NCBI GenBank assembly: GCA_963817955.1
Contig: CAWFQK010000002.1
Coordinates: 64,001 to 128,000, forward strand
Reading direction: 5' to 3'
DNA length: 64,000 nt
From: an uncultured Gemmatimonadaceae bacterium
GTDB lineage: Bacteria > Gemmatimonadota > Gemmatimonadetes > Gemmatimonadales > Gemmatimonadaceae
The translations under genes were made by a program, and so were the position numbers. Of the stretch, positions 1 to 64,000 are shown one piece after another (position 1 is the stretch's first letter; every line of letters begins with the position of its first letter). The notes under the pieces were generated by a model. The model had not been told where the DNA came from, searched no databases, and saw nothing but the letters and a program-made list of their open reading frames with translations.

Positions 1-627
1 AACAAACTGCTTGCCGACGACGCGATTGTCTCGGCGGACAGCGGAACGATCGCGACCTGGGCCGCGAGGTACATCGACATCCGTGGCACCATGCAGTTCT
101 CGCTGTCCGGCGCCCTCGCCACGATGGCGAACGGCCTGCCCTACAGCATTGGTGCCGCGGTCGCATACCCGAAGCGCCAGGTCGTGTGCATCGTCGGTGA
201 CGGCGGCTTCACGATGTTGATGGGCGAGCTCGCGACGCTCGTCAAATACAACCTGAACGTCAAGGTCATCATCATCAAGAACAACGTCCTCGGCATGATC
301 AAGTGGGAGCAGATGGTACTCGAGGGCAATCCACAGTACGGAGTCGAGTTGCAGCCGATCGACTTCGAGGCATACGCGAAGGCGTGCGGCGCCGGCGGCT
401 TCACCGTCGAGAAGCCGAAGGACGTTGAGAAAACATTGAAGGCGGCGCTCGCCTATCCCGGACCTGCCGTCGTGCAAGCCCTCGTGGACGCCAACGAAGC
501 GCCGATGCCCGGCAAGATCTCGACCAAGCAGGCGCTGCACTTCACCAAGGCGCTGATGCGCGGCGAGAAGGACCGTTTGGGCATCATCAAGACGCTGCTC
601 GAAGACGAGGTGCGCGAAGTCATCTAA
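1..627 (+). CDS. Thiamine pyrophosphate-dependent enzyme, pyruvate oxidase/dehydrogenase (PoxB-like), 5' truncated by window edge
   Basis: Frame 1 is open from base 1 (NKLLADDAIVSADSGT...); ThDP motif GDGG...NN; LATMANGLPYSIGA. Confidence 0.85.
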   Translation, partial: NKLLADDAIVSADSGTIATWAARYIDIRGTMQFSLSGALATMANGLPYSIGAAVAYPKRQVVCIVGDGGFTMLMGELATLVKYNLNVKVIIIKNNVLGMIKWEQMVLEGNPQYGVELQPIDFEAYAKACGAGGFTVEKPKDVEKTLKAALAYPGPAVVQALVDANEAPMPGKISTKQALHFTKALMRGEKDRLGIIKTLLEDEVREVI

Positions 628-632
628 GATTT

Positions 633-3611
633 ATGACACGCATTCCCCAGCTCCCCGTCCCACGGCGCACCCCGAAGGGGCACCACGCGCCACCGCCGAC
701 ATCTCCGCGGCCGGACGCGGTCGATGCCCGTTCGCTTGGGATCGACATCGCAGGACTCGAGCGTCATCTCAGGTCCACTGTGCGCGGAGAAGTGCGCTTC
801 AGTGACGGCGATCGCGCACTCTATTCAACGGACGCTTCGAATTATCGGCAGATCCCTGTTGGCATCGTGTTGCCACGTGACGCTGACGACGTCGTCGCGA
901 CCGTGGCCGCATGCCGACAGTTCGGCGCGCCGATCGTTTCGCGCGGTGGCGCAACCGATCTCGCCGGCTCCACGTGCAATGCCGCTGTGGTCATGGACAT
1001 GAGCAAGTACATGAACCACGTGGTCGAGATCAACTGGGACAAGCAATGGGCGTGTGTCGAGCCGGGAACCGTCCTCGACGATCTCCGCAATAGGGCGGAG
1101 GAACGGCATCTCACGTTCGGTCCTGATCCAGCCACGCACGCGCGCAACACGATCGGTGGAATGGTCGGCAACAACTCGTGCGGCATGCACGCGCAGATGG
1201 CGGGCAAGGTCGAGGAGAATACCCTCGCCCTGGAGATTCTGACCTACGACGGCGAACGCATGTGGGTGGGGCCCACGAGCGACGGCGAGCTGGAGTCGAT
1301 CATCAATTCCGGCGGTGTGCGCGGCGAGATCTATTCACGGCTCAAAGCCATCCGCGACAACTATGGTGATCTCATCCGGAAGCGCTTTCCTCGCATCCCA
1401 CGGCTCGTGTCGGGGTACCCGCTTCACCAGCTGCTGCCGGAACACGGGTTCAACGTCGCGCGTGCGCTCGTCGGTACCGAGAGCACCTGCGTCACGGTGC
1501 TCCAGGCGAAATTGCGGCTCGTGCCAAGCCCTCGCGTGCGCACACTCGTCATAGTCGCCTACGACGACATCTTCACCGCGGGCGACCACGTCGCCTTCTG
1601 TAACGAGTACAAGCCGATCGCCCTGGAAGGCATCGACTCGAGCATGTTCCGGTACATGCACGACAAAGGCATGTCGACGTCGGGGAGAGCGCTCTTTCCC
1701 GACGGCAATGCGTGGCTGGTCGTGGAATTCGGGGGCGAATCGAAGGATGAGGCGGCCGACGCGGCGCACCGGCTCATGCGCGCGCTCGCGCAGAAGACCA
1801 ACCGCCCGATGAAGCTGTTCGAGGATTCGAAACAGGAGCACCTCGTATGGCAGATCCGCGAGGCCGGTCTCGGCTCGACGTCCAAAATTCCTCATGACCC
1901 GGATTTCTATCCTGGCTGGGAAGACTCGGCCGTCGCGCCCGAGGACGTCGGCAACTACCTGCGCGATTTGCAGCAGCTGTTCGATCGGTACGGGTATACC
2001 GCCTCGCTCTACGGCCACTTTGGCCAGGGCTGCATTCATTGCAGCATCGACTTCGACTTGTACACGGCAGAGGGCATCGATCGCTGGAAGCGGTTTCTGA
2101 CCGAGGCCGCGCACCTCGTGACCTCGTACGGCGGCTCACTCTCCGGCGAACACGGCGACGGGCAGGCCCGCGGCAGCCTGTTGCCGATCATGTTCGGCGA
2201 CGAGATCGTGCAGGCGTTTCGCGAATTCAAGGCGGCGTGGGATCCGCGCGGTCAGATGAATCCGGGCAAGGTGGTCGACGCATATCCCGTCGATAAGAAT
2301 CTGCGATGGGGCACGCATTACCACCCCTGGGAGCCCGCGACCCACTTCTCGTTTCAGGACGACCGCGGCAGCTTCGCGTACGCCGCCAACCGCTGCGTGG
2401 GCACCGGCAAATGCCGCAAGCACGACAGCGGCACCATGTGCCCGAGCTACATGGCGACACGCGAGGAGAAGCACTCCACGCGAGGTCGTTCGCGGCTGCT
2501 GTTCGAGATGCTGGAGGGCAATCCCTTGACCGACGGATGGAAGGATGCCGCAGTCAAGGAGGCGCTCGACCTGTGCCTCGCATGCAAGGCCTGCCGCGGG
2601 GAATGCCCCGTGAACGTGGACATGGCGACGTACAAGGCGGAGTTCCTGTCGCACTACTATGAGGGTCGGCCCCGCCCCGTCGCCGCCTACGCCTTTGGGT
2701 TGATGCACCGCTGGGCGCGCGTGGCGTCGCACATGCCGCGTGTCGCGAACTTCTTCACCCAGACTCCTTGGCTGGGGAGCCTCGCCAAGAGAAGCCTGTC
2801 GATAGCACCGGAGCGGCGCATCCCACCGTTCGCACGGCACACGTTCCGGCATTGGTATCGTCACCGCACCGCCCGCAATCCGGACGGCCCGCCCGTCATG
2901 CTGTGGCCGGACACGTGGAACAACTACTTCCTTCCGGAGACGGCGCATGCCGCGGTCGAAGTCCTCGAGGCCGCGGGGTTCCAGGTCCTCATCCCGCCCC
3001 GCCCGCTCTGTTGCGGGCGCCCATTGTACGACTACGGCATGCTCGGCACCGCCGAAAAGCTCTTGCGCGGGATCCTGCGGACGCTCGCACCCCACATTCG
3101 CGCCGGCACGCCCGTCGTCGGACTCGAGCCAAGTTGCGTGTCCGTGTTCCGCGACGAACTCGTCAACCTGTTTCCGAACGACGACGACGCCAAGCGAATG
3201 CGGGACCAGACATTCCTGCTCGGCGAATTCCTGGCCGACAAGGCGTCACACTTGTCGCTCCCTGCGCTCCGTCGGAAGGCCGTCGTGCATGGCCACTGTC
3301 ACGACAAGTCGGTGCTGGCATTTGACCGTCAGCGGAAGGTCCTGGATGCCATCGGCCTCGATTACACCGTGCTCGATTCCGGCTGTTGCGGAATGGCGGG
3401 TGCGTTCGGCTACGAAAAGGGCGAGCACTACCGCGTTTCGATCGCATGCGGCGAGCGAGTACTGTTGCCCGCCGTGCGGTCGGCGGCCGCCGACACGTTG
3501 ATCGTGGCCGACGGCTTCAGTTGCCGCGAACAGATCGTTCAAACCACCAACCGTCGTGCCGTGCACCTCGCCGAGGTGTTGAAGATGGCACTCGATCAGA
3601 GGACCGCATGA
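633..3611 (+). CDS. FAD-binding and [4Fe-4S] oxidoreductase (YdiJ/GlcD-GlcF fusion type)
   Basis: RGGATDLAG FAD region, SGEHGDG, CVGTGKC and CLACKAC...CP clusters, C-terminal CCG domains. Confidence 0.9.
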   Translation: MTRIPQLPVPRRTPKGHHAPPPTSPRPDAVDARSLGIDIAGLERHLRSTVRGEVRFSDGDRALYSTDASNYRQIPVGIVLPRDADDVVATVAACRQFGAPIVSRGGATDLAGSTCNAAVVMDMSKYMNHVVEINWDKQWACVEPGTVLDDLRNRAEERHLTFGPDPATHARNTIGGMVGNNSCGMHAQMAGKVEENTLALEILTYDGERMWVGPTSDGELESIINSGGVRGEIYSRLKAIRDNYGDLIRKRFPRIPRLVSGYPLHQLLPEHGFNVARALVGTESTCVTVLQAKLRLVPSPRVRTLVIVAYDDIFTAGDHVAFCNEYKPIALEGIDSSMFRYMHDKGMSTSGRALFPDGNAWLVVEFGGESKDEAADAAHRLMRALAQKTNRPMKLFEDSKQEHLVWQIREAGLGSTSKIPHDPDFYPGWEDSAVAPEDVGNYLRDLQQLFDRYGYTASLYGHFGQGCIHCSIDFDLYTAEGIDRWKRFLTEAAHLVTSYGGSLSGEHGDGQARGSLLPIMFGDEIVQAFREFKAAWDPRGQMNPGKVVDAYPVDKNLRWGTHYHPWEPATHFSFQDDRGSFAYAANRCVGTGKCRKHDSGTMCPSYMATREEKHSTRGRSRLLFEMLEGNPLTDGWKDAAVKEALDLCLACKACRGECPVNVDMATYKAEFLSHYYEGRPRPVAAYAFGLMHRWARVASHMPRVANFFTQTPWLGSLAKRSLSIAPERRIPPFARHTFRHWYRHRTARNPDGPPVMLWPDTWNNYFLPETAHAAVEVLEAAGFQVLIPPRPLCCGRPLYDYGMLGTAEKLLRGILRTLAPHIRAGTPVVGLEPSCVSVFRDELVNLFPNDDDAKRMRDQTFLLGEFLADKASHLSLPALRRKAVVHGHCHDKSVLAFDRQRKVLDAIGLDYTVLDSGCCGMAGAFGYEKGEHYRVSIACGERVLLPAVRSAAADTLIVADGFSCREQIVQTTNRRAVHLAEVLKMALDQRTA

Positions 3612-4600
3612 GTGAAGTCATCGTTGTCACGGGAGCCTCGGCCGGGCTTGGCCGGGCCATCGTCCAGCGTTTCGCGCGCGACGGATGTGCTATCGGATTG
3701 ATCGCGCGTGGTCCCGATCGCCTGGAGAGCGCACGCGCCGAGGTGGAAGCGCTCGGTGGAACGGCGTTGGCGCTGCCGCTGGACGTCGCCGATGCCGACG
3801 CGGTCGAGGCGGCAGCGGAGCGCGTGGAACGCGAGCTCGGGCCGATCGACGTGTGGATCAACAACGCCATGGTGTCGGTGTACTCGCCGATCAAGCAGAT
3901 GACGGCGGCGGAGTTCCGCCGCGTGACCGAGGTCACGTATCTGGGCTACGTACATGGGACCCTGGCCGCGCTCTAGCGCATGCTGCCACGCAACCGGGGA
4001 ATCATCATCCAGGTCGGGTCAGCACTGGCGCACCGCAGCATTCCGCTCCAATCGGCGTATTGCGCGTCGAAACACGCGATCATGGGTCTTCACGAATCCT
4101 TATTGAGCGAGCTCCTCCACGACGGGAGTCGCGTGCGTACGACCATGGTGCAGATGCCCGCGATGAACACACCGCAGTTCGATTGGGCAAAGAGTCGCTT
4201 GCGAAACCAGACGCAACCCGTCCCTCCGATCTTCCAGCCTGAAGTGGGGGCGGACGCGGTGCACCATGTCGTTCGTCACGACGTCGGTCGCGAGTTTCTT
4301 GTCGCGTGGCCGACCACCGAAGCCGTGTTGGGGGAGAAGATTGTGCCGGGATATATCGATCGCAAGCTCGCGCGAGGCGGATACCAGGGCGAGCAGACCG
4401 GCGAGCCGGCGGATCCGGATCGGCCGAACAACCTCTGGAATCCTGTGGCGGGCGATTTCGCCGCGCACGGGCGGTTCGACGACCGCTCCCACGACGTGAG
4501 CGTTGAGCTGTGGGTTGCCAAGCGGAAACCGTGGTTGATGGTCGGCGGCGCGTTGATGCTGGGTGCGGCGCTCGCCGCACGTCGGACCGACCAGCAATGA
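3608..4600 (+). pseudogene. SDR family oxidoreductase interrupted by one in-frame TAG (3974-3976)
   Basis: TGASAGLG and NNA before the stop, YCASK after it, same frame; ATGA overlaps with both neighbours. Confidence 0.8.
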
Positions 4601-6984
4601 TCGCGGCGCGCGGTGTAGCGCCAGGCGGTCCCGGGATTGCCCCTCGCTGGACGTCCAGCGCCAAGGCAGGCGTTGGCACGGCACTCGGCGCGCGCAGCAT
4701 GGTCTGGTTCACCATCTCGCATGGCATCGTGAACGAGGTCTACTACCCGCGCGTCGATCAGGCCGACATTCGCGACATGGGCATGATCGTGACCGCCGAG
4801 CCGGACTTCTTCGCGGAAGAACAGCGGCACACGCATACGGCGCTCGACCTGATCGCGCCCGGCGTGCCGGGATTTCACGTCACAAATACGTGTGCGCGCG
4901 GCCGGTTTCGTATTCACAAGACGCTGATCACCGATCCCGATCGCGACGTCCTGCTGCAAGCCACGGAGTTCGTGCCGGTGATCGGTTCGCTGGACGATTA
5001 CCGCTTGTTCGTCCTGCTCGCGCCGCACCTCGCGAATCAGGGAGAGGGCAATGATGCGTGTGTCGGCGAGTACAAGGGCATTCCCATGCTGTTCGCGCAG
5101 CGCGAGAGCGCCGCACTGGCACTGAGTTGCTCGGCGGACTTTGCCGCGCTGAGCTGTGGCTACGTCGGCGTGAACGACGGTTGGCAGCAGCTTGCGCGTG
5201 CCCGTCATTTGACGGAATGTTATGCCGCTGCGCACGACGGGAACGTTGCCGTGACGGCCGAGATTGATCTCAGCCACAGCAACGGCCGCTTCGTCCTGGC
5301 ACTTGCATTCGGCCGTGATCAGGACGAAGCGGCCCATGCGGCGCGCGCGTCGTTACTCGCGGACTTCAACGACACGTGCAACAGCTTCGTCGCCGGATGG
5401 CGGTCGTTCCACGCTCGTTCGCGGCGGCTCTCGCACAACGACGACATCGCGACGGAGTACGGACTCAGCGTGGCGATCTTGCAGTCGCATGAAGACAAGG
5501 TTCGTCGGGGCGCATTCATCGCGAGCCTCTCGATCCCGTGGGGCAACGAGCGCGGCGATCACGACCTGGGCGGATACCATGTAGTGTGGCCGCGCGATCT
5601 CGTCGAGGTCGGCGGCGGGCTCCTGGCCGCGGGCCACACGGACTCGGCGCGCTACGCCCTGCATTACCTCATGACCACTCAGGAGGCCGACGGCCATTGG
5701 CCGCAGAACATGTGGCTGGACGGACGCGCCTACTGGACCGGCAATCAACTCGATGAAACAGCGTCCCCCATTCTGCTCGCCGATCAACTGCGTCGCCGCC
5801 GCGCCCTCGAGAGCTTGAATGTATGGCCGATGGTCCGCCGCGCCGCGGGATATCTCGCTCGCAACGGTCCCGTGACCCCGGAGGACCGATGGGAGGAGGA
5901 CGGCGGCTACTCCACGTTCACCCTCGCTGTCGAGATCGCGGCGCTGCTCGCGGCCGCCGACTTTGCCGATCTCGAGCACGATGAAGCGGCCGCGAGATAC
6001 CTCCGGGAGACGGCGGACATCTGGAATTCGTCGCTCGAACGATGGCTCTATGTCACCGGCACCGCCCTCGCCGCACACGTTGGCGTCAATGGCTACTACG
6101 TCCGTCTTGCACCGTCAACCGTTCGAGACGGCGACTCCACGATCGCCGTAGCCAATCAACCCCCTGGTAGCGACCGAATACGCTATGACGACATGGTGAG
6201 TCCGGACGCCCTGGCCCTGGTCCGCTTCGGCCTTCGCGCGGCGGACGACGAGCGGATTCTGAACACGGTGCGCGTCATCGATCGCCTGTTATGCACGGAC
6301 ACCCCCACCGGGCCGATCTGGCACCGGTATAACGACGATGGATATGGCGAGCACGAGGATGGTGCGAGCTTCGACGGCACGGGTATCGGACGGGGATGGC
6401 CGCTGCTCGCCGGCGAGCGAGCACATTACGAGCTCGCCGCCGGCCGCGCGGATCGCGCGGCCCACCTGCTCGAAGTCATGCGACGACAGACGGGGCTTGG
6501 CGGGCTCATACCTGAGCAGGTGTGGGACGCTGCCGACATCCCCGAGCAAGGTTTGATCGCCGGCTGCCCGACCGGCTCCGGCATGCCACTCGTGTGGGCG
6601 CATGCCGAATTTGTAAAGCTCGCGCGATCGCTTCACGACGGCCGCGTCTTCGACACGCCGCCGCAAACCACGAAACGCTACATCAGGTCGCGGATCCCAT
6701 GCCGGATGGCGACATGGCGATTCAACAACAAGATCCGCGCGATCGCGTCTGGACACAGCCTTCGGCTCGAAGCACAGGCTCCGTTCATGGTCCACTGGTC
6801 CGTCGACGCGTGGCGCTCCCCTCAAGACAGCGAGGGAACCGACACCACGTTGGGCATGTGGTTTGTCGATCTACCGACCGACTCACTTCCCGTGGGCGCT
6901 GCCGTGTCCTTCACGTTCTATTGGCCCGAAGCTCGCCGCTGGGAGGGAACAGACTTCGTCGTGCGAATCGAAGACCGGCCATAG
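4597..6984 (+). CDS. Glycoside hydrolase family 15 (glucoamylase/glucodextranase-like)
   Basis: APGGPGIAPRW N-domain, YHVVWPRD, DRWEE, LIPEQVW, PLVWAHAEF. Confidence 0.9.
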   Translation: MIAARGVAPGGPGIAPRWTSSAKAGVGTALGARSMVWFTISHGIVNEVYYPRVDQADIRDMGMIVTAEPDFFAEEQRHTHTALDLIAPGVPGFHVTNTCARGRFRIHKTLITDPDRDVLLQATEFVPVIGSLDDYRLFVLLAPHLANQGEGNDACVGEYKGIPMLFAQRESAALALSCSADFAALSCGYVGVNDGWQQLARARHLTECYAAAHDGNVAVTAEIDLSHSNGRFVLALAFGRDQDEAAHAARASLLADFNDTCNSFVAGWRSFHARSRRLSHNDDIATEYGLSVAILQSHEDKVRRGAFIASLSIPWGNERGDHDLGGYHVVWPRDLVEVGGGLLAAGHTDSARYALHYLMTTQEADGHWPQNMWLDGRAYWTGNQLDETASPILLADQLRRRRALESLNVWPMVRRAAGYLARNGPVTPEDRWEEDGGYSTFTLAVEIAALLAAADFADLEHDEAAARYLRETADIWNSSLERWLYVTGTALAAHVGVNGYYVRLAPSTVRDGDSTIAVANQPPGSDRIRYDDMVSPDALALVRFGLRAADDERILNTVRVIDRLLCTDTPTGPIWHRYNDDGYGEHEDGASFDGTGIGRGWPLLAGERAHYELAAGRADRAAHLLEVMRRQTGLGGLIPEQVWDAADIPEQGLIAGCPTGSGMPLVWAHAEFVKLARSLHDGRVFDTPPQTTKRYIRSRIPCRMATWRFNNKIRAIASGHSLRLEAQAPFMVHWSVDAWRSPQDSEGTDTTLGMWFVDLPTDSLPVGAAVSFTFYWPEARRWEGTDFVVRIEDRP

Positions 6985-6996
6985 GAACCTTGGACC

Positions 6997-7647
6997 ATGG
7001 CTGCGCTCTTTCCGCCCTGGGCAAATGTGCTCGCGCGAGGTTCGCTCATCGCCGCGGCCATTGCCCTCGTCGGCCTGCCCGTCGCCCTCATGGCGTGGGT
7101 GCGCACGCCCAACGCGGTCCGTCGATACCAGCCTGTCGCGCAACCGGTTCCGTTCGATCATCGCGTGCACGTCACCGGCGAACACATCGATTGTCGGTAC
7201 TGTCACTTCTCCGTCGAGCGCTCATCGACCGCCGGGATCCCGCCGACGGTCACGTGTATGCCCTGTCACAGTGAGACCTGGTTGAGCTCGAGCACCCTGG
7301 CTCCGGTACGCCGAAGCATGGAGACGAATCAGCCCCTGCGCTGGAATCGCGTGACGTCGCTGCCCGGCTTCGTCTATTTCAATCACGCGATCCACGTCAA
7401 CAAAGGCGTTGGATGTGAGACCTGTCACGGTCGCGTGGACCAGATGGGCGCGGTCTATCAGGCCGAGCCGCTGACGATGAACTGGTGCGTGTCGTGTCAT
7501 CGCGATCCTGCCGCGCAACTTCGGCCGCTCTCGGAGATCACGGCGATGGGCTACGTGCCCGCCGAATCACAACGCACCCTGGGTAGCCGCCTCGTTCGCG
7601 AGTATCACGTGCGGCAGTTGACCAACTGCTCCACCTGCCACCGGTGA
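6997..7647 (+). CDS. actA: Alternative complex III pentaheme cytochrome c subunit
   Basis: N-terminal TM helix, five CxxCH motifs, QPVPFDH, first gene of act cluster. Confidence 0.92.
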   Translation: MAALFPPWANVLARGSLIAAAIALVGLPVALMAWVRTPNAVRRYQPVAQPVPFDHRVHVTGEHIDCRYCHFSVERSSTAGIPPTVTCMPCHSETWLSSSTLAPVRRSMETNQPLRWNRVTSLPGFVYFNHAIHVNKGVGCETCHGRVDQMGAVYQAEPLTMNWCVSCHRDPAAQLRPLSEITAMGYVPAESQRTLGSRLVREYHVRQLTNCSTCHR

Positions 7648-7651
7648 GCGC

Positions 7652-10507
7652 ATGCACCATCACGATCCCCATCATGACCATGACCATGACCACGACCACG
7701 ACCACGACCATGACGACGATGTAACGCGCCGAAGCTTCCTCAAGGCGGCGCTCGGCGCGAGCATGGCGGCGCTCGCCGGTCTTGATGGGTGCACGCGCAT
7801 GCCAGCGGAGAAGATCTTCCCGTATGTCAACCAGCCGCCCGAGCTGACACCCGGCGTTGCGGTACACTACGCGACGTCAATGGTGCTCGACGGGTATGCG
7901 ACCGGGCTGATCGTCGAAGCACATGAAGGCCGGCCGACGAAGATCGAGGGGAATCCCGACCACCCCGCCAGCCTCGGTGCGTCCGGCATGCTCGAGCAGG
8001 CATCGCTGCTGCAGCTCTATGACCCGGACCGCGCGAGTCGCGTGCGATCCGGATCGTCAACGGAGAGTTGGCCAGCCTTCGCGTCGGCAATGGCCCCCTC
8101 GGCATTGCGGCCACGCGTCGGCGCGCGAGGCGCAGGGTTGGCATTGCTGCTCGAGCCAACCTCGTCGCCACTCATTGCCGCGCGAGTCGACGCACTGCAC
8201 ACGATCTATCCCGACATGCGCGTCTTCTACTACGCGCCCTTGCAAGCGGGCACCAGCGATGCGGCATTCACGAGTGCCGGCGTGATCCCGCAATTCGCCA
8301 TTCGCGATGCCAGGGTCATCCTCAGCGCCGGATCGGACTTCCTCGCCACGGGTCCATTCCATCTTCGTTACGCACGCGACTTCGCCGATGGACGACGCGT
8401 TCCGGCCAGTGGCATGAACCGGCTGTACGTAGCGGAGTGTGATTACACCGTGACGGGAGGCGCGGCGGACCACCGACTCCCGTGTCGACCGGAAGATCTC
8501 GAGTCCCTGCTGGAGTCTGTGCTCACCCTCCTACGTGGCGGCACCGGCACGTCAGCGTGGAGCACTGCCGTGGGCGCCGACTTGAAGGCGAATGCCGGGC
8601 GAAGCCTCGTCATTGCCGGTGAACGCCAACGCCCGCGCGTGCACGCGCTCGTCGCAGCGATCAATGATACGCTTGGCAACACGGGACGAACCGTTTGGTT
8701 CACGCGATCGTTGCTCCCGGGTGCGGGTGAGGCGAACGCGTCGATCTCCGCATTGGCCGGCGCCATCGCTGGTGGCGGGATCGACACGCTCGTGTGCATC
8801 GGCGGCAATCCGTCATACGCGACCCCGGGCGCGCTGCAGTTTTCGACGCTGCTCCGCCGCGTGCCGAACACCGCGTACGTCGGGCTCTATGAGAACGAGA
8901 CTGCGCGCGACTCCAAATGGTTCGTACCCGCCTCGCATTATCTCGAATCGTGGGGCGACGCGCGCGCCTACGATGGCACGTACTCCATCGTTCAGCCCCT
9001 GGTCCAACCGCTTCACGGCGGCAAGTCACCAGCCGACGTGCTGTCCGCATTGGCGGGCCAACCTTCGGTCGATTCCCGCGTGCTGCTACGCGATGTCGCA
9101 TTCAAGAATGATGTCGAGGCGACGGACGCGGGTTGGGCGGCCGCGCTCGGTCGCGGATTTGTCGTTGGGCCGGCGCTTTCGCACGTCACGGCTGTCCCGC
9201 GTGCCGAGTTGCTCATGCCAAGAGGCGGCACGGCAAGTGAAGCCGGCGCCCTCACGATCGTCTTCGAGCGAGACGCACGGGTGCACGATGGGTCGTTTGC
9301 CAACAACGGATGGCTGCAGGAGCTCCCGGATCCGATCACCAAGCTCACGTGGGACAACGCGGCGCTGCTGAATCCTCGAGACGCCGGGCGACTGGGGGTC
9401 TCGACCGGCGACGTCGTCCAGTTGTCGCACGGCAGTGCTTCGCTCCGCATACCAGCGATCGTCGTCCCCGGACACGCGGCAGGCGCGGCGACGGTGCGTT
9501 TCGGGTACGGGCGAGCGGGAGCGGAGTCCGTGGCGCGCGGTGTAGGTGTGAATGTCAACGTCCTGTGGCCAGCCCCGGACATGTTCGTGCTGAGCGACGT
9601 CGCGATCGCTCGGGCACCGGGTGGCGAACATCACGACTTCGCGATCACGCAATGGCATTGGACCATGGAAGGGCGCGGCCAAGCGAGAGAGGGTACGCTC
9701 GCGGCGTACCAGGCGGGGCATGGCGCGAACGTCAGGCGACAGCGACGTACGCTCACGATCTATGATCCGCCGCACCGTCTGGACGCGCCTCAACAGTGGG
9801 CGATGACGATCGATCTCGGGACCTGCATCGGCTGCAGCGCCTGCGTCGTGGCCTGCCAATCAGAGAACAACATTCCCGTCGTCGGTCCGGAGGATGTCGC
9901 CAAGTCTCGCGAGATGCAATGGCTCCGCATCGATCGCTACCTCGAAGGTCCCGAGGATGATCCGCGTGCGATCACGCAGCCGATGCTCTGCCAGCATTGC
10001 GAGAATGCGCCGTGCGAGTACGTGTGCCCGGTGGGCGCCACGACACACAGCGCCGATGGACTCAACGAGATGGTGTACAATCGATGCGTCGGCACGCGGT
10101 TCTGCTCGAACAACTGCCCGTACAAGGTGCGGCGCTTCAACTGGTTTGACTACAACGCACGCCTGAGCGAGACGGAGCAGCTCGGCAAGAACCCGGACGT
10201 CACGGTGCGCGAACGCGGCGTGATGGAGAAATGCACGTTTTGCGTGCAACGCATTCGCGAGGCAGAGATCGCGTCCGGAATTGACGGCCGGCCTCTCCGC
10301 GGGAGCGAGGTCAGGACGGCGTGCCAGCAGGCTTGTCCAACGAACGCGATCGTGTTCGGGTCCCTCACCGAGCCTGATTCTCCAGTCGTCCGCCAGCGCG
10401 ACGACCCGCGGGCGTATGCCGTGCTCGCCGAGCTCGGCACTGTTCCGCGCATCGAATACTTGGCCCGTGTGCGCAACGTGAACCCTGCATTGGAGCCGCG
10501 CGCGTGA
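7652..10507 (+). CDS. actB: Alternative complex III subunit B (molybdopterin oxidoreductase-like domain + Fe-S domain), Tat lipoprotein
   Basis: TRRSFLK...[18 protein letters not shown], four Cys clusters ([35 protein letters not shown]...CQQAC). Confidence 0.93.
7655..7720 (+). repeat. CAYGAC hexamer repeat encoding a His/Asp tract
   Basis: Encodes [22 protein letters not shown] at the ActB N-terminus. Confidence 0.9.
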
Positions 10508-11925
10508 GTATCGCCGTCCGACCCGTATCGGGATCCTCCACTCATGGCAGCGATCAGTGGCCGGTGATGCGTGGCCAACCGGCGGCGGGGGCGCTGACAG
10601 ACCATCTCCTCGCCCCCTTATGGCGCACATCGCCGGCCTGGTGGTTTCTCTTCGGCCTGTCGTCGCTGGGCACGCTGCTCCTGCTCGTGACCGTCACGTA
10701 CACGGTTGCGAGAGGAATTGGCGTCTGGGGCAACAACATCCCGGTCGCATGGGCGTTCGCGATTACGAACTTCGTCTGGTGGATCGGGATCGGTCACGCC
10801 GGCACGTTCATCTCGGCATTTCTCATCCTGCTCAACCAGCGTTGGCGCGGCTCCATCAATCGCGTCGCCGAGGCGATGACGATCTTCGCGCTCGTCAACG
10901 CGGCGCTGTTCCCGGTGCTGCACCTCGGACGGCCGTGGTTCTTCTACTGGCTCGTTCCCTACCCGGCCACGATGAACGTGTGGCCGAACTTCAAGAGTGC
11001 GTTGCCGTGGGACGTCTCGGCGGTCACGACGTACTTCACGGTGTCACTGCTCTTCTGGTATCTCGGGTTGGTGCCGGATCTGGCGTCGGCGCGCGATACG
11101 GCGCCGACGCGGGCCAAGCGGCTCATCTACGGCGTGTTTGCCATGGGCTGGCGCGGTTCCAGCTTTCAGTGGCAGCGGCATCGCGTGGCCTACATACTGC
11201 TCGCGGGCCTTGCTACCCCGCTCGTCATTTCGGTGCACAGCGTCGTGAGCCTCGACTTCAGTATCGCGCAGTTGCCTGGCTGGCACTCGACGATCTTCCC
11301 GCCGTACTTCGTCGTCGGTGCCATCTACTCCGGGCTGGCGATGGTATTCGTGCTGTTGCTGCCGGTGCGCCGCGCGTTTGCGTTGCATGACATCATCACC
11401 AAGGCGCACCTCGACGCAATGGCCAAGCTGATGCTGACGATGGGCCTCATGCTCACGTACAGCTACGTCATCGAGACGTTCATGGCGTGGTACAGTGACA
11501 ACGCGGCCGAACGATACACGTATCTCATTGCTCGCCCGGCAGGTCCGTACGCCATCGCCTATTGGATCATGACTGTGCTCAACGTCGGTACGCCTCAGCT
11601 CTTCTGGGTGCGCCGGTTTCGCACGAGCCCTGCGGTCTTGTTCGTCGCCTCGATCGGCATTCTGGTCGGCATGTGGATGGAACGGTTCATCATCATCGTC
11701 ACGTCGCTCAATCGCGACTTTCTCACGTCGAGCTGGCACCTCTACGTGCCAACGTGGGTGGACTGGGGCATCCTTACGGGTAGTCTCGGACTGTTTGGCT
11801 TCCTGTTCCTCCTGTTCGTGCGGTTCGTTCCGAGCGTGGCGATCAGCGAAGTGAAGGCACTGAGTATCAAGCTCGCCGCTAGCGCCGCTGCAGCACAGCG
11901 CGCCGGGAAGCCGAACGATGCGTGA
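10504..11925 (+). CDS. actC: Alternative complex III subunit C (NrfD/PsrC family quinol-binding subunit)
   Basis: [40 protein letters not shown] overlap with actB. Confidence 0.93.
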
Positions 11926-12457
11926 TCGAACGTGGAGCAGTGGCGCCTATCTCGCCGAGTTCGGGTCGGCAGACGAGGCTCGGCGCGCCATCCAGGCGCT
12001 CGAAGAACATGGCTACACAGGCATCGAGACGTATTCGCCCGTCCCGATCACGCACGGGCTGAAGCAGAGCAGGTCTCGACTTCCCATAGTGGTCTTTCTC
12101 GCCGGACTGGGCGGCGGCATCGCGAGCTATGCAATTCAATGGTATGCCGACGCCTACGCGTACCCACTCGACATCGGCGGCCGACCCGCCCACGCCGTTC
12201 CCGCCTTCATCATTCCGACGTTCGAGGGCACGGTACTGTGCGCAGCACTTGCTGCTTTCTTTGGATTCTTCGTCATCACACGACTGCCGCAGCCATATCA
12301 TCCCGTGTTCGAGATCGATGGATTCGAGCGCGCCACCGTCGATCGCTACTGGATCGCAGTCGATGCAGCCGATCACCGCTCTTCTCCGGACCTGACCCCG
12401 CGGGAGCTCTATCGGCTCGATCCGCTTCGAGTGGTCACGCTCGAGGCCGCGACATGA
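11918..12457 (+). CDS. actD: Alternative complex III subunit D (DUF3341)
   Basis: LAEF...ETYSP, two TM helices, IGGRP...[18 protein letters not shown]. Confidence 0.9.
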
Positions 12458-13098
12458 CCCGAACGCTGCGCTGGCCGGTCGTGATCCTTGTCGCGCTCGT
12501 GGCAGGATGTACAGCGTCCCGCGAACGCGAGCGCGTCGACTTCGAGCGAATGCGTATCCAGCAACGATACGGCCTGTACGGCGCGAGCAGGGTCTTTTCC
12601 AACGGGCAGAGCATGCAGCAGCCACCAGCAGGGACGGTGAGCCGTGAGGCAGCAGCACAGATGCTCAGCACCGGCATAGATGAAGCGGATTCAGCGTCCA
12701 CAGTCAGCGTGACCACCATTCCCTTGCCTGTGACACCGGCCTTGTTGGACCGCGGCCGAAACCGCTTCGCCATCTATTGTGCAGTGTGCCACGGCGCGGG
12801 GGGCTTTGGAGGCAGCCTCGTCGCGGCGAACATGGGCCAGCCACGTCCGCCGTCGCTGCGCACGGCCATGATGCGCACGCATCCAGTGGGATACATCTTC
12901 GGTGTGGCAACGCACGGCAAGGGGCGCATGCCCCCGTACGCGCCGCAACTCACGCCTGACGATCGCTGGGCGATTGTCGCGTACATTCGGCAACTGCAGG
13001 CGACTGGAGCGCTGACGCCTGACGAACGCGCCGACTCGCTCCGCGCCCAACAACTCCGTACGATCGATTCGATCGCGGCGGCGGAGCGTCCGCGATGA
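12454..13098 (+). CDS. actE: Alternative complex III monoheme cytochrome c lipoprotein
   Basis: Lipobox LVAGC, PPAGTV, CAVCH, MPPY; ATGA overlaps. Confidence 0.9.
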   Translation: MTRTLRWPVVILVALVAGCTASRERERVDFERMRIQQRYGLYGASRVFSNGQSMQQPPAGTVSREAAAQMLSTGIDEADSASTVSVTTIPLPVTPALLDRGRNRFAIYCAVCHGAGGFGGSLVAANMGQPRPPSLRTAMMRTHPVGYIFGVATHGKGRMPPYAPQLTPDDRWAIVAYIRQLQATGALTPDERADSLRAQQLRTIDSIAAAERPR

Positions 13099-14255
13099 AG
13101 GCCCCGCTGCCGACATCATGGATCCGTGTTGCGCTCGTTGGCGCAATCTGCATGATCGTGGGTTTCATCGTCGCGCCTGCGCGCGCAGCCGCCGCCTACC
13201 TCGTCGCGTATGGTGCCTGCGTCGGCGTGGCACTCGGCGCGCTGGCCCTCGTGATGATCGCGCGAGTCACAGCCGCCAATTGGTTCGTTGCCATTCGCCG
13301 GCAGGCGGAGCAGATCATGGCGACCTTGCCGGTGTTTGCGCTGCTGCTCATACCGGTGCTGCTGTCGAGTCGTCTCCTCTACCGATGGACCGCGCCGAAT
13401 GAGCGGCTGCCCGAAACGACTCGCGTGGCGGTTCACGCCACGGCGGCGTATTTGAACACCCCGTTCTTCGTGGTGCGAGCGCTCGTCTATTTCGGCGTAT
13501 GGATACTCATTTCCACGTTGCTGCGGCGTGCCTCGCTGGCACAGGATCGCGGGGATTCGCCGGCGCTCGAGCGACGCATGTACGTGGTGAGCGCCATCGG
13601 GTTGGTCGCGTTTGCGTTCACCGTGAGCTTCGCGGCCTTCGACTGGTTCATGTCATTGTCGCCAGGATGGTACTCGACGATTTACGGCATCGATTACTTC
13701 GCCGGGGCCATGGTCGGCGCGCTGGCACTCGTCACCGTTATTGTCGCGGCCGAGCGCCGCCATGGCGTGCTGCCGTCTGAGATCGGCTCCGATCACTTCC
13801 ATGCGCTTGCCAAACTGCTGCTCACCTTCGTGTTGTTCTGGGTCTACATCGGCTTCGCGCAATTGATCGTGATCTGGAGCGCTGAGATCCCCGCAGAGCG
13901 CGGCTGGTACGCATTGCGCATGCGTGGCGGTTGGCGCGTACTCGGCGCGATCGTGCTGCTCGGCCACTTCGCCCTTCCCTTCTGTGCGCTGCTCGTCCGC
14001 GCCATCAAACGCAGCCCAAGCGCGATGGCGATCATTGGGGCGTGCCTGCTCGTCGTGCACTATCTCGACATGTATTGGGTGGCCATGCCCGACGCGCCGT
14101 TTACCGGCGGGTGGGGTGTGGCGCTCGACGCTGGCGCATTGCTGTTCATCGCCGGCACTGCCGGTGCCACATGGGTGATACGGCGTGCCGGCGAGCCGAG
14201 CGTCGCCGAGGGCGATCCGCGATTGCCCGACTCGCTCCAGTACTCCGTCGAATAG
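13095..14255 (+). CDS. actF: Alternative complex III subunit F (membrane subunit)
   Basis: ~10 TM helices, YLN.PFF..R, DWFMSL.P.WYSTIYG, Q.IVIW. Confidence 0.88.
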   Translation: MKAPLPTSWIRVALVGAICMIVGFIVAPARAAAAYLVAYGACVGVALGALALVMIARVTAANWFVAIRRQAEQIMATLPVFALLLIPVLLSSRLLYRWTAPNERLPETTRVAVHATAAYLNTPFFVVRALVYFGVWILISTLLRRASLAQDRGDSPALERRMYVVSAIGLVAFAFTVSFAAFDWFMSLSPGWYSTIYGIDYFAGAMVGALALVTVIVAAERRHGVLPSEIGSDHFHALAKLLLTFVLFWVYIGFAQLIVIWSAEIPAERGWYALRMRGGWRVLGAIVLLGHFALPFCALLVRAIKRSPSAMAIIGACLLVVHYLDMYWVAMPDAPFTGGWGVALDAGALLFIAGTAGATWVIRRAGEPSVAEGDPRLPDSLQYSVE

Positions 14256-14264
14256 AGGCTGGCG

Positions 14265-14765
14265 ATGAAGGTGAGGCGCGCGCTCTTTTCCGGTGTCATC
14301 GGATCCGTACTCGTCCTGATTCTCGTGTGGATGGGCGGCAGGCTCGGCGACGCCGACGCCGACCTCGCGGCATTGACTGCCGCTGTGCTGTTCCGAAACG
14401 CCGCTGGCGCCGCTTGGGTCGGAGGGTTCGTCGCACAACTCATCGTCGGCGCGATCGCCGGCGTGGTGTACTGCGGAATCTTCGAGCTCGTGACCGAGCG
14501 CGCGGGTGCGTGGATCGGCCTCGCGGTCGCGATTCCGCACGCGATCATCGCGGGCCTCGCCGTCGGCTTTCTGCCGGCACACCGGATGCTCGATGCAGGC
14601 GTCGCGCCTCCGGGTGCATTTTATGAGTTTCGTGGTGCTTGGTGCATCGCGGCCTTCGTGCTCGCCCACCTTGCGTTTGGATGCTCGATCGGCGCCATGT
14701 ATGGGCAAACGACACACACCTACGCTCGCGTGCGACGGCATTGGGCCGAGGCGTCACGCGTCTGA
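14265..14765 (+). CDS. Hypothetical multi-pass membrane protein
   Basis: 166 aa with several hydrophobic segments, RBS-like GAGG, co-directional with the operon. Confidence 0.7.
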   Translation: MKVRRALFSGVIGSVLVLILVWMGGRLGDADADLAALTAAVLFRNAAGAAWVGGFVAQLIVGAIAGVVYCGIFELVTERAGAWIGLAVAIPHAIIAGLAVGFLPAHRMLDAGVAPPGAFYEFRGAWCIAAFVLAHLAFGCSIGAMYGQTTHTYARVRRHWAEASRV

Positions 14766-14858
14766 TGAGGCTCGGCGGGTCGGTATGCTTTTTGTACATC
14801 GACGGTTCTCGCCGCAACCCGGCACTTCCACCCGGGCCTGCCGCTTTGGAGCGCTATC

Positions 14859-16757
14859 GTGACATCGATTGCCGACCGGATCAGTGAGGATGATCTCGCC
14901 CTCGAGCACCGACTCACCGATCTGTGGCAAACACCGCACAATTGGCTTGGGTGGCTGTCCACGGTCGATCACAAGACGCTTGGCAAGCGGTACATCTATA
15001 CGGCCTTTGGATTCTTCTTCCTCGGCGGTGTCGAAGCCACGATCATGCGCACCCAGTTGGCGCGCCCGGACAATCACCTCCTGTCACCCGGCGTGTACAA
15101 CCAGCTCATGACGATGCACGGCGTGACGATGATGTTCCTCTTCGTTCAGCCGGTGCTCTCGGGCTTCAGTTTCTATCTCACCCCGCTGATGATCGGTGCG
15201 CGCGAGTTGGCGTTTCCGCGGTTGAACGCGTTCAGCTATTACGTGTTCCTGCTCGCTGGCGTGTTCATGTACGCGAGCTTCGCCGTTGGACAGGCCCCGA
15301 ACGCCGGATGGTTCAACTACACCCCGCTCGCGAGCGTGAACTACAACCCCGGCTTCAACATCGACTTCTACTGCCTGGGACTGATGTTCCTGGGGATCGC
15401 GACAACCGTCGGATCCGCGAACTCGATCGTCACGATTCTCAAGCTTCGCGCGCCTGGCATGTCGATCGACCGCATGCCGCTGTTCATGTGGAGCTCGTTG
15501 ACGGTATCGGTGGCGGTGATCTTCTGCATGCCCCCACTCACCGCCGCGCTCGGCTTCCTCGAGTTGGAGCGCCGCTGGCACTTCGTGTTCTTCGACCCCA
15601 CGCATGGCGGATCTGCACTCCTCTGGCAGCACCTCTTCTGGGTGTTTGGTCATCCGTGGGTGTACGTCGTATTTCTGCCGGCCACGGGAATGCTCTCGAT
15701 GGTCATTCCCACGTTCTGCCGTCGGCCAATGGTCGGACACGTCTACATGGCTCTGGCGACGGTCGCGACTGGGCTGATCGGCTTCGGCGTATGGGTTCAC
15801 CACATGTTCGCGACCGGACTGCCGCAACTGTCCATGAGCTTCTTCGGGGCCGCGAGCATGACCGTCTCCATTCCCAGCGCGGTCACGATCTTTGGCTGGC
15901 TGGCCACGATGTGGTACGGCCGCGTGGTGTTCGCCACGCCAATGCTGTTCGCAATGGGGTTCATCTTTCAGTTCGTCATCGGAGGTATCAGTGGTGTGAT
16001 GACGGCCGCCGTGCCGTTCGATTGGCAGGTGACCGACACCTACTTCATCGTCGCGCACATTCACTACGTTCTCGCCGGCGGCACGCTGTTCGGCGTGATG
16101 GCGGCGATCTACTACTGGGCGCCGAAGATGTTCGGCGTCATGATGAGCGAAGCGCTCGGGAAGCTGAGCTTCTGGCTGATGTTCATCGGTTTCAACGTCG
16201 CCTTTTTTCCGATGCACATCAGTGGGCTCATCGGCATGCCACGCCGCGTGTACACCTACAGCGCCGCCAGCGGGTTCGCGTCGATGAATCTGCTCTCGAC
16301 GATCGGGACCTATATCCTCGCCGTCGGACTCCTGGTCACGCTCTGGAACTTCATTCGGAGCCGTCTCGCGGGCGCCCCCGCCGCCAGCAACCCATGGGGT
16401 GCGGCGTCGCTCGAGTGGCTCACGGCATCACCACCAGAGCATTTCGACTTTGCTCATATTCCTGTCGTTCACTCGCGTGAGCCACTCTGGGATGGCGGCT
16501 ACTCGCAAGGGCCCGCCTTTGACGAGGCGCGGCTCACGCCGCGCACGTCCGCGCTCGACGCGACGCTCGAGGAGCCGGTGGTGATGCCGACCGACAGCGT
16601 GTGGAGCATCCTCATGCCGTTCACCCTGCTGCTCGCCTGTGCGGCGCTGCTCGTGCATTCGTACACCTGGGCAGCGATCGGAGCCGCCGCGACTCTAATC
16701 TGCATGGCGCGCTGGATGTGGCCGAGTTCCGCGCGGGTGCTGAAGACTGAAGTATGA
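14859..16757 (+). CDS. ctaD: Heme-copper oxidase subunit I (A-family-like scaffold, non-canonical proton channels)
   Basis: MTMHG, GHPWVY, VWVHHM, AHIHY, GMPRR. Confidence 0.93.
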   Translation: MTSIADRISEDDLALEHRLTDLWQTPHNWLGWLSTVDHKTLGKRYIYTAFGFFFLGGVEATIMRTQLARPDNHLLSPGVYNQLMTMHGVTMMFLFVQPVLSGFSFYLTPLMIGARELAFPRLNAFSYYVFLLAGVFMYASFAVGQAPNAGWFNYTPLASVNYNPGFNIDFYCLGLMFLGIATTVGSANSIVTILKLRAPGMSIDRMPLFMWSSLTVSVAVIFCMPPLTAALGFLELERRWHFVFFDPTHGGSALLWQHLFWVFGHPWVYVVFLPATGMLSMVIPTFCRRPMVGHVYMALATVATGLIGFGVWVHHMFATGLPQLSMSFFGAASMTVSIPSAVTIFGWLATMWYGRVVFATPMLFAMGFIFQFVIGGISGVMTAAVPFDWQVTDTYFIVAHIHYVLAGGTLFGVMAAIYYWAPKMFGVMMSEALGKLSFWLMFIGFNVAFFPMHISGLIGMPRRVYTYSAASGFASMNLLSTIGTYILAVGLLVTLWNFIRSRLAGAPAASNPWGAASLEWLTASPPEHFDFAHIPVVHSREPLWDGGYSQGPAFDEARLTPRTSALDATLEEPVVMPTDSVWSILMPFTLLLACAALLVHSYTWAAIGAAATLICMARWMWPSSARVLKTEV

Positions 16758-17323
16758 GTACTCTCAAGTCGCAGGTCGGCTGGTGGGGCATGGTCATCTT
16801 TCTCCTCAACGAGGGGGCGCTCTTCGCGTCACTGCTCGCCAGCTACTTCTATCTCGGCCTCGCGAACGCATTCTGGCCCCCCGCGGGAACACCGAAACCG
16901 GGGCTCACGCTGCCGCTCATCATGACGGCCGTCCTGCTCTCCAGCAGCGTCGTCTGCATCCTCGCCGAGCGAGCGCACACCCGCGGCAACAAGCCCGCGT
17001 ACCGGGCCGGCACGCTCGCGACCATGCTGCTCGGCCTCGTCTTCCTGCTGATCCAGGCGCGCGAGTACCACAATAAGCTCCAGCATGCCGGCCCAACCGG
17101 CCATGCGTACGAATCGATCTTCTTCACGATTACGGGCCTGCACGGGGCGCACGTCGCGTTTGGCCTGCTGTTCCTGGGCTGGGCGTTGCTGCGCGAGTGG
17201 CGCGGCACGGCGCCGCCTCGCCGCTCGCTCGCGATCAAGAATGCGTCGGCCTATTGGCACTTCGTCGACGGCGTGTGGCTGGCAATCCTGACGTCGCTGT
17301 ACCTCTCGCCGCGTTGGTACTAG
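16754..17323 (+). CDS. ctaE: Cytochrome c oxidase subunit III (short form)
   Basis: FLLNEGALF, TGLHGAHV, YWHFVDGVW. Confidence 0.9.
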   Translation: MSTLKSQVGWWGMVIFLLNEGALFASLLASYFYLGLANAFWPPAGTPKPGLTLPLIMTAVLLSSSVVCILAERAHTRGNKPAYRAGTLATMLLGLVFLLIQAREYHNKLQHAGPTGHAYESIFFTITGLHGAHVAFGLLFLGWALLREWRGTAPPRRSLAIKNASAYWHFVDGVWLAILTSLYLSPRWY

Positions 17324-17332
17324 GAGCCGCTC

Positions 17333-17761
17333 ATGACTGCCTCGCAAGCAACGCATGAAGCACGGCTGCAGGACCTGCCCGTCGGACTCACACGCTTGTG
17401 GGCTGGCGTTCTTGCCGCACCAATCGCTTGGGTCTTGATGGAAATGGTCGGCTACTATTTGGCAGCGCGGAGCTGCGAGCCGGGCACCGGCGGCGTTCCC
17501 TTGCTCGGCACCGCCGCGCCGCGCGTCACGCAGGTGGTGTTGGACGTCGTCGCGCTCGCGGCGGCGGTGTTTGGCCTGGTGCTCTCGATCGGAAGCCGGC
17601 GTGCCCTACAGCCGCAGCCCCCCCGTGACTCGACACCCGAACAGGGCCGCGCCCATTTCATGGCGCTCGTCGGTGTCTTCACGAGCGCACTCTTTATCGG
17701 CGGAATCGTCCTGTTCGGCATCCCGCCCTTTCTCGTGAACGCCTGCAGCCAGGCCCGCTGA
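17333..17761 (+). CDS. Hypothetical 3-TM membrane protein of the oxidase cluster
   Basis: LWAGVLAAPIAW...Y....C, C-terminal Cys; abuts next gene. Confidence 0.75.
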   Translation: MTASQATHEARLQDLPVGLTRLWAGVLAAPIAWVLMEMVGYYLAARSCEPGTGGVPLLGTAAPRVTQVVLDVVALAAAVFGLVLSIGSRRALQPQPPRDSTPEQGRAHFMALVGVFTSALFIGGIVLFGIPPFLVNACSQAR

Positions 17762-18921
17762 TGATCGCGGCCGCGTTGGCGCTGACGGCGCTCGTCTATG
17801 CACTTGGGCTGAGGGCCGCGTGGACGCGTGCCGGGAACGGGCGCGGTATCACGCGAGCGCAAGCGGCAGTATTCGCGGCGGGGCTGTTCGTCATTGCGGC
17901 GGCATTGCTGTCACCCCTCGACGCCATGGCTGATGATTTGTTCTCCGCGCACATGGTGCAACACCTCCTGCTTGCCGTCGTCGCGCCGCCCTTGTTGGTA
18001 TTCGGGGCGCCGTTCACCGCGGTCGTCTGGGCACTGCCGTTCCACCGGCGCCTCGCGGTCGTCCGTTTCGTTCAGCGTCGGACGGCTCTGCGCGCGCTAT
18101 GGCTCACGATAACGGCCCCCCGCCTCGGCTGGCTCCTACACCTTGTTGCGATGTGGGCGTGGCACGCACCGGCGCTGTTCCAGATGGCACTGCATAACGA
18201 CGCCATCCACGCAGCCGAGCATCTGTCGTTCGTAGGCACCGGCGTGCTCGTTTGGTGGCCAATCGCTCATCCGCGAACGGCGCGCCGTACGGCATACGCG
18301 CTTGGCATCGCAACGCTGTTCCTGACCGCGATGCAGACCGGCGTGCTCGGCGCACTCATCGCACTGTCGCACCACGTGCTCTATCCCGCGCAGGCAGCCG
18401 GCGCCGCGCGATGGGGACTATCGGCCATGGACGATCAAACGCTGGCGGGACTGATCATGTGGGTGCCCGGTGGACTGCTGTACGTGGCGGCGATGAGCGT
18501 GTTGTTCGTGAAGTGGCTGCAGCCAGCGAAGCCACGTCATGCGCCTGCACGTCTCGCGCCCTCGCTCGCGAGTTCCATTCTGGTGATGATCGTCATCACT
18601 GCCACGGCGTGCTCGGGCACCGACGTGAGCGTCGTTCCCGGGGGAGACGTCAGCCGCGGCAAACACGCGATTGAAGCGACGGGCTGCGGCGCCTGTCATA
18701 CGATCAGCGGCGTTCCGAACGCACACGGCGAGGTCGGCCCCCCACTCACCGGCATCGCTCGGCGCTCCATCATCGCGGGCGAACTCGCGAACACGCCGGA
18801 CAACATGATACGCTGGATCCAGAATCCGCAGTCGGTCGAGCCGAACACGGCGATGCCGAACCTCGGTGTCAATGCGCAGGCGGCGCGGGACATCACGGCC
18901 TACCTGTTCACGTTGCGCTGA
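17761..18921 (+). CDS. ctaG: Caa3-type CtaG assembly factor fused to a c-type cytochrome
   Basis: FSAHMVQHLLL, WAWH.P, DQ.LAGLIMWVP, then CGACH...AMPNL. Confidence 0.85.
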   Translation: MIAAALALTALVYALGLRAAWTRAGNGRGITRAQAAVFAAGLFVIAAALLSPLDAMADDLFSAHMVQHLLLAVVAPPLLVFGAPFTAVVWALPFHRRLAVVRFVQRRTALRALWLTITAPRLGWLLHLVAMWAWHAPALFQMALHNDAIHAAEHLSFVGTGVLVWWPIAHPRTARRTAYALGIATLFLTAMQTGVLGALIALSHHVLYPAQAAGAARWGLSAMDDQTLAGLIMWVPGGLLYVAAMSVLFVKWLQPAKPRHAPARLAPSLASSILVMIVITATACSGTDVSVVPGGDVSRGKHAIEATGCGACHTISGVPNAHGEVGPPLTGIARRSIIAGELANTPDNMIRWIQNPQSVEPNTAMPNLGVNAQAARDITAYLFTLR

Positions 18922-18933
18922 GCGACGAGTGAT

Positions 18934-19924
18934 ATGATCCGGATCCGCCACGGTAGCGTGCTCCTGGCGCTGGTCGTCGCCACGTCGTGCGGAACGCCAC
19001 TGTCGATGTTTTCGACAGCGAGCGAGTCTGCGGAGCGCATCTCGAGGCTCGCATGGTTCATGATTGTCCTGTCCGCAGTGATCTTCGTCGCCGTGGTGGC
19101 GATCATGGCCGCGGCGGCGATCCGCAATCGGGCGCGCAATCCAGCGGACGTTGATCTCACCGATCCGGGCGCTGGGTGGATCGTTTGGGGCGGCGCGGTG
19201 CTGCCGGGCATCGTGTTGCTGGCAACCTTCACCGTCGCGATGGCGGCGATGGGCCGCTTTCCTGCGTCGCGGCCCGTTGTGACGATTCACGTCACGGCAC
19301 ACCAGTGGTGGTGGCAAGCGGATTATGAGTTCCCGCAAGTGTCCCAGCAGTTCCACACGGCGAACGAATTTCACATTCCGGTTGGGCGCCCGGTGCGCTT
19401 CATCCTCACCAGCGCCGACGTCATCCACAGCTTCTGGGTGCCACAACTGCAAGGCAAGCTCGACGTGATCCCGGGCGACACAAATGATCTTCGGCTCATT
19501 GCCAGGCGCGCGGGACGATACGCCGGCGCGTGCGCCGAGTACTGTGGAGCGCAACACGCACACATGGGGTTCACGGTGGTCGCCGAAGACAGCGCATCGT
19601 TCGCACGTTGGGCCGCCGGGCAGCTCGCCAATGGAGCGCAACCGAAGGATTCACTCACAGCCGAAGGGCAGAGGCTGTTCGTTACTGGTCCGTGCGCATC
19701 GTGTCACACGGTTCGCGGGACACCAGCGTTCGGACAAGTCGGGCCGGACCTCACACACGTCGGCGGTCGTCTCACGATCGCCGCGGGCACGCTGCCGAAC
19801 ACGCTCGGGAATATCGAAGGCTGGATCGCCAATCCCCAATCGCTCAAGCCGGAAACCAAGATGCCAACGTTGAACGTGTACACCGGAGCGCAACTTCGCG
19901 CCCTGGCCAGCTACATATCGAGCC

Positions 19925-19932
<8 letters not shown>
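18934..19932 (+). CDS. ctaC: Cytochrome c oxidase subunit II with C-terminal cytochrome c (caa3 type)
   Basis: HQWWW, DVIHSFW, CuA motif CAEYCGAQHAHM, CASCH. Confidence 0.93.
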
Positions 19933-20803
<871 letters not shown>

Positions 20804-20840
20804 GCCGCGGCGGCTGGGTCCGTTCATGACGCGGGGGGCG

Positions 20841-20856
20841 TGCAACAGCTGTACCG
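20841..20856 (-). promoter_or_regulatory. Candidate sigma-54 promoter of yihY
   Basis: Minus strand CGGTACAGCTGTTGCA = GG-N10-GC, ~40 nt upstream of the start. Confidence 0.4.
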
Positions 20857-21045
20857 GGGAGTCGGACGGGCAGATGCGAGATGACAGGCGTCTGAGTTTG
20901 GGCGGCGACGATAGGGCTGCTCTTCCTACACCTACTATCCGATCGGGCGACAGATGGTGCGTGGATTGGAGTCCGTGTGTTGACCGGCGCGATATCGCTG
21001 GCTGCTCCGTAGCGGTCGGCCCACCGGTCGGCGAGTTTCGAGTTG

Positions 21046-21236
21046 CCAGTTGTGAGTGATGCGTGGTGCGTTTTTTACAACTCACAACTCACGACTCACA
21101 ACTGGACACCCGAACCTCGCCGACCGGCGATAGTGGCCTGCGAGCCAAGCGCCCTGGTGCACATGACCCGTATACTCACAACGCACAACTCACAACTCAC
21201 AACTCACAACTCACAACTCACAACTGACAACTGACC
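21046..21236. repeat. Heptamer tandem repeats (ACTCACA) with an inverted copy
   Basis: 9 units at 21174-21236, 3 units at 21080-21100; CCAGTTGTGAGT (21046-21057) pairs with ACTCACAACTGG (21094-21105). Confidence 0.9.
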
Positions 21237-21245
21237 ACCCGCGAT

Positions 21246-21295
21246 GCCTGTCATCCTGAGCGAAGGCCTGTCATCCTGAGCGAAGCGAAGGATCT
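21246..21295. repeat. REP-like element GTCATCCTGAGCGAAGCGAAGGATCT with a tandem duplication
   Basis: 20-bp direct repeat GCCTGTCATCCTGAGCGAAG at 21246 and 21266. Confidence 0.7.
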
Positions 21296-21451
21296 CCATG
21301 TCGTCTGCGCGATGCGCGTACGACGTGCACGTGAACGCACCAATATGTCTCCTGACGCGGGAGAGTCTCCCGCCAGCGGATGCAACACGCCTGTCCGGAT
21401 TGTCATGCGTGCTCGATGCCGAGCGGCGTTGCGCTGGCACCGTAAGTCCAG

Positions 21452-21973
21452 TCAGGGACGGATGTCGACAACGGGCGTGCCGGCGTGGGTTCGGGCGTAC
21501 TCGAGGATCAGTCGGTCGGTCGTGACGAGTGGCACGCCGTCGAGCTGCGCCATCGCCATCAGCATGCGATCGGCCGGATCATTGTGCGCCGTGCCGGCGA
21601 GCCGCGTGCTTTGGAGGAGGACCGGTCGCGTGAGCGGGCGAAAGCGAATGCCCGGAGCTTGCTCGGCACGTTGAAGCCACACGGCGACATCCACGGCGAA
21701 GGTGAGCTTCCCCTTCGCCGCTTTGACGGCGACCTCCCAATACGAGATGTCGCACACGAAGAGCCGCGAATGCGCCCCGCTTCGGTCGAGGAGCGCCGTG
21801 ACCCCCGGTGCGAAGTGCGCGGCGTCCCCCGTGACGTGCCAGATCCAGACGTGCGTATCGAGGAGAAGCGGGCCGTCATACGTGGCAAGGTCCGTCGGTG
21901 TCCAGACGCGCGCCCCTGGGTCGGCGGTTGGCCCCGAGCGGCCTGCGGCGCCGCGCGTCGGTGGATGCCTCAC
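21452..21973 (-). CDS. vapC: VapC PIN-domain toxin
   Basis: LLLDTHVWIW, ISYWE, HNDPADR, LVTTD; GTG start overlaps antitoxin stop. Confidence 0.88.
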   Translation of the reverse strand: MRHPPTRGAAGRSGPTADPGARVWTPTDLATYDGPLLLDTHVWIWHVTGDAAHFAPGVTALLDRSGAHSRLFVCDISYWEVAVKAAKGKLTFAVDVAVWLQRAEQAPGIRFRPLTRPVLLQSTRLAGTAHNDPADRMLMAMAQLDGVPLVTTDRLILEYARTHAGTPVVDIRP

Positions 21974-22260
21974 CCGAGGTCGCCCCATGCCTCGAAGTCG
22001 GGCTCGACGATGTCCTCGTGCGCGAGCAGCGTGCCGCGCATGAAACCGAACGCACTCGGCGCCCGGGTGTCCGGCGGCACCACCTTCGCCACAATCTCGC
22101 CACGCTTCGTCACTACGACCTCGATCTCCTGGTCGTGGACTTGATCGAGGAGCTGCAGACAGGTGTCCTTGAAGACGCCGGCCTTCACCTCGATCACGTC
22201 GTGGGCGTCGAGACCGGTCGAAGCCGCTGGCGATGGCAGTTTCTTGTGCGATACGGCCAT
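21970..22260 (-). CDS. Phd/YefM family antitoxin
   Basis: FK..CL.LLD.V...VVTKRG..VAKVVP; strong RBS GGAGGAGG. Confidence 0.88.
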   Translation of the reverse strand: MAVSHKKLPSPAASTGLDAHDVIEVKAGVFKDTCLQLLDQVHDQEIEVVVTKRGEIVAKVVPPDTRAPSAFGFMRGTLLAHEDIVEPDFEAWGDLG

Positions 22261-22284
22261 GTGTGTCCTCCTCCAGTGACGATC

Positions 22285-22302
22285 GGCCACGTTGTTGTGG
22301 CC
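22285..22302. promoter_or_regulatory. Candidate TA operator GGCCAC-N6-GTGGCC
   Basis: Inverted repeat between the RBS and a minus-strand TATCAT -10-like box. Confidence 0.4.
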
Positions 22303-22453
22303 ATAGCCATGATACCACGGCCATATGCGGGGATCAAGGACAACCTTAGGGGGATGACCGGCTCAGGAGAGGTTCTATAGTCGGCTCTGGCGACTTCATG
22401 CGTATCGCTTCGTTTAACCCCGTTCGTAGCCGCATCTGAGAGAGCCGCTCAAC

Positions 22454-24967
22454 TCATCGAGCCGGCGAGCGACGAGTGCGCCCGGTCGGCTCCGTCGTCT
22501 GCGCTTTCGGCCGATCCTTCGCATCCACTCGCAACGGAACGCCCCTCGAGTCCCCAGTCATTGCCGGTGCGAAAACCTGGCCTTCCAACGTGCGAGCCAG
22601 ATCGTCGAGTCTCGTGGCCGTCGCCACCTGCTTCGCCGTCACAAACACCGCCTCGGCGTCAGCCTGCCTTCCTTTCGCACGCAGCACCTCGGCAAGCTCC
22701 GCGCCCATGAAGACGTAGAGCGATGCGATCCCCACCGACGGCCGATCGACCCATTGCCCTTCGCGCACGATGGAGTGCTGTCCGACGAACACATCGTTCC
22801 ACAACGACTGCGATCGCGAGAGATCGAACCAACCGTCGCCCTCAATCATGAGCGTATCCTTGGCGGCTGCTCCATTGGCCGGCGGCACGAACAGCTTCGC
22901 CGCGAGCCCCTGCGTCAGCACGTTGTCTTCCAACCCCAACGACCGCGGATATCCGCCAGCCGACCGCGCGAAGTAGATGGGACGCGCCGGCCATGAATCC
23001 TGGATCATGCGCAGCACCACCGCGTCGGCGCGCTCCAACACGCCGTGCTCGAGATGCCGCGGGTCTATCGTGGCGCGGATGCCGTGCGCCGAGAACAGCA
23101 CGGGCTGCGGCAACTCGTAGTACGCTGGAATCGCGTCCGCTTCGTCGAGCGACATGTGGATGGGCGGCGTCGTTGGTTTGGCCCACTGTGTATTCCGATA
23201 GATTGCCGGCCCCTTCGCGGCGTCGTACGCGTAGATCGGACGGCGAATCATCTGACGCACGTACCAATCGGTATTGAGCAGCGACGTGCACGCGACGACG
23301 ACGTCCCGCCTGATGCCTTCGACTTCCTGCGCGTACCAGAGCGGAAACGTGTCGTTGTCGCCGACGGTGATCAGCACACCGTACGGCTCGACGGAGTTGA
23401 GCATGTCGGCGGCAACGTCGCGGGTAGCATGGTGCGACGCTCGCGACGCCGCTGCCCAATTGCTCGCCAACGGGACGAACGCCAGCGCCAGCACGGGAGA
23501 TGCCGCAATCCAACTTCGCCCTGACGGCGACGCATGCGTTGCCTTGCTGTCACTCGCACCGATCAATCCGGCGATCGCCTCCCACAGGTACACGAGCCCG
23601 AGCGCCGCCCATACGCCCCAGGCCGAGAAGCTCCAGAGGAAGAAGTAGTCGCGATCGCGCACTTCGTGCAGCGATTGCGACCCCGGGTCCTGCGACCAGC
23701 CCAGCTTGAAGTTCAGATAATAGATCAGCAGGAGCGTCATCGTGAACATGAGCGAACCAAAGTACCAGAAACTGCTCCGGTCGCGCCCGTAGTGCGCTCC
23801 CGCGCCGATGAGGCCGAGCATGAGGAACGACGCCGCCATCAGCGCTTGGGCGAGCGCATGGTCACCGCGCGCATCGCGAATCCACTGCCATTTGAAATAC
23901 ATCCACCACATTCCGATCTGCTCGCCGAACGACGCCTGCCTGTCGGAGAGTTCGGGCTTTCCGTATTGGCCACGGTTGAAGTTGTACATGAAGGCGCGGT
24001 ACGTGTCCTTCGACAGCGTGCACGACAGCTCGAGTTTCGTGCGACACGCCGTGGGCTCGCCCTCGTTCAATGCGGGCGACTGCGCGGCCCGGATGGGTTG
24101 TGTCGCGAATGGCGTGAGTCCCACAACGAGCATGACCGCGCAAACGAGCAACAGTCTCCACCGGAGCAGCGTCGTCGGCCGCCGCACGAGGACCGCGAGC
24201 GCCACGGCCGGCGCGGGAAGCATTCCCGCCATGTGATTCGCGTAGCCCAGTCCGCAGAGATACGCGATCATCACGAGCAGGCGATCCGCGCGAGCATCGT
24301 CCGGTTGCGCCGACCATCGCACCGCCAGCCACGAGATGAGCGCAATGCCAAGCAGCGACACCGTGTACACCTTCTCGTTCACCACGGATTGATTCCAGAC
24401 GGTGAACGCCGTCGCACCGATGATCGCTCCCAACACCGCACCCGCAATGCGCAGCCGACGCGACTTCAGCCATGCGGCCAGCACATGTTCGGTGACGAGG
24501 AACCACAGGCCTGCCGACGCGGCGCTCGACAGCGCGGCGAGGAGGTTGACCCGCGCTGCCACCGAGCCGGCGAGGGGCAACAGCGAGAACACGTGCCCGA
24601 TGATGACGAAGAACGGGTTGCCCGGCGGATGCGGCAAGCCGAACGCGTACGCCGCGGCGATGTACTCGCTCGTGTCCCACATCGCCGTGGACGGCGCCAT
24701 GGTGAGCCAGTACAGCCCGAACACCGCGAGGGCGACGATCGCCGCTGACCCATAGGACGGTCCATCGCCGCTCGGAACCCGACGCTCGACTGGCCCGGTC
24801 CACCAAATCGCGAGTGGGACGAGCGCGCAGTAGGCGACCGCGAGCAGGAACGCCGACATCGTCGTGCCGCCCGCCACGAGATCGGCGAACCCGGCCGTGA
24901 AGACGAGACCGGTGACGACGAAGAGATAAGTTTTTCTCTCTCTTGGGCGGGACACAAGGATTTTCAT
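22454..24967 (-). CDS. DUF2723/GT117 (TMEM260-like) membrane glycosyltransferase
   Basis: WDTSEY, GLPHPPGNP, EVRDRDYFF, GDNDTFPLWY.QEVEGIR.DV. Confidence 0.88.
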   Translation of the reverse strand: MKILVSRPRERKTYLFVVTGLVFTAGFADLVAGGTTMSAFLLAVAYCALVPLAIWWTGPVERRVPSGDGPSYGSAAIVALAVFGLYWLTMAPSTAMWDTSEYIAAAYAFGLPHPPGNPFFVIIGHVFSLLPLAGSVAARVNLLAALSSAASAGLWFLVTEHVLAAWLKSRRLRIAGAVLGAIIGATAFTVWNQSVVNEKVYTVSLLGIALISWLAVRWSAQPDDARADRLLVMIAYLCGLGYANHMAGMLPAPAVALAVLVRRPTTLLRWRLLLVCAVMLVVGLTPFATQPIRAAQSPALNEGEPTACRTKLELSCTLSKDTYRAFMYNFNRGQYGKPELSDRQASFGEQIGMWWMYFKWQWIRDARGDHALAQALMAASFLMLGLIGAGAHYGRDRSSFWYFGSLMFTMTLLLIYYLNFKLGWSQDPGSQSLHEVRDRDYFFLWSFSAWGVWAALGLVYLWEAIAGLIGASDSKATHASPSGRSWIAASPVLALAFVPLASNWAAASRASHHATRDVAADMLNSVEPYGVLITVGDNDTFPLWYAQEVEGIRRDVVVACTSLLNTDWYVRQMIRRPIYAYDAAKGPAIYRNTQWAKPTTPPIHMSLDEADAIPAYYELPQPVLFSAHGIRATIDPRHLEHGVLERADAVVLRMIQDSWPARPIYFARSAGGYPRSLGLEDNVLTQGLAAKLFVPPANGAAAKDTLMIEGDGWFDLSRSQSLWNDVFVGQHSIVREGQWVDRPSVGIASLYVFMGAELAEVLRAKGRQADAEAVFVTAKQVATATRLDDLARTLEGQVFAPAMTGDSRGVPLRVDAKDRPKAQTTEPTGRTRRSPAR

Positions 24968-24987
24968 AAGCGTTTTGGAATTCCGAG

Positions 24988-26259
24988 CTACTGCTCGCGA
25001 ATGATGGTCGAGAGCGCCGGCTGCTCGCCGCGCTCACGGAGCGCGTAGCGCGCCCAGGCGCGCACGCGCGGATTCGGATCGAGCTCGGCGGCCGTACGCG
25101 CCACCGCGACGGAGTCGGCCCGCTGCGCCAAGCCGAGCACCGCGTACGCGCGCGATTCCCACCGCGCGTCGAGCATCAAGCTGGTCAACACGGCGCGCGT
25201 TGGCGCGAGCTGCACCGCGCTCATGGGTCCGGCAACGACGAGAGTGGCAAGTGACGCGGCCGTCACCCAGCCGCGTGCCAACGGCCGCACGTCGTGATGC
25301 GTGTCCAGCACCGCGGCGAGCCGCATCCGCAATCCTGCACGTGCCGCCAGCGCGAGCGCCGCCTCGCGCGAGCGATGTGCTGGTCTCAGCGACGCCGCGG
25401 CAGCCACGAGCAACTCGGCGTAGTCGCTCCGCCGCACGCCGGCGCCGATGACGCGATCGTCGCATGCGATCTCGCAGTCCGCCCGGAGCTGGCGCACGAT
25501 CCACCACACGCCGGGGTGAAAGCAAAAGAGCGCGCACACCCCGCGGCCAGCGAGGTTGAACACCCAGTCCGCCGTGCGCACGTGCGACAGCTCATGCATC
25601 AACACCATTCGACGTTCCGACTCGCTCCACCGGTTTGCGCTTGCTGGCAGCACGACGACCGGGCGAAGGAATCCCCACGTCATCGGCATGACCGCAGCGG
25701 GATCGACGAACAGCTCGACGCGGCGGGACATGTCGAGCGTCGCCTGCACGTCACGGATCAGGCTCGCCCACGCGTGGCCGTTTGCGCGCGTGGCTCGGCG
25801 CAGCCGCCGACGCGCCCGTACGGACGCGACCATTGTAGGGACGAGCACTGCGACCACGCCGGCGAGATACACGAACAGGAGAATGCGCACGATACCGCTG
25901 CCATCAGCCGCCGAGCCGAACGTTGGCGCCGACGCAACTTGAAGCCGCCCCAGTTCGACGAGCGGCGCGGCGAGCGCGGGCGGAACGACCCACGCCATCC
26001 AATGCATGCTGATCCCGAGCGAACCAAACGGGAGACAGAGCGGAAGCAGCCGTCCAAGGAACACGAGCAACAGCGCCACGATCGCCGACCGCCACACCAG
26101 AGACCGCGCCTCGGCGCTCGCGTGTCGGAGCAGCAACGCCGCGATGCCGGCGGCAACGAGCGGCACGGTCACGAGCAGCGCCACCGTGTACACGGCTGCC
26201 ACCGTGTACGCGCTGTTTGCCTGGGTCGTGAGTAACGCCGCCGTCGAGCCGCTCACCAT
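24988..26259 (-). CDS. M56 family (BlaR1-like) metallopeptidase
   Basis: PMTWG..RP.VVLP, HELSH, E.ACDD.V; follows BlaI-like gene. Confidence 0.9.
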   Translation of the reverse strand: MVSGSTAALLTTQANSAYTVAAVYTVALLVTVPLVAAGIAALLLRHASAEARSLVWRSAIVALLLVFLGRLLPLCLPFGSLGISMHWMAWVVPPALAAPLVELGRLQVASAPTFGSAADGSGIVRILLFVYLAGVVAVLVPTMVASVRARRRLRRATRANGHAWASLIRDVQATLDMSRRVELFVDPAAVMPMTWGFLRPVVVLPASANRWSESERRMVLMHELSHVRTADWVFNLAGRGVCALFCFHPGVWWIVRQLRADCEIACDDRVIGAGVRRSDYAELLVAAAASLRPAHRSREAALALAARAGLRMRLAAVLDTHHDVRPLARGWVTAASLATLVVAGPMSAVQLAPTRAVLTSLMLDARWESRAYAVLGLAQRADSVAVARTAAELDPNPRVRAWARYALRERGEQPALSTIIREQ

Positions 26260-26264
26260 TATCC

Positions 26265-26660
26265 CTATTGATCCTCAGCCCGGAGGCGCTTCACGGCCAT
26301 CGTTATCTGCTTGCGCTCTTCCGGCGACAGCGGCCGGTCAGATTCTTCGAGCAGCGCGGCGACGGCCGCGGTGCGCGACCCATCGAAGAACGTACCAATG
26401 AGGTGGCGAACCGCCGACCGCTGCGCCACGCTGCGTGGCGTGGTCGGATGATACACGTGCCGCGGCCCTTCCTTCTTGTGGCGCAGCTGTCCCTTGTCTT
26501 CGAGAATCCGCAGCAGCGTACGCACGGCGGCTAGCACGACCGGCGGGTCCGGGAGTTGCTCGTGGATTTCGGCCGCTGTGGCATGACCATGGCGATAGAC
26601 GACATCCATGATCTGACTTTCGCGGCGGCTGAGGTGGTTCGGGGTGGATGGCTTGGGCAT
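26265..26660 (-). CDS. BlaI/MecI/CopY family repressor
   Basis: LSRRESQIMDVVY, VRTLLRILEDKG, TFFDGS. Confidence 0.9.
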   Translation of the reverse strand: MPKPSTPNHLSRRESQIMDVVYRHGHATAAEIHEQLPDPPVVLAAVRTLLRILEDKGQLRHKKEGPRHVYHPTTPRSVAQRSAVRHLIGTFFDGSRTAAVAALLEESDRPLSPEERKQITMAVKRLRAEDQ

Positions 26661-26671
26661 GCGATAAAAAG

Positions 26672-26715
26672 TTGTCACCTGGAGACAATATTTTGTCAGA
26701 ACAGCGGAAAGTCAA
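26672..26715 (-). promoter_or_regulatory. Candidate blaI promoter/operator
   Basis: TTGACT-N17-AATATT on minus strand overlapping GACAA-TATT-TTGTC inverted repeat (26684-26697). Confidence 0.45.
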
Positions 26716-26798
26716 TGGACATCTGAGGGCTATCGGTCAGAACCATTGAGGGTGAGGCAGGACGGGGCACGAGTTCTGAACAGAAAGGCCCTGGGCAA

Positions 26799-27620
26799 TC
26801 AACGATGTCTTCTCACTCCGGCCCCCGCTTTCCGCTCGTCGAGCTCGCGGTGAAGGTTGCGCACTTCCACTGATGAGTCGCCCGCACGTAATCGAAGGCG
26901 CGACGCGATGCGGGGGTTCGTCTGCACCATGTCACCCGTACCCGACAGCGCAAACACACTCGCGGCCCGAACCGACGGGCTGTCGTCGACCATCGCAGAC
27001 TCGATGAACGGCACCAGATCCTCGGGATCGGATGTTCGCATCAGCGACTCGAGCGCCTCGATTCGCATCGTCTCGGCACCACGCCGAAACGCGCCGACGA
27101 GCACATGACGTACTGCCGTTGTCGTGTCGGCGAGTTGCCCCAGCGCAACGACCGCCGCGATGGCACTTGAATCATCGCGTTGCGCCACTGCGATCAAGGG
27201 TTGCTCCACCAACGCAAGCGCTGCGTGCGGAGCAGAACCAAGTGCCCGCGCCGCGAGCGCGCGTGTCGCCGCATCTGGACCACTTACCAGCGCAGCGATG
27301 ACGTCATCAAGACACTTTCCGCCGCGGACAACTCGGACGAGCGCAGGTAGAGCGCTCGCCCGGACTGCGGTATCTCGCATGCGCCGCGAGAGTGCCGCGC
27401 ACGGCACGGGCTGCGGCCAGTCGGACGTTCCCAGGCTGTATCGATCGAGCGCAGCGACGCGCCGCTCGACGTCGGCCGCGTCGAGATCTTCCGTCCACTG
27501 TGGCACATCGCTGAGCTCGTGATCCACCTCAGCCGCAAGCGCGCACACGATCGTAACGCCGAGTCCGGCGAAGAGCAGCCGCATCGCGATCGGCACGCGC
27601 GCGCACCCGCGCGGACGCAT
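26799..27620 (-). CDS. HEAT-repeat protein with N-terminal hydrophobic segment
   Basis: Repeated R..AA.ALG and D.S..VR motifs. Confidence 0.6.
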   Translation of the reverse strand: MRPRGCARVPIAMRLLFAGLGVTIVCALAAEVDHELSDVPQWTEDLDAADVERRVAALDRYSLGTSDWPQPVPCAALSRRMRDTAVRASALPALVRVVRGGKCLDDVIAALVSGPDAATRALAARALGSAPHAALALVEQPLIAVAQRDDSSAIAAVVALGQLADTTTAVRHVLVGAFRRGAETMRIEALESLMRTSDPEDLVPFIESAMVDDSPSVRAASVFALSGTGDMVQTNPRIASRLRLRAGDSSVEVRNLHRELDERKAGAGVRRHR

Positions 27621-27640
27621 TGGCGTGCCTTCCCGACCTC

Positions 27641-30049
27641 TTAGAACGACGCCTTGAGCCGCAGTTGAATGCTCCGCGGCCGACCGACCGACGCGCCACT
27701 GAAGAACGCGCCCTTCAACAAGTACTTCTTATTAAGCACGTTGTCGACGTACACTTCCGGCTGGAATACCGAGCCGCGGAGGATGAACGTATAGCCCGCC
27801 GACGCGTTGAAGATCATGCTCGGCGGCACATGCGTGCCTGCGTTGAAGTCGAACAGACCGGTTCCGTACTCGCAGCCACACTCCGCTGGGTCCTTGCCGT
27901 TCGTGAGGCCGGAGCCGTACGTCGTCGTGCCGCTGACGTAAAACCGGTTCGGCGAATACGTCAGGTTGCCAACGATGGAGAGCCGCTGGTCGTGATCGAG
28001 ATCAAAGAACGGCGACGACGGTGGTGCGTCAGGGAAGAACCCGCCGGTGACGTTGCCGAACCCGTAGGCATGGTTGAGCGCCGCATTGATGTACCCGCTC
28101 ACCGGACCGTTCGGCCGGTACTCGATCACGCTCTCCAGCCCGGTGATTTGAATGTGCGTGATGTTCACGTCGGTCACGATGTTCGACCCCGGCACGGTGT
28201 TATCGTCGATCCCCGGATCGCTCCGCTTGTGGTAGACTGAGAGCTTCGTGACAAACCCACTCGATGGAAAGCGCTGAATGAGGCCGGCCTCGAAGAAATG
28301 ATCGCGCTCGGGCACAGTACCTTGATTCACTTCCCCGCCCTGCGCCGCGCTCGTGATGGCACGTAGGTCTTCGATGTTCGTCGGCATGAACAGCCGACCA
28401 TAGTAGCCGTAGACCGTCGTCGACGTCGAAGGGTAGAGATTCAGCCGGAATCGCGGACTGACCTGCGACTGCGCCGATTCGTTCGGAGCCTGATGGGTAT
28501 CGTATCGCACGCCAGTGCGGATCTCGGCCCATTTCGCGGGCGACCACGCCGTCTGAGCGTACGCGCCGACGTCGTGGCCGCTCAGGCCCGAGTTCGATTG
28601 TGGCCCCACCACGCCCATGCTGTTGAACGTCGAGAAATCCTCATGCCCCGATGTCTGAGATGCCAGGGTGCCGAACTTGAATTCGAGCTCGTTTGCCGGG
28701 CGGATCGAGTAGTCCAGCTTCACGCCATAGATGTTGGCGTTCCGGTTCTCCGCGATGCTGAAGGTATCCTTCACGTCCGGGTAGAACACGAACTGCGGCT
28801 GATCCTTTGGATCAGGGTTGTAGTGAAGGCTCGCGTTCCGATAGAAGAAGCCCGCGAACAGCTCCGACGCGGCGCGGCCTTCCGCGTTCGTCGTGCTTTG
28901 ATGGTGCCACCCGAGGTTGATGAAGCTGTTCTGATCCTTCTGATGATCGTTCTGGAATGTGCCGCCAGACGAGTCGAACGGCACGGCAAAGTTCGTCTGT
29001 GACGTGTTCATGTCGAGCGCGAATACGTCGTTCACGCTCGGCGCATACTGCACTTTCCCGAATCCGTAATAGTCCGTGCCATTGTTATGGAAATTGACGA
29101 TGCGATCGCCCGTGGTGTCGAATACCACCGGATCGAGCCGCATGTCGCTGGACTGGCGCGCGCCCGACACGAAGAAGCCCCACGGCCCTGAATTCGTGCT
29201 CGCGGTCAGTGACTGCCCGTTGAAGCCCGTGGGACCGACGGTCGTGCCGCTCTGAAACGTTCCGGCGAAAGTGCTCGCGCTCCCGTGGAAGCCGCCCGAC
29301 GGAATCTTTGTCGTGACGTTCACGACCGCCGCAATGCGGCCGCCATATTCGGCGTCCCACCCGCCAGTCTGGAAATTGATCTGCTTGACGACTTCCGGAT
29401 CGAATAGCTCGTTGAGCGATCCCGAGATGCCTGGGGGCACCGGGACGCCGTCGATGTAGTACGTATACTCGGCGTGCTGCCCGCGAATGTGCACTTCTCC
29501 GGTAGGCGCGCGCGCAGCGCCGGCGATGGACTCCTGAAGGATCTGCGAGGTCGTGTTCGTCGGCGCGCCGTGATAGTCGTTCTGCTTGAAGACTTGATCA
29601 CCGGTGCGTGTGTCCACCGCGATCGCCGCTGTCGCCGTGACGTGCATTGCTTCCAGATTCAGCCCGATCGGTGACATCGCGAAATTCATCGATTGCGTCG
29701 TCGTGCTGGCCCCGATCGTTACTGGCCGACTCATTGGCCGGAAACCGAGCATATGCACGCTCAGCGTGTAGCTCCCCGGTGCGACGTTATGGATCGTAAA
29801 CTGGCCGAAGGTGTTCGTCACGGTGTTGCTCACGACGTTTCCCCGCGTGCTCGTGAGGCTCACCTCCGCCGACTGGAGTGGTTGTCCGGTCGTGCTGTCG
29901 GTGACGGTTCCGGTTACGTTGGCGTTCGCGTATATCGCAACCGCTCGAACCGATGCGGTCAACGGTGCACGCGCCGCCTGCGCGACAGGAAACGGGCCGA
30001 GAATCGCCAGCACGGCGACAACTCGGCGCATCGACAATCGATGAGTCAT
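27641..30049 (-). CDS. TonB-dependent receptor with N-terminal carboxypeptidase-regulatory-like domain
   Basis: Signal peptide, VTGTVTD...G.FTI.NV.PGSY, plug YYIDGVP, C-terminal Phe. Confidence 0.9.
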   Translation of the reverse strand: MTHRLSMRRVVAVLAILGPFPVAQAARAPLTASVRAVAIYANANVTGTVTDSTTGQPLQSAEVSLTSTRGNVVSNTVTNTFGQFTIHNVAPGSYTLSVHMLGFRPMSRPVTIGASTTTQSMNFAMSPIGLNLEAMHVTATAAIAVDTRTGDQVFKQNDYHGAPTNTTSQILQESIAGAARAPTGEVHIRGQHAEYTYYIDGVPVPPGISGSLNELFDPEVVKQINFQTGGWDAEYGGRIAAVVNVTTKIPSGGFHGSASTFAGTFQSGTTVGPTGFNGQSLTASTNSGPWGFFVSGARQSSDMRLDPVVFDTTGDRIVNFHNNGTDYYGFGKVQYAPSVNDVFALDMNTSQTNFAVPFDSSGGTFQNDHQKDQNSFINLGWHHQSTTNAEGRAASELFAGFFYRNASLHYNPDPKDQPQFVFYPDVKDTFSIAENRNANIYGVKLDYSIRPANELEFKFGTLASQTSGHEDFSTFNSMGVVGPQSNSGLSGHDVGAYAQTAWSPAKWAEIRTGVRYDTHQAPNESAQSQVSPRFRLNLYPSTSTTVYGYYGRLFMPTNIEDLRAITSAAQGGEVNQGTVPERDHFFEAGLIQRFPSSGFVTKLSVYHKRSDPGIDDNTVPGSNIVTDVNITHIQITGLESVIEYRPNGPVSGYINAALNHAYGFGNVTGGFFPDAPPSSPFFDLDHDQRLSIVGNLTYSPNRFYVSGTTTYGSGLTNGKDPAECGCEYGTGLFDFNAGTHVPPSMIFNASAGYTFILRGSVFQPEVYVDNVLNKKYLLKGAFFSGASVGRPRSIQLRLKASF

Positions 30050-30167
30050 TGGTGTCCTTGAGGTCGGTCGGATTTGACGAACCGACTCCTTGGTCGGCCG
30101 ATGACCTATGCTACGCAGGCCCGTGACGCGAGCGCGGATGATTTCAACGTGCAGTCACTCAGGGCGC

Positions 30168-30198
30168 GCGGTTGGTCGTATGTCGCCAACGAATGGTT
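30168..30198 (-). promoter_or_regulatory. Candidate LytTR-binding direct repeat upstream of the TonB-dependent receptor
   Basis: AACCATTCGT and GACCAACCGC, 21 bp apart on the minus strand. Confidence 0.45.
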
Positions 30199-30225
30199 GA
30201 TGGGCTCAACAGGTCGCTGCCGCGC

Positions 30226-32307
30226 TCACCACGCCTTGTACCGCAGCTCGGCGTAGATCGTTCGCCCCTGTCCAGGCGACGCCTGGCCGCCTGATTCCAG
30301 CTCGCGATAGGTGGTATTGAACAGGTTTCGCGCGCTAATCATGACGTCGGTCTTCGGCCGCAGAGTGAGGCCGGCTGTGATATTCACCAGGAGGTAGGCC
30401 GAACGGGTGATTCCCGGCTCTTCAAACGGAGTGTACGGGCCCTGAAAGTTGCCGCCAAGCTGACCGAACCAACGCGCGTGCGGAACGTTGATGTCGATCA
30501 GCGCGGTGCCGACATACTTCGACGTATTGAAGATCGGGACGCCCGTGTAGTCATTTCCGTCGTTGGGGTCCACGAAGTTCGTGTAGAACCCATGAAGGAT
30601 CGTGAAGTCGGTTGTCGCCTTGACACCGCGTGCAATTTCGGCATGCGCCGAAACGTCGAGTCCGTCGCGCCGGCTCTGTCCGCCGCCCACGACCGTGTTG
30701 AGCGCGGGATCAAAGCTCTGCTCGTTCGATACGTCCATGCGAAAGAGCGATGCATCCATCGAGAGACGGCCCTCGTCGAGCTTCACACCTGTCTCATAAT
30801 CCCATACGGTGATGAACGGCAGCGTGGGATCGGTGATGACGCCATCGGTTTGCCGAAACCCACGGGAGACGTTCGCGAACAGCCCGACCCCGGCCTGACC
30901 GATGGCGCCGAAGGGCCGAACCATGACACCGATCTTCGGCGAGAAGATGCCCTTGCTGTGCTGGCTGTCGTAGAGCCGGTTGACTACCAGATTGCCGCTG
31001 GTGTCGGTGACCGGTTGTCGCACGGCGGTCGAGAGTTGGTCCACTCGGCCCCCGAGATCGATGCGCACGAAGCGGCTGACGTCGAAGCCGGATTGAAGGT
31101 AGATGCCGCCCGAGAGTTGGCGCGCGGGCAGCGCGAGCGCCAGCGGCACCGAATCCACATGGAAGCCGGTGGAGGCTTCGGCGTAGTTCTGATACGTCGC
31201 TCGGCTGAAGCGCGTGTCGGCACCGATGGTGATGTCCACCCCGGATGCCGCGTACGTCATCGCTGTCGTTGCGCCTACCCCGGAGCGGCTGTCGTACTCC
31301 CGGGTTTCAGCCCCCGTGCCTTCGGTGAGCCCGCCGAGCCCGGGCGGAGTGCTCAGCCAGAATTGCCAGAATCCCTGCTGCGCGTACACAGTCGTGCGCC
31401 ACTCCAACGACGAGCCGATGAACGAGCGAATGCTCACGCGTTCCTGGGCATGACGCTTGAAGCCCTCGTCATTGAAATTCGAGACGAAGTTGTAGTGGCC
31501 CGCGTTGTAGAGCGTGGTGTCGAGAAACCCCGGGGAGCGATACGACGTGAGATACCCGTCAGCGGCAGCGTCGATCGTCGTGTTTTGGCTGAGGTCGTGC
31601 ACGGTCGCCGCATGCAGATGGCCGTACTGGTTCTCCGAGTTCGGTCGCCATCCATCTTCGCGAAATCCCTGGATGGCGAGGACTCCGCCCGAGGTGCCGT
31701 GATCGAAACCCGTAATGGCATACCCGTGGCCGTTCCCGAACGACCCGCCGCCACCGGAGAGCTCCCCACCGTCGTACCGATCCAGCGTGCGCACGTTCAT
31801 CACTCCCCCGAACGCGAAGTTGCCGTACAGTGCGCTCGTGGGCCCTTTGAGCACGTCGATGCCGGTGATGATCTGCGGAAAGAGCAGGTTCAGATCGTTG
31901 TATCCTTCCGAGTGCCCGTTCACCGACTCGTTGTTCGGAACACCGTCGATGTAGAGCGCGAGATCAGTCGAATGATCCGAGCTGAACCCTCTGATTGACA
32001 GGTCGGAGGCGAATCCGGGCCCCTGCCCCTGCTCGTGCACCTCGAGCCCTGCAGCTTGGCGGAACAGCTCCCAGGGTGAATTGGCCGGCGTCCTTGCCAG
32101 ATTCAAGGTGTCGATATGCGCCACCGTGAGGGGTTCACTGCGCTCCACCGGCGTCGCGGTGATGGTCACCTGATTGAGGCGCGCCGCCTTCCGCAGCGTA
32201 TCACGCTTGGCCGTATCGGGTCGGACGTGCGTGGTGTCCTGCGCGGGCAACGAGAACGGCAACGCCACGCAGCCGATGGCGAGCGCGATCCAAGAGATCA
32301 TACGCAT
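30226..32307 (-). CDS. TonB-dependent receptor
   Basis: Signal peptide, VTITAT TonB box, SIRGF, YIDGVPNN, VLKGP.SALYG, C-terminal Trp. Confidence 0.9.
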   Translation of the reverse strand: MRMISWIALAIGCVALPFSLPAQDTTHVRPDTAKRDTLRKAARLNQVTITATPVERSEPLTVAHIDTLNLARTPANSPWELFRQAAGLEVHEQGQGPGFASDLSIRGFSSDHSTDLALYIDGVPNNESVNGHSEGYNDLNLLFPQIITGIDVLKGPTSALYGNFAFGGVMNVRTLDRYDGGELSGGGGSFGNGHGYAITGFDHGTSGGVLAIQGFREDGWRPNSENQYGHLHAATVHDLSQNTTIDAAADGYLTSYRSPGFLDTTLYNAGHYNFVSNFNDEGFKRHAQERVSIRSFIGSSLEWRTTVYAQQGFWQFWLSTPPGLGGLTEGTGAETREYDSRSGVGATTAMTYAASGVDITIGADTRFSRATYQNYAEASTGFHVDSVPLALALPARQLSGGIYLQSGFDVSRFVRIDLGGRVDQLSTAVRQPVTDTSGNLVVNRLYDSQHSKGIFSPKIGVMVRPFGAIGQAGVGLFANVSRGFRQTDGVITDPTLPFITVWDYETGVKLDEGRLSMDASLFRMDVSNEQSFDPALNTVVGGGQSRRDGLDVSAHAEIARGVKATTDFTILHGFYTNFVDPNDGNDYTGVPIFNTSKYVGTALIDINVPHARWFGQLGGNFQGPYTPFEEPGITRSAYLLVNITAGLTLRPKTDVMISARNLFNTTYRELESGGQASPGQGRTIYAELRYKAW

Positions 32308-32430
32308 TGTGAGAACGTCTCCACGTCGAGGGTACGGTGGAGGCATGTCGCACTCCACCGGCGACGGCGGCCTGGTGGCACGCCATCCGTCCGCGGCCTC
32401 CGCGTGGCGGCAGCGGCGGCGCGGTCCTGC

Positions 32431-32844
32431 TCAGACGTGGAGTGGTGGAGGACCGTTCGGGTAGGGAAGGATGACGTCCGGAGCTGCTGGCCGAAGGCCA
32501 TGCGTCGCTGGCGCGGCAAGCGCCACCACGGTGATCTCGGGCGCCACCGGAAGCGTCGGCGACCGGGCAACATCTACTCCGACCGGGATGCTCCCGCAAC
32601 ACGGGCAGCAGCACTGATGCGATCCATGATCGGCGGGTGGGGGCCCGTGCCCGCCGGGTGCACTCGCATCATCGTGTCCGCTCACCGCGGGCATCCCCGC
32701 CATCGCCGCCATGCCGTCCATCAGCATCGCGGACCCCATGGTGCGCATGGGGCACCCATCCGACGGCATGACGCTCATGCTCGCCATCAGGAAACATGGC
32801 CCGACCAGGCCGGTCACGATTCGCTGCCACAGTCGGCGTTGCAT
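32431..32844 (-). CDS. DUF2946-like Met/His/Cys-rich small protein
   Basis: Signal-like N-terminus, HQCCCPCC, C-terminal LPYPNGPPP; directly upstream of a TonB-dependent receptor. Confidence 0.7.
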   Translation of the reverse strand: MQRRLWQRIVTGLVGPCFLMASMSVMPSDGCPMRTMGSAMLMDGMAAMAGMPAVSGHDDASAPGGHGPPPADHGSHQCCCPCCGSIPVGVDVARSPTLPVAPEITVVALAAPATHGLRPAAPDVILPYPNGPPPLHV

Positions 32845-32895
32845 ATGCGATAATGTAGCGCGTCTCCCGGACGGCGTCATTCGCGGCGCGCACGA

Positions 32896-33675
32896 CTACA
32901 AACGAAGCAATTGCTCCCGCAAGACCCTTCCCCTGATACGGCTCACCTGATGTTGCGAGCCGTTCTGCAGCACCGCGACGTATGTTCCGCCCGGCATCGG
33001 CGTGACCTTCTGGATCATCGCGAGATTGAGCAGCGTGCCGCGGGAGATGCGGACGAACTGCGCCGGATCGAGTCGCGCCTCGAGGTCCTTGAGTCGGTAC
33101 GTGATCGTGTGCCGATCACCCGCTCTGGTGGTGAGATGAAGCAGCTCACCGTCCGCGGCGACCGAGACGATCTGATCGACCGGCACGAGGAAGATGTCGT
33201 CCTTCTTCCGGACCGGTATCCGTCGCAGGAAGCTCGGCGGCTGCATCAACGCGTAGTCGCTCGTCGCGGCGCGAACCCGATCGACGTCACCAGGACGCAA
33301 GTCGGCGCGCTCGAGGCGTTCGATCGCACGATTGATCGTGGCGCGAAGACGCGCCGGTTCAACCGGCTTGAGCAAATAGTCGACAGCATTCAGCTCGAAT
33401 GCGCGCACGGCGTATTCGTCGTAGGCCGTGACGAACGCGACGAGCGGCATCTTCTCTCGCCGAACGAGGCGAACGACGCCGAGCCCGTCCAGTTCGGGCA
33501 TCTGGAGATCGAGCAGGGCGAGGTCGGGCATGACGGACTCGATGAGCTCCACCGCCTCCGCACCACTCCCCGCCTCACCAACGAGCTCCACGCCCTCGAA
33601 CTCGCTCAACAAGTTGCTCAAGAACGCGCGCGCGGGGCGCTCGTCGTCAGCGACGATGACTCGAATACGACTCAT
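32896..33675 (-). CDS. LytTR family response regulator
   Basis: ADDE, LDLQMP, VTAYDEYA..AF, DYLLKP, F.RISR. Confidence 0.93.
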   Translation of the reverse strand: MSRIRVIVADDERPARAFLSNLLSEFEGVELVGEAGSGAEAVELIESVMPDLALLDLQMPELDGLGVVRLVRREKMPLVAFVTAYDEYAVRAFELNAVDYLLKPVEPARLRATINRAIERLERADLRPGDVDRVRAATSDYALMQPPSFLRRIPVRKKDDIFLVPVDQIVSVAADGELLHLTTRAGDRHTITYRLKDLEARLDPAQFVRISRGTLLNLAMIQKVTPMPGGTYVAVLQNGSQHQVSRIRGRVLREQLLRL

Positions 33676-33744
33676 CCTGGTTGCCGGGGTGGGTGGCATG
33701 CCCCGGAGGATAGGCACTTCTACGGCGAGCGCCTCCGGCCACTA

Positions 33745-33796
33745 ACGAATGGTCGCTTCGGACGGTCGACAGTGCCAGTAGGGCCAATGAATGGTC
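33745..33796 (-). promoter_or_regulatory. Candidate LytTR boxes upstream of the lytTR gene
   Basis: GACCATTCAT (33796-33787) and GACCATTCGT (33754-33745), 42 bp apart. Confidence 0.5.
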
Positions 33797-33808
33797 AGAC
33801 CTGATTCT

Positions 33809-35743
33809 TCAAACGGATACCGCGCCCGTACGATCTGTCCACGGCAGGCACACTTCCACCGTGGTGCCGCCGCCCGCCGTCTCACGCACCGTGAACGCCG
33901 CGGCGGCGCCGTAGTAATGCCGGAGGCGATCGCTCACGCTCCTCAATCCGACTCCCGCGCCCGGATCGGATGACGCGGCGCCCATGCCGACGCCCGTGTC
34001 CTCGACGAGGATTCTCAGGTATCCCAGCTCGTCGCCCGGCACGACATCGCGTTCCGCGAATACGCGTACTGCACCACCGCGCCGAAGCGGGGCGATGCCG
34101 TGCTTCACAGCGTTTTCGACGAGCGGCTGGAGCAAGAGCGGCGGCAGTCGTGCGCAACGAAGGTCGTCGGGCACATCGATGATCACGTCGAGCCGTTCCT
34201 GAAATCGTTCGCGTTCAATCGCCAGGTACGCTTCGACGATCTCCAATTCCTCCCGCAGCGACACAAATTGACCGTTCGTTCGCCGGAGCACCGCACGGAG
34301 AAGTCCAGTCAATCGATAGAGCGTGGCGACGGCCCGCTCTGGATCGGCACGCATCAGGTGCCCGAGCGTATTGAGCGCATTGAAGAGAAAATGGGGATTG
34401 AGTTGTGCGCGCAGCGCGCTCAGTTCGGCTTCGGTCGCCTGCCGGCGCATCTCGTCGTCATGCCGCACTCGCTCGCGACGCTCGGCTTCGACTCGGATTC
34501 CGTCGAGACGTCGTCCCACCGTCGCCGCGACGTGCTCGATCATTGCCAGATCGTCGGACAGGAACGTCCGTCCGCCCTGCAATTCGTCGATCTCCACCTG
34601 ATAGGCCTGTTCGGCTGCCGTGGGAATCGTGACGGTTGCACGGCATCGACGTGCATCGAGAGTGATCTCGGGATGTTGGGCGACAGCACCATCGTCCAGT
34701 GGTCGCCACGTCACCTTCGATGCACCGAATGCCGATGCCAGCATGTCGCACGCTGCCCCGAGCACCTCGTCGACAGACCCGGTGTCGGACAGACGGCCCA
34801 CCAGCGTCGCACGCAATTGGCGATAGTCCGCACGCTGAAGGACCACGCGGTCGACGAAAGTGAACACGCGTCGCTGAATCCAGGGAAACGCCAATGCGGT
34901 AGCGGTCCACACCCCAAGCAGGACACCTGTGGTGACGAGGTACGAGTCGCGATCCGCGATGCGGGACGCGATCGCATGCGGGTCGACGAGTGGCGCCACG
35001 ACGGTAGCATACAACAGTGCGACGATGGCAACGAGTGCGACGATCGCAAGGGCGCGCTTCAGGAAGAGATCGGCGAACGCAAATCGATAGTCCTGGTAGA
35101 GAATCGCGAGCACGAGCGGAAGCGACGCGTGGTGGCCGACCAACTCCATTGGCCACGGGTCCGTGTCGACGAGTCCAGGATGGCGACTCAAGTGGAGCGC
35201 GGACACCGCAAATGCGGCAAGGGCTATGGCCGTGATGGTGCGTGGAAAGCCCGGCTTGCCTCGTTCGATCACGGCAAGAGCCGCGAGGACCAGCGCGTAC
35301 GTGAGCGTAAGGAGAAGCAGGCCGACGGACGAGAGCAGTTCGCCATGCGCGGCGGCAACAGCATTGAGCACTCCGGCGGTCGCGCTTCCCGCGTAGGCAA
35401 CGGACACGAGCCATGCATGTTCGCGTGTCGCGGCGCGATTGCGAGTGGAGTGCACGACGACGGCGGGAAGAAAACCGAGCGCCGTATAAGCGATGGCACC
35501 GACCCACGGCAACGGCTCGCCCCAGCCGAAATCGCGAACCGCATAGACGAACATGGCGCCCGCGTTCCAGACCGTACCGAGCAGCGCGGTGAAAAGCGGA
35601 AGGCGATCGGCGCGACTCTGTTTACCGCTCCCGAGCACATAGCTCAGACGCCGGCGCGTCATCACCGCCAGCATCACGTACAGAATGATGCCGGTGGCGA
35701 AGCCGGCGAGGTGAATCAAGGCGGTGAGATCGCGCGCGCTCAT
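33809..35743 (-). CDS. LytS-family membrane sensor histidine kinase
   Basis: Multi-TM N-terminus, LRAQLNPHFLFNALN, LQPLVENAVKHG, DTGVG. Confidence 0.92.
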   Translation of the reverse strand: MSARDLTALIHLAGFATGIILYVMLAVMTRRRLSYVLGSGKQSRADRLPLFTALLGTVWNAGAMFVYAVRDFGWGEPLPWVGAIAYTALGFLPAVVVHSTRNRAATREHAWLVSVAYAGSATAGVLNAVAAAHGELLSSVGLLLLTLTYALVLAALAVIERGKPGFPRTITAIALAAFAVSALHLSRHPGLVDTDPWPMELVGHHASLPLVLAILYQDYRFAFADLFLKRALAIVALVAIVALLYATVVAPLVDPHAIASRIADRDSYLVTTGVLLGVWTATALAFPWIQRRVFTFVDRVVLQRADYRQLRATLVGRLSDTGSVDEVLGAACDMLASAFGASKVTWRPLDDGAVAQHPEITLDARRCRATVTIPTAAEQAYQVEIDELQGGRTFLSDDLAMIEHVAATVGRRLDGIRVEAERRERVRHDDEMRRQATEAELSALRAQLNPHFLFNALNTLGHLMRADPERAVATLYRLTGLLRAVLRRTNGQFVSLREELEIVEAYLAIERERFQERLDVIIDVPDDLRCARLPPLLLQPLVENAVKHGIAPLRRGGAVRVFAERDVVPGDELGYLRILVEDTGVGMGAASSDPGAGVGLRSVSDRLRHYYGAAAAFTVRETAGGGTTVEVCLPWTDRTGAVSV

Positions 35744-35750
35744 CGGCGGC

Positions 35751-37310
35751 TCAGCAGTCGGGGGGCGCGACGGTCTTCCCTGTCAATCGCGCCAGGTTCG
35801 TCTTGGCCGCTTCGTTGCCGGCCGCCGCCCCCTTTCGATACCACGACACCGCCTGGTCAATGTCCTTCGTAACGCCCTGCCCAGCTTCATACATCACACC
35901 AAGGTTGTACATCCCTTTCGCATCTCCTGCATCGGCAGCCTTCCTGTACCATGCTACGGCCTGTACGTCGTCCTTGGTGACTCCCTCGCCGTTCTCGTAA
36001 AGCGATCCGATGTTGAGCATCGAGACGGTGTTCCCGATTTCGGCCGCTTTGCGGTACCACTGCACTGCCTGTGCATAGTCCCTGGTGACACCCTCTCCAT
36101 TTTGGTACACCCAACCCAGATGATTCATCGCCGGTCCGTTACCAGCGTCCGAGAGTTCCTGGTAATACAACATTGACAATGAATAATTCTTGGCGGCGTT
36201 CGTGCCGCGCTCTGCTGTCTTGAGCGCGTCCTTCGGGTTTCCGCCTGACGCGAGCCGTATGAGGCCAATCGCGCAAATGGCGTCGCCGTCATTTGGCTGG
36301 AGTCGCAGCGCTGTGTTGAATTCCACCTCAGCTTCCGCGGGTTTGCCTTCCGCGCGCAGGATCCTACCCAACCCGTCGTGCGACGCGTAGTCATTCGCAT
36401 CCAGTTGCAGTGCAGCCGCGTACTCCGCCTTCGCTCCCTCCAGGTTCAGGTCGCGCCGTATAGCCCATTCCCCAAGGCCACGGTACGCCGCCGCAATCTG
36501 TCCGGCCAGCTTCGGGTCGAGGCGGGCAGCCTCCGCATATTCCTCGGTCGCCTCGTCCGTCTTTTTCGCCCGCTCGGCCGCTTGCTTGTAGGAGTCCGCA
36601 ATCTCTGCCTGCAATGTCCCATCGAGGCGAAGGGCCTCGGCGTACTCCACCTTGGCCGCTGCCGTTTTGTGCTGGGCCAGCAGCAGATCGCCGTAGTGCT
36701 CGCGTGCGCCACCGTACGCGGCGTTCAGACGAATCGCCTCGAGCAGTTCCTTTTCCCCTGCAACCGCGTCGTCGCGACCGAGCACCACGCCGAGCACGTC
36801 GTGCGAGAGCCAGAGAGCCGGATCGGCAGCGATAGCCTTCCGCGCCCAGACCGTTGCATTCGGGTAGTCCGACTGGTCGTAGTACACCTCCGCCAGCATC
36901 GCCATTCTCTGAGCAGTCGGCTGCATCTGATTGGCGACGGAAAATTCCCGGACGGCATCGGCCCATCCCTGCCGCTGCATCGAAGCGATGCCAGCGTCGG
37001 TGTGTTCCTGCGCAGTCAGGTTGAACGCTTTGCCTGCCAGACCGCGATCGAATGACGCGAAGAACAGGTTGAAATCGAACGACTCGTCGACCGTCGCAGG
37101 GACGTCCGCGTAGATACCATCGGCCCTGTTTCCGGCCCCCTGCGGACCCGACATCCATCCATAGAAGTGCACAGTGCCTTCGACCATCGCCTTGACCTGC
37201 TCGACGGTATGGCCTTCGACGATGTGCTTGTCCTCATGGGTGACGTCGGGTCCGGACAGCGGCGCAACGGCGACCAGCGAAACGAGAGAGAGGGCGACGA
37301 GGGTACGCAT
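35751..37310 (-). CDS. Secreted TPR + Sel1-repeat protein
   Basis: Signal peptide, TPR repeats, three Sel1 repeats (G.GV.KD..QAV.WYRKAA). Confidence 0.85.
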   Translation of the reverse strand: MRTLVALSLVSLVAVAPLSGPDVTHEDKHIVEGHTVEQVKAMVEGTVHFYGWMSGPQGAGNRADGIYADVPATVDESFDFNLFFASFDRGLAGKAFNLTAQEHTDAGIASMQRQGWADAVREFSVANQMQPTAQRMAMLAEVYYDQSDYPNATVWARKAIAADPALWLSHDVLGVVLGRDDAVAGEKELLEAIRLNAAYGGAREHYGDLLLAQHKTAAAKVEYAEALRLDGTLQAEIADSYKQAAERAKKTDEATEEYAEAARLDPKLAGQIAAAYRGLGEWAIRRDLNLEGAKAEYAAALQLDANDYASHDGLGRILRAEGKPAEAEVEFNTALRLQPNDGDAICAIGLIRLASGGNPKDALKTAERGTNAAKNYSLSMLYYQELSDAGNGPAMNHLGWVYQNGEGVTRDYAQAVQWYRKAAEIGNTVSMLNIGSLYENGEGVTKDDVQAVAWYRKAADAGDAKGMYNLGVMYEAGQGVTKDIDQAVSWYRKGAAAGNEAAKTNLARLTGKTVAPPDC

Positions 37311-37447
37311 GTCGGCCGGCCTCATTGGATGCGGCACGGCCGTGGGGGCCGGCCTTTGTTTCGTTCACGTAGCAGGGAGAGACTCGGAAGATACTACGCC
37401 GAAACAAAGTCGCCGGAACCCCACTTCAGTCGCGTGGCGAAAGGCTC

Positions 37448-37966
37448 TCAGCGAGTCTTCGCGCGACTGATCGAGTACACGTACGCGGCGACAGACTTGA
37501 CCTGGTCTGCCGTCAAACTTGCGCCACCCTTGGGCAGCATAGGGGCGGTGTAAGGCGGCGTCGGCGTCGGCATTCCAGTCGTGACACGCTGCTGTATGAA
37601 ATCGTAGGAGCCGTCGCCGGTCAGCCACTTGCCACTCACGAGCGACGGCGCGAGCGGTCCGCCGTTCGCGTCCGGACCATGACACGTCTGACACAGCCCG
37701 CCGGCCGCGAGTCCGTGAAATATGCTATCGCCTTCCGCAAGCGCCGCCGCAGCTACGCCCGTAGGCGCGGCACCGGGCGTAGGACTCGGGAGTCCGGCGG
37801 CCGCCGCGCCTACGACCGGAGCGGACGCGACCGGTGGCTCCGCTGCTGTGCTGCCACCGGAGGGTGCCTTCTCACCGCCACCTTTACAGCCGCCAACGAC
37901 GAGACAAATGACGACCGCGGCTGTTACAGATGGGCAACGCATGTGTCCGCTCACTGAGTTGAGCAT
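37448..37966 (-). CDS. Monoheme cytochrome c lipoprotein (start uncertain)
   Basis: LVVGGC lipobox, Pro/Ala linker, CQTCH, distal Met in PMLPKGG. Confidence 0.85.
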   Translation of the reverse strand: MLNSVSGHMRCPSVTAAVVICLVVGGCKGGGEKAPSGGSTAAEPPVASAPVVGAAAAGLPSPTPGAAPTGVAAAALAEGDSIFHGLAAGGLCQTCHGPDANGGPLAPSLVSGKWLTGDGSYDFIQQRVTTGMPTPTPPYTAPMLPKGGASLTADQVKSVAAYVYSISRAKTR

Positions 37967-38172
37967 GGGGGTCTCGCATGAAGTAGGTGGGTATCGCATG
38001 AAGTCGCTTGCCGCGCACGCAGATTATGTACCACACCAGGATCCGACTGGATGGCTCTCCGATCAGCGGAGTTGGCGCGGCGAACATCGCGACTTCGACA
38101 GGGGTAGCATTGGCTGCTATACTTCGCGCATGGCCAAACTTGCGGCTGCACCTAGTCCACGAGTCTTCATCA

Positions 38173-38631
38173 ATGGCGAAAGCGACAAACGTTAGCAGGA
38201 ACACCAGGAGGACTGGTGCGAAGGTTGCCGGGGCCGCGGGTGGCAAGGTCCGCGGCCTCAAAGCGCGTAAGGCCAACGGCGACGTAGCGAAGCCTCGTGG
38301 GGTCGCGGAGAAGACGGCACGCAGATACAAGGGCGACCTTTTCGAGGCGATCCACTCCAGTGCATCGGACCTCCACTCGATCGGAGCGATCGGCAAGCAG
38401 ACGATGCGCGAGTACGATGAGCTCTGCATCGAACCCCCGAAGGAGATCTCCGCCCGCAACATCAAGGCGCTTCGCGAGAGTCTCAACATGAGCCAGCCGA
38501 TCTTCGCGCGTCGGATCTACGTCAGCCCGAGCACGGTGGCGAAGTGGGAATCAGGAGCCAACAAGCCCAGCGGGATCGCCCTCAAGTACCTCAACGTCCT
38601 CAAGCGGCTGGGGGCCGAGGCGCTCGACTGA
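38173..38631 (+). CDS. XRE-family HTH regulator (HigA-2/YiaG-like antitoxin)
   Basis: TMREYDELC, IKALRE..NMSQ..FA, TV.KWESG..KPSG.ALK. Confidence 0.85.
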   Translation: MAKATNVSRNTRRTGAKVAGAAGGKVRGLKARKANGDVAKPRGVAEKTARRYKGDLFEAIHSSASDLHSIGAIGKQTMREYDELCIEPPKEISARNIKALRESLNMSQPIFARRIYVSPSTVAKWESGANKPSGIALKYLNVLKRLGAEALD

Positions 38632-38699
38632 ACCTCCGGCTTTTCCACAGCCCCAGGAACCATCAATTCGCCCACTCATTTCCACGAAGACTCTTCAGG

Positions 38700-38745
38700 A
38701 AGAGCGCACGACCGGACTCGAACCCGTGACGTCCAGCTTGGAAGC
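38700..38745 (-). repeat. Degenerate copy of the 3' half of tRNA-Gly (att-like site)
   Basis: Matches 63027-63073 with 4 substitutions and one 1-bp gap. Confidence 0.85.
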
Positions 38746-38759
38746 ATGGATGTCGCTCG

Positions 38760-40434
38760 TCACTCCGCCCGGAGCGCCTCCAGGGGATCAATGCGCGACG
38801 CGCGCCGGGCAGGCACGGCACTGGCCACGCCCGCGACGACACCGATCAGTGCGAGCAGCATCCCCTCGCGCAGAACCAGTCCGAGCACACCAAGCGGCGC
38901 GGCGCCGAGTGCCAGCCTGAGCCCCAACTCCCGCGTGCGCAGCGAGACGACGTAGGCGATCACACCGTACAGTCCGATCGCGCCGAGGACCAACGTGATC
39001 GCGGCAGCCGCCGCGAGCGTCAGGAGCACGAAGCGCGTGCGCGCGGTCGCACGGCTCAGCGCCTCGGTGAGCGGTTCGAGACCGTACACCGGCACGCTCG
39101 CATCCATCGCTCGAATCTCACGTCGCACCGACGCGGACAGCGCAGCCGGATCGCCGCGCGTGCGCAGCACGAAGCTCGCCACGGGCGGTGTGAACGGTGC
39201 AAGTGAGTCCGGCACCGACGGGTCGGCGATGCTGAGCGGCAGATACGTCTGACCGATTGCGGGTGCCTCGACCGACGTATCGCGCACGCTCTCGACGACG
39301 CCGATGATGGACGACCAGCGGTTGGCGAGCACCCGCACCCGCTGCCCGATCGCCGCGCGGCCGGTGGGATCGTTCCAGTACTTCTCCGCAAACGCGCGGC
39401 TCACGATCACGTTGTTCGCGTCGGTCGGATCAGAGGCGCCCGTGAAGAGCCGGCCGGCGAGCAGCGTGATGTGCATCGCGCGGAAATAGCCTGCGCTCGC
39501 CATGGTGAACGGGTACAACGGAGACGAGCACCGTGAACGCGGCCGTCACCGCATCGATGTGCACCGACGCGAGCCGCGGGAAATTCGATGGCCCGTAGCG
39601 CACCAGCATCGCTGTCACGGCGATCGCGAACGCGATGCCGAGCACCGCGGCGGCCTTGGACTGAGCGAGCAACTGGGTGGTCGGGAGCGTCGGAAAGAGA
39701 TCCGGGAACGACTCCGGCAGTCTCAGCAGCAGCTTGTTGAGCTCCGCTTGTGCGGCTTCGGCCGTCGCGCCAGGCGCGAGTTGGGCGATGCCGCCGAGGT
39801 TGAAGCTGCCGGCGTGCGGCGTCAGCGAGTCGAGCTGCAGCGGCCGCCAGAGCTGCGTCGTGGAGACGGGCGAGTGGAATCCGGGCGGCATCACGCCGAT
39901 GATGCGATAGGTCTCGCCGTTGATCCGCGCGTCCCGGTCGAGAATGTTCTTATCCGCGCCGTATCGGCGGCGCCACAGATCGTCGCTGATCAACGCAACG
40001 TGCGTGTTCGGCCGCTCATCTGCCGAGACGAAGCCGCGCCCGCGCGCCGGCGACACGCCGAGCGTGGTCATCATGTTCGCCGAGACGTCCGCGGCGCTGA
40101 CACGCTCCGCTTCGGTGCTTCCGTTCACGTCGGCGAGATTGAGCGACAGCGGCACGTACGCCGCGATCAAGGCGAGCTTGTGGCTGGTGTGTCGGTAATG
40201 ATAGAAGGTGCCGAGCGACAGGCCGGCATCGGGAATGCCGATGCCAATCAGCGATTGCCGGAGCACGACGAGGCGATCGGCATTTCCGTATGGCAGCGGC
40301 CGAAGCAGCACGGCGTTCACGACGCTGAAGGCCGCGGCGGTTGCACCGATGCCTAAGCCGAGCGTGAGGACCGCGGCTGCCGTGAAGAGGGGCGTGCGAG
40401 CGAGTGAGCGGATGACTGGTCGAAACGCGGTCAT
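38760..40434 (-). pseudogene. MacB/FtsX-type (ADOP-like) permease with internal deletions and a frameshift
   Basis: Typical N-terminus (LTLGLGIGAT...AVLLRPLPY) and C-terminus ([11 protein letters not shown]) in two frames, only ~560 codons. Confidence 0.8.
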
Positions 40435-40869
40435 CACGAGATGCTCTTGCAGGATTAGGATGCGACCTGAATTCGTTTGGGGCAATCGGCTCAGAAAGTC
40501 AATGTAGTGAATGCCGGGGATTCCGGGTACGCACTCACTGATCGTCTTGTGTCACTATCGCGGGTTCACAGATTGTCCTGCGCATTGTTCGAGTACAGCG
40601 GGAGCAAGTCGATGCGGCCGATGTTGGTGCGATGGTACTATGGTAGTAAATGCCACCCAGGTTGCCGCGATTTCTCTGGGTGCGCCAGCCGTCGGCGCAT
40701 AGGACGTGCCCCTGAGAAGTCCTTGGCGCTCGCTGGCGATTAGAGACCATCCCCGTCACAAGGAGTACGTCTTCTTTCAGCCGTTCGTGTCATGGGAACT
40801 GGCAATGACGTTCACTAACCTCAGTGAACTCAACATCCCGTTCACACGCACACAGGTTTGGAGAAGAGT

Positions 40870-42354
40870 ATGTATCGATTCACAAAACGTGCACTGCTGA
40901 TCACAGGCCTCGGCCTGGCTGCGGTGACGACGCAATCGTGCGATGTGCACGGCATCAGCGACGCCGGAACGTTGTCGGCGATCGTCGTTTCGCCAAATCC
41001 GCAAAGCCTACAAGTCAACGCCACACAGCAATTCACCGCGGTAGGCACTGACTTCGCCGACGCCAAGGTCGCCATCTCGCCCGTGTGGTCGGTCGTGAGC
41101 GGCGGCGGCACGATCAGCGCGGCCGGGTTGTTCACCGCCGGCACCGTTCCAGGGACCTACGCGAGCACCGTCATGGCGACGAGCGGCAGCAAGACTGCGA
41201 CGGCGACCATCGTCGTCACGGTCGGGCCGCTCGCCACGATCGTCGTAACGCCGAATCCGGATTCGGTCTTACAAGGCGGCACGCAGCAGTTCGTCGCAGT
41301 CGGCAAGGACGCCGCCGGGAATGCCGTTCAGTTCACGCCGACCTGGTCGGTCGTGGCGAACGGCGGCTCGATCAGCGGCACCGGATTGTTCACTGCCGGC
41401 GCCAGCGCGGGCACGTTCACGAACACGATTCAGGCGAGCAACAGCTCGATCAAGGGCAACGCCACGGTCGTCGTGACGGTAGCGCCGGTAGTCGCAACAA
41501 TCACCGTGACACCAAACCCCGCAGTCATGCTGACCAGCGGGACCCAGCAGTTCGCTGCCGTGGCACGTGACGGCAGCGGCAATGTTCTTCCGCTGTCGCC
41601 GACGTGGGCAGTCGTCGCAGGCGGCGGGTCGATCAACGCGAGTTCCGGCGTGTTCACTGCCGGCAACGCGACAGGCACGTTCACCAATACAATTCGCGCC
41701 ACCGGCGGCGGCCAGACTGGCTTTGCCACTGTCACCATCAACTCGATCCCGGCCTCGCCGTTCATCGATCTGGGAAGCGCCGCAGTCAATGGCATCATGG
41801 CGGGCACCGCGGTTTCCTGCACTGGCTCGGCGTCGACGATCAACGCCAACGTCAGCATCAGCCCGGGGAGCACGATCACCGGACCCTGCACGATCACCGG
41901 CGTGACCCACCTGAACGATGCAACCGCGATCGCCGATCAGGTGGCGCTCACGGCGGCGTACAACATCGCGGCCGGCAAGGCGTGCGGCACGGCGATCACC
42001 ACCGACCTCGGTGGAACGACCATGGGCGCCGGCGTCTACTGCGGCGGCGCGCTGGGCGTGACGGGCCCCCTCACCTTGGACGGCGGCGGCGATCCGAATG
42101 CCACGTTCCTCTTCCAGGCCACGAGCTCGTTGACCGTTGCGGGTAGCGTGGTGCTGATCAATGGCGCGCAGGCGAAGAACGTGTACTGGCAGGTGGGCAG
42201 CTCCGCCACGCTCGGTACGGCGTCTTCGTTCAAGGGGAACATCCTTGCGCTCACCTCGGTCACGCTGGTGACCGGAACGACCCTCGAAGGCCGAGCGCTG
42301 GCGCGGAACGGTGCGGTCTCGGCCGGAACGGGCAGCGTCATCACACTGCCATAA
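40870..42354 (+). CDS. Ice-binding-like (DUF3494) lipoprotein with three Ig-like repeats
   Basis: Signal ending QSC; 3x (VTPNP...TQQF.AV...WSVV.GGG.I); NGAQAKNVYWQVGSSATLG..S.FKGNILA. Confidence 0.88.
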   Translation: MYRFTKRALLITGLGLAAVTTQSCDVHGISDAGTLSAIVVSPNPQSLQVNATQQFTAVGTDFADAKVAISPVWSVVSGGGTISAAGLFTAGTVPGTYASTVMATSGSKTATATIVVTVGPLATIVVTPNPDSVLQGGTQQFVAVGKDAAGNAVQFTPTWSVVANGGSISGTGLFTAGASAGTFTNTIQASNSSIKGNATVVVTVAPVVATITVTPNPAVMLTSGTQQFAAVARDGSGNVLPLSPTWAVVAGGGSINASSGVFTAGNATGTFTNTIRATGGGQTGFATVTINSIPASPFIDLGSAAVNGIMAGTAVSCTGSASTINANVSISPGSTITGPCTITGVTHLNDATAIADQVALTAAYNIAAGKACGTAITTDLGGTTMGAGVYCGGALGVTGPLTLDGGGDPNATFLFQATSSLTVAGSVVLINGAQAKNVYWQVGSSATLGTASSFKGNILALTSVTLVTGTTLEGRALARNGAVSAGTGSVITLP

Positions 42355-42366
42355 CGTTCGTGCGAC

Positions 42367-42400
42367 GCCGCGGTGGAGACCGGGCGGTCTCCACCGCGGC
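42367..42400. other. Perfect 15-bp intergenic hairpin
   Basis: GCCGCGGTGGAGACC-GGGC-GGTCTCCACCGCGGC, no U-tract. Confidence 0.7.
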
Positions 42401-42439
42401 CACCGCCCCGACGCAATCACATTCGACAGAGAAATTCAC

Positions 42440-43513
42440 ATGTCATATACGATTCATAAGATTCCGGCCGTGAGCCTTGCGGCGTTGCTGTTCGCGGTGC
42501 CGGCCATGGCACAGCAGCGAGGCACGATCGAGTTTGGCGCGTTCGGCAGCGGCGCGTCGTTCGACAACAGTCTGAGCCTGAAGACCGGGTTTGGCGGCGG
42601 CGGCCGGGTCGGCGCGTTTCTCGATCCGCGCTGGTCGCTCGAGTTCGAGGACGCCGAGATGCGCGCCACGCGCCCCAACGGCCTGCTCGACGTCAACGTG
42701 GGCTTGTTGTCCAGCCGGATCGTCGCCGTACCGGTGAAGGCGGGTCGATTCTCGCTCCTGCTTGGGGTCGGCGGCGCCGTCTCCACGGAAACGAATTTCA
42801 TGCACAGCTACGGAGTCGACGGACTGGCCGGCGTCAAGCTCGCCTTGAGCAACAACGCGGCATTGCGCGTCGATGGCGTGTACGACTGGTTGGCCAACGA
42901 GAAGTGGAAGACGTATCGCAGCGTTCGCGTGGGCCTGAGTCTCTATCGTCGGCCGTCGCGCGAGACGATCACCCGCGTCGAGACGCGCACGGTGACGGCC
43001 GACGCCGCGCCGATGATGGTGCACGAGGATTCCGTGAGTGCTGGTGAGACCCGTCGCTTGCGCGACCGCGAGGCCGCCCTGCGTTCACTGCGCGACTCGC
43101 TGCGAAACAATTCACCCCACGTCGCGGCGCCGACCACGACGGCGCGGTCGATGGAAACGATGCAGGCCGCGATTCACTTCGCGTTCGACAAGGCCGTGCT
43201 TGCCGATTCGGCAAAGGTGATTCTGGACGACAAGATTCCGGTGTTCCGCGCGAACCCGGCGATGACGATCGTGATGGTCGGGTACACGGACATCAAGGGA
43301 ACTGACGCGTACAACATGGCGCTCGGCGAGCGGCGCGCCGAGGCGACGCGGGCGTACATCGTGGCGCAGGGCATCGACGCGGGCCGTGTGCTGCTCGAGT
43401 CAAAGGGCGAGCGAGCCCAACTTCCGAACTCGTCGGGTGCCGCCGGCGAGGCATCCAACCGCCGCGTGGTCTTCCGTCTGCTCATGACGCCTGACGTGAT
43501 CGTCAAGCCGTAG
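42440..43513 (+). CDS. OmpA family protein (beta-barrel + OmpA-C domain)
   Basis: Signal peptide; IHFAFDK, GYTD..G...YN..LGERRA, NRRV. Confidence 0.9.
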   Translation: MSYTIHKIPAVSLAALLFAVPAMAQQRGTIEFGAFGSGASFDNSLSLKTGFGGGGRVGAFLDPRWSLEFEDAEMRATRPNGLLDVNVGLLSSRIVAVPVKAGRFSLLLGVGGAVSTETNFMHSYGVDGLAGVKLALSNNAALRVDGVYDWLANEKWKTYRSVRVGLSLYRRPSRETITRVETRTVTADAAPMMVHEDSVSAGETRRLRDREAALRSLRDSLRNNSPHVAAPTTTARSMETMQAAIHFAFDKAVLADSAKVILDDKIPVFRANPAMTIVMVGYTDIKGTDAYNMALGERRAEATRAYIVAQGIDAGRVLLESKGERAQLPNSSGAAGEASNRRVVFRLLMTPDVIVKP

Positions 43514-43582
43514 TCGCCGTTCATCTGCGATGACGATGCGTCTCGGCATGAACTGGCATTAACCAATCGTGCTACGGGATGT

Positions 43583-43622
43583 GCGAAGGGGTGGGTGACG
43601 ACGCCGTCACCCACCCCTTCGC
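43583..43622. terminator. Perfect 18-bp hairpin after ompA, possible terminator
   Basis: GCGAAGGGGTGGGTGACG-ACGC-CGTCACCCACCCCTTCGC; no U-tract. Confidence 0.55.
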
Positions 43623-43770
43623 GCCGCGCCGCGGGCCAACGCGTCATCGCACGATTGGAGTAGGTGAAAGATCACCCAGTGGGGCGATGGTTGCGCGATG
43701 CCGTGTCGGGTACTCTCCAGTTCGTAACCTGACTGCTGGGTACGACTTCTCGAATCCCGGAGGGATTCTC

Positions 43771-44190
43771 ATGTTGCTCCATCGTCTCGTCATCACCTCC
43801 CTGGTCGCCCTCTCCGCCACGGCGAATTGGGCGCCACTCGCCGCTCAAAGCGCGACGCAGGACACCACTGGGAGCAACGTGCGCGTCGTTTCCGCTCCGC
43901 CAAGTCCTTCCACGCCGTCGATCGAACTCACGAATGCACCGTCGATCGAGCGCACCGTATTCTTGGCTCCAGCCTGGACGCGCACACAGCCCGATGCGCG
44001 GCAGCTTGTTCCCACGGCGGCCGTGTCTCGAGCGGTTGAATCGTCCGCAGGCTCTCGCAGCCCCGCAATGATGATCGTGGGCGGCGCGGGGTTGATCGTG
44101 GGGGCGCTGATCGGCGGCCAAGCGGGAACGATCATCATGGTCGGCGGCGGCCTCGTCGGGCTCGTTGGCCTGTGGAACTACTTGAAGTGA
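43771..44190 (+). CDS. Hypothetical exported protein with Gly-rich hydrophobic C-terminus
   Basis: GGAGG RBS, signal peptide, glycine-zipper-like tail. Confidence 0.7.
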   Translation: MLLHRLVITSLVALSATANWAPLAAQSATQDTTGSNVRVVSAPPSPSTPSIELTNAPSIERTVFLAPAWTRTQPDARQLVPTAAVSRAVESSAGSRSPAMMIVGGAGLIVGALIGGQAGTIIMVGGGLVGLVGLWNYLK

Positions 44191-44225
44191 CCAATCACAC
44201 TGTTTTGTCCGCGCGGCGGAACAAC

Positions 44226-45005
44226 ATGTTGAAATCCATTCGGACGAGTATGTTGGCGTTAGCGGCCGTTGCGTGCAGCACCGGCGCCGCGAAGGAAGTG
44301 ACGCAACAGGGTGCGAGCGCGGGGAGCCTGGCAGGGACTGAGAGTCTCACCGAAGGAACTCGGGCAAGCAGCGCGAGTCCCACGGCGGGGACTCGGGCGA
44401 AGAGCGCGAGTTCGACCGAGGGGAGCCGTGCAAGGAGCGCGAGTTCCAACGCGAGTTCCACCGCGAGTTCCACCGCGCGGACTCTCGCGGCCGGAACGCG
44501 GATCGACGCCACGACTCAGGATGCGTTGTCCTCGCGCATCAACCATTCGGGTGACGTAATGCGGGCCGTCATCGGCTCCGAGATGAAGGATTCGCGGGGT
44601 CGCGTCGTCGTTCCCGCAGGTTCGAACGTCACGCTCACCGTCGACCACATTGATCCCGGCAACGACCAGAATCAGCCGGATGGGCGACTGTCGCTCGTCG
44701 TCACTTCGGTCACCATCGACGGCCGGATCGTTCCCATCACTGCCCGTCTCGATCCGGTCGCGCATCAGATGATCGGCCGCGGCATCACGAAGGACGAGGC
44801 CGAGCGGATCGGCGCGGGCACGGCCATCGGCGCGCTTGCGGGGCGATTGATCGGCAAGAACACCAAGAGCACCGTAGTAGGCGGAGCAGTCGGCGCCGTC
44901 GCGGGAACAGCGGTGGCGGTGCGGTATGCCTACCGGGACATTGTCGTGCCCGCCGGTACGCCGATCACGTTCAGGCTGACGAAAGGGCTCGTGGCCGCAA
45001 AGTAA
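44226..45005 (+). CDS. Hypothetical lipoprotein with glycine zipper and internal Ser/Thr/Ala repeats
   Basis: LAAVAC lipobox; 33-bp and 12-bp repeats at ~44355-44477; GAGTAIGALAG...GGAVGAVAGT. Confidence 0.75.
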   Translation: MLKSIRTSMLALAAVACSTGAAKEVTQQGASAGSLAGTESLTEGTRASSASPTAGTRAKSASSTEGSRARSASSNASSTASSTARTLAAGTRIDATTQDALSSRINHSGDVMRAVIGSEMKDSRGRVVVPAGSNVTLTVDHIDPGNDQNQPDGRLSLVVTSVTIDGRIVPITARLDPVAHQMIGRGITKDEAERIGAGTAIGALAGRLIGKNTKSTVVGGAVGAVAGTAVAVRYAYRDIVVPAGTPITFRLTKGLVAAK

Positions 45006-45113
45006 GACACCGCTGCGGGGCGCGGAACGGCAACTGGCCGGCAAGTTGGGGCCGGTGTATCTTTGGTGTTCGGATCCGCGCACACGGTGGTTGTACGCTG
45101 TACAAGGTGGCTG

Positions 45114-45782
45114 ATGACGTCGATGATTTCTCCTGGTGGCGATCGCACGATTAGGGTGGCGGTCGTCGACGACAATCGACTGGTGCGTGACGCATTGGCC
45201 AGGATGCTGAGCGTCGTTCCCGACCTGATCGTCGGTGCCGCGGCCGTCGCCGACCCGGCGTTCATGGAGCAAATGAGGCCGGATGTCGTGCTCCTCGACG
45301 TTGGATTGGCCGACGATGACAGCTTGAATGTGGCGACGGCGCTCGCGGAGAGGTTTCCGTCCGCGAAGATCATCGTGATGGATCTACTCCCGATGAGCGA
45401 CGACATCGTGCAGTTCGTCAATGCAGGTGTGTGCGGTTTCATGCTCAAGGACGCCACCTTCGACGAATTCGTCGCCACGATCCGGTGCGTTGCCGGCGGC
45501 GACAAAGTGTTGCCGGCCCGCATGACGCAGTCGCTCTTCTCGCAAATCGCACTGTTCGTCGACACGTCCGAACCCGCCCGGATCATTGACGAAGTGCGCA
45601 TGACCAAACGCGAGCGCGAGGTGATCGAGCTGATTGGCGATGGCTTGAGCAACAAGGAGATCGCGCAGCGGCTCAACATCGCGGCGCACACCGTGAAGAG
45701 CCACGTGCGGAACGTCATGGACAAACTGGCGCTTCACAGTCGCTTGCAGATCGCGGCGTACGTCCGTCGAGACGGAGCGTGA
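45114..45782 (+). CDS. NarL/LuxR family response regulator
   Basis: VVDD, DVVLLD, MTKREREV...GLSNKEIA..L.I..HTVKSH. Confidence 0.9.
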   Translation: MTSMISPGGDRTIRVAVVDDNRLVRDALARMLSVVPDLIVGAAAVADPAFMEQMRPDVVLLDVGLADDDSLNVATALAERFPSAKIIVMDLLPMSDDIVQFVNAGVCGFMLKDATFDEFVATIRCVAGGDKVLPARMTQSLFSQIALFVDTSEPARIIDEVRMTKREREVIELIGDGLSNKEIAQRLNIAAHTVKSHVRNVMDKLALHSRLQIAAYVRRDGA

Positions 45783-45828
45783 CGACGTTTGGCTGGCTGA
45801 CGTTAGCCTCGAAAGCATCGCCAAGCGC

Positions 45829-46296
45829 TTATGGCCGAACCGGTGACACGTCGACGATTTCAAGCCAGTAGCGGCCGAGCACGTTCATCGCGTCGAGCAA
45901 CCCTGAGAACGTCACCGGTTTGGTGACGAAGGCATTCACTCCGAGCTGATAGCTCTCGACGACGTCCGCCTCGAGCCGCGACGTCGTGAGAATCATCAAG
46001 GGGATGTCGGCGAGGGCCGGGTCGCCCTTGATCCGCTCGAGCACCTCGCGCCCGTCCATCCGTAGCATCTCGAGATCGAGCAGAATCAGCCCCGGGCGCG
46101 GCGCGGCCCCCGTTTCGCCGGCGTACGCGCCGCGTTGGTGCAGATAGTCGAGCAGCTGCCCGCCATCCTCGACGAATCGGAGTTCGTTGACGATGTGCGC
46201 GCCCTCGAGCGCCTGCTGCATGAGCAGTCGGTCACCATCATCGTCGTCACAGATCAGAATCGTGATCGGGAACTTGTGCCTGTCCTGCATCAGCAT
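45829..46296 (-). CDS. Single-domain response regulator (Rcp1-like receiver)
   Basis: ICDDD, LILLDL.M..MDG, LTTS..E.D...SY.LGVN.FVTKP. Confidence 0.88.
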   Translation of the reverse strand: MLMQDRHKFPITILICDDDDGDRLLMQQALEGAHIVNELRFVEDGGQLLDYLHQRGAYAGETGAAPRPGLILLDLEMLRMDGREVLERIKGDPALADIPLMILTTSRLEADVVESYQLGVNAFVTKPVTFSGLLDAMNVLGRYWLEIVDVSPVRP

Positions 46297-46526
46297 GGTA
46301 CGTACTCCGCGTCCGCGTGCGCGGCGGGCCCGGCCGACCCCGCATCGGCCTTCCCTTCGGTCTTCGCCGTGGCGGTATGAACGTCTGTGACATCGTGATC
46401 GCACATCATATGATGCAGCGTAGGATTCGCCGAAGGCCGGCGCAATCGCACGAACGGGCTAGGCCTCCCGCTCCTCACGCTCCTCACGCGATGGCGGGTT
46501 CGGCGCCGGCCGGATGGTGATACGTG

Positions 46527-47063
46527 TCACGGGAAAAGCTGCGCGACGGTGGCCGTCGGCAGGTACAGTCCTTGAGCCACGTCGGCGAAAGCGATAAAAC
46601 CGTACGGCTTGTAGAATCGCTCCGCGTCCTCGTCGAGCGCGTGAACGATGATGAGCGCACTTCCCACTTGTTGTGCAGCGACGTACGCACGCTTGATCGC
46701 GTCGAACAGAAGCATGCCGCCAACACCGCGTCCTTGCAGCGTCGTCGAGACCGCCAATCGCCCGATGAGCGTTCCCGAGATGACCCGGTGTTTCGAGATA
46801 CGGAGCTTCTTCACAATGTCCGACGGAATGGCTCCGAGCTCCACGCTCGTCGAGCTCAGCGAGTAGTAGCCTTGGATCGTTCGTTGATCCGTCTCATCGA
46901 TGAGAACGAACGTGATCGTCGAGAGTCCCTTCGCGTCGGGAGTGTCACGGTCGCGCAGATAGTTGTCGAGGGACGGCGTTCCGCACGTAAACGCCGCTCG
47001 ATCGTGATGCGATGCGAGCGGCGTCGTGATGAACTGCGAAGTTGGATTGGAAGGCGAGGTCAC
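46527..47063 (-). CDS. GNAT acetyltransferase toxin (TacT/AtaT-like)
   Basis: HDR.AF.CG...LD.YL, LIGRLAV, QGRGVG, A..FY..YGF. Confidence 0.88.
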   Translation of the reverse strand: MTSPSNPTSQFITTPLASHHDRAAFTCGTPSLDNYLRDRDTPDAKGLSTITFVLIDETDQRTIQGYYSLSSTSVELGAIPSDIVKKLRISKHRVISGTLIGRLAVSTTLQGRGVGGMLLFDAIKRAYVAAQQVGSALIIVHALDEDAERFYKPYGFIAFADVAQGLYLPTATVAQLFP

Positions 47064-47081
47064 GAACGCGTTATGGCCGAC

Positions 47082-47471
47082 TCATCGTGCCAGTCCTCCA
47101 GCAGACCGCCGTTTGAGCTCGCGCGCGTGCGAAGCCGCCGCGCGCACCAGGGCTGCGTTGGGTTCGGGCGGAGAAAGCAACGCGCTGATCAACGCCTTCT
47201 GATCGCGCCTCGACAGACGAATGAGTCGCTGCCGACGAAGCACGGCTTTCGCTCGCGCACGCGCGGCTTGGATCACGAACGTCGATACGCTGACGCCTTG
47301 CATGCCGGCGACTTTCGCCAGAAGGACTTGATCGGCCGGCGTGATTCGCGCGTTCAATCGCTCGCTCCGCGCGAGACGCGGGCGATTCGCTTCCTCCTCA
47401 TGCACCTCGGCGACGTTGGAACTCCGCTTTGATGCCTTGCCTGTTGTCTTACGAATCGCGGCCTGCCGCAT
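47082..47471 (-). CDS. DUF1778 antitoxin
   Basis: RSERLNARI, VS.FV..AA, I.LS..D......LL.PPEPN.AL; upstream of GNAT gene. Confidence 0.88.
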   Translation of the reverse strand: MRQAAIRKTTGKASKRSSNVAEVHEEEANRPRLARSERLNARITPADQVLLAKVAGMQGVSVSTFVIQAARARAKAVLRRQRLIRLSRRDQKALISALLSPPEPNAALVRAAASHARELKRRSAGGLAR

Positions 47472-47759
47472 GGCGACCTCCAGAGGAAATGAGCCGAGAT
47501 CGGCCGACCCTGGAAATGTACGTCAATTGTGAGTACACCTCAAGAAGGCATCCCGTTCCGGTCCACCATCCGTCGGCCATCGACGCCGAAGGCCGGAATT
47601 TCATCGCCGACATACGCGAAGGCGATCTGTGGATCGCCTGCCCACGATGATTGAGTTCGCATCCAGCCCTGCTGGCTGTGCCGTACACCCATGGCGAAAC
47701 GATCATCTTCGGCATCATCGTTGCGATCCTCTGACACCACACGGCGGCATCCTCAGCAA

Positions 47760-48623
47760 ATGCATCTGACCGACGCGCAGACGAGCGCACTGGAAGCGAC
47801 GGCGAACGAGATTCGCCAGGCGATCATCGAGATGCTGCTCGCCGCCGGATCGGGCCACACCGCGGGTCCACTCGGCATGGCGGACGTGTTCACCGTGCTC
47901 TACTTCCACACCCTTCGCCACGATCCGAAGAATCCCACCTGGGAGGATCGCGACCGGCTCGTGCTGTCGAACGGTCACATCTGTCCCGTACTCTACGCCA
48001 CGATGGCGTTCGCCGGCTACTTCCCCAAGGAGGAGCTGAAGACGCTGCGCAAATTCGGCTCGCGCCTGCAAGGTCATCCACATCGCGAGTTCTTGCCGGC
48101 ACTCGAGACGAGTTCGGGTCCGCTCGGCGAAGGGCTCTCGCAGGCAGTCGGCATGGCGATCGCCGATCGAATGGATCACGCCGACGGCCGCCGACGCATC
48201 TATTGCCTCATGTCCGACGGCGAGCTCGAGGAAGGCCAAACGTGGGAGGCAGCGATGCTCGCCGGCAAACATGCCCTGCACAACCTCGTCGCGCTCATCG
48301 ACCGGAACAACATTCAGATAGACGGCTTCACCGAACACGTCATGCCGCTCGAGCCACTCGCCGACAAGTGGCGCGCGTGGAACTGGCACGTGCTCGAGAT
48401 CGACGGTCACGACATGCAAGCGATCACCGCAGCCTTCGATGAGGCGAAGAGCATCTTTGAAAAGCCGACAGTCATCATCGCGCACACGATTCCGGGTAAA
48501 GGGGTCGCGGAATTCGAGCGCGACTTCCACTGGCATGGCAAGCCGCCGGACGCCGAGCTCGGGGCCACCGCGCTACGCGAATTGCGCTCGCTCGGCGGCG
48601 CCATCCGCAGTGAAGCCGACTAG
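47760..48623 (+). CDS. Transketolase N-terminal subunit
   Basis: GSGH, RDRLVLSNGH, LQGHP, SDGELEEG..WEA, HTIPGKG. Confidence 0.93.
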   Translation: MHLTDAQTSALEATANEIRQAIIEMLLAAGSGHTAGPLGMADVFTVLYFHTLRHDPKNPTWEDRDRLVLSNGHICPVLYATMAFAGYFPKEELKTLRKFGSRLQGHPHREFLPALETSSGPLGEGLSQAVGMAIADRMDHADGRRRIYCLMSDGELEEGQTWEAAMLAGKHALHNLVALIDRNNIQIDGFTEHVMPLEPLADKWRAWNWHVLEIDGHDMQAITAAFDEAKSIFEKPTVIIAHTIPGKGVAEFERDFHWHGKPPDAELGATALRELRSLGGAIRSEAD

Positions 48624-48656
48624 CGGCGCCGTCGCCGACGCGCCGTCTTCGTCATC

Positions 48657-49646
48657 ATGCTCGACCCAGCCCAACACCTGAATCCGAAGATCTTCGACGT
48701 CGACGTCGAACAGGTCGCGATTCGTCACGGTTTCGGCGAAGGTCTCGTGCTCGCCGGCGAAGCCGACGCGCGCGTCGTCGTGCTCTCCGGCGATCTCACC
48801 GACAGCGCCAAGGCGGAAGCGTTCAAGAAGAGGTTTCCCGATCGCTTCGTCGAGCTGGGGGTCGCGGAGCAGAACATGGCGTCGGTGGCGAGCGGCATGG
48901 CCGCCATGGGGAAGATTCCATTCATCACCTCGTACGCGATGTTCAGCCCGGGACGCAACTGGGAACAGGTGCGTACGACGATCGCGTACAACAATCGTCC
49001 GGTGAAGATCGCGGGCTCGCACGCGGGCGTGTCCGTCGGACCGGATGGCGGCACGCATCAGGCCATTGAGGACATCGCGATCACGCGCGTGGTGCCGCGC
49101 ATCATGGTGATCTGCCCGTGCGACGCCATCGAGGCGCGCAAGGCGACGGTCGCCGCCGTGTCGACCGGCACTCCGGTGTACCTCCGGCTCGCGCGCGAGA
49201 AGACGCCGGTGATCACGACCGACGATTCACCGTTCGAGATCGGGCGCGCACAGGTGATCTGGAGGTCCGATGCACCGCGGGCAGGACTCATCGCCACGGG
49301 CGCGCTGCTGCACAATGCGCTGCTCGCCGCCCGTACACTGAGCGAACACGGCATCGATGTGGATGTGATGAACCTCTCGACGATCAAGCCGCTCGACGAG
49401 GAAGCGATCGTCGCGTTCGCGCGTCGCACGCGCCGCATCGTATCGGTCGAGGAACATCAGATCCGCGGCGGCATGGGCTCGGCCGTCGCGGAATGTCTTG
49501 CGAAGCACCATCCCGTGCCGATGCACTTCATTGGCGTCGACGATCAATTCGGCCAGTCGGGAACGCCGGAAGAGCTCATCGAGCATTACGGCATGGGGCG
49601 TGCGGCGATCGTACGCGCCGTCACCACGATGTCCCGCGCCAGCTGA
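48657..49646 (+). CDS. Transketolase C-terminal subunit
   Basis: GVAEQNM, DGGTHQ, TIKPLD, VEEHQ..GG.G. Confidence 0.93.
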   Translation: MLDPAQHLNPKIFDVDVEQVAIRHGFGEGLVLAGEADARVVVLSGDLTDSAKAEAFKKRFPDRFVELGVAEQNMASVASGMAAMGKIPFITSYAMFSPGRNWEQVRTTIAYNNRPVKIAGSHAGVSVGPDGGTHQAIEDIAITRVVPRIMVICPCDAIEARKATVAAVSTGTPVYLRLAREKTPVITTDDSPFEIGRAQVIWRSDAPRAGLIATGALLHNALLAARTLSEHGIDVDVMNLSTIKPLDEEAIVAFARRTRRIVSVEEHQIRGGMGSAVAECLAKHHPVPMHFIGVDDQFGQSGTPEELIEHYGMGRAAIVRAVTTMSRAS

Positions 49647-49659
49647 ACGCTTCTCGCTC

Positions 49660-51006
49660 ATGCCCGGCGACGATCGACGCCTGCTCGAGGACCTCTACCA
49701 CGCCGCCGTCGCCGGAGTGAATCCTGCCCGCGCCGTCTCGGCAGCGTTGGCAAGCGACAAGTCACGCAATCGTCCTGCGCCCTGGGTCCTCGCGCTCGGC
49801 AAAGCCGGGATGCGGATGTGCCGCGCCGCGATCGAGCACATCGAGTCGAGCGGGCGTGCGCTTCCTGGTGCACTGGTCGTGACGACCGATGACCACGAAA
49901 CACCGAGTGCTGGCGTCGAGGTCGTGCACGGCGATCATCCGGTCCCTGGTCCCGGGTCGTTCACCGCAGCCGAGCACATAGCAGCCTTCGTCGATCGCGT
50001 GTCAGCGGGCGACGCAGTACTCGTGCTTCTTTCCGGCGGCACGTCGAGTCTCGTCGCGGCGCCCGCGCGGGGAATTTCGGCACCGGAGATCACTCGCCTT
50101 TTCCAGAGCTTGCTCGGCTCCGGTGCCGACATCACCGCGTCGAACGCAATCCGCAAGCGATTCTCACGCTGGGCGGCGGGCCGCCTCGCGGTCGCGCTCG
50201 CGGAGCGCGGCGCCGCGCGTGTGCGCTGTCTGATCGTTTCGGATGTCATCGGTGACGATCCGGCGGTGATCGCATCGGGTCCGTGCGTCGCCGATCCGCT
50301 CACGGCCGAAGAGGTCCTGCGTCTCGTCGAGCGACGCGGATTGCAATCGTATCTCGCGCCATCTCTCTTGACGCATCTCGAGGCGGTTGTTCGTGGCGAG
50401 CTCCCCGAGACACCGAAGCCCGACAACCCCGCGTTCCGCCTGGTGACGTGCGAGATCATCCTCGGCAATCGGACCGCGCGCGATTGCGCGGCGGCACGCG
50501 CACACGAGATGGGACTGACACCGGTCAAGGTCGTCGACCAGGCGATTCAGGACGACGCGGCACGCACCGGCGAGCGACTCGTCAACGAACTGGTGCAGTT
50601 TCGCGAAGCCAGACTCCAGGAACACGACCAGCGCGCGGCAGCGGGCTGCATCATCTGGGGTGGTGAGACGACCGTGCACCTCGATCCGCAATCTCCGCCG
50701 GGCGGGCGGTGTCAGGAGCTCGCGTTGGCCGCGGCGCGTGCGCTCGATGCGCTGGGACAACGCGCGCATGGCATCTCGCTGATCGCCGCCGGAACCGATG
50801 GGCGCGACGGGCCTACCAATGCAGCGGGCGCCGTCGTCAACGCAAGCACATGGCGGGCGATTTCCGATGCTGCACGCGATCCCGCTCGCGACCTGGCGAA
50901 CCACGAGTCGCATGCATCGCTCGAATCGGTGGGCGCGCTGCTCCGTTCGGAATTGACGGGAACCAACGTGGGCGACGTCGTCATCGGTCTCGTCAGCGGG
51001 CGATGA
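49660..51006 (+). CDS. Glycerate 2-kinase (DUF4147 + MOFRL)
   Basis: ALGKA, HPVP, LSGG.SSL, SDVIGDD..VIASGP, GGETTV, GTDG.DG, TGTNV.D. Confidence 0.9.
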   Translation: MPGDDRRLLEDLYHAAVAGVNPARAVSAALASDKSRNRPAPWVLALGKAGMRMCRAAIEHIESSGRALPGALVVTTDDHETPSAGVEVVHGDHPVPGPGSFTAAEHIAAFVDRVSAGDAVLVLLSGGTSSLVAAPARGISAPEITRLFQSLLGSGADITASNAIRKRFSRWAAGRLAVALAERGAARVRCLIVSDVIGDDPAVIASGPCVADPLTAEEVLRLVERRGLQSYLAPSLLTHLEAVVRGELPETPKPDNPAFRLVTCEIILGNRTARDCAAARAHEMGLTPVKVVDQAIQDDAARTGERLVNELVQFREARLQEHDQRAAAGCIIWGGETTVHLDPQSPPGGRCQELALAAARALDALGQRAHGISLIAAGTDGRDGPTNAAGAVVNASTWRAISDAARDPARDLANHESHASLESVGALLRSELTGTNVGDVVIGLVSGR

Positions 51007-51015
51007 CTTCGCACG

Positions 51016-51206
51016 GGATCGACTGCCAGCATGACCGGATCAAACCCGGAAAGTGCATACGCCTGTTCGTAGAGAACGGCGGCGCGCGCGTGATCGCCCG
51101 TCGAGTCGGCGGCGGCAGCGCGAACCATGGCGTCGGCGAATCCCTGGCCGCTGGCGGCGCAGATCGGGGCGCAGACGAGTGCGACGGCAAGCCAGCGGTA
51201 CTTCAC
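51016..51206 (-). pseudogene. 5' fragment of an exported helical/TPR-like protein
   Basis: GTG start overlapping upstream stop, signal peptide, GDHARAAVLYEQAY; frame then runs antisense into glycerate kinase. Confidence 0.4.
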
Positions 51207-51682
51207 GACTCTGCCGGGGAGGAAGCGAAGCGCACACCCTGCCGCCACGCGCGCACCATGCTCGCGCTCATCACAACGATCGTAAGCAGCAGCCAGGATT
51301 GCAGCACAACATGATTGGCATCCGGGGGGAGATGCATCCCGCGCCACGGCAACCACTGCACGGTCTGCGCGAAATTGGCCGCGTAGATTCGTTGCCATGC
51401 CGGGGACGCGCCGCTGACATACGGCAGCCAAAAGCTCGTGACTTGGAGACCCAGCCACAGTGTATAGAGCAGCACCACAACGCCGATCCCAACCCGCCAC
51501 CGGCGTAGCGCGGCTACGATACCACAGACCATGAGGATGCCCAAGGCAACATCGAGCTCCGGTTGGCCGTTTCCGTGACGAACGTCATTCCATGGAAAGA
51601 GGTCAACCCACTCAACCATTTCGAGATATACGCATAGCAGGATCTGAGTGATCGCGGACCCAACGTCAGCGCTTCGATTCAT
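51203..51682 (-). CDS. Hypothetical membrane protein
   Basis: 159 aa, about four TM segments, coupled start/stop overlaps on both sides. Confidence 0.7.
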   Translation of the reverse strand: MNRSADVGSAITQILLCVYLEMVEWVDLFPWNDVRHGNGQPELDVALGILMVCGIVAALRRWRVGIGVVVLLYTLWLGLQVTSFWLPYVSGASPAWQRIYAANFAQTVQWLPWRGMHLPPDANHVVLQSWLLLTIVVMSASMVRAWRQGVRFASSPAES

Positions 51683-51847
51683 CGCACAAGACTCCGGTTG
51701 AGAAACGCGACGACTCTCGGCCACGAATCGCTTTGCGCATGGGCATTGTGCCGGGCGCCGCCGCCGATCACGCCACGTCGGAGGCAGACTACCGCGCCAC
51801 GCTCGGCGCCCGATTTCCACTCAAGGTGCTCACGATTGAGCGCAGAT

Positions 51848-52267
51848 TCAATAGGTACGCGCCGCGCCGCCCTCCGGAACATTCTCGACGACCATGAACT
51901 TGGACGGTGAATCCTCGTGGATCACCGACAACGTGCTATCGGCACGTTTCGGATTGAACACCAGTTGGGTCGTCGGGTCGAAACAGTTCATATCGGCGCG
52001 GCTCGGGACGCGGACGCGCGATACGACGCTTCCGTCGTCTGCGTTCACCACGACGACCTCGGTGTCGCACGCCATGAAGACGCGACGCGTCTGCGTGTCC
52101 ATCGTGAGCCCCTGGGCGCGACCGCAGCCGGGAATGTCCATTCGCGGCATCTCGAGATCGTGCAGAATCAGCCCCGGGCGTGGCGCGGCCCCTGTTTCGC
52201 CGGCGTACGCGCGCCCGATGATCGTTCCCGAGATAACCCGGTGTTTCGAGATACGGAGCTTCTTCAC
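51848..52267 (-). pseudogene. Mosaic remnant: GNAT piece + receiver piece + YncE-like beta-propeller piece
   Basis: 52136-52211 matches 46054-46129; 52212-52267 matches 46759-46814; remainder reads GLTMD..TRRVFMAC...LSVIHEDSP. Confidence 0.75.
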
Positions 52268-52322
52268 GATCATCCGTCAGGCCCCAACGTCCTCTCGTAT
52301 TGTCCCATCTCAGTATTCCGTC

Positions 52323-52373
52323 TTGCACCTAGCCAGACTAGCCAATAGACTGGTATCTAGCCAGACTGGCTAG
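52323..52373 (+). promoter_or_regulatory. Sigma-70-type promoter with palindromic operator for the TA locus
   Basis: TTGCAC-N17-TAGACT; CTAGCCAG-A-CTGGCTAG (52357-52373) plus an imperfect copy at 52329-52344. Confidence 0.7.
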
Positions 52374-52403
52374 GCAGGCCATTGGTACGGGCCGGAGGGC
52401 ACG

Positions 52404-52670
52404 ATGACGACATGGACGCTCGAAAAGGCCAAGAACCAGCTCTCTGAAGTCGTCCGCCGTGCGTTGGCGCATGAGCCCCAGCTCGTGACACGCGGTCGTC
52501 ATGACGCCGTCGTCGTGTTGGCCAAAGAGGACTACGAGCGGCTCGTCATGCCGACCGGCATCGTGGACTTCCTGCGGAATTCTCCCGCAGCCGCCGCGGT
52601 CGCCGCCGGTGACTTGCCCGAGGATGCATTCGAGCGGCACCAGGATCTGCCGCGTAACGTCGACCTGTAA
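52404..52670 (+). CDS. Phd/YefM family antitoxin
   Basis: W.L.KAKNQLSEVV..A....PQ.VTR....AVVVL...DYERL. Confidence 0.9.
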   Translation: MTTWTLEKAKNQLSEVVRRALAHEPQLVTRGRHDAVVVLAKEDYERLVMPTGIVDFLRNSPAAAAVAAGDLPEDAFERHQDLPRNVDL

Positions 52671-52690
52671 CGCGTTCGGGATCGCGACCC

Positions 52691-53110
52691 GTGCGATATT
52701 TGCTCGATACCAACGTCATCTCGGAGCCGTTCAAACGGACCCCCGAGCGGCGAGTGGTGGACTGGCTCAACGATCAATCTCCGCTCGACCTGTACCTCTG
52801 CGTGTTGACGCTCGGCGAACTGACGATGGGGTTTGAGCTCGCACCGGCGGGAAAGCGGCGAGACGACTTACAGAACTGGGTTACTCAGGATGTGCCCCGC
52901 CACTTCGTCGGCAGGCTTTTGTCGATCGATGATGAAATCGCCCGCGAGTGGGGACGAATGTCCGCTCAAGGTCGGGCGACGGGTCGAGAACTTCCGGCGA
53001 CGGACGGACTGCTGCTCGCAACGGCGCGCGTTCACGATCTCACGTTCGTAACGCGGAATGAACGCGACTGCGCCGGACGCGGCGTCGATGTTCTGAATCC
53101 GTGGACGTAA
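52691..53110 (+). CDS. vapC: VapC PIN-domain toxin
   Basis: YLLDTNVISE, TLGEL, DGLLLATA..HDL..VTRN..D. Confidence 0.92.
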   Translation: MRYLLDTNVISEPFKRTPERRVVDWLNDQSPLDLYLCVLTLGELTMGFELAPAGKRRDDLQNWVTQDVPRHFVGRLLSIDDEIAREWGRMSAQGRATGRELPATDGLLLATARVHDLTFVTRNERDCAGRGVDVLNPWT

Positions 53111-53207
53111 GAGCGCAGGACGACGCTGCGGTTCATGACGCCGGTAGAACGCGTGCCGCCGTTCGTCCAGCTTGGGAAGGAGGCCGGTCTATGGCAATCG
53201 GGCGCCG

Positions 53208-54121
53208 TCATGATTTGCTCGACTTCATTTCGTCGATGCGCCGGTTGATGGAATCAGGCACGAACATGTCATCCGAGCACTGCGCGATCTCGGCCGCCTC
53301 GCGCCACGCCTGCGTGAGCAGCGCGAGCTCGCCTTCCATCGCGCGCCGCTCGCTCTCTTCAGGCGCCGCCATCTCCAACGCGAGTCGAACGTCGGTCGGC
53401 AGCATCCGGAGCGGCACCCCGTACTTGAGATTGCCCAGGCGGGTGTCGGCAGGATCGGGGTCGTGTACGGTCATATAGCCACCGGACAACGGGGAGATCC
53501 AGTCTCGACGGGACTCAGCGACCGAGCGCGCGGAAGGTCCGGCAAAGCGTAGGAAGAGCTGCCGCGTGTCCGGCGTATCCTCGAGCATTTGCACTGCCGC
53601 GCTCACGGTTTTCGACCGAGCCCCGCCGGCATTGAGGGCCGGCAGCAGCTTGCCCACCGCGACCAGCGCGTCGCGTCCGCGCAACTCGGCGGTATGCTCG
53701 GTGGCATGCTCGACATCGCGAATCACTATCTCGTTCGTGCGGATGCGCGCTCGTGCCGTGCGTCGCCGGAGCTCGCAGGGCACGTTCAGCTGCCAGTCAT
53801 CCTCGATGCGCACGAGCCTGACGTCCTCGAGGTGAGAGCCTCGGACCAGCACCGGCAAGTCACAGCCGGGAATGCGCACGCGGGTGCGGGCGCGACGTCG
53901 GTCGATGCGCGGAGCCGCGTTGCGTGGAACCGCCGCTCACATTCCTCGATCGCTTCCCACCGCTCCTCGATCGGCGTCAGGTTCCAGCGCTTGCACTTCC
54001 CACACACCACCCAGAGCCGCCCGTGCGCCGCGTCGAACGCGACGCGTCGGCCCACTGAGCACTGCTCAATGGTTTCGTTCTTTCCCAGGTTCGCGTAGCA
54101 CCAGATGCAGGCGGAATACAC
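53208..54121 (-). pseudogene. Hypothetical protein with N-terminal CxxC/CxxC zinc-finger, broken near 53880
   Basis: CIWC...CGKC N-part and RLALEMA..EE.ERRAMEGEL C-part lie in different frames. Confidence 0.6.
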
Positions 54122-54360
54122 GGAACGGAATCAATGGCCCATCCGGCTGTTGTGATAGAGTGCAGATCGATTTGCAGCGTTGCCCAGGGCAGCTTCGGAG
54201 ACCCTCCGCCATCGCCGAAGCCGATACGCTGCTGACGGTGCCCAACACGCTCCCCGTCGAATACAATGCACATGTCAGTGAATCGATCCTCACGCACGTC
54301 GCGCCCGCGCTCCGCTGGCGACAGACCTGCTGAGCCAGCGACTGCCTCCCCCATTTCTGC

Positions 54361-55991
54361 GTGACTCTCCTCTCGCTCTCCAACGTCGGCATCTCCTTCG
54401 GGGCGACAGAACTCTTCAAGAACATCACCTTCACCGTCGCCGAGCACGAGCGATGGGGCATCATCGGCCGGAACGGGGCGGGCAAACGTCGATCTTCAAC
54501 GTCATCACCGGCGATCTCGAGCCCACGGTGGGGAGCGTCGCGCGCAAGCCCGGGCTCCGGCACGCGTTGCTCGACCAGCACCGCGCATTCGAAGGCGCCA
54601 CGACGGTCTGGGAAGCTGGTGCGGCTGCATGGCGCGATGTGATCGCACTCGAGAAACGCATTGCCGGGCAGGCGATCGAATTGGGCGAGCTGGGCGAACG
54701 CGTCTCCGACGCGTTCCTCGAACGATTCGGCCACGATCAGGAGCGCTTCGCCGACCTCGGCGGCTACATCTATCACGCTCGCGTCGATGCGGTGCTGCAG
54801 GGCTTGGGCTTCGACGCCGAGGAGTCCAAGACACGGCTCGTTTCGACGCTCTCGGGTGGAGAGCGCGGCCGCGTCGGGCTGGCGGCGCAACTCATCGCGC
54901 CCGCCGACTTGCTACTGCTCGACGAACCGACCAACCATCTCGACCTCGACACGACGACGTGGCTTCAGGAATGGCTCAAGGAGGCCGACGAAACGGTCAT
55001 CAGTCGTCTCGCACGATCGCGCTTTCATGGACGCCATCTGCACGAACATCCTGCACATCGAAAGCGCGTACGAGCGAATCGCTACAAGGGCAACTACAGC
55101 CAGTTCGTGCCGCAGCGTGCCGAGCGACGGCTCACGCGCGAGCGGGAGATGGAGAAGCAGCGCGCGTACGTAAAGAAGGAAGAGGAGTACATTCGTCGGA
55201 ACATCGCGGGCGTCAACTCCTTTCAGGCGAAGGGTAAACGAAAGCGGCTGGAGCGGCTGCCGCGTCTTGCGCCGCCGCTGGGAGATCCCGCGGCGATGGA
55301 CGCTCACGTTCGAGATGGCCGAACGCGGCGGCGACCAGGTGGTCGCCGATGAAGGATCTGACCGTGTCGACGTGCCCGGCCGAGTTCTCGTGGACGACTT
55401 CACCGCGGTGTTGCGACGGAACGATTTCGTCGCGTTGATCGGACCGAATGGCGCGGGCAAGTCATCGTTCATCTCGACGATCCTTGGCGACCGCGCAGCG
55501 GCGAGTGGCGAGGTAAAGATCGGCGCATCGATCACCGCCGCGTGGTTTCGGCAGGACCTGTCAGCGACCTCCCTCTGCGGAAGACGATGTATCGGCGCAT
55601 CCAGGATCAGCGGCCGACGTGGAATCGCGGCCAGATGCAGAATCGTCTTGGTGCGTTTGGGTTCAGCGGCGACGAAGTCAACGCGAGATCGGCACGTTGA
55701 GCGGAGGGGAGCGGGCGCGCGTTGCGCTCGCACTCATGACACTCGCGAAAGCCAATCTCCTCATCCTCGACGAGCCGACAAACCACCTCGACGTCGAGAA
55801 CATCGAAGTGCTCGAAGACGCGCTGGAGGACTACGATGGCTACGGTGCTGCTGGTGAGTCACGACCGGGCCTTTCTGCGCGAGGTTGCGACGCGCGTCTG
55901 GGCATTCGATGGCGCGCAACTACGGGATTTCGATGGGCCGTTCGTCGAATGGGAGGCAGACCGCGCACGTCGCGCGGCGAAGGCGAAATAA
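54361..55991 (+). pseudogene. ABC-F family ATPase with multiple frameshifts
   Basis: Two Walker A (GRNGAGK, GPNGAGKS), two LSGGER, two DEPTNHLD and two SHDR motifs spread over all three frames. Confidence 0.88.
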
Positions 55992-56023
55992 TGAAAACGC
56001 TGCGTGACCGGCAGCTGCTCGGT

Positions 56024-58453
56024 TCAGCTCCGCAGTATGATCAGCGGATCGACCCGAGTTGCGCGAAAAGCCGGTCTTGCGCAGGCAACCACGACGACGG
56101 CGACCAGAACGGCTTCAGCGCTCAGCAGAGACATCCAGCCCAGGTCTTGCACCCCAAAGACTGACGATCTCATGGCGCGAACCACCAACAGGGAGAGAAG
56201 GAGACCGAGCGTCGATCCCACAATCAGCATGACGATCCCTTCGCGAAGGATCGGTCGGGCGACCTCTGTCACGTTTGCACCAAGTGCTCGACGGAGAGCG
56301 AGCTCGTGTCCTCGTTCGACCAATGCAGTGCTGACGATGCCAAAGAGGCCAATGGCGGCGAGGAGCAGCTCGAATGCTCCGCACGCCGCGAGAACCCACC
56401 CAAGAAACGCCTGCCTGCTTTGGAACAACGCGAGGTCGTCACCGACCCGATGGATCGGAGTGAATTTCGCGGTGGGCGCGACTGAGCGCAGCTCGCGTGC
56501 GATGGCCAACTCCGCGTTTCGAGAAGCCAGCGACCGCACCAGCAAGTGCGAGCCAGGCGCCGCAGCGTCGGAGCTCAGCACCATTAAAGATCCATTGTTC
56601 TGGATCTGCGGATCGTTCGGCGACAGGGTGAAAGGTCGGATCACGCCGATGATCGTGACTTGCGTCGCTGACGGCCTCGAACCACCCAGGCTGATGCGAT
56701 GGCCAACGATCTGACCACCCGGCAATAAGCGCCTTGCCAATACCTCATCGACGACAGCCACTTGACCGTCAGGATCTCCAGGGGCGAATGCTCGTCCCGC
56801 GACGAATTGCGTCCTGAGTACCGACGTCAGTTGCGGCGACACCACGTCATAGTTCGTCTGCGCAATCTCACGACCGGCGATGCCGATACGCTCGCCCGCT
56901 AGCCGCGTGCTGAACTGGAACCCGGCGGCTTGTGTCGTGGGCGACGATGCAACGGCGCTCAGCATTTGCTGATTCTGTTCGAGCGTTGCTTGGTAGGTTT
57001 GCTCGTCGGCCTGCGAAACAGGCCCAGTCGGAAGCTCGCGGCGCCCAACGGGCGGCCGCGCAACCCTTCCGAACTGATTCACCGTGGTCTGATACAGGCC
57101 CTCGAAATCCACGGCGAGGTGCGGGTCGCTTGCGTGCCGTAGGGAGCCAAAGACCGCGGAGGTTGCTACGACGAACGCCAATGAGATCGCCAGCTCGACG
57201 GCAAGGAATGCCCGATACCCAAACTTGCGTCTGCCGATCACGGTACTGCTCAAGTCCCGCAGTGGCTCGACAAGGTCGACCCGAGATCCCAATATTGCCG
57301 GCACAGCGCCGATGAAGGCGACGCTCGCGACGACGAGGGCGAGCCCGAACCCGAAGACTCGTGCGCTCAACGTCGGCTGACGAAAGAAGATCTGAAGCGC
57401 GGCCGGCATCCGGTCGTTGATGAGCCAAACAGACCAGACCGTGAACAGGTACGCCAGGAGCGTCCCGATTGCGACGATGATCATCCATTCGACGAGCAGC
57501 GTCATGATCAGCTGAGGTCGCGTCGCACCGAGCGAAGCACGCAGGGCCAACTCTCCGCGCCTGCGCGTCGCACGGACAATACTGAGACTGGCAAGGTTGC
57601 AGCACGCGAGCAGGACGACGATTGCCGACGCGATCGTGAGAAGGACCTGAGGGACCGCTGCGCCGTTCTGTGCGGCTTGTAGCGGAACGACAAGCGCCTC
57701 GGGACGTCGATCCACCGTCGGACGAACGCGACCTGCCAACCCCACCAGGCGCGCTCCGAGCACGTTCAAGTTTGCTTGCAGTTGCGGTCGACTGAGTCCA
57801 GGCCGAACGCGAACGTATCCCCTCACCGACTCGGTGCTATCGAGCGGCGCGTTCCGGCGGTGCAGTACCCAGGCTTCGGCCGCGACAGCGCCGGCGAACG
57901 CGCGCGGCGCGACACCGATGACGTGAAAAAGCGTGTCATTCAGGCGAAGCACGCAGCCGCCGGGGGTTGGACGTGTTTCACACTCCCGTTGCCAGAGACT
58001 CTCACCGATCACAATGGCATTGTCGGCGGCCGATGAATCGGCGGATACGAAGAACCGACCCGACCGCGGCGTGACACCCAGGACTTGAAAGAAATTGACT
58101 CCGACGTGTGCCAGCTCGGCGAGCCGTTGTTCCGTTTGCGTCTGCAGCAGTCGCGGGCCTTCCCACGCTTCGAAGGCAAAGCCGGATACCCCAGGAGTAC
58201 CGTCAACCAAGGACTGCAGCACTTCGGGTGCGACAACGAGTCCATGCTGACGATGGTCGACAAATGCTATCGTGTACAGATCGCGGGGCTGCGCGAACGG
58301 CGCTCGTGGATGAAGCACCGAATCGAGAACCGCGTACATCGTTCCGCTAATGGCAAGCGCAAGCCCAAGCGTGAGTGCAGCGGCGATGGCAAAGACCGGA
58401 TGCCGCCTCAAGTGCCGGGCGGCGAGTCGGAGCTCTCTTGCAAGACCGCGCAT
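56024..58453 (-). CDS. MacB/FtsX-type duplicated ABC permease (ADOP-like)
   Basis: 809 aa; LLACCNLA...[31 protein letters not shown]. Confidence 0.9.
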
Positions 58454-58501
58454 GCCATTCTCCCACGAGAGAATTGTTAATTGTGCGCACCGATGCCGCC
58501 A

Positions 58502-58598
58502 TCGGAACTAATACATAGGACCACACTCATCGTCGGACATATTGGCCCTTGCGCTGACCCCCCAATTTCGGAACTAATATATAGGACTACGATCATCG
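58502..58598. repeat. Pair of AT-rich 31-bp direct repeats, 66-bp period
   Basis: TCGGAACTAATACATAGGACCACACTCATCG and TCGGAACTAATATATAGGACTACGATCATCG (27/31). Confidence 0.8.
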
Positions 58599-58599
58599 C

Positions 58600-59700
58600 A
58601 CAACGCGCGGCTGCCGAGACGGGATCGATCGCGGCAAGATCGAATGCGATCGTGGCGAGACGGGATCGATCGTGGCGAGCTGGAAGTCGATCGTGGCGAG
58701 AGGGGATCGATCGTGGCGAGAGGGAATGCGAATGTGGCGAGATGGAATGCGAGCGTGGCGAGACGGGATTCGATCGTGTCGAGATGGGATATCGGGTGAG
58801 ATGGAATGCGATCGTGTCGAGATGGGATTCGATCGTGTCGAGATGGGATCCTAACGCGGCGAGATGGCATCGCAACGCGTCAAGCAGGGATCGTCGCGCG
58901 CCAAGATCGGATCGCAACGCGCCAAGCAGGGATCGTCGCCTGCTCAGACGGAATCCCAACAGATCAAGCAAGGATCGTTGCGCGTCGAGACGGAATCGCA
59001 ACGGATCAAGCAGGGATCGTTGCGCGTCGAGACGGAATCGTAACGCGGCGAGCAAGGATCCCAGCGCGGTGAGCCAGGATCCTCGCGTGCCGAGCAGGCA
59101 TCGCAACTTGCCGAGGAGGGATGCGATCGCGTCGAGATCGCATCGCATCGCCGCGAGACGGCTCTCTTGCGTGCAGAGACGGCACCCCAACTCGCCGAGA
59201 CACAATCGGAGCGCATCGAGCTGAGCATCCCAACTCGTCGAGACACAATCGGAGCGCGGCGAGACGGCACTCCAACTCGTCGAGACACAATCGGAGCGCG
59301 GCGAGACGGCACTCCAACTCGTCGAGACACAATCGGAGCGCGGCGAGACGGCACTCCAACTCGTCGAGACACAATCGGAGCGCGGCGAGACGGCACTCCG
59401 GCGCGTCGAGCTGGAATCCGAACTCGCCGAGACGCAATCGGAGTGCGGCGAGAGAGCACTCCAACTCGTCGAGCTGGGATCGTAACTCGTCGAGCGGGCA
59501 CCCCAACGCCTTGAGACGGGATCCCAACGCCTCGAGCTGCCACGCCACCTCGCTGAGGCGGCCCCCCAACTCTCCGAGACGACACCTCACCTCGCTGAGG
59601 CGGCACCCCAACTCTCTGAGACGACACCCCAATTCTCCGAGACGATATCGCAACTCCTCAAGACCACAGCGCAACTCCCCAAGACCACACCGCAACCGCT
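58600..59700. repeat. Degenerate 21/42-bp tandem repeat array (~1.1 kb)
   Basis: GAGAC/GAGAT recurs every 21 bp; four perfect 42-bp units at 59230-59397. Confidence 0.92.
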
Positions 59701-59791
59701 CGAGGCGGATGTTCCCGTTTTTCGACCCCGGCGCGTCGGGCGCCCATCGGGGGGCAGGTCCATTTCGGCGCCCCGTTGGCCGGAAGGCCAC

Positions 59792-60191
59792 ATGAAATAC
59801 AACGAAGGCAGTAGGCTGGAAGCGCTCCGCCGCATCGACGACGCGACTGCTCGCCGCGGCGGCGGCGATGGGCGAGGCCGCGGCGCGCCACGTGGCGGTG
59901 TTCACGGCCAACGGGCTCCCGGCGGATTTCATCGCGCGGTTGGAGGCGTCCGCGCAGGCGCTTCAGACCGCCATTGACGGGCGAGCGGCGCAAACCGGGG
60001 TCCGAAGCGGGGCGACGGCATCCCTGACGTCAGCATCTGCGCTCACGCGCGCGCGGCACAAGCGGACGCCACCACGCAGGACACTACGCAAGGCACGACG
60101 CAGGGCACGACGGCGGCGCCAGCAACGCCGCCTGCAGCATCACCCCCTCCAGCACCGCAGTTGCCGGCGGTGTAACACGCCGCACCGGTAG
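59792..60191 (+). pseudogene. Fragmented hypothetical helical protein
   Basis: MKYNEGSRLEALRRI then a frame change to AAAMGEAAARHVAVFTANGLPADFIARL. Confidence 0.35.
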
Positions 60192-60458
60192 TTCACACTC
60201 CGCAGTAGACGCGAACGGCCGCCCGAGGGCAGCCGTTCGCGTTCGAAAGTGGCGGGTCGATGACATCGGGCGTTTCATGATCTTCATTGGCCCAATCAGC
60301 TCCATCTTCGACATCTGCACCTTCTCGCCGCGCGTGCATCACGCTCGCTTTGCGCGCCGCCATCCGATCGAAGCCTCCGCAGGTCCACTCGACTGCCGCG
60401 ATTCGACCGGTGGTGGAGCGACGAGCATTCGCCGCTGCACGGCGTGGTACGTTTCGCC

Positions 60459-60905
60459 ATGTCTATCCAACGGAATTCGGCAAACACCGCACTCTGCTGT
60501 CGTTCGTGCACGGCGATCGCATATTTGCTTCTCGCGTTTGCCGCGCTCCCAGTCCAAAGCTGCGTCACAGGTACCTTCATTCATGTTGAGCCCGGGTCGA
60601 CCGCAGATTCACTGGTATTTCGAGTCGGGGGTGAAGCTGCCGGCTCGAGTCCCCCGGCGATCATCTATGGATTCAGTGTCGTTCGATGCGGCACCGAAGT
60701 CTCTTTCTGGACAATCGCCTCGGACGGGACACGACGGTTTCCGGATCTGATCGTGTTCGGACAAGTCGTTCCGGGATATCCCCCACGCACGGGACCGCTG
60801 CGGTTGGTACCTGGCTGCTATGATGCGGTGGCAACCGGCGCACGGCCGCTCAGGTTCGATGTCGGTACGAAGCGAGACGTCGTCGAACGTGCAGTCCGAC
60901 CTTGA
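60459..60905 (+). CDS. Hypothetical exported protein or lipoprotein (start uncertain)
   Basis: Hydrophobic segment ending VQSC followed by a beta-rich domain. Confidence 0.5.
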   Translation: MSIQRNSANTALCCRSCTAIAYLLLAFAALPVQSCVTGTFIHVEPGSTADSLVFRVGGEAAGSSPPAIIYGFSVVRCGTEVSFWTIASDGTRRFPDLIVFGQVVPGYPPRTGPLRLVPGCYDAVATGARPLRFDVGTKRDVVERAVRP

Positions 60906-61061
60906 GCCGGCCCGTTGCGACTACTGGGATCGTGGCCGCCAGCGCGATCAAACCAGCCCTAGCCGAGGACGCGACCGTAGTCGCTCGTCCACAACGGAGC
61001 AATGCCACGACGTTCCCTGGATGTTTGGCATCGACGCGTGCCGCGCGTACTGGAGCATTCT

Positions 61062-61652
61062 ATGAGCGTGAGGCACGTCCTTATCGCGTGCGCAGCGTGC
61101 ACCGCTGCTCTTCTTGTCGACTATTGGGCGTACGTCCATGTCGTTGACCTAAGCGTCTATGACCATGACTGGGGCCGACTGCTTCGCGCCGTTGGTTTTT
61201 GGCCCACGTGGGCCGTAGCGGCGCTTGCCCTATGGTTGAACGATCGAAGCACCGTTCACGATGCGCGACGGCGCGCGCTACTTCTTGCCGCTTCGCCGGG
61301 CATCGCGGGCCTCATCGCCGAATCGCTCAAACTCGTTTTTCGGCGCGAACGACCCGACGCGGGCAACGGCCACTACGTGTTTCGCGCATTCGCTGACCAT
61401 CCCTTCTCATCCGCAGGGATTGGCTCACCCAGCAGCCACGCCGCGGTGGCGTTCGGCGGTGCCGCAATGCTGTCATTCCTGTTCCCTCGCACGCGATGGG
61501 TCTGGCTCGCGCTCGCTGCTGGATGCGGTGTGACTCGTGTGCTCGCACGCGCGCATTTCGCGAGCGACGTCGTGGTCGGGGCACTGGTCGGCTTGGCAAC
61601 GGCAACGTGGCTCCGACGTCGCGGATCATCCGTCGCGATCGAGGCCATCTAA
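61062..61652 (+). CDS. PAP2 family phosphatase
   Basis: KLVFRRERP, PSSHA, TRVLARAHFASD. Confidence 0.88.
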   Translation: MSVRHVLIACAACTAALLVDYWAYVHVVDLSVYDHDWGRLLRAVGFWPTWAVAALALWLNDRSTVHDARRRALLLAASPGIAGLIAESLKLVFRRERPDAGNGHYVFRAFADHPFSSAGIGSPSSHAAVAFGGAAMLSFLFPRTRWVWLALAAGCGVTRVLARAHFASDVVVGALVGLATATWLRRRGSSVAIEAI

Positions 61653-61733
61653 TCTAAGTTGCTCGCAGGGCGCGATCCCGGCGCCCTGCGAGCGCGATGC
61701 CATTAGGAGGATTTGCCTTACGATGAACCACCG

Positions 61734-61874
61734 CTATCGTTTCTGGGCTGTCTGGGCCGAGGCCGATGCCGACGCGTTTTGGGTGTGTTGCTTCTTCGTG
61801 TGTTGATCGAGCTCCTGTTGAGAATCCAAGTGCGCGCCACATATGCGGCAGTCGAATTCATGTGGGTGTGCCAT
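61734..61874 (-). CDS. 46-aa C2H2 zinc-finger mini-protein
   Basis: CRIC-x12-H-x4-H; purine-rich RBS GAGGAGAAGGA. Confidence 0.75.
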   Translation of the reverse strand: MAHPHEFDCRICGAHLDSQQELDQHTKKQHTQNASASASAQTAQKR

Positions 61875-62062
61875 CGTCCTTCTCCTCAGGCTGGGGCCGG
61901 TACAACACATCTCGCCCAAGATGTATCGTGCGCCGGCCGTCGTCTGTGAAAGCCGCATCATGTTCGGCACAGAACCAGCGGTGAAACGCCGCGTGCGGCG
62001 CGCGGCAGGAACGATTAGATACGAGATTCGCCAACGTATCTCCTTTTCATATCACCGACCGC

Positions 62063-62509
62063 ATGAATAATTCGTCGTCTCCATCCACCATCCGCGCCGC
62101 GCTAGACGGTGACGCTGCAGATCGCGTCGCCGTTTGGACCTCCGTGACGTGCGCCGTCCATTGCGCCTTGATGCCCCTCGTTCTGCCTCTACTCCCTTAT
62201 GCGTTGGGCGGCGTCGTGGGACAAGGTACCGAGCAGGTGTTTCGTGGTGCCGCTTTCGTGCTCGGTGTCTTGAGCCTCGGCCACTCTTATCGGGTTGTAC
62301 ACCGCCAATGGACGCCGCTCTTGCTGTTCGCCGCAGGAATGGCGCTGCTGTTCTTGGCCGCGACGCAGACCGCGATGCATCGCGGCCGCGAGATTGCGCT
62401 CGTGCTGATCGGCGCTTCGACTATCATCTCGGCGCACGTACACAATCTCCGGCTGCGTCGTGACCGGCGAGGTGCCGGCACCTGTGGCTGCGCCTGCCAC
62501 GAGGAGTAG
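62063..62509 (+). CDS. MerC domain membrane protein
   Basis: DR.....S..CAVHCA.MP, four TM segments, AH.HN, C-terminal CGCACH. Confidence 0.85.
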   Translation: MNNSSSPSTIRAALDGDAADRVAVWTSVTCAVHCALMPLVLPLLPYALGGVVGQGTEQVFRGAAFVLGVLSLGHSYRVVHRQWTPLLLFAAGMALLFLAATQTAMHRGREIALVLIGASTIISAHVHNLRLRRDRRGAGTCGCACHEE

Positions 62510-62650
62510 GTCCTCGTGTACGCAGAGTTCACGCAAACAAAACGCCCAGGCTAGGCCCAACACTCTTCACTTGCGGACGATCCGGATCAGAATACGGACT
62601 TGGTGGACCCGCCGTGGACCGTACCCGATTCACGCCTAGATTGTGGCCAT

Positions 62651-62704
62651 CGACGACACGAGCAGGAGGTCCGTGATGCCTGGAAGCGCCACTTTGGCCG
62701 TTGA
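62651..62704 (+). pseudogene. 3' remnant of a DUF4160 family gene
   Basis: RRHEQEVRDAWKRHFGR* overlapping the DUF2442 start. Confidence 0.6.
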
Positions 62705-62948
62705 GATCACGCACGTGTCACGGCACGGGTTCTGGCTTCTCCTCGACAACGAGGAGTTGCTCTTGTCGTTTGCGGATTTCCCGTGGTTTCGCCAAGCAAC
62801 GATTGACCAACTCCTGAACGTCGAGCGCCCGACCCCGGACCATTTGTATTGGCCGCAGCTCGACGTTGATCTCTCAGTTCGATCCGTGCGAGATCCGTCG
62901 GCGTTTCCCCTGGTCGCGCGAGTCAGGCGCGTTGCTGAAGGCGGCTGA
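62676..62948 (+). CDS. DUF2442 domain protein (putative antitoxin)
   Basis: VEITHVSRHGFWL, FPWF..A, HLYWP.LDVDL. Confidence 0.85.
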   Translation: MPGSATLAVEITHVSRHGFWLLLDNEELLLSFADFPWFRQATIDQLLNVERPTPDHLYWPQLDVDLSVRSVRDPSAFPLVARVRRVAEGG

Positions 62949-62979
62949 CGACCCACCACGCCACGGTCGCATAACACAA

Positions 62980-63012
62980 GAGCGCCGGCCGATCTACGAT
63001 CGGCCGGCGCTC
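62980..63012 (-). terminator. Rho-independent terminator after tRNA-Gly
   Basis: Perfect 15-bp GC-rich stem followed by TTGTGTTAT on the minus strand. Confidence 0.75.
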
Positions 63013-63029
63013 GAACCGGGTAGCAAAAG

Positions 63030-63101
<72 letters not shown>

Positions 63102-63375
63102 GTACTGTGAACATATCGCCGCAATCCCACCGGAGCAACACGCCCCGGCTAACACGGGCCCGACTGAAGCGTCTAGATATCGGCATATCGGCACCTGTGG
63201 AGCTCATCGTGAAATGATCGACCAGCGGTATCCTGGCGGCTGCCGAGTGCCAACGACAAGATCGTGCTCGTGTCGATCGGTATGTCGAATTGTCCGCCAG
63301 ATCGGCCGGATCGCGCGCGCTCAAGATCCGGTATCCGAATCTCCAACAGGTCTTCTGCCATTCATCTTGTATGAC

Positions 63376-63407
63376 ATGACAACGGCGCCCAATGGCGCCG
63401 TTGTCAT
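63376..63407 (-). terminator. 14-bp hairpin downstream of the OmpA gene
   Basis: ATGACAACGGCGCC-CAAT-GGCGCCGTTGTCAT. Confidence 0.6.
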
Positions 63408-63427
63408 CTGCGCGGCCAGCCGGCCCA

Positions 63428-64000
63428 TCACGGCATCGTTTCTGGCGCGGTCAGTGCGACGGCGCGCTGCCCTGCCGTCTCGATCACGAACACCACGCGT
63501 CGATTGAGCTCGGCACCCGGCTGATCGTGCGACGCCCCGGGCGCGACGAGCCGCGTCTTGCCATAGCCGATAGACGACACTTGGTCCTGCGGCAGCCCCT
63601 GGGCAATCAGATACTGACGCACGGCATCGGCGCGCCGGCGAGAGAGGTCGAGATTGTACCGCGCACTGCCGGCCGGATCGGCAAATCCTTCGATGGTCAC
63701 CTTCGATTGCGGATAGTACCGCCGCGCGATCCGGGCGAATCGCTGCAGCGATGCGACGTCCTGGTCGCGTACGGCGGCAGCGTTGAACGCGAAGTTCACG
63801 GGCATTGCGAAGTGGAGTCCGTCTTCCATGGCCGTGATCTTTGCGCCGAACTCGGTCTTCATGGCCTCGAGATCCGTGCGCAACGCCTGCACGTCGCCGC
63901 GCACGCCGCCGAGCTCCTGGCGCAGTGCACTGTCGGTGGCGACACGCTCGGCGCGTTCGCTGGCGATGGCAGAGGCATTGGCGTCGTTGGCACGACGCAG
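63428..64000 (-). CDS. OmpA family protein with coiled coil, 5' truncated by window edge
   Basis: Frame open to 64000; VNFAFN, EGFADPAG...YNL.LS.RRA, GYGK, NRRV. Confidence 0.9.
   Translation of the reverse strand: MRRANDANASAIASERAERVATDSALRQELGGVRGDVQALRTDLEAMKTEFGAKITAMEDGLHFAMPVNFAFNAAAVRDQDVASLQRFARIARRYYPQSKVTIEGFADPAGSARYNLDLSRRRADAVRQYLIAQGLPQDQVSSIGYGKTRLVAPGASHDQPGAELNRRVVFVIETAGQRAVALTAPETMP

Follow-up and report, generated by a model that had tools for sequence, protein, structure and literature searches.

An A-family heme-copper oxidase with tryptophan at the HPEVY glutamate position, encoded directly behind an alternative complex III operon in an uncultured Gemmatimonadaceae bacterium

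In the textbook view, proton input in A-type oxidases relies on three ionisable residues: the HPEVY Glu, the helix-VIII Lys and the entry Glu of subunit II. All three are gone from a cytochrome oxidase encoded in the window (the whole stretch of 64,000 nucleotides analysed here) and from the clade around it, while both channels keep their neutral polar lining, which has become richer in Ser and Thr. The HPEVY Glu and the helix-VIII Lys are the residues on which almost every model of how A-type oxidases take up, gate and pump protons is founded. Since the clade lacks the Glu, the Lys and the subunit II Glu, it represents either a novel way of delivering protons or an oxidase deliberately kept at low coupling, and either answer bears on how pumping is gated; the Trp-for-Glu clade is thus a natural test of how A-type oxidases work. 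The whole picture, of an A-family O2 reductase running with no ionisable input-channel residue and with an invariant Trp in the place that every mechanistic model of A-type oxidases assigns to the Glu branch point, in a lineage re-plumbed to alternative complex III (ACIII), is put forward tentatively and falls short of being probable.

The oxidase genes lie in an array of twelve plus-strand genes (6997-19932), whose neighbours overlap or lie no more than 93 bp apart, in which actABCDEF stand directly upstream of the cox genes on the same strand:

6997..7647, + strand: ActA, pentahaem cytochrome c of ACIII (Pfam Cytochrome_C7/CIII; five CxxCH motifs)
7652..10507, + strand: ActB, molybdopterin-like/4Fe-4S ACIII subunit (Pfam Fer4 families, Molydop_binding)
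10504..11925, + strand: ActC, NrfD-type membrane quinol-binding subunit (Pfam NrfD, E 3.2e-23)
11918..12457, + strand: ActD (Pfam PF11821 ActD, E 1.7e-46)
12454..13098, + strand: ActE, monohaem lipoprotein cytochrome c (Pfam Cytochrome_CBB3/Cytochrom_C; one CxxCH)
13095..14255, + strand: ActF-like polytopic membrane subunit (by position, after ActE with a 4-bp overlap; weak tblastn match in the related genome G131)
14265..14765, + strand: membrane protein of 166 aa, encoded between ActF and CoxI (DUF6789 as Atlas lead, 0.93)
14859..16757, + strand: CoxI, A-family subunit I by sequence (W267, T343, S340, F105, E116; C-terminal extension with two extra helices)
16754..17323, + strand: CoxIII, short five-helix form (Pfam COX3, E 5.3e-28, profile positions 78-255 only)
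17333..17761, + strand: 142-aa membrane protein with two invariant Cys, conserved directly after CoxIII
17761..18921, + strand: CtaG, a caa3-type assembly factor, carrying a fused cytochrome c domain (Caa3_CtaG, E 2.9e-56, Cytochrom_C; CGACH)
18934..19932, + strand: CoxII of caa3 type, with a CuA site and a cytochrome c domain at the C-terminus (Pfam COX2 and Cytochrom_C)

By sequence and predicted fold, the gene at 14859-16757 is an A-family heme-copper oxidase subunit I. Its open reading frame of 632 aa matches Pfam COX1 (E 2.6e-146), and the closest solved chains are A-type at E of about 1e-139, with ba3 chains matching only a portion of CoxI, at 1e-11 to 1e-12. The top 50 Foldseek matches of its AF2 model, which is of moderate quality (pLDDT 70), are all A-family. 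NCBIfam places the protein in the generic CtaD_CoxA model, with a score of 670.8 bits where 670.75 is the cut-off, and holds no subfamily model for an HPWVY CoxI. The two extra C-terminal helices are predicted at 582-620. CoxI was aligned residue by residue to mycobacterial aa3 CtaD chains and to the canonical paralogue of the same genome; R. sphaeroides 1m56_A is also among its matches (query 78-535 against chain 93-555), and the columns discussed below presumably correspond, by textbook motifs, to R. sphaeroides E286, K362, T359, D132, N121 and H411. The residue-level alignment contains all haem and CuB ligands (H87, H265, H314, H315, H400 and H402), the helix-VI Tyr (Y269) and the Arg pair of GMPRR (R462/R463), so that the six His, Tyr and GMPRR reported in the first-pass annotation are indeed kept, and the Pfam, structure and fold matches agree with its description of an A-like scaffold with subunit III and a CuA/cytochrome c subunit II. 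Across the clade, this Tyr, which would cross-link to a CuB His, is found in 94/94 members and the three CuB His are intact. O2 reduction is described as requiring the Tyr cofactor, which is absent from NOR families, and the NOR families described there stem from the B or C branches (Murali et al. 2024, PMC11214002). For CoxI, a place among the new NOR families was rejected, as it keeps the Tyr and those families have this other origin; nor does it show the missing Tyr and altered active site of the HCO nitric oxide reductases (cNOR, qNOR, eNOR, bNOR, sNOR, gNOR, nNOR), its Tyr and three CuB His being intact.

At the proton channels, FGHPEVY has become FGHPWVY, the Trp being W267 (codon TGG at 15657-15659). 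HPWVY stands in 121/121 CoxI homologues of at least 66% identity, which rules out a sequencing error or a private mutation at the Trp. GARDVAFPRLN reads GARELAFPRLN, and the entry Asp is now E116; this acidic entry, N123, N188, S126 and Y45 are the D-channel residues kept. Where the paralogue has the Asn of FFNF, CoxI has Phe F105 (in GFSFY), and this exchange, in CoxI's own subclade, might close the D-channel. On helix VIII, IPTGVKIF reads IPSAVTIF, with S340 and T343 at the Thr and Lys positions. The positions of the A2 Tyr-Ser pair are F263-G264, and the S291/S299 position is S280, the B-type Tyr not being there. The paralogue and CtaD alignment thus bears out the substitutions first read from the sequence (E286 as Trp, D132 as Glu, N121 as Phe, T359/K362 as Ser/Thr), along with the missing A2 YS motif. 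Thr at the H411 position was also found (T392), but the canonical paralogue has Thr there too and the point carries no weight. The idea that both channels were rewritten holds for the loss of the Glu and the Lys but overstates the case for the D-channel, which is only partly altered here. In laboratory A1 enzymes, losing the HPEVY Glu or the K-channel Lys nearly abolishes activity, so that a working mechanism in the clade is assumed rather than demonstrated.

Residue counts over 94 clade members, 71 of which came from a pattern search that itself included the Trp codon, extend these observations. W267 is found in 94/94 rows, which is partly by construction for those 71. The Lys position is A in 47, Q in 24, T in 12, S in 7 and G in 3, never Lys, and the T359 position always carries Ser or Thr (94/94). 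The D-channel residues are strongly conserved: the acidic entry residue in 93/94, N139 in 93/94, N207 in 94/94, and Ser/Thr at the S142 position and Ser at the S299 position in 92/94 each. Hydroxyl groups were gained at T182 (91/94), T183 (86/94), S101 (86/94) and S104 (83/94), while T301 and T304, invariant and clade-specific, replace an Ile that is invariant in 39/39 canonical sequences. The YS positions hold Phe at 263 and Gly or Ala at 264, both in 94/94, and Y465 and T466 lie beside the Arg pair, where canonical sequences have Pro and Asp. The sole new invariant acid in the clade is E59, on helix I. No new acid was found in the D-channel helices II, IV and VI of the 94-member alignment, no compensating acid or Lys before the helix-II Pro (L 34, Q 22, S 20, A 12, F 2; n=94), and none at the YS positions or the Lys position in any of the 94. 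The outcome named earlier as a refutation, an equivalent Glu or Lys at neighbouring positions, was not seen in this alignment.

The third ionisable residue is missing from subunit II. CoxII carries HSFWV and CAEYCGAQHAHM, with the haem motif CASCH, and the Glu of LEITW in the paralogue, the K-channel entry Glu, aligns to Trp in CoxII, in a transmembrane-segment alignment that is uncertain by one residue. Glu occupies this column in 1/90 aligned rows, comprising the window, 88 clade loci and one blank row. CoxI may possibly be low-pumping or uncoupled, as the first-pass annotation supposed.

A single B-like channel, also supposed there, finds no support. The Ser/Thr pair itself does agree with the B-type K-channel, in which Thr, Ser and Tyr are described at the Lys354, Thr351 and Ser291 positions (Lys to Thr and Thr to Ser among them; Sousa et al. 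2011, PMC3084760); T343 and S340 of CoxI fit, whereas S280 does not. In the clade, Thr at the Lys position is no general feature (12/94), and the third B marker, Tyr, is missing (Ser in 92/94 at the S291/S299 position). B-type enzymes have no D-channel, whereas the clade keeps the D-channel residues (92-94/94), and the protein is far from ba3 by sequence (E ~1e-11 against 1e-139) and by fold. The ba3 oxidase of Thermus thermophilus has a non-acidic residue at the Glu position. Murali et al. (2024, PMC11214002) describe it as probably working through a single channel, pumping less and having more affinity for O2; unlike ba3, the HPWVY clade keeps the D-channel, and a subunit III is encoded in the window.

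HPWVY loci number at least 120, homologous at 48-72% identity, and among the matches listed they are spread over Gemmatimonadota, Acidobacteriota, Actinomycetota and Alpha-, Beta- and Gammaproteobacteria; the pattern used for the genome scan misses variants, such as the LAHPWVY form in locus L159. In two trees the Trp rows are monophyletic (SH-aLRT 98 with 13 rows and 99 with 80 rows), and by these phylogenies the HPWVY clade is a monophyletic cross-phylum branch of the A family. It shares an ancestor with a clade of CoxI/III fusions in a 35-row clade (SH-aLRT 100). These sister fusions also lack the K-channel Lys (Lys to Gln) but keep the HPEVY Glu, or Asp; their D-channel Asn residues are replaced, with Glu at the N207 position, whereas the HPWVY clade keeps N207. 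The suspicion that the clade is widespread but poorly characterised was well founded, given these loci over several phyla: a full-text literature search for 'HPWVY' gave no match, and no report of a natural Trp variant at the HPEVY Glu was found among titles and the beginnings of abstracts, a scope that mostly leaves subscription journals outside. CoxI and CoxIII of the window are separate genes with a 4 bp overlap.

Several described systems resemble parts of this array. COX operon type a-II is reported to have a COX1 with a COX4-like C-terminal extension, a five-helix COX3, a COX2 often fused to cytochrome c and often a PQQ-dependent dehydrogenase in the cluster, and to occur in Alpha- and Betaproteobacteria alongside a standard oxidase (Degli Esposti et al. 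2014, PMC4013037). The window shares the CoxI extension, the five-helix CoxIII and the CoxII-cytochrome c fusion but has ACIII upstream and no PQQ dehydrogenase; the word 'proton' does not appear in the main text of that paper, and channel changes are not described there. The XoxF3 systems of Acidobacteria, Gemmatimonadetes and Verrucomicrobia comprise CoxI, CoxII, CoxIII, a hypothetical protein of ~110-130 aa between CoxIII and CtaG, CtaG and a cytochrome c, as given by Voutsinos et al. (2024, PMC10875860), in whose consulted text nothing on the oxidase channels was found. The oxidase genes of this set match 14859-19932 gene for gene, and the window differs in having no XoxF, XoxG or XoxJ. 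Matched by description, the HPWVY clade would correspond to COX operon type a-II and to the oxidase of the XoxF3 systems. ACIII-caa3 'superoperons', in which the ACIII genes immediately precede those of a caa3 oxidase whose COX2 is fused to cytochrome c, have also been described (Trojan et al. 2021, PMC8407424; PMC4013037). The window is like these superoperons, or COX operon type a-I, in forming a compact quinol-to-O2 chain, but the published ones hold A2-type or COX1-3-fusion oxidases and the window holds the HPWVY, a-II-like type. In iron oxidisers, A-family oxidases have been reported that lost the COX1 Lys and the COX2 entry Glu and kept the D-channel (10.1101/2020.03.01.968255; PMC8239418); unlike HPWVY, these are A2-type by classifier and stand in a rus operon context, and 'tryptophan' or 'Trp' occurs 0 times in the consulted text of either paper.

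A PQQ dehydrogenase lies within 10 kb of the oxidase in 43/78 related loci and in 11/13 other Gemmatimonadota loci (11/15 related loci), while none is found in the window, nor are XoxF, XoxG or XoxJ, and PF01011 has 0 matches in the genome (94% complete). Sampling of 201 Gemmatimonadota genomes gave 16 carriers, and 16/16 encode at least one further A-family CoxI; the genome studied here also encodes a canonical caa3 and a cbb3 oxidase. In Methylocella tundrae T4, a cluster on plasmid p1 has an HPWVY CtaD. Cells of this strain grown anoxically on methanol and N2O are reported to raise xoxF3 (T4_00353-55) and an 'aa3' oxidase (T4_00359-61) 17-60-fold (bioRxiv 10.1101/2024.01.15.574570). The HPWVY oxidase of T4 appears to be this induced 'aa3', a match made through gene order and a constant locus-tag offset.

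In the lineage of the window the same module stands behind ACIII instead. The ACIII-oxidase layout is also present in the genomes of the two closest species, G131 and G095, where ActB homologues adjoin the oxidase. ACIII linkage as a clade-wide trait was rejected: ActA, ActC, ActD and ActF have 0 matches in the 78 pattern-derived loci, and two ActB matches there are weak (61-91 bits) and come without other Act genes. ACIII as the only quinol:cytochrome c route was likewise rejected, the genome having three cytochrome b genes; NrfD is matched three more times in it, and it encodes another ActB-like protein. Neither the upstream ACIII operon nor the clade's usual PQQ-dehydrogenase link had been mentioned in the first-pass annotation.

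The preferred reading, held with modest confidence and drawn from sequence comparison, is an accessory O2-reducing caa3-type oxidase that would still be electrogenic, with pumping probably reduced or differently gated, and that would serve at low O2. In most carriers the oxidase has as neighbours a periplasmic alcohol dehydrogenase of the PQQ (XoxF) type and the cytochrome c belonging to it, and in the Gemmatimonadaceae lineage the same module would have been placed directly behind a complete ACIII operon. Electrons would then pass from quinol through ACIII (the ActA/ActE haems) to the cytochrome c domain of CoxII and CuA, and on to haem a, the haem a3-CuB-Tyr centre and O2. Protons would still enter from the cytoplasm via water and hydroxyl wires, so that the enzyme would remain electrogenic, and without the Glu branch point pumping would probably be reduced or gated in another way. 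Use at low O2 is likewise only probable.

A fully coupled, normally pumping A-type oxidase, with the Trp as no more than a structural or gating stand-in, is unlikely yet deserves consideration. The D-channel would then work without a terminal carboxylate, as in A2 enzymes with Tyr-Ser, through the added Thr/Ser and water; the strong conservation of its entry and lining and the added T182, T183, S101 and S104 are in line with this, as is the fact that in XoxF-linked carriers the oxidase would be the only coupling site for alcohol electrons. However, the YS motif and any new acid in helices II, IV and VI are lacking, the K-path has neither of its charged residues, and Y465/T466 replace Pro/Asp near the Arg pair. 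Loss of all three ionisable channel residues, the extra oxidase beside a canonical one in 16/16 carriers and a homologue induced under O2 deprivation would suit a non-electrogenic or non-energy-conserving electron sink, which would take its substrate protons from the periplasm and serve to scavenge O2, to balance redox state or to drain surplus reducing power coming from periplasmic dehydrogenases or ACIII. This is rather improbable, because purifying selection on the cytoplasmic D-entrance (93-94/94) is hard to explain without cytoplasmic protons, and subunit III is kept, CoxIII being found in 74/78 related loci.

Reduction of NO or another oxidant in place of O2 is a very improbable role. 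NORs are described as having arisen several times from oxygen reductases, often with altered channels (Murali et al. 2024, PMC11214002), and the T4 homologue is reported as up-regulated in N2O-respiring anoxic cells, but the Tyr is invariant, the CuB His are intact there is no Glu ligand motif, and no nir or nor genes were seen in the 12-gene array. That residues essential in model enzymes are missing could even indicate a decaying or inactive paralogue, which is hardly credible for an open frame with homologues at 66-87% identity, of which 120 share its substitutions, with gene partners conserved across phyla and a homologue that is transcriptionally regulated.

If the preferred accessory oxidase is active and electrogenic or pumping, its proton delivery and gating would rely on neutral water and hydroxyl wires, possibly Trp-gated. 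In the Gemmatimonadaceae lineage, if the reading is true, the oxidase was switched from taking electrons from a periplasmic lanthanide alcohol dehydrogenase to drawing on the quinol pool via ACIII. The ACIII-linked form shows the module to be portable between electron-input systems. HPWVY genes are routinely labelled 'low-affinity, fully pumping aa3/caa3', the T4 study being one example, and such labels may misjudge the O2 affinity and energy yield of soil Gemmatimonadota, Acidobacteriota and methylotrophs. Since carriers of the clade include culturable bacteria that are not pathogens (Methylocella tundrae T4 with its plasmid p1, Paraburkholderia and Methylocystis), the channel question is open to direct testing. 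Among public sequencing runs, no RNA run with the window's sequence was found, and the only runs found were four soil-metagenome DNA runs of one study, with small shares (0.08-0.17).

Some smaller genes of the array deserve mention. The start of ActE was taken as the Met before a lipobox-like signal. The protein at 13095..14255 has no Pfam or NCBIfam match, and its position would make it ActF; the 166-aa protein (14265..14765) likewise has no family match and no tblastn match in 93 related loci. Homologues of the 142-aa protein, by comparison, lie directly 3' of CoxIII in ~49 related loci, and C48 and C138 are invariant in 33 sequences. A complex prediction scored 0.55 against 0.05 for the best control, which is weak support, and this protein may possibly be a fourth subunit or a copper-handling factor.

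The oxidase subunit I (CoxI) ORF at 14859-16757 (+) encodes 632 aa, matches Pfam COX1 with an E value of 2.6e-146, and is the eighth of 12 same-strand genes that overlap by 1-8 bp or are separated by gaps of no more than 93 bp.

Gene array in the window, in order, all on the strand of CoxI
First: ActA of alternative complex III (ACIII), five CxxCH motifs
Second: ActB, molybdopterin-like and Fe-S domains
Third: ActC, NrfD family
Fourth: ActD, PF11821 (E 1.7e-46)
Fifth: ActE, monohaem, lipobox-like signal
Sixth: ActF-like membrane protein
14265-14765, +, 166-aa membrane protein between ActF and CoxI
14859-16757, +, CoxI, Pfam COX1
Directly after CoxI: five-helix CoxIII
17333-17761, +, 142-aa membrane protein between CoxIII and CtaG
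After the 142-aa protein: CtaG fused to cytochrome c
Last: CoxII, complete CuA motif, C-terminal cytochrome c

Upstream of the ACIII operon lie genes for a 992-aa protein that fuses FAD-linked oxidase, 4Fe-4S dicluster and CCG domains (633-3611, +) and for an 824-aa glucodextranase/GH15 protein (4510-6984, +), which appear unrelated to the oxidase.

The nearest solved structures are A-type subunits I, namely mycobacterial and corynebacterial aa3, B. subtilis aa3-600 and Thermus caa3 (E 1e-139 to 1e-131), whereas Thermus ba3 chains reached about 1e-11 at best. An AF2 model (pLDDT 70, pTM 0.77) has 12 core helices, two extra helices at the C-terminus and a beta-rich stretch (residues 533-575), and its best 50 Foldseek matches in the PDB were all A-family. 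Together with the CoxIII and CoxII-cytochrome c genes of the array, this upholds the A-like scaffold proposed by the first-pass annotation. CoxI was compared residue by residue with mycobacterial CtaD and with this genome's canonical paralogue, its columns being matched to R. sphaeroides numbers through the textbook motifs. Six His, Y269 and R462/R463 are kept. In helix VI, FGHPEVY has become FGHPWVY (W267, codon TGG at 15657-15659); in helix VIII, IPTGVKIF has become IPSAVTIF (S340, T343); at the D-channel entry, GARDVAFPRLN has become GARELAFPRLN (E116, with N123 retained); and the helix II Asn of the D-channel is F105. No YS motif was found in CoxI, in which F263-G264 occupy the aligned positions. 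The earlier statements on the His ligands, the Tyr, the Arg pair, the Trp, Glu, Phe and Ser/Thr replacements and the missing YS motif were thus all correct by alignment. The Thr reported at H411 is also present (T392), but it is uninformative because the canonical paralogue has Thr there too.

The Trp is not peculiar to this gene. HPWVY was found in 121/121 homologues of at least 66% identity (117 GHPWVY and 4 AHPWVY), whose named members are Gemmatimonadaceae or Gemmatimonadales. In 201 sampled Gemmatimonadota genomes, the 16 best matches (at least 55% identity) all carry HPWVY, and the next 14 loci (at most 50%) carry HPEVY or HPDVY. Four of these genomes (G057, G182, G097, G157) are unpublished; none is among the 16 carriers, and they bear on no result other than the total of 201 and a single HPEVY motif. 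A scan for DNA encoding FWxFxHPWVY, with one genome per prokaryotic species, gave at least 120 loci in several phyla, in line with the first-pass suggestion that the clade may be widespread, and all 120 listed ORFs are homologous to the query at 48-72% identity. Among the matches listed are Paraburkholderia, Burkholderia, Caballeronia, Nitrosospira, Methylocystis, Methylobacter, Sphingomonas, Rhodanobacter, Acidobacteriaceae, Actinomycetota, Binatia, Myxococcales and Gemmatimonadaceae. An A-family tree was built on 107 full-length rows with intact ligands, taken from a set made up of the query, the paralogue, ten close hits and the 150 best representatives at 50% identity. The Trp sequences are monophyletic in it (13 rows, SH-aLRT 98) and nested within a 35-row clade (support 100) that lacks the K-channel Lys throughout, while the canonical paralogue, with standard residues, falls in a neighbouring clade. 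By sequence, Trp at the Glu position is therefore a clade character, and the HPWVY finding is real and more general than was at first known.

The sister of the Trp clade is a 21-row group of CoxI/III fusions that keep the Glu (or Asp), but in which Gln takes the place of the Lys and one D-channel Asn is mostly replaced by Glu. These fusions (representatives P0124-P0171, loci L141-L146) are about 840 aa long and keep the HPEVY Glu; they carry Glu at both N207 and S197, and the helix-II Asn is replaced by hydrophobic residues. One member is named Actinomycetota, and they also occur in Gemmatimonadota. Another Lys-less A-family clade (11 rows, SH-aLRT 100; P0176, P0191, P0196, P0200, P0210, P0218, P0228, P0233, P0246, P0254, P0261) has a standard D-channel and Glu; its Thr position is occupied by Phe or Ser, and its Lys position by Ile, Met, Leu or Ala.

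The channels were compared in 94 clade members (the query, 71 loci from the pattern scan, 20 close hits and two distant representatives) against 39 canonical and 18 sister-clade sequences. Trp is found in 94/94, partly by construction for the pattern-derived rows, so that independent support comes from the 121/121 and 16/16 counts. In the D-channel, the acidic entry residue is Asp in 70 and Glu in 23, the N139 and N207 positions are kept in 93 and 94, S142 is Ser in 84 and Thr in 8, and the helix-I Tyr is found in 93; the helix-II Asn position is N62/F23/I5/V3, the Phe form marking the subclade of the window CoxI. Hydroxyls were gained at T182 (91), T183 (86), S101 (86) and S104 (83), where canonical enzymes have Gly, Ile or Leu. 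Lys occurs in 0/94 at its K-path position (A47 Q24 T12 S7 G3), the Thr position is Ser in 85 and Thr in 9, S299 and S333 are kept in 92 and 94, and helix VII T301 and T304 are invariant (94/94), position 304 being Ile in 39/39 canonical sequences. In CoxII, the Glu of the paralogue's LEITW pairs with Trp in the window protein (BLASTP). A MAFFT alignment of clade-locus CoxII has Glu at that column in one sequence only, the register of this TM segment being uncertain by one residue, and no conserved acid was found anywhere in the segment. The replaced Glu, Lys and CoxII Glu and the conserved or gained polar positions indicate that the three ionisable residues of the textbook channels are absent, whereas both channels keep, and even reinforce, their neutral polar lining. 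B-type enzymes have no D-channel, and their three K positions hold Thr, Ser and Tyr (Sousa et al. 2011, PMC3084760), whereas the Trp clade has a constrained D-channel lining, a variable first K position and Ser at the third, so the single B-like channel suggested earlier is not supported.

The O2-reducing site, CuA and the cytochrome c input are intact as far as can be read from sequence. Since O2 chemistry needs a Tyr cofactor that is absent in NORs (Murali et al. 2024), and Y269 is present, the Trp-type enzyme very probably reduces O2; a non-O2 substrate is an unlikely alternative. Electrons would reach the window oxidase from quinol via ACIII. Protons would probably come from the cytoplasm, making the enzyme electrogenic, because the D-entry residues are still under selection. 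A non-electrogenic sink is unlikely in view of these selected residues, and decay is very unlikely given the conservation of the gene and its partners. Full pumping, which would draw on the kept lining, is less likely than the slightly favoured reading that pumping is reduced or gated differently. Whether the Trp-type oxidase serves at low O2 is about evenly poised. Culturable bacteria carry the enzyme, so that biochemical study is feasible there.

The partners were surveyed in 78 pattern-derived clade loci longer than 3 kb. CoxII (76), CtaG-cytochrome c (76) and CoxIII (74) are kept, ActA, ActC, ActD and ActF were found in 0/78, and a PQQ-dependent methanol/ethanol-type dehydrogenase lies within 10 kb of the oxidase in 43/78. 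The ACIII-oxidase layout of the window recurs in the two closest of 15 other Gemmatimonadota carriers, G131 (72%) and G095 (68%), and 11/13 of the remainder have the PQQ dehydrogenase near the oxidase. In a tree of 80 clade members, the three ACIII-linked genes and two PQQ-linked ones form a 5-row Gemmatimonadota clade (support 100), and PQQ linkage is scattered over the whole clade (46 rows). The parsimonious reading, not a proven one because the tree is rooted only on chosen outgroups, is that PQQ linkage came first and ACIII linkage later. A 23-row clade of Burkholderiaceae, Nitrosospira and Methylobacter (loci L005-L079) has neither within 10 kb; three of its loci scanned with Pfam (L005, L007, L048) encode a 458-565-aa protein with a C-terminal cytochrome c domain near the oxidase. 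The PQQ dehydrogenase model PF01011 had no match in this genome (94% complete). The genome also has a second ActB-like gene, three genes for cytochrome b and three more NrfD matches, so the window ACIII is one among several modules for quinol oxidation; its pairing with the Trp-type oxidase is by position.

A tblastn search of PLSDB found CoxI homologues on many plasmids and chromids (861 records reach E 1e-100 or better, mainly from Rhizobium, Sinorhizobium, Rhodococcus and Paraburkholderia); the Trp type was checked for the Methylocella tundrae T4 p1 copy only. The p1 cluster is annotated, in order, as PQQ dehydrogenase, substrate-binding protein, c-type cytochrome, oxidase assembly protein, c-type cytochrome, hypothetical, cox3, ctaD and coxB, and its CtaD carries FGHPWVY and VPSAIAVF. 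In T4, the xoxF3 cluster is T4_00353-55, and an 'aa3-type' oxidase, T4_00359-61, classed as a low-affinity proton pump, was 17-60-fold up in anoxic cells with methanol and N2O relative to O2-replete cells (bioRxiv 10.1101/2024.01.15.574570). Gene order and a constant locus-tag offset of seven suggest that these are the p1 genes. If so, the Trp-type oxidase is expressed and induced by O2 deprivation, and it is this enzyme that the T4 study labels low-affinity and proton-pumping.

Both the operon type and the loss of the K-channel have been published. In COX operon type a-II, COX1 ends in a COX4-like tail, COX3 has five helices and the cluster often includes a PQQ dehydrogenase; this type occurs in Alpha- and Betaproteobacteria alongside a standard oxidase. 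Type a-I, with its COX2-cytochrome c fusion, is joined to ACIII (Degli Esposti et al. 2014, PMC4013037); the word 'proton' is absent from the main text of that paper. XoxF3 systems of Acidobacteria and Gemmatimonadetes are described with co-localised CoxI, CoxII, CoxIII, CtaG and cytochrome c, and a hypothetical protein of about 110-130 aa between CoxIII and CtaG (Voutsinos et al. 2024, PMC10875860), the same gene set as window 14859-19932. ACIII-A2 caa3 superoperons have been described (Trojan et al. 2021, PMC8407424). In family A of iron oxidisers, the K-channel Lys and COX2 Glu were lost repeatedly with the D-channel retained, and neither text mentions Trp (Degli Esposti et al. 2020, 2021). 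No paper on Trp at the Glu position, alone or combined with K-path loss, was found in literature mostly outside subscription journals and without supplements. The window thus combines the Trp variant with an operon type already in print and an unusual link to ACIII.

The 142-aa protein had no match to any Pfam or NCBIfam family. Its homologues directly follow CoxIII in about 49 Trp-clade loci of several phyla, with C48 and C138 invariant in 33 aligned sequences. Its predicted complex with CoxI and CoxIII scored 0.55 against 0.05 for the best control, with at least 86% of contacts agreeing between runs and a partner pLDDT of at least 71; the mark was reached by 116/157 solved complexes and 2/215 mismatches, at 0.60 or below by only 18/157 and both mismatches, and support is weak. 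The protein may be a fourth subunit or, lying next to CtaG, a factor for copper handling. For the 166-aa protein, tblastn found no homologue in 93 related loci, including the two ACIII-linked relatives; an Atlas feature search (0.93) gave DUF6789-containing clusters as a lead only.

All 16 Gemmatimonadota carriers encode one or more other A-family CoxI proteins (E 1e-150 or better), so the Trp-type enzyme is in every case an extra oxidase. Besides it, this genome has genes for a canonical caa3 and a cbb3 oxidase. The latter (locus L003, G000:C5:65413-66696 region) has 752 aa with a haem-binding CxxCH in its C-terminal part, presumably a CcoN-CcoO fusion. Outside the window, G000:C1:379766-380137 (L004, ORF 1486-2001) encodes a 171-aa membrane protein of a mini 'oxidase-helix' type that matches the first third of the COX1 profile only (E 3.9e-9), and directly upstream of it lies ORF 973-1434, which looks like an Rrf2-type regulator.
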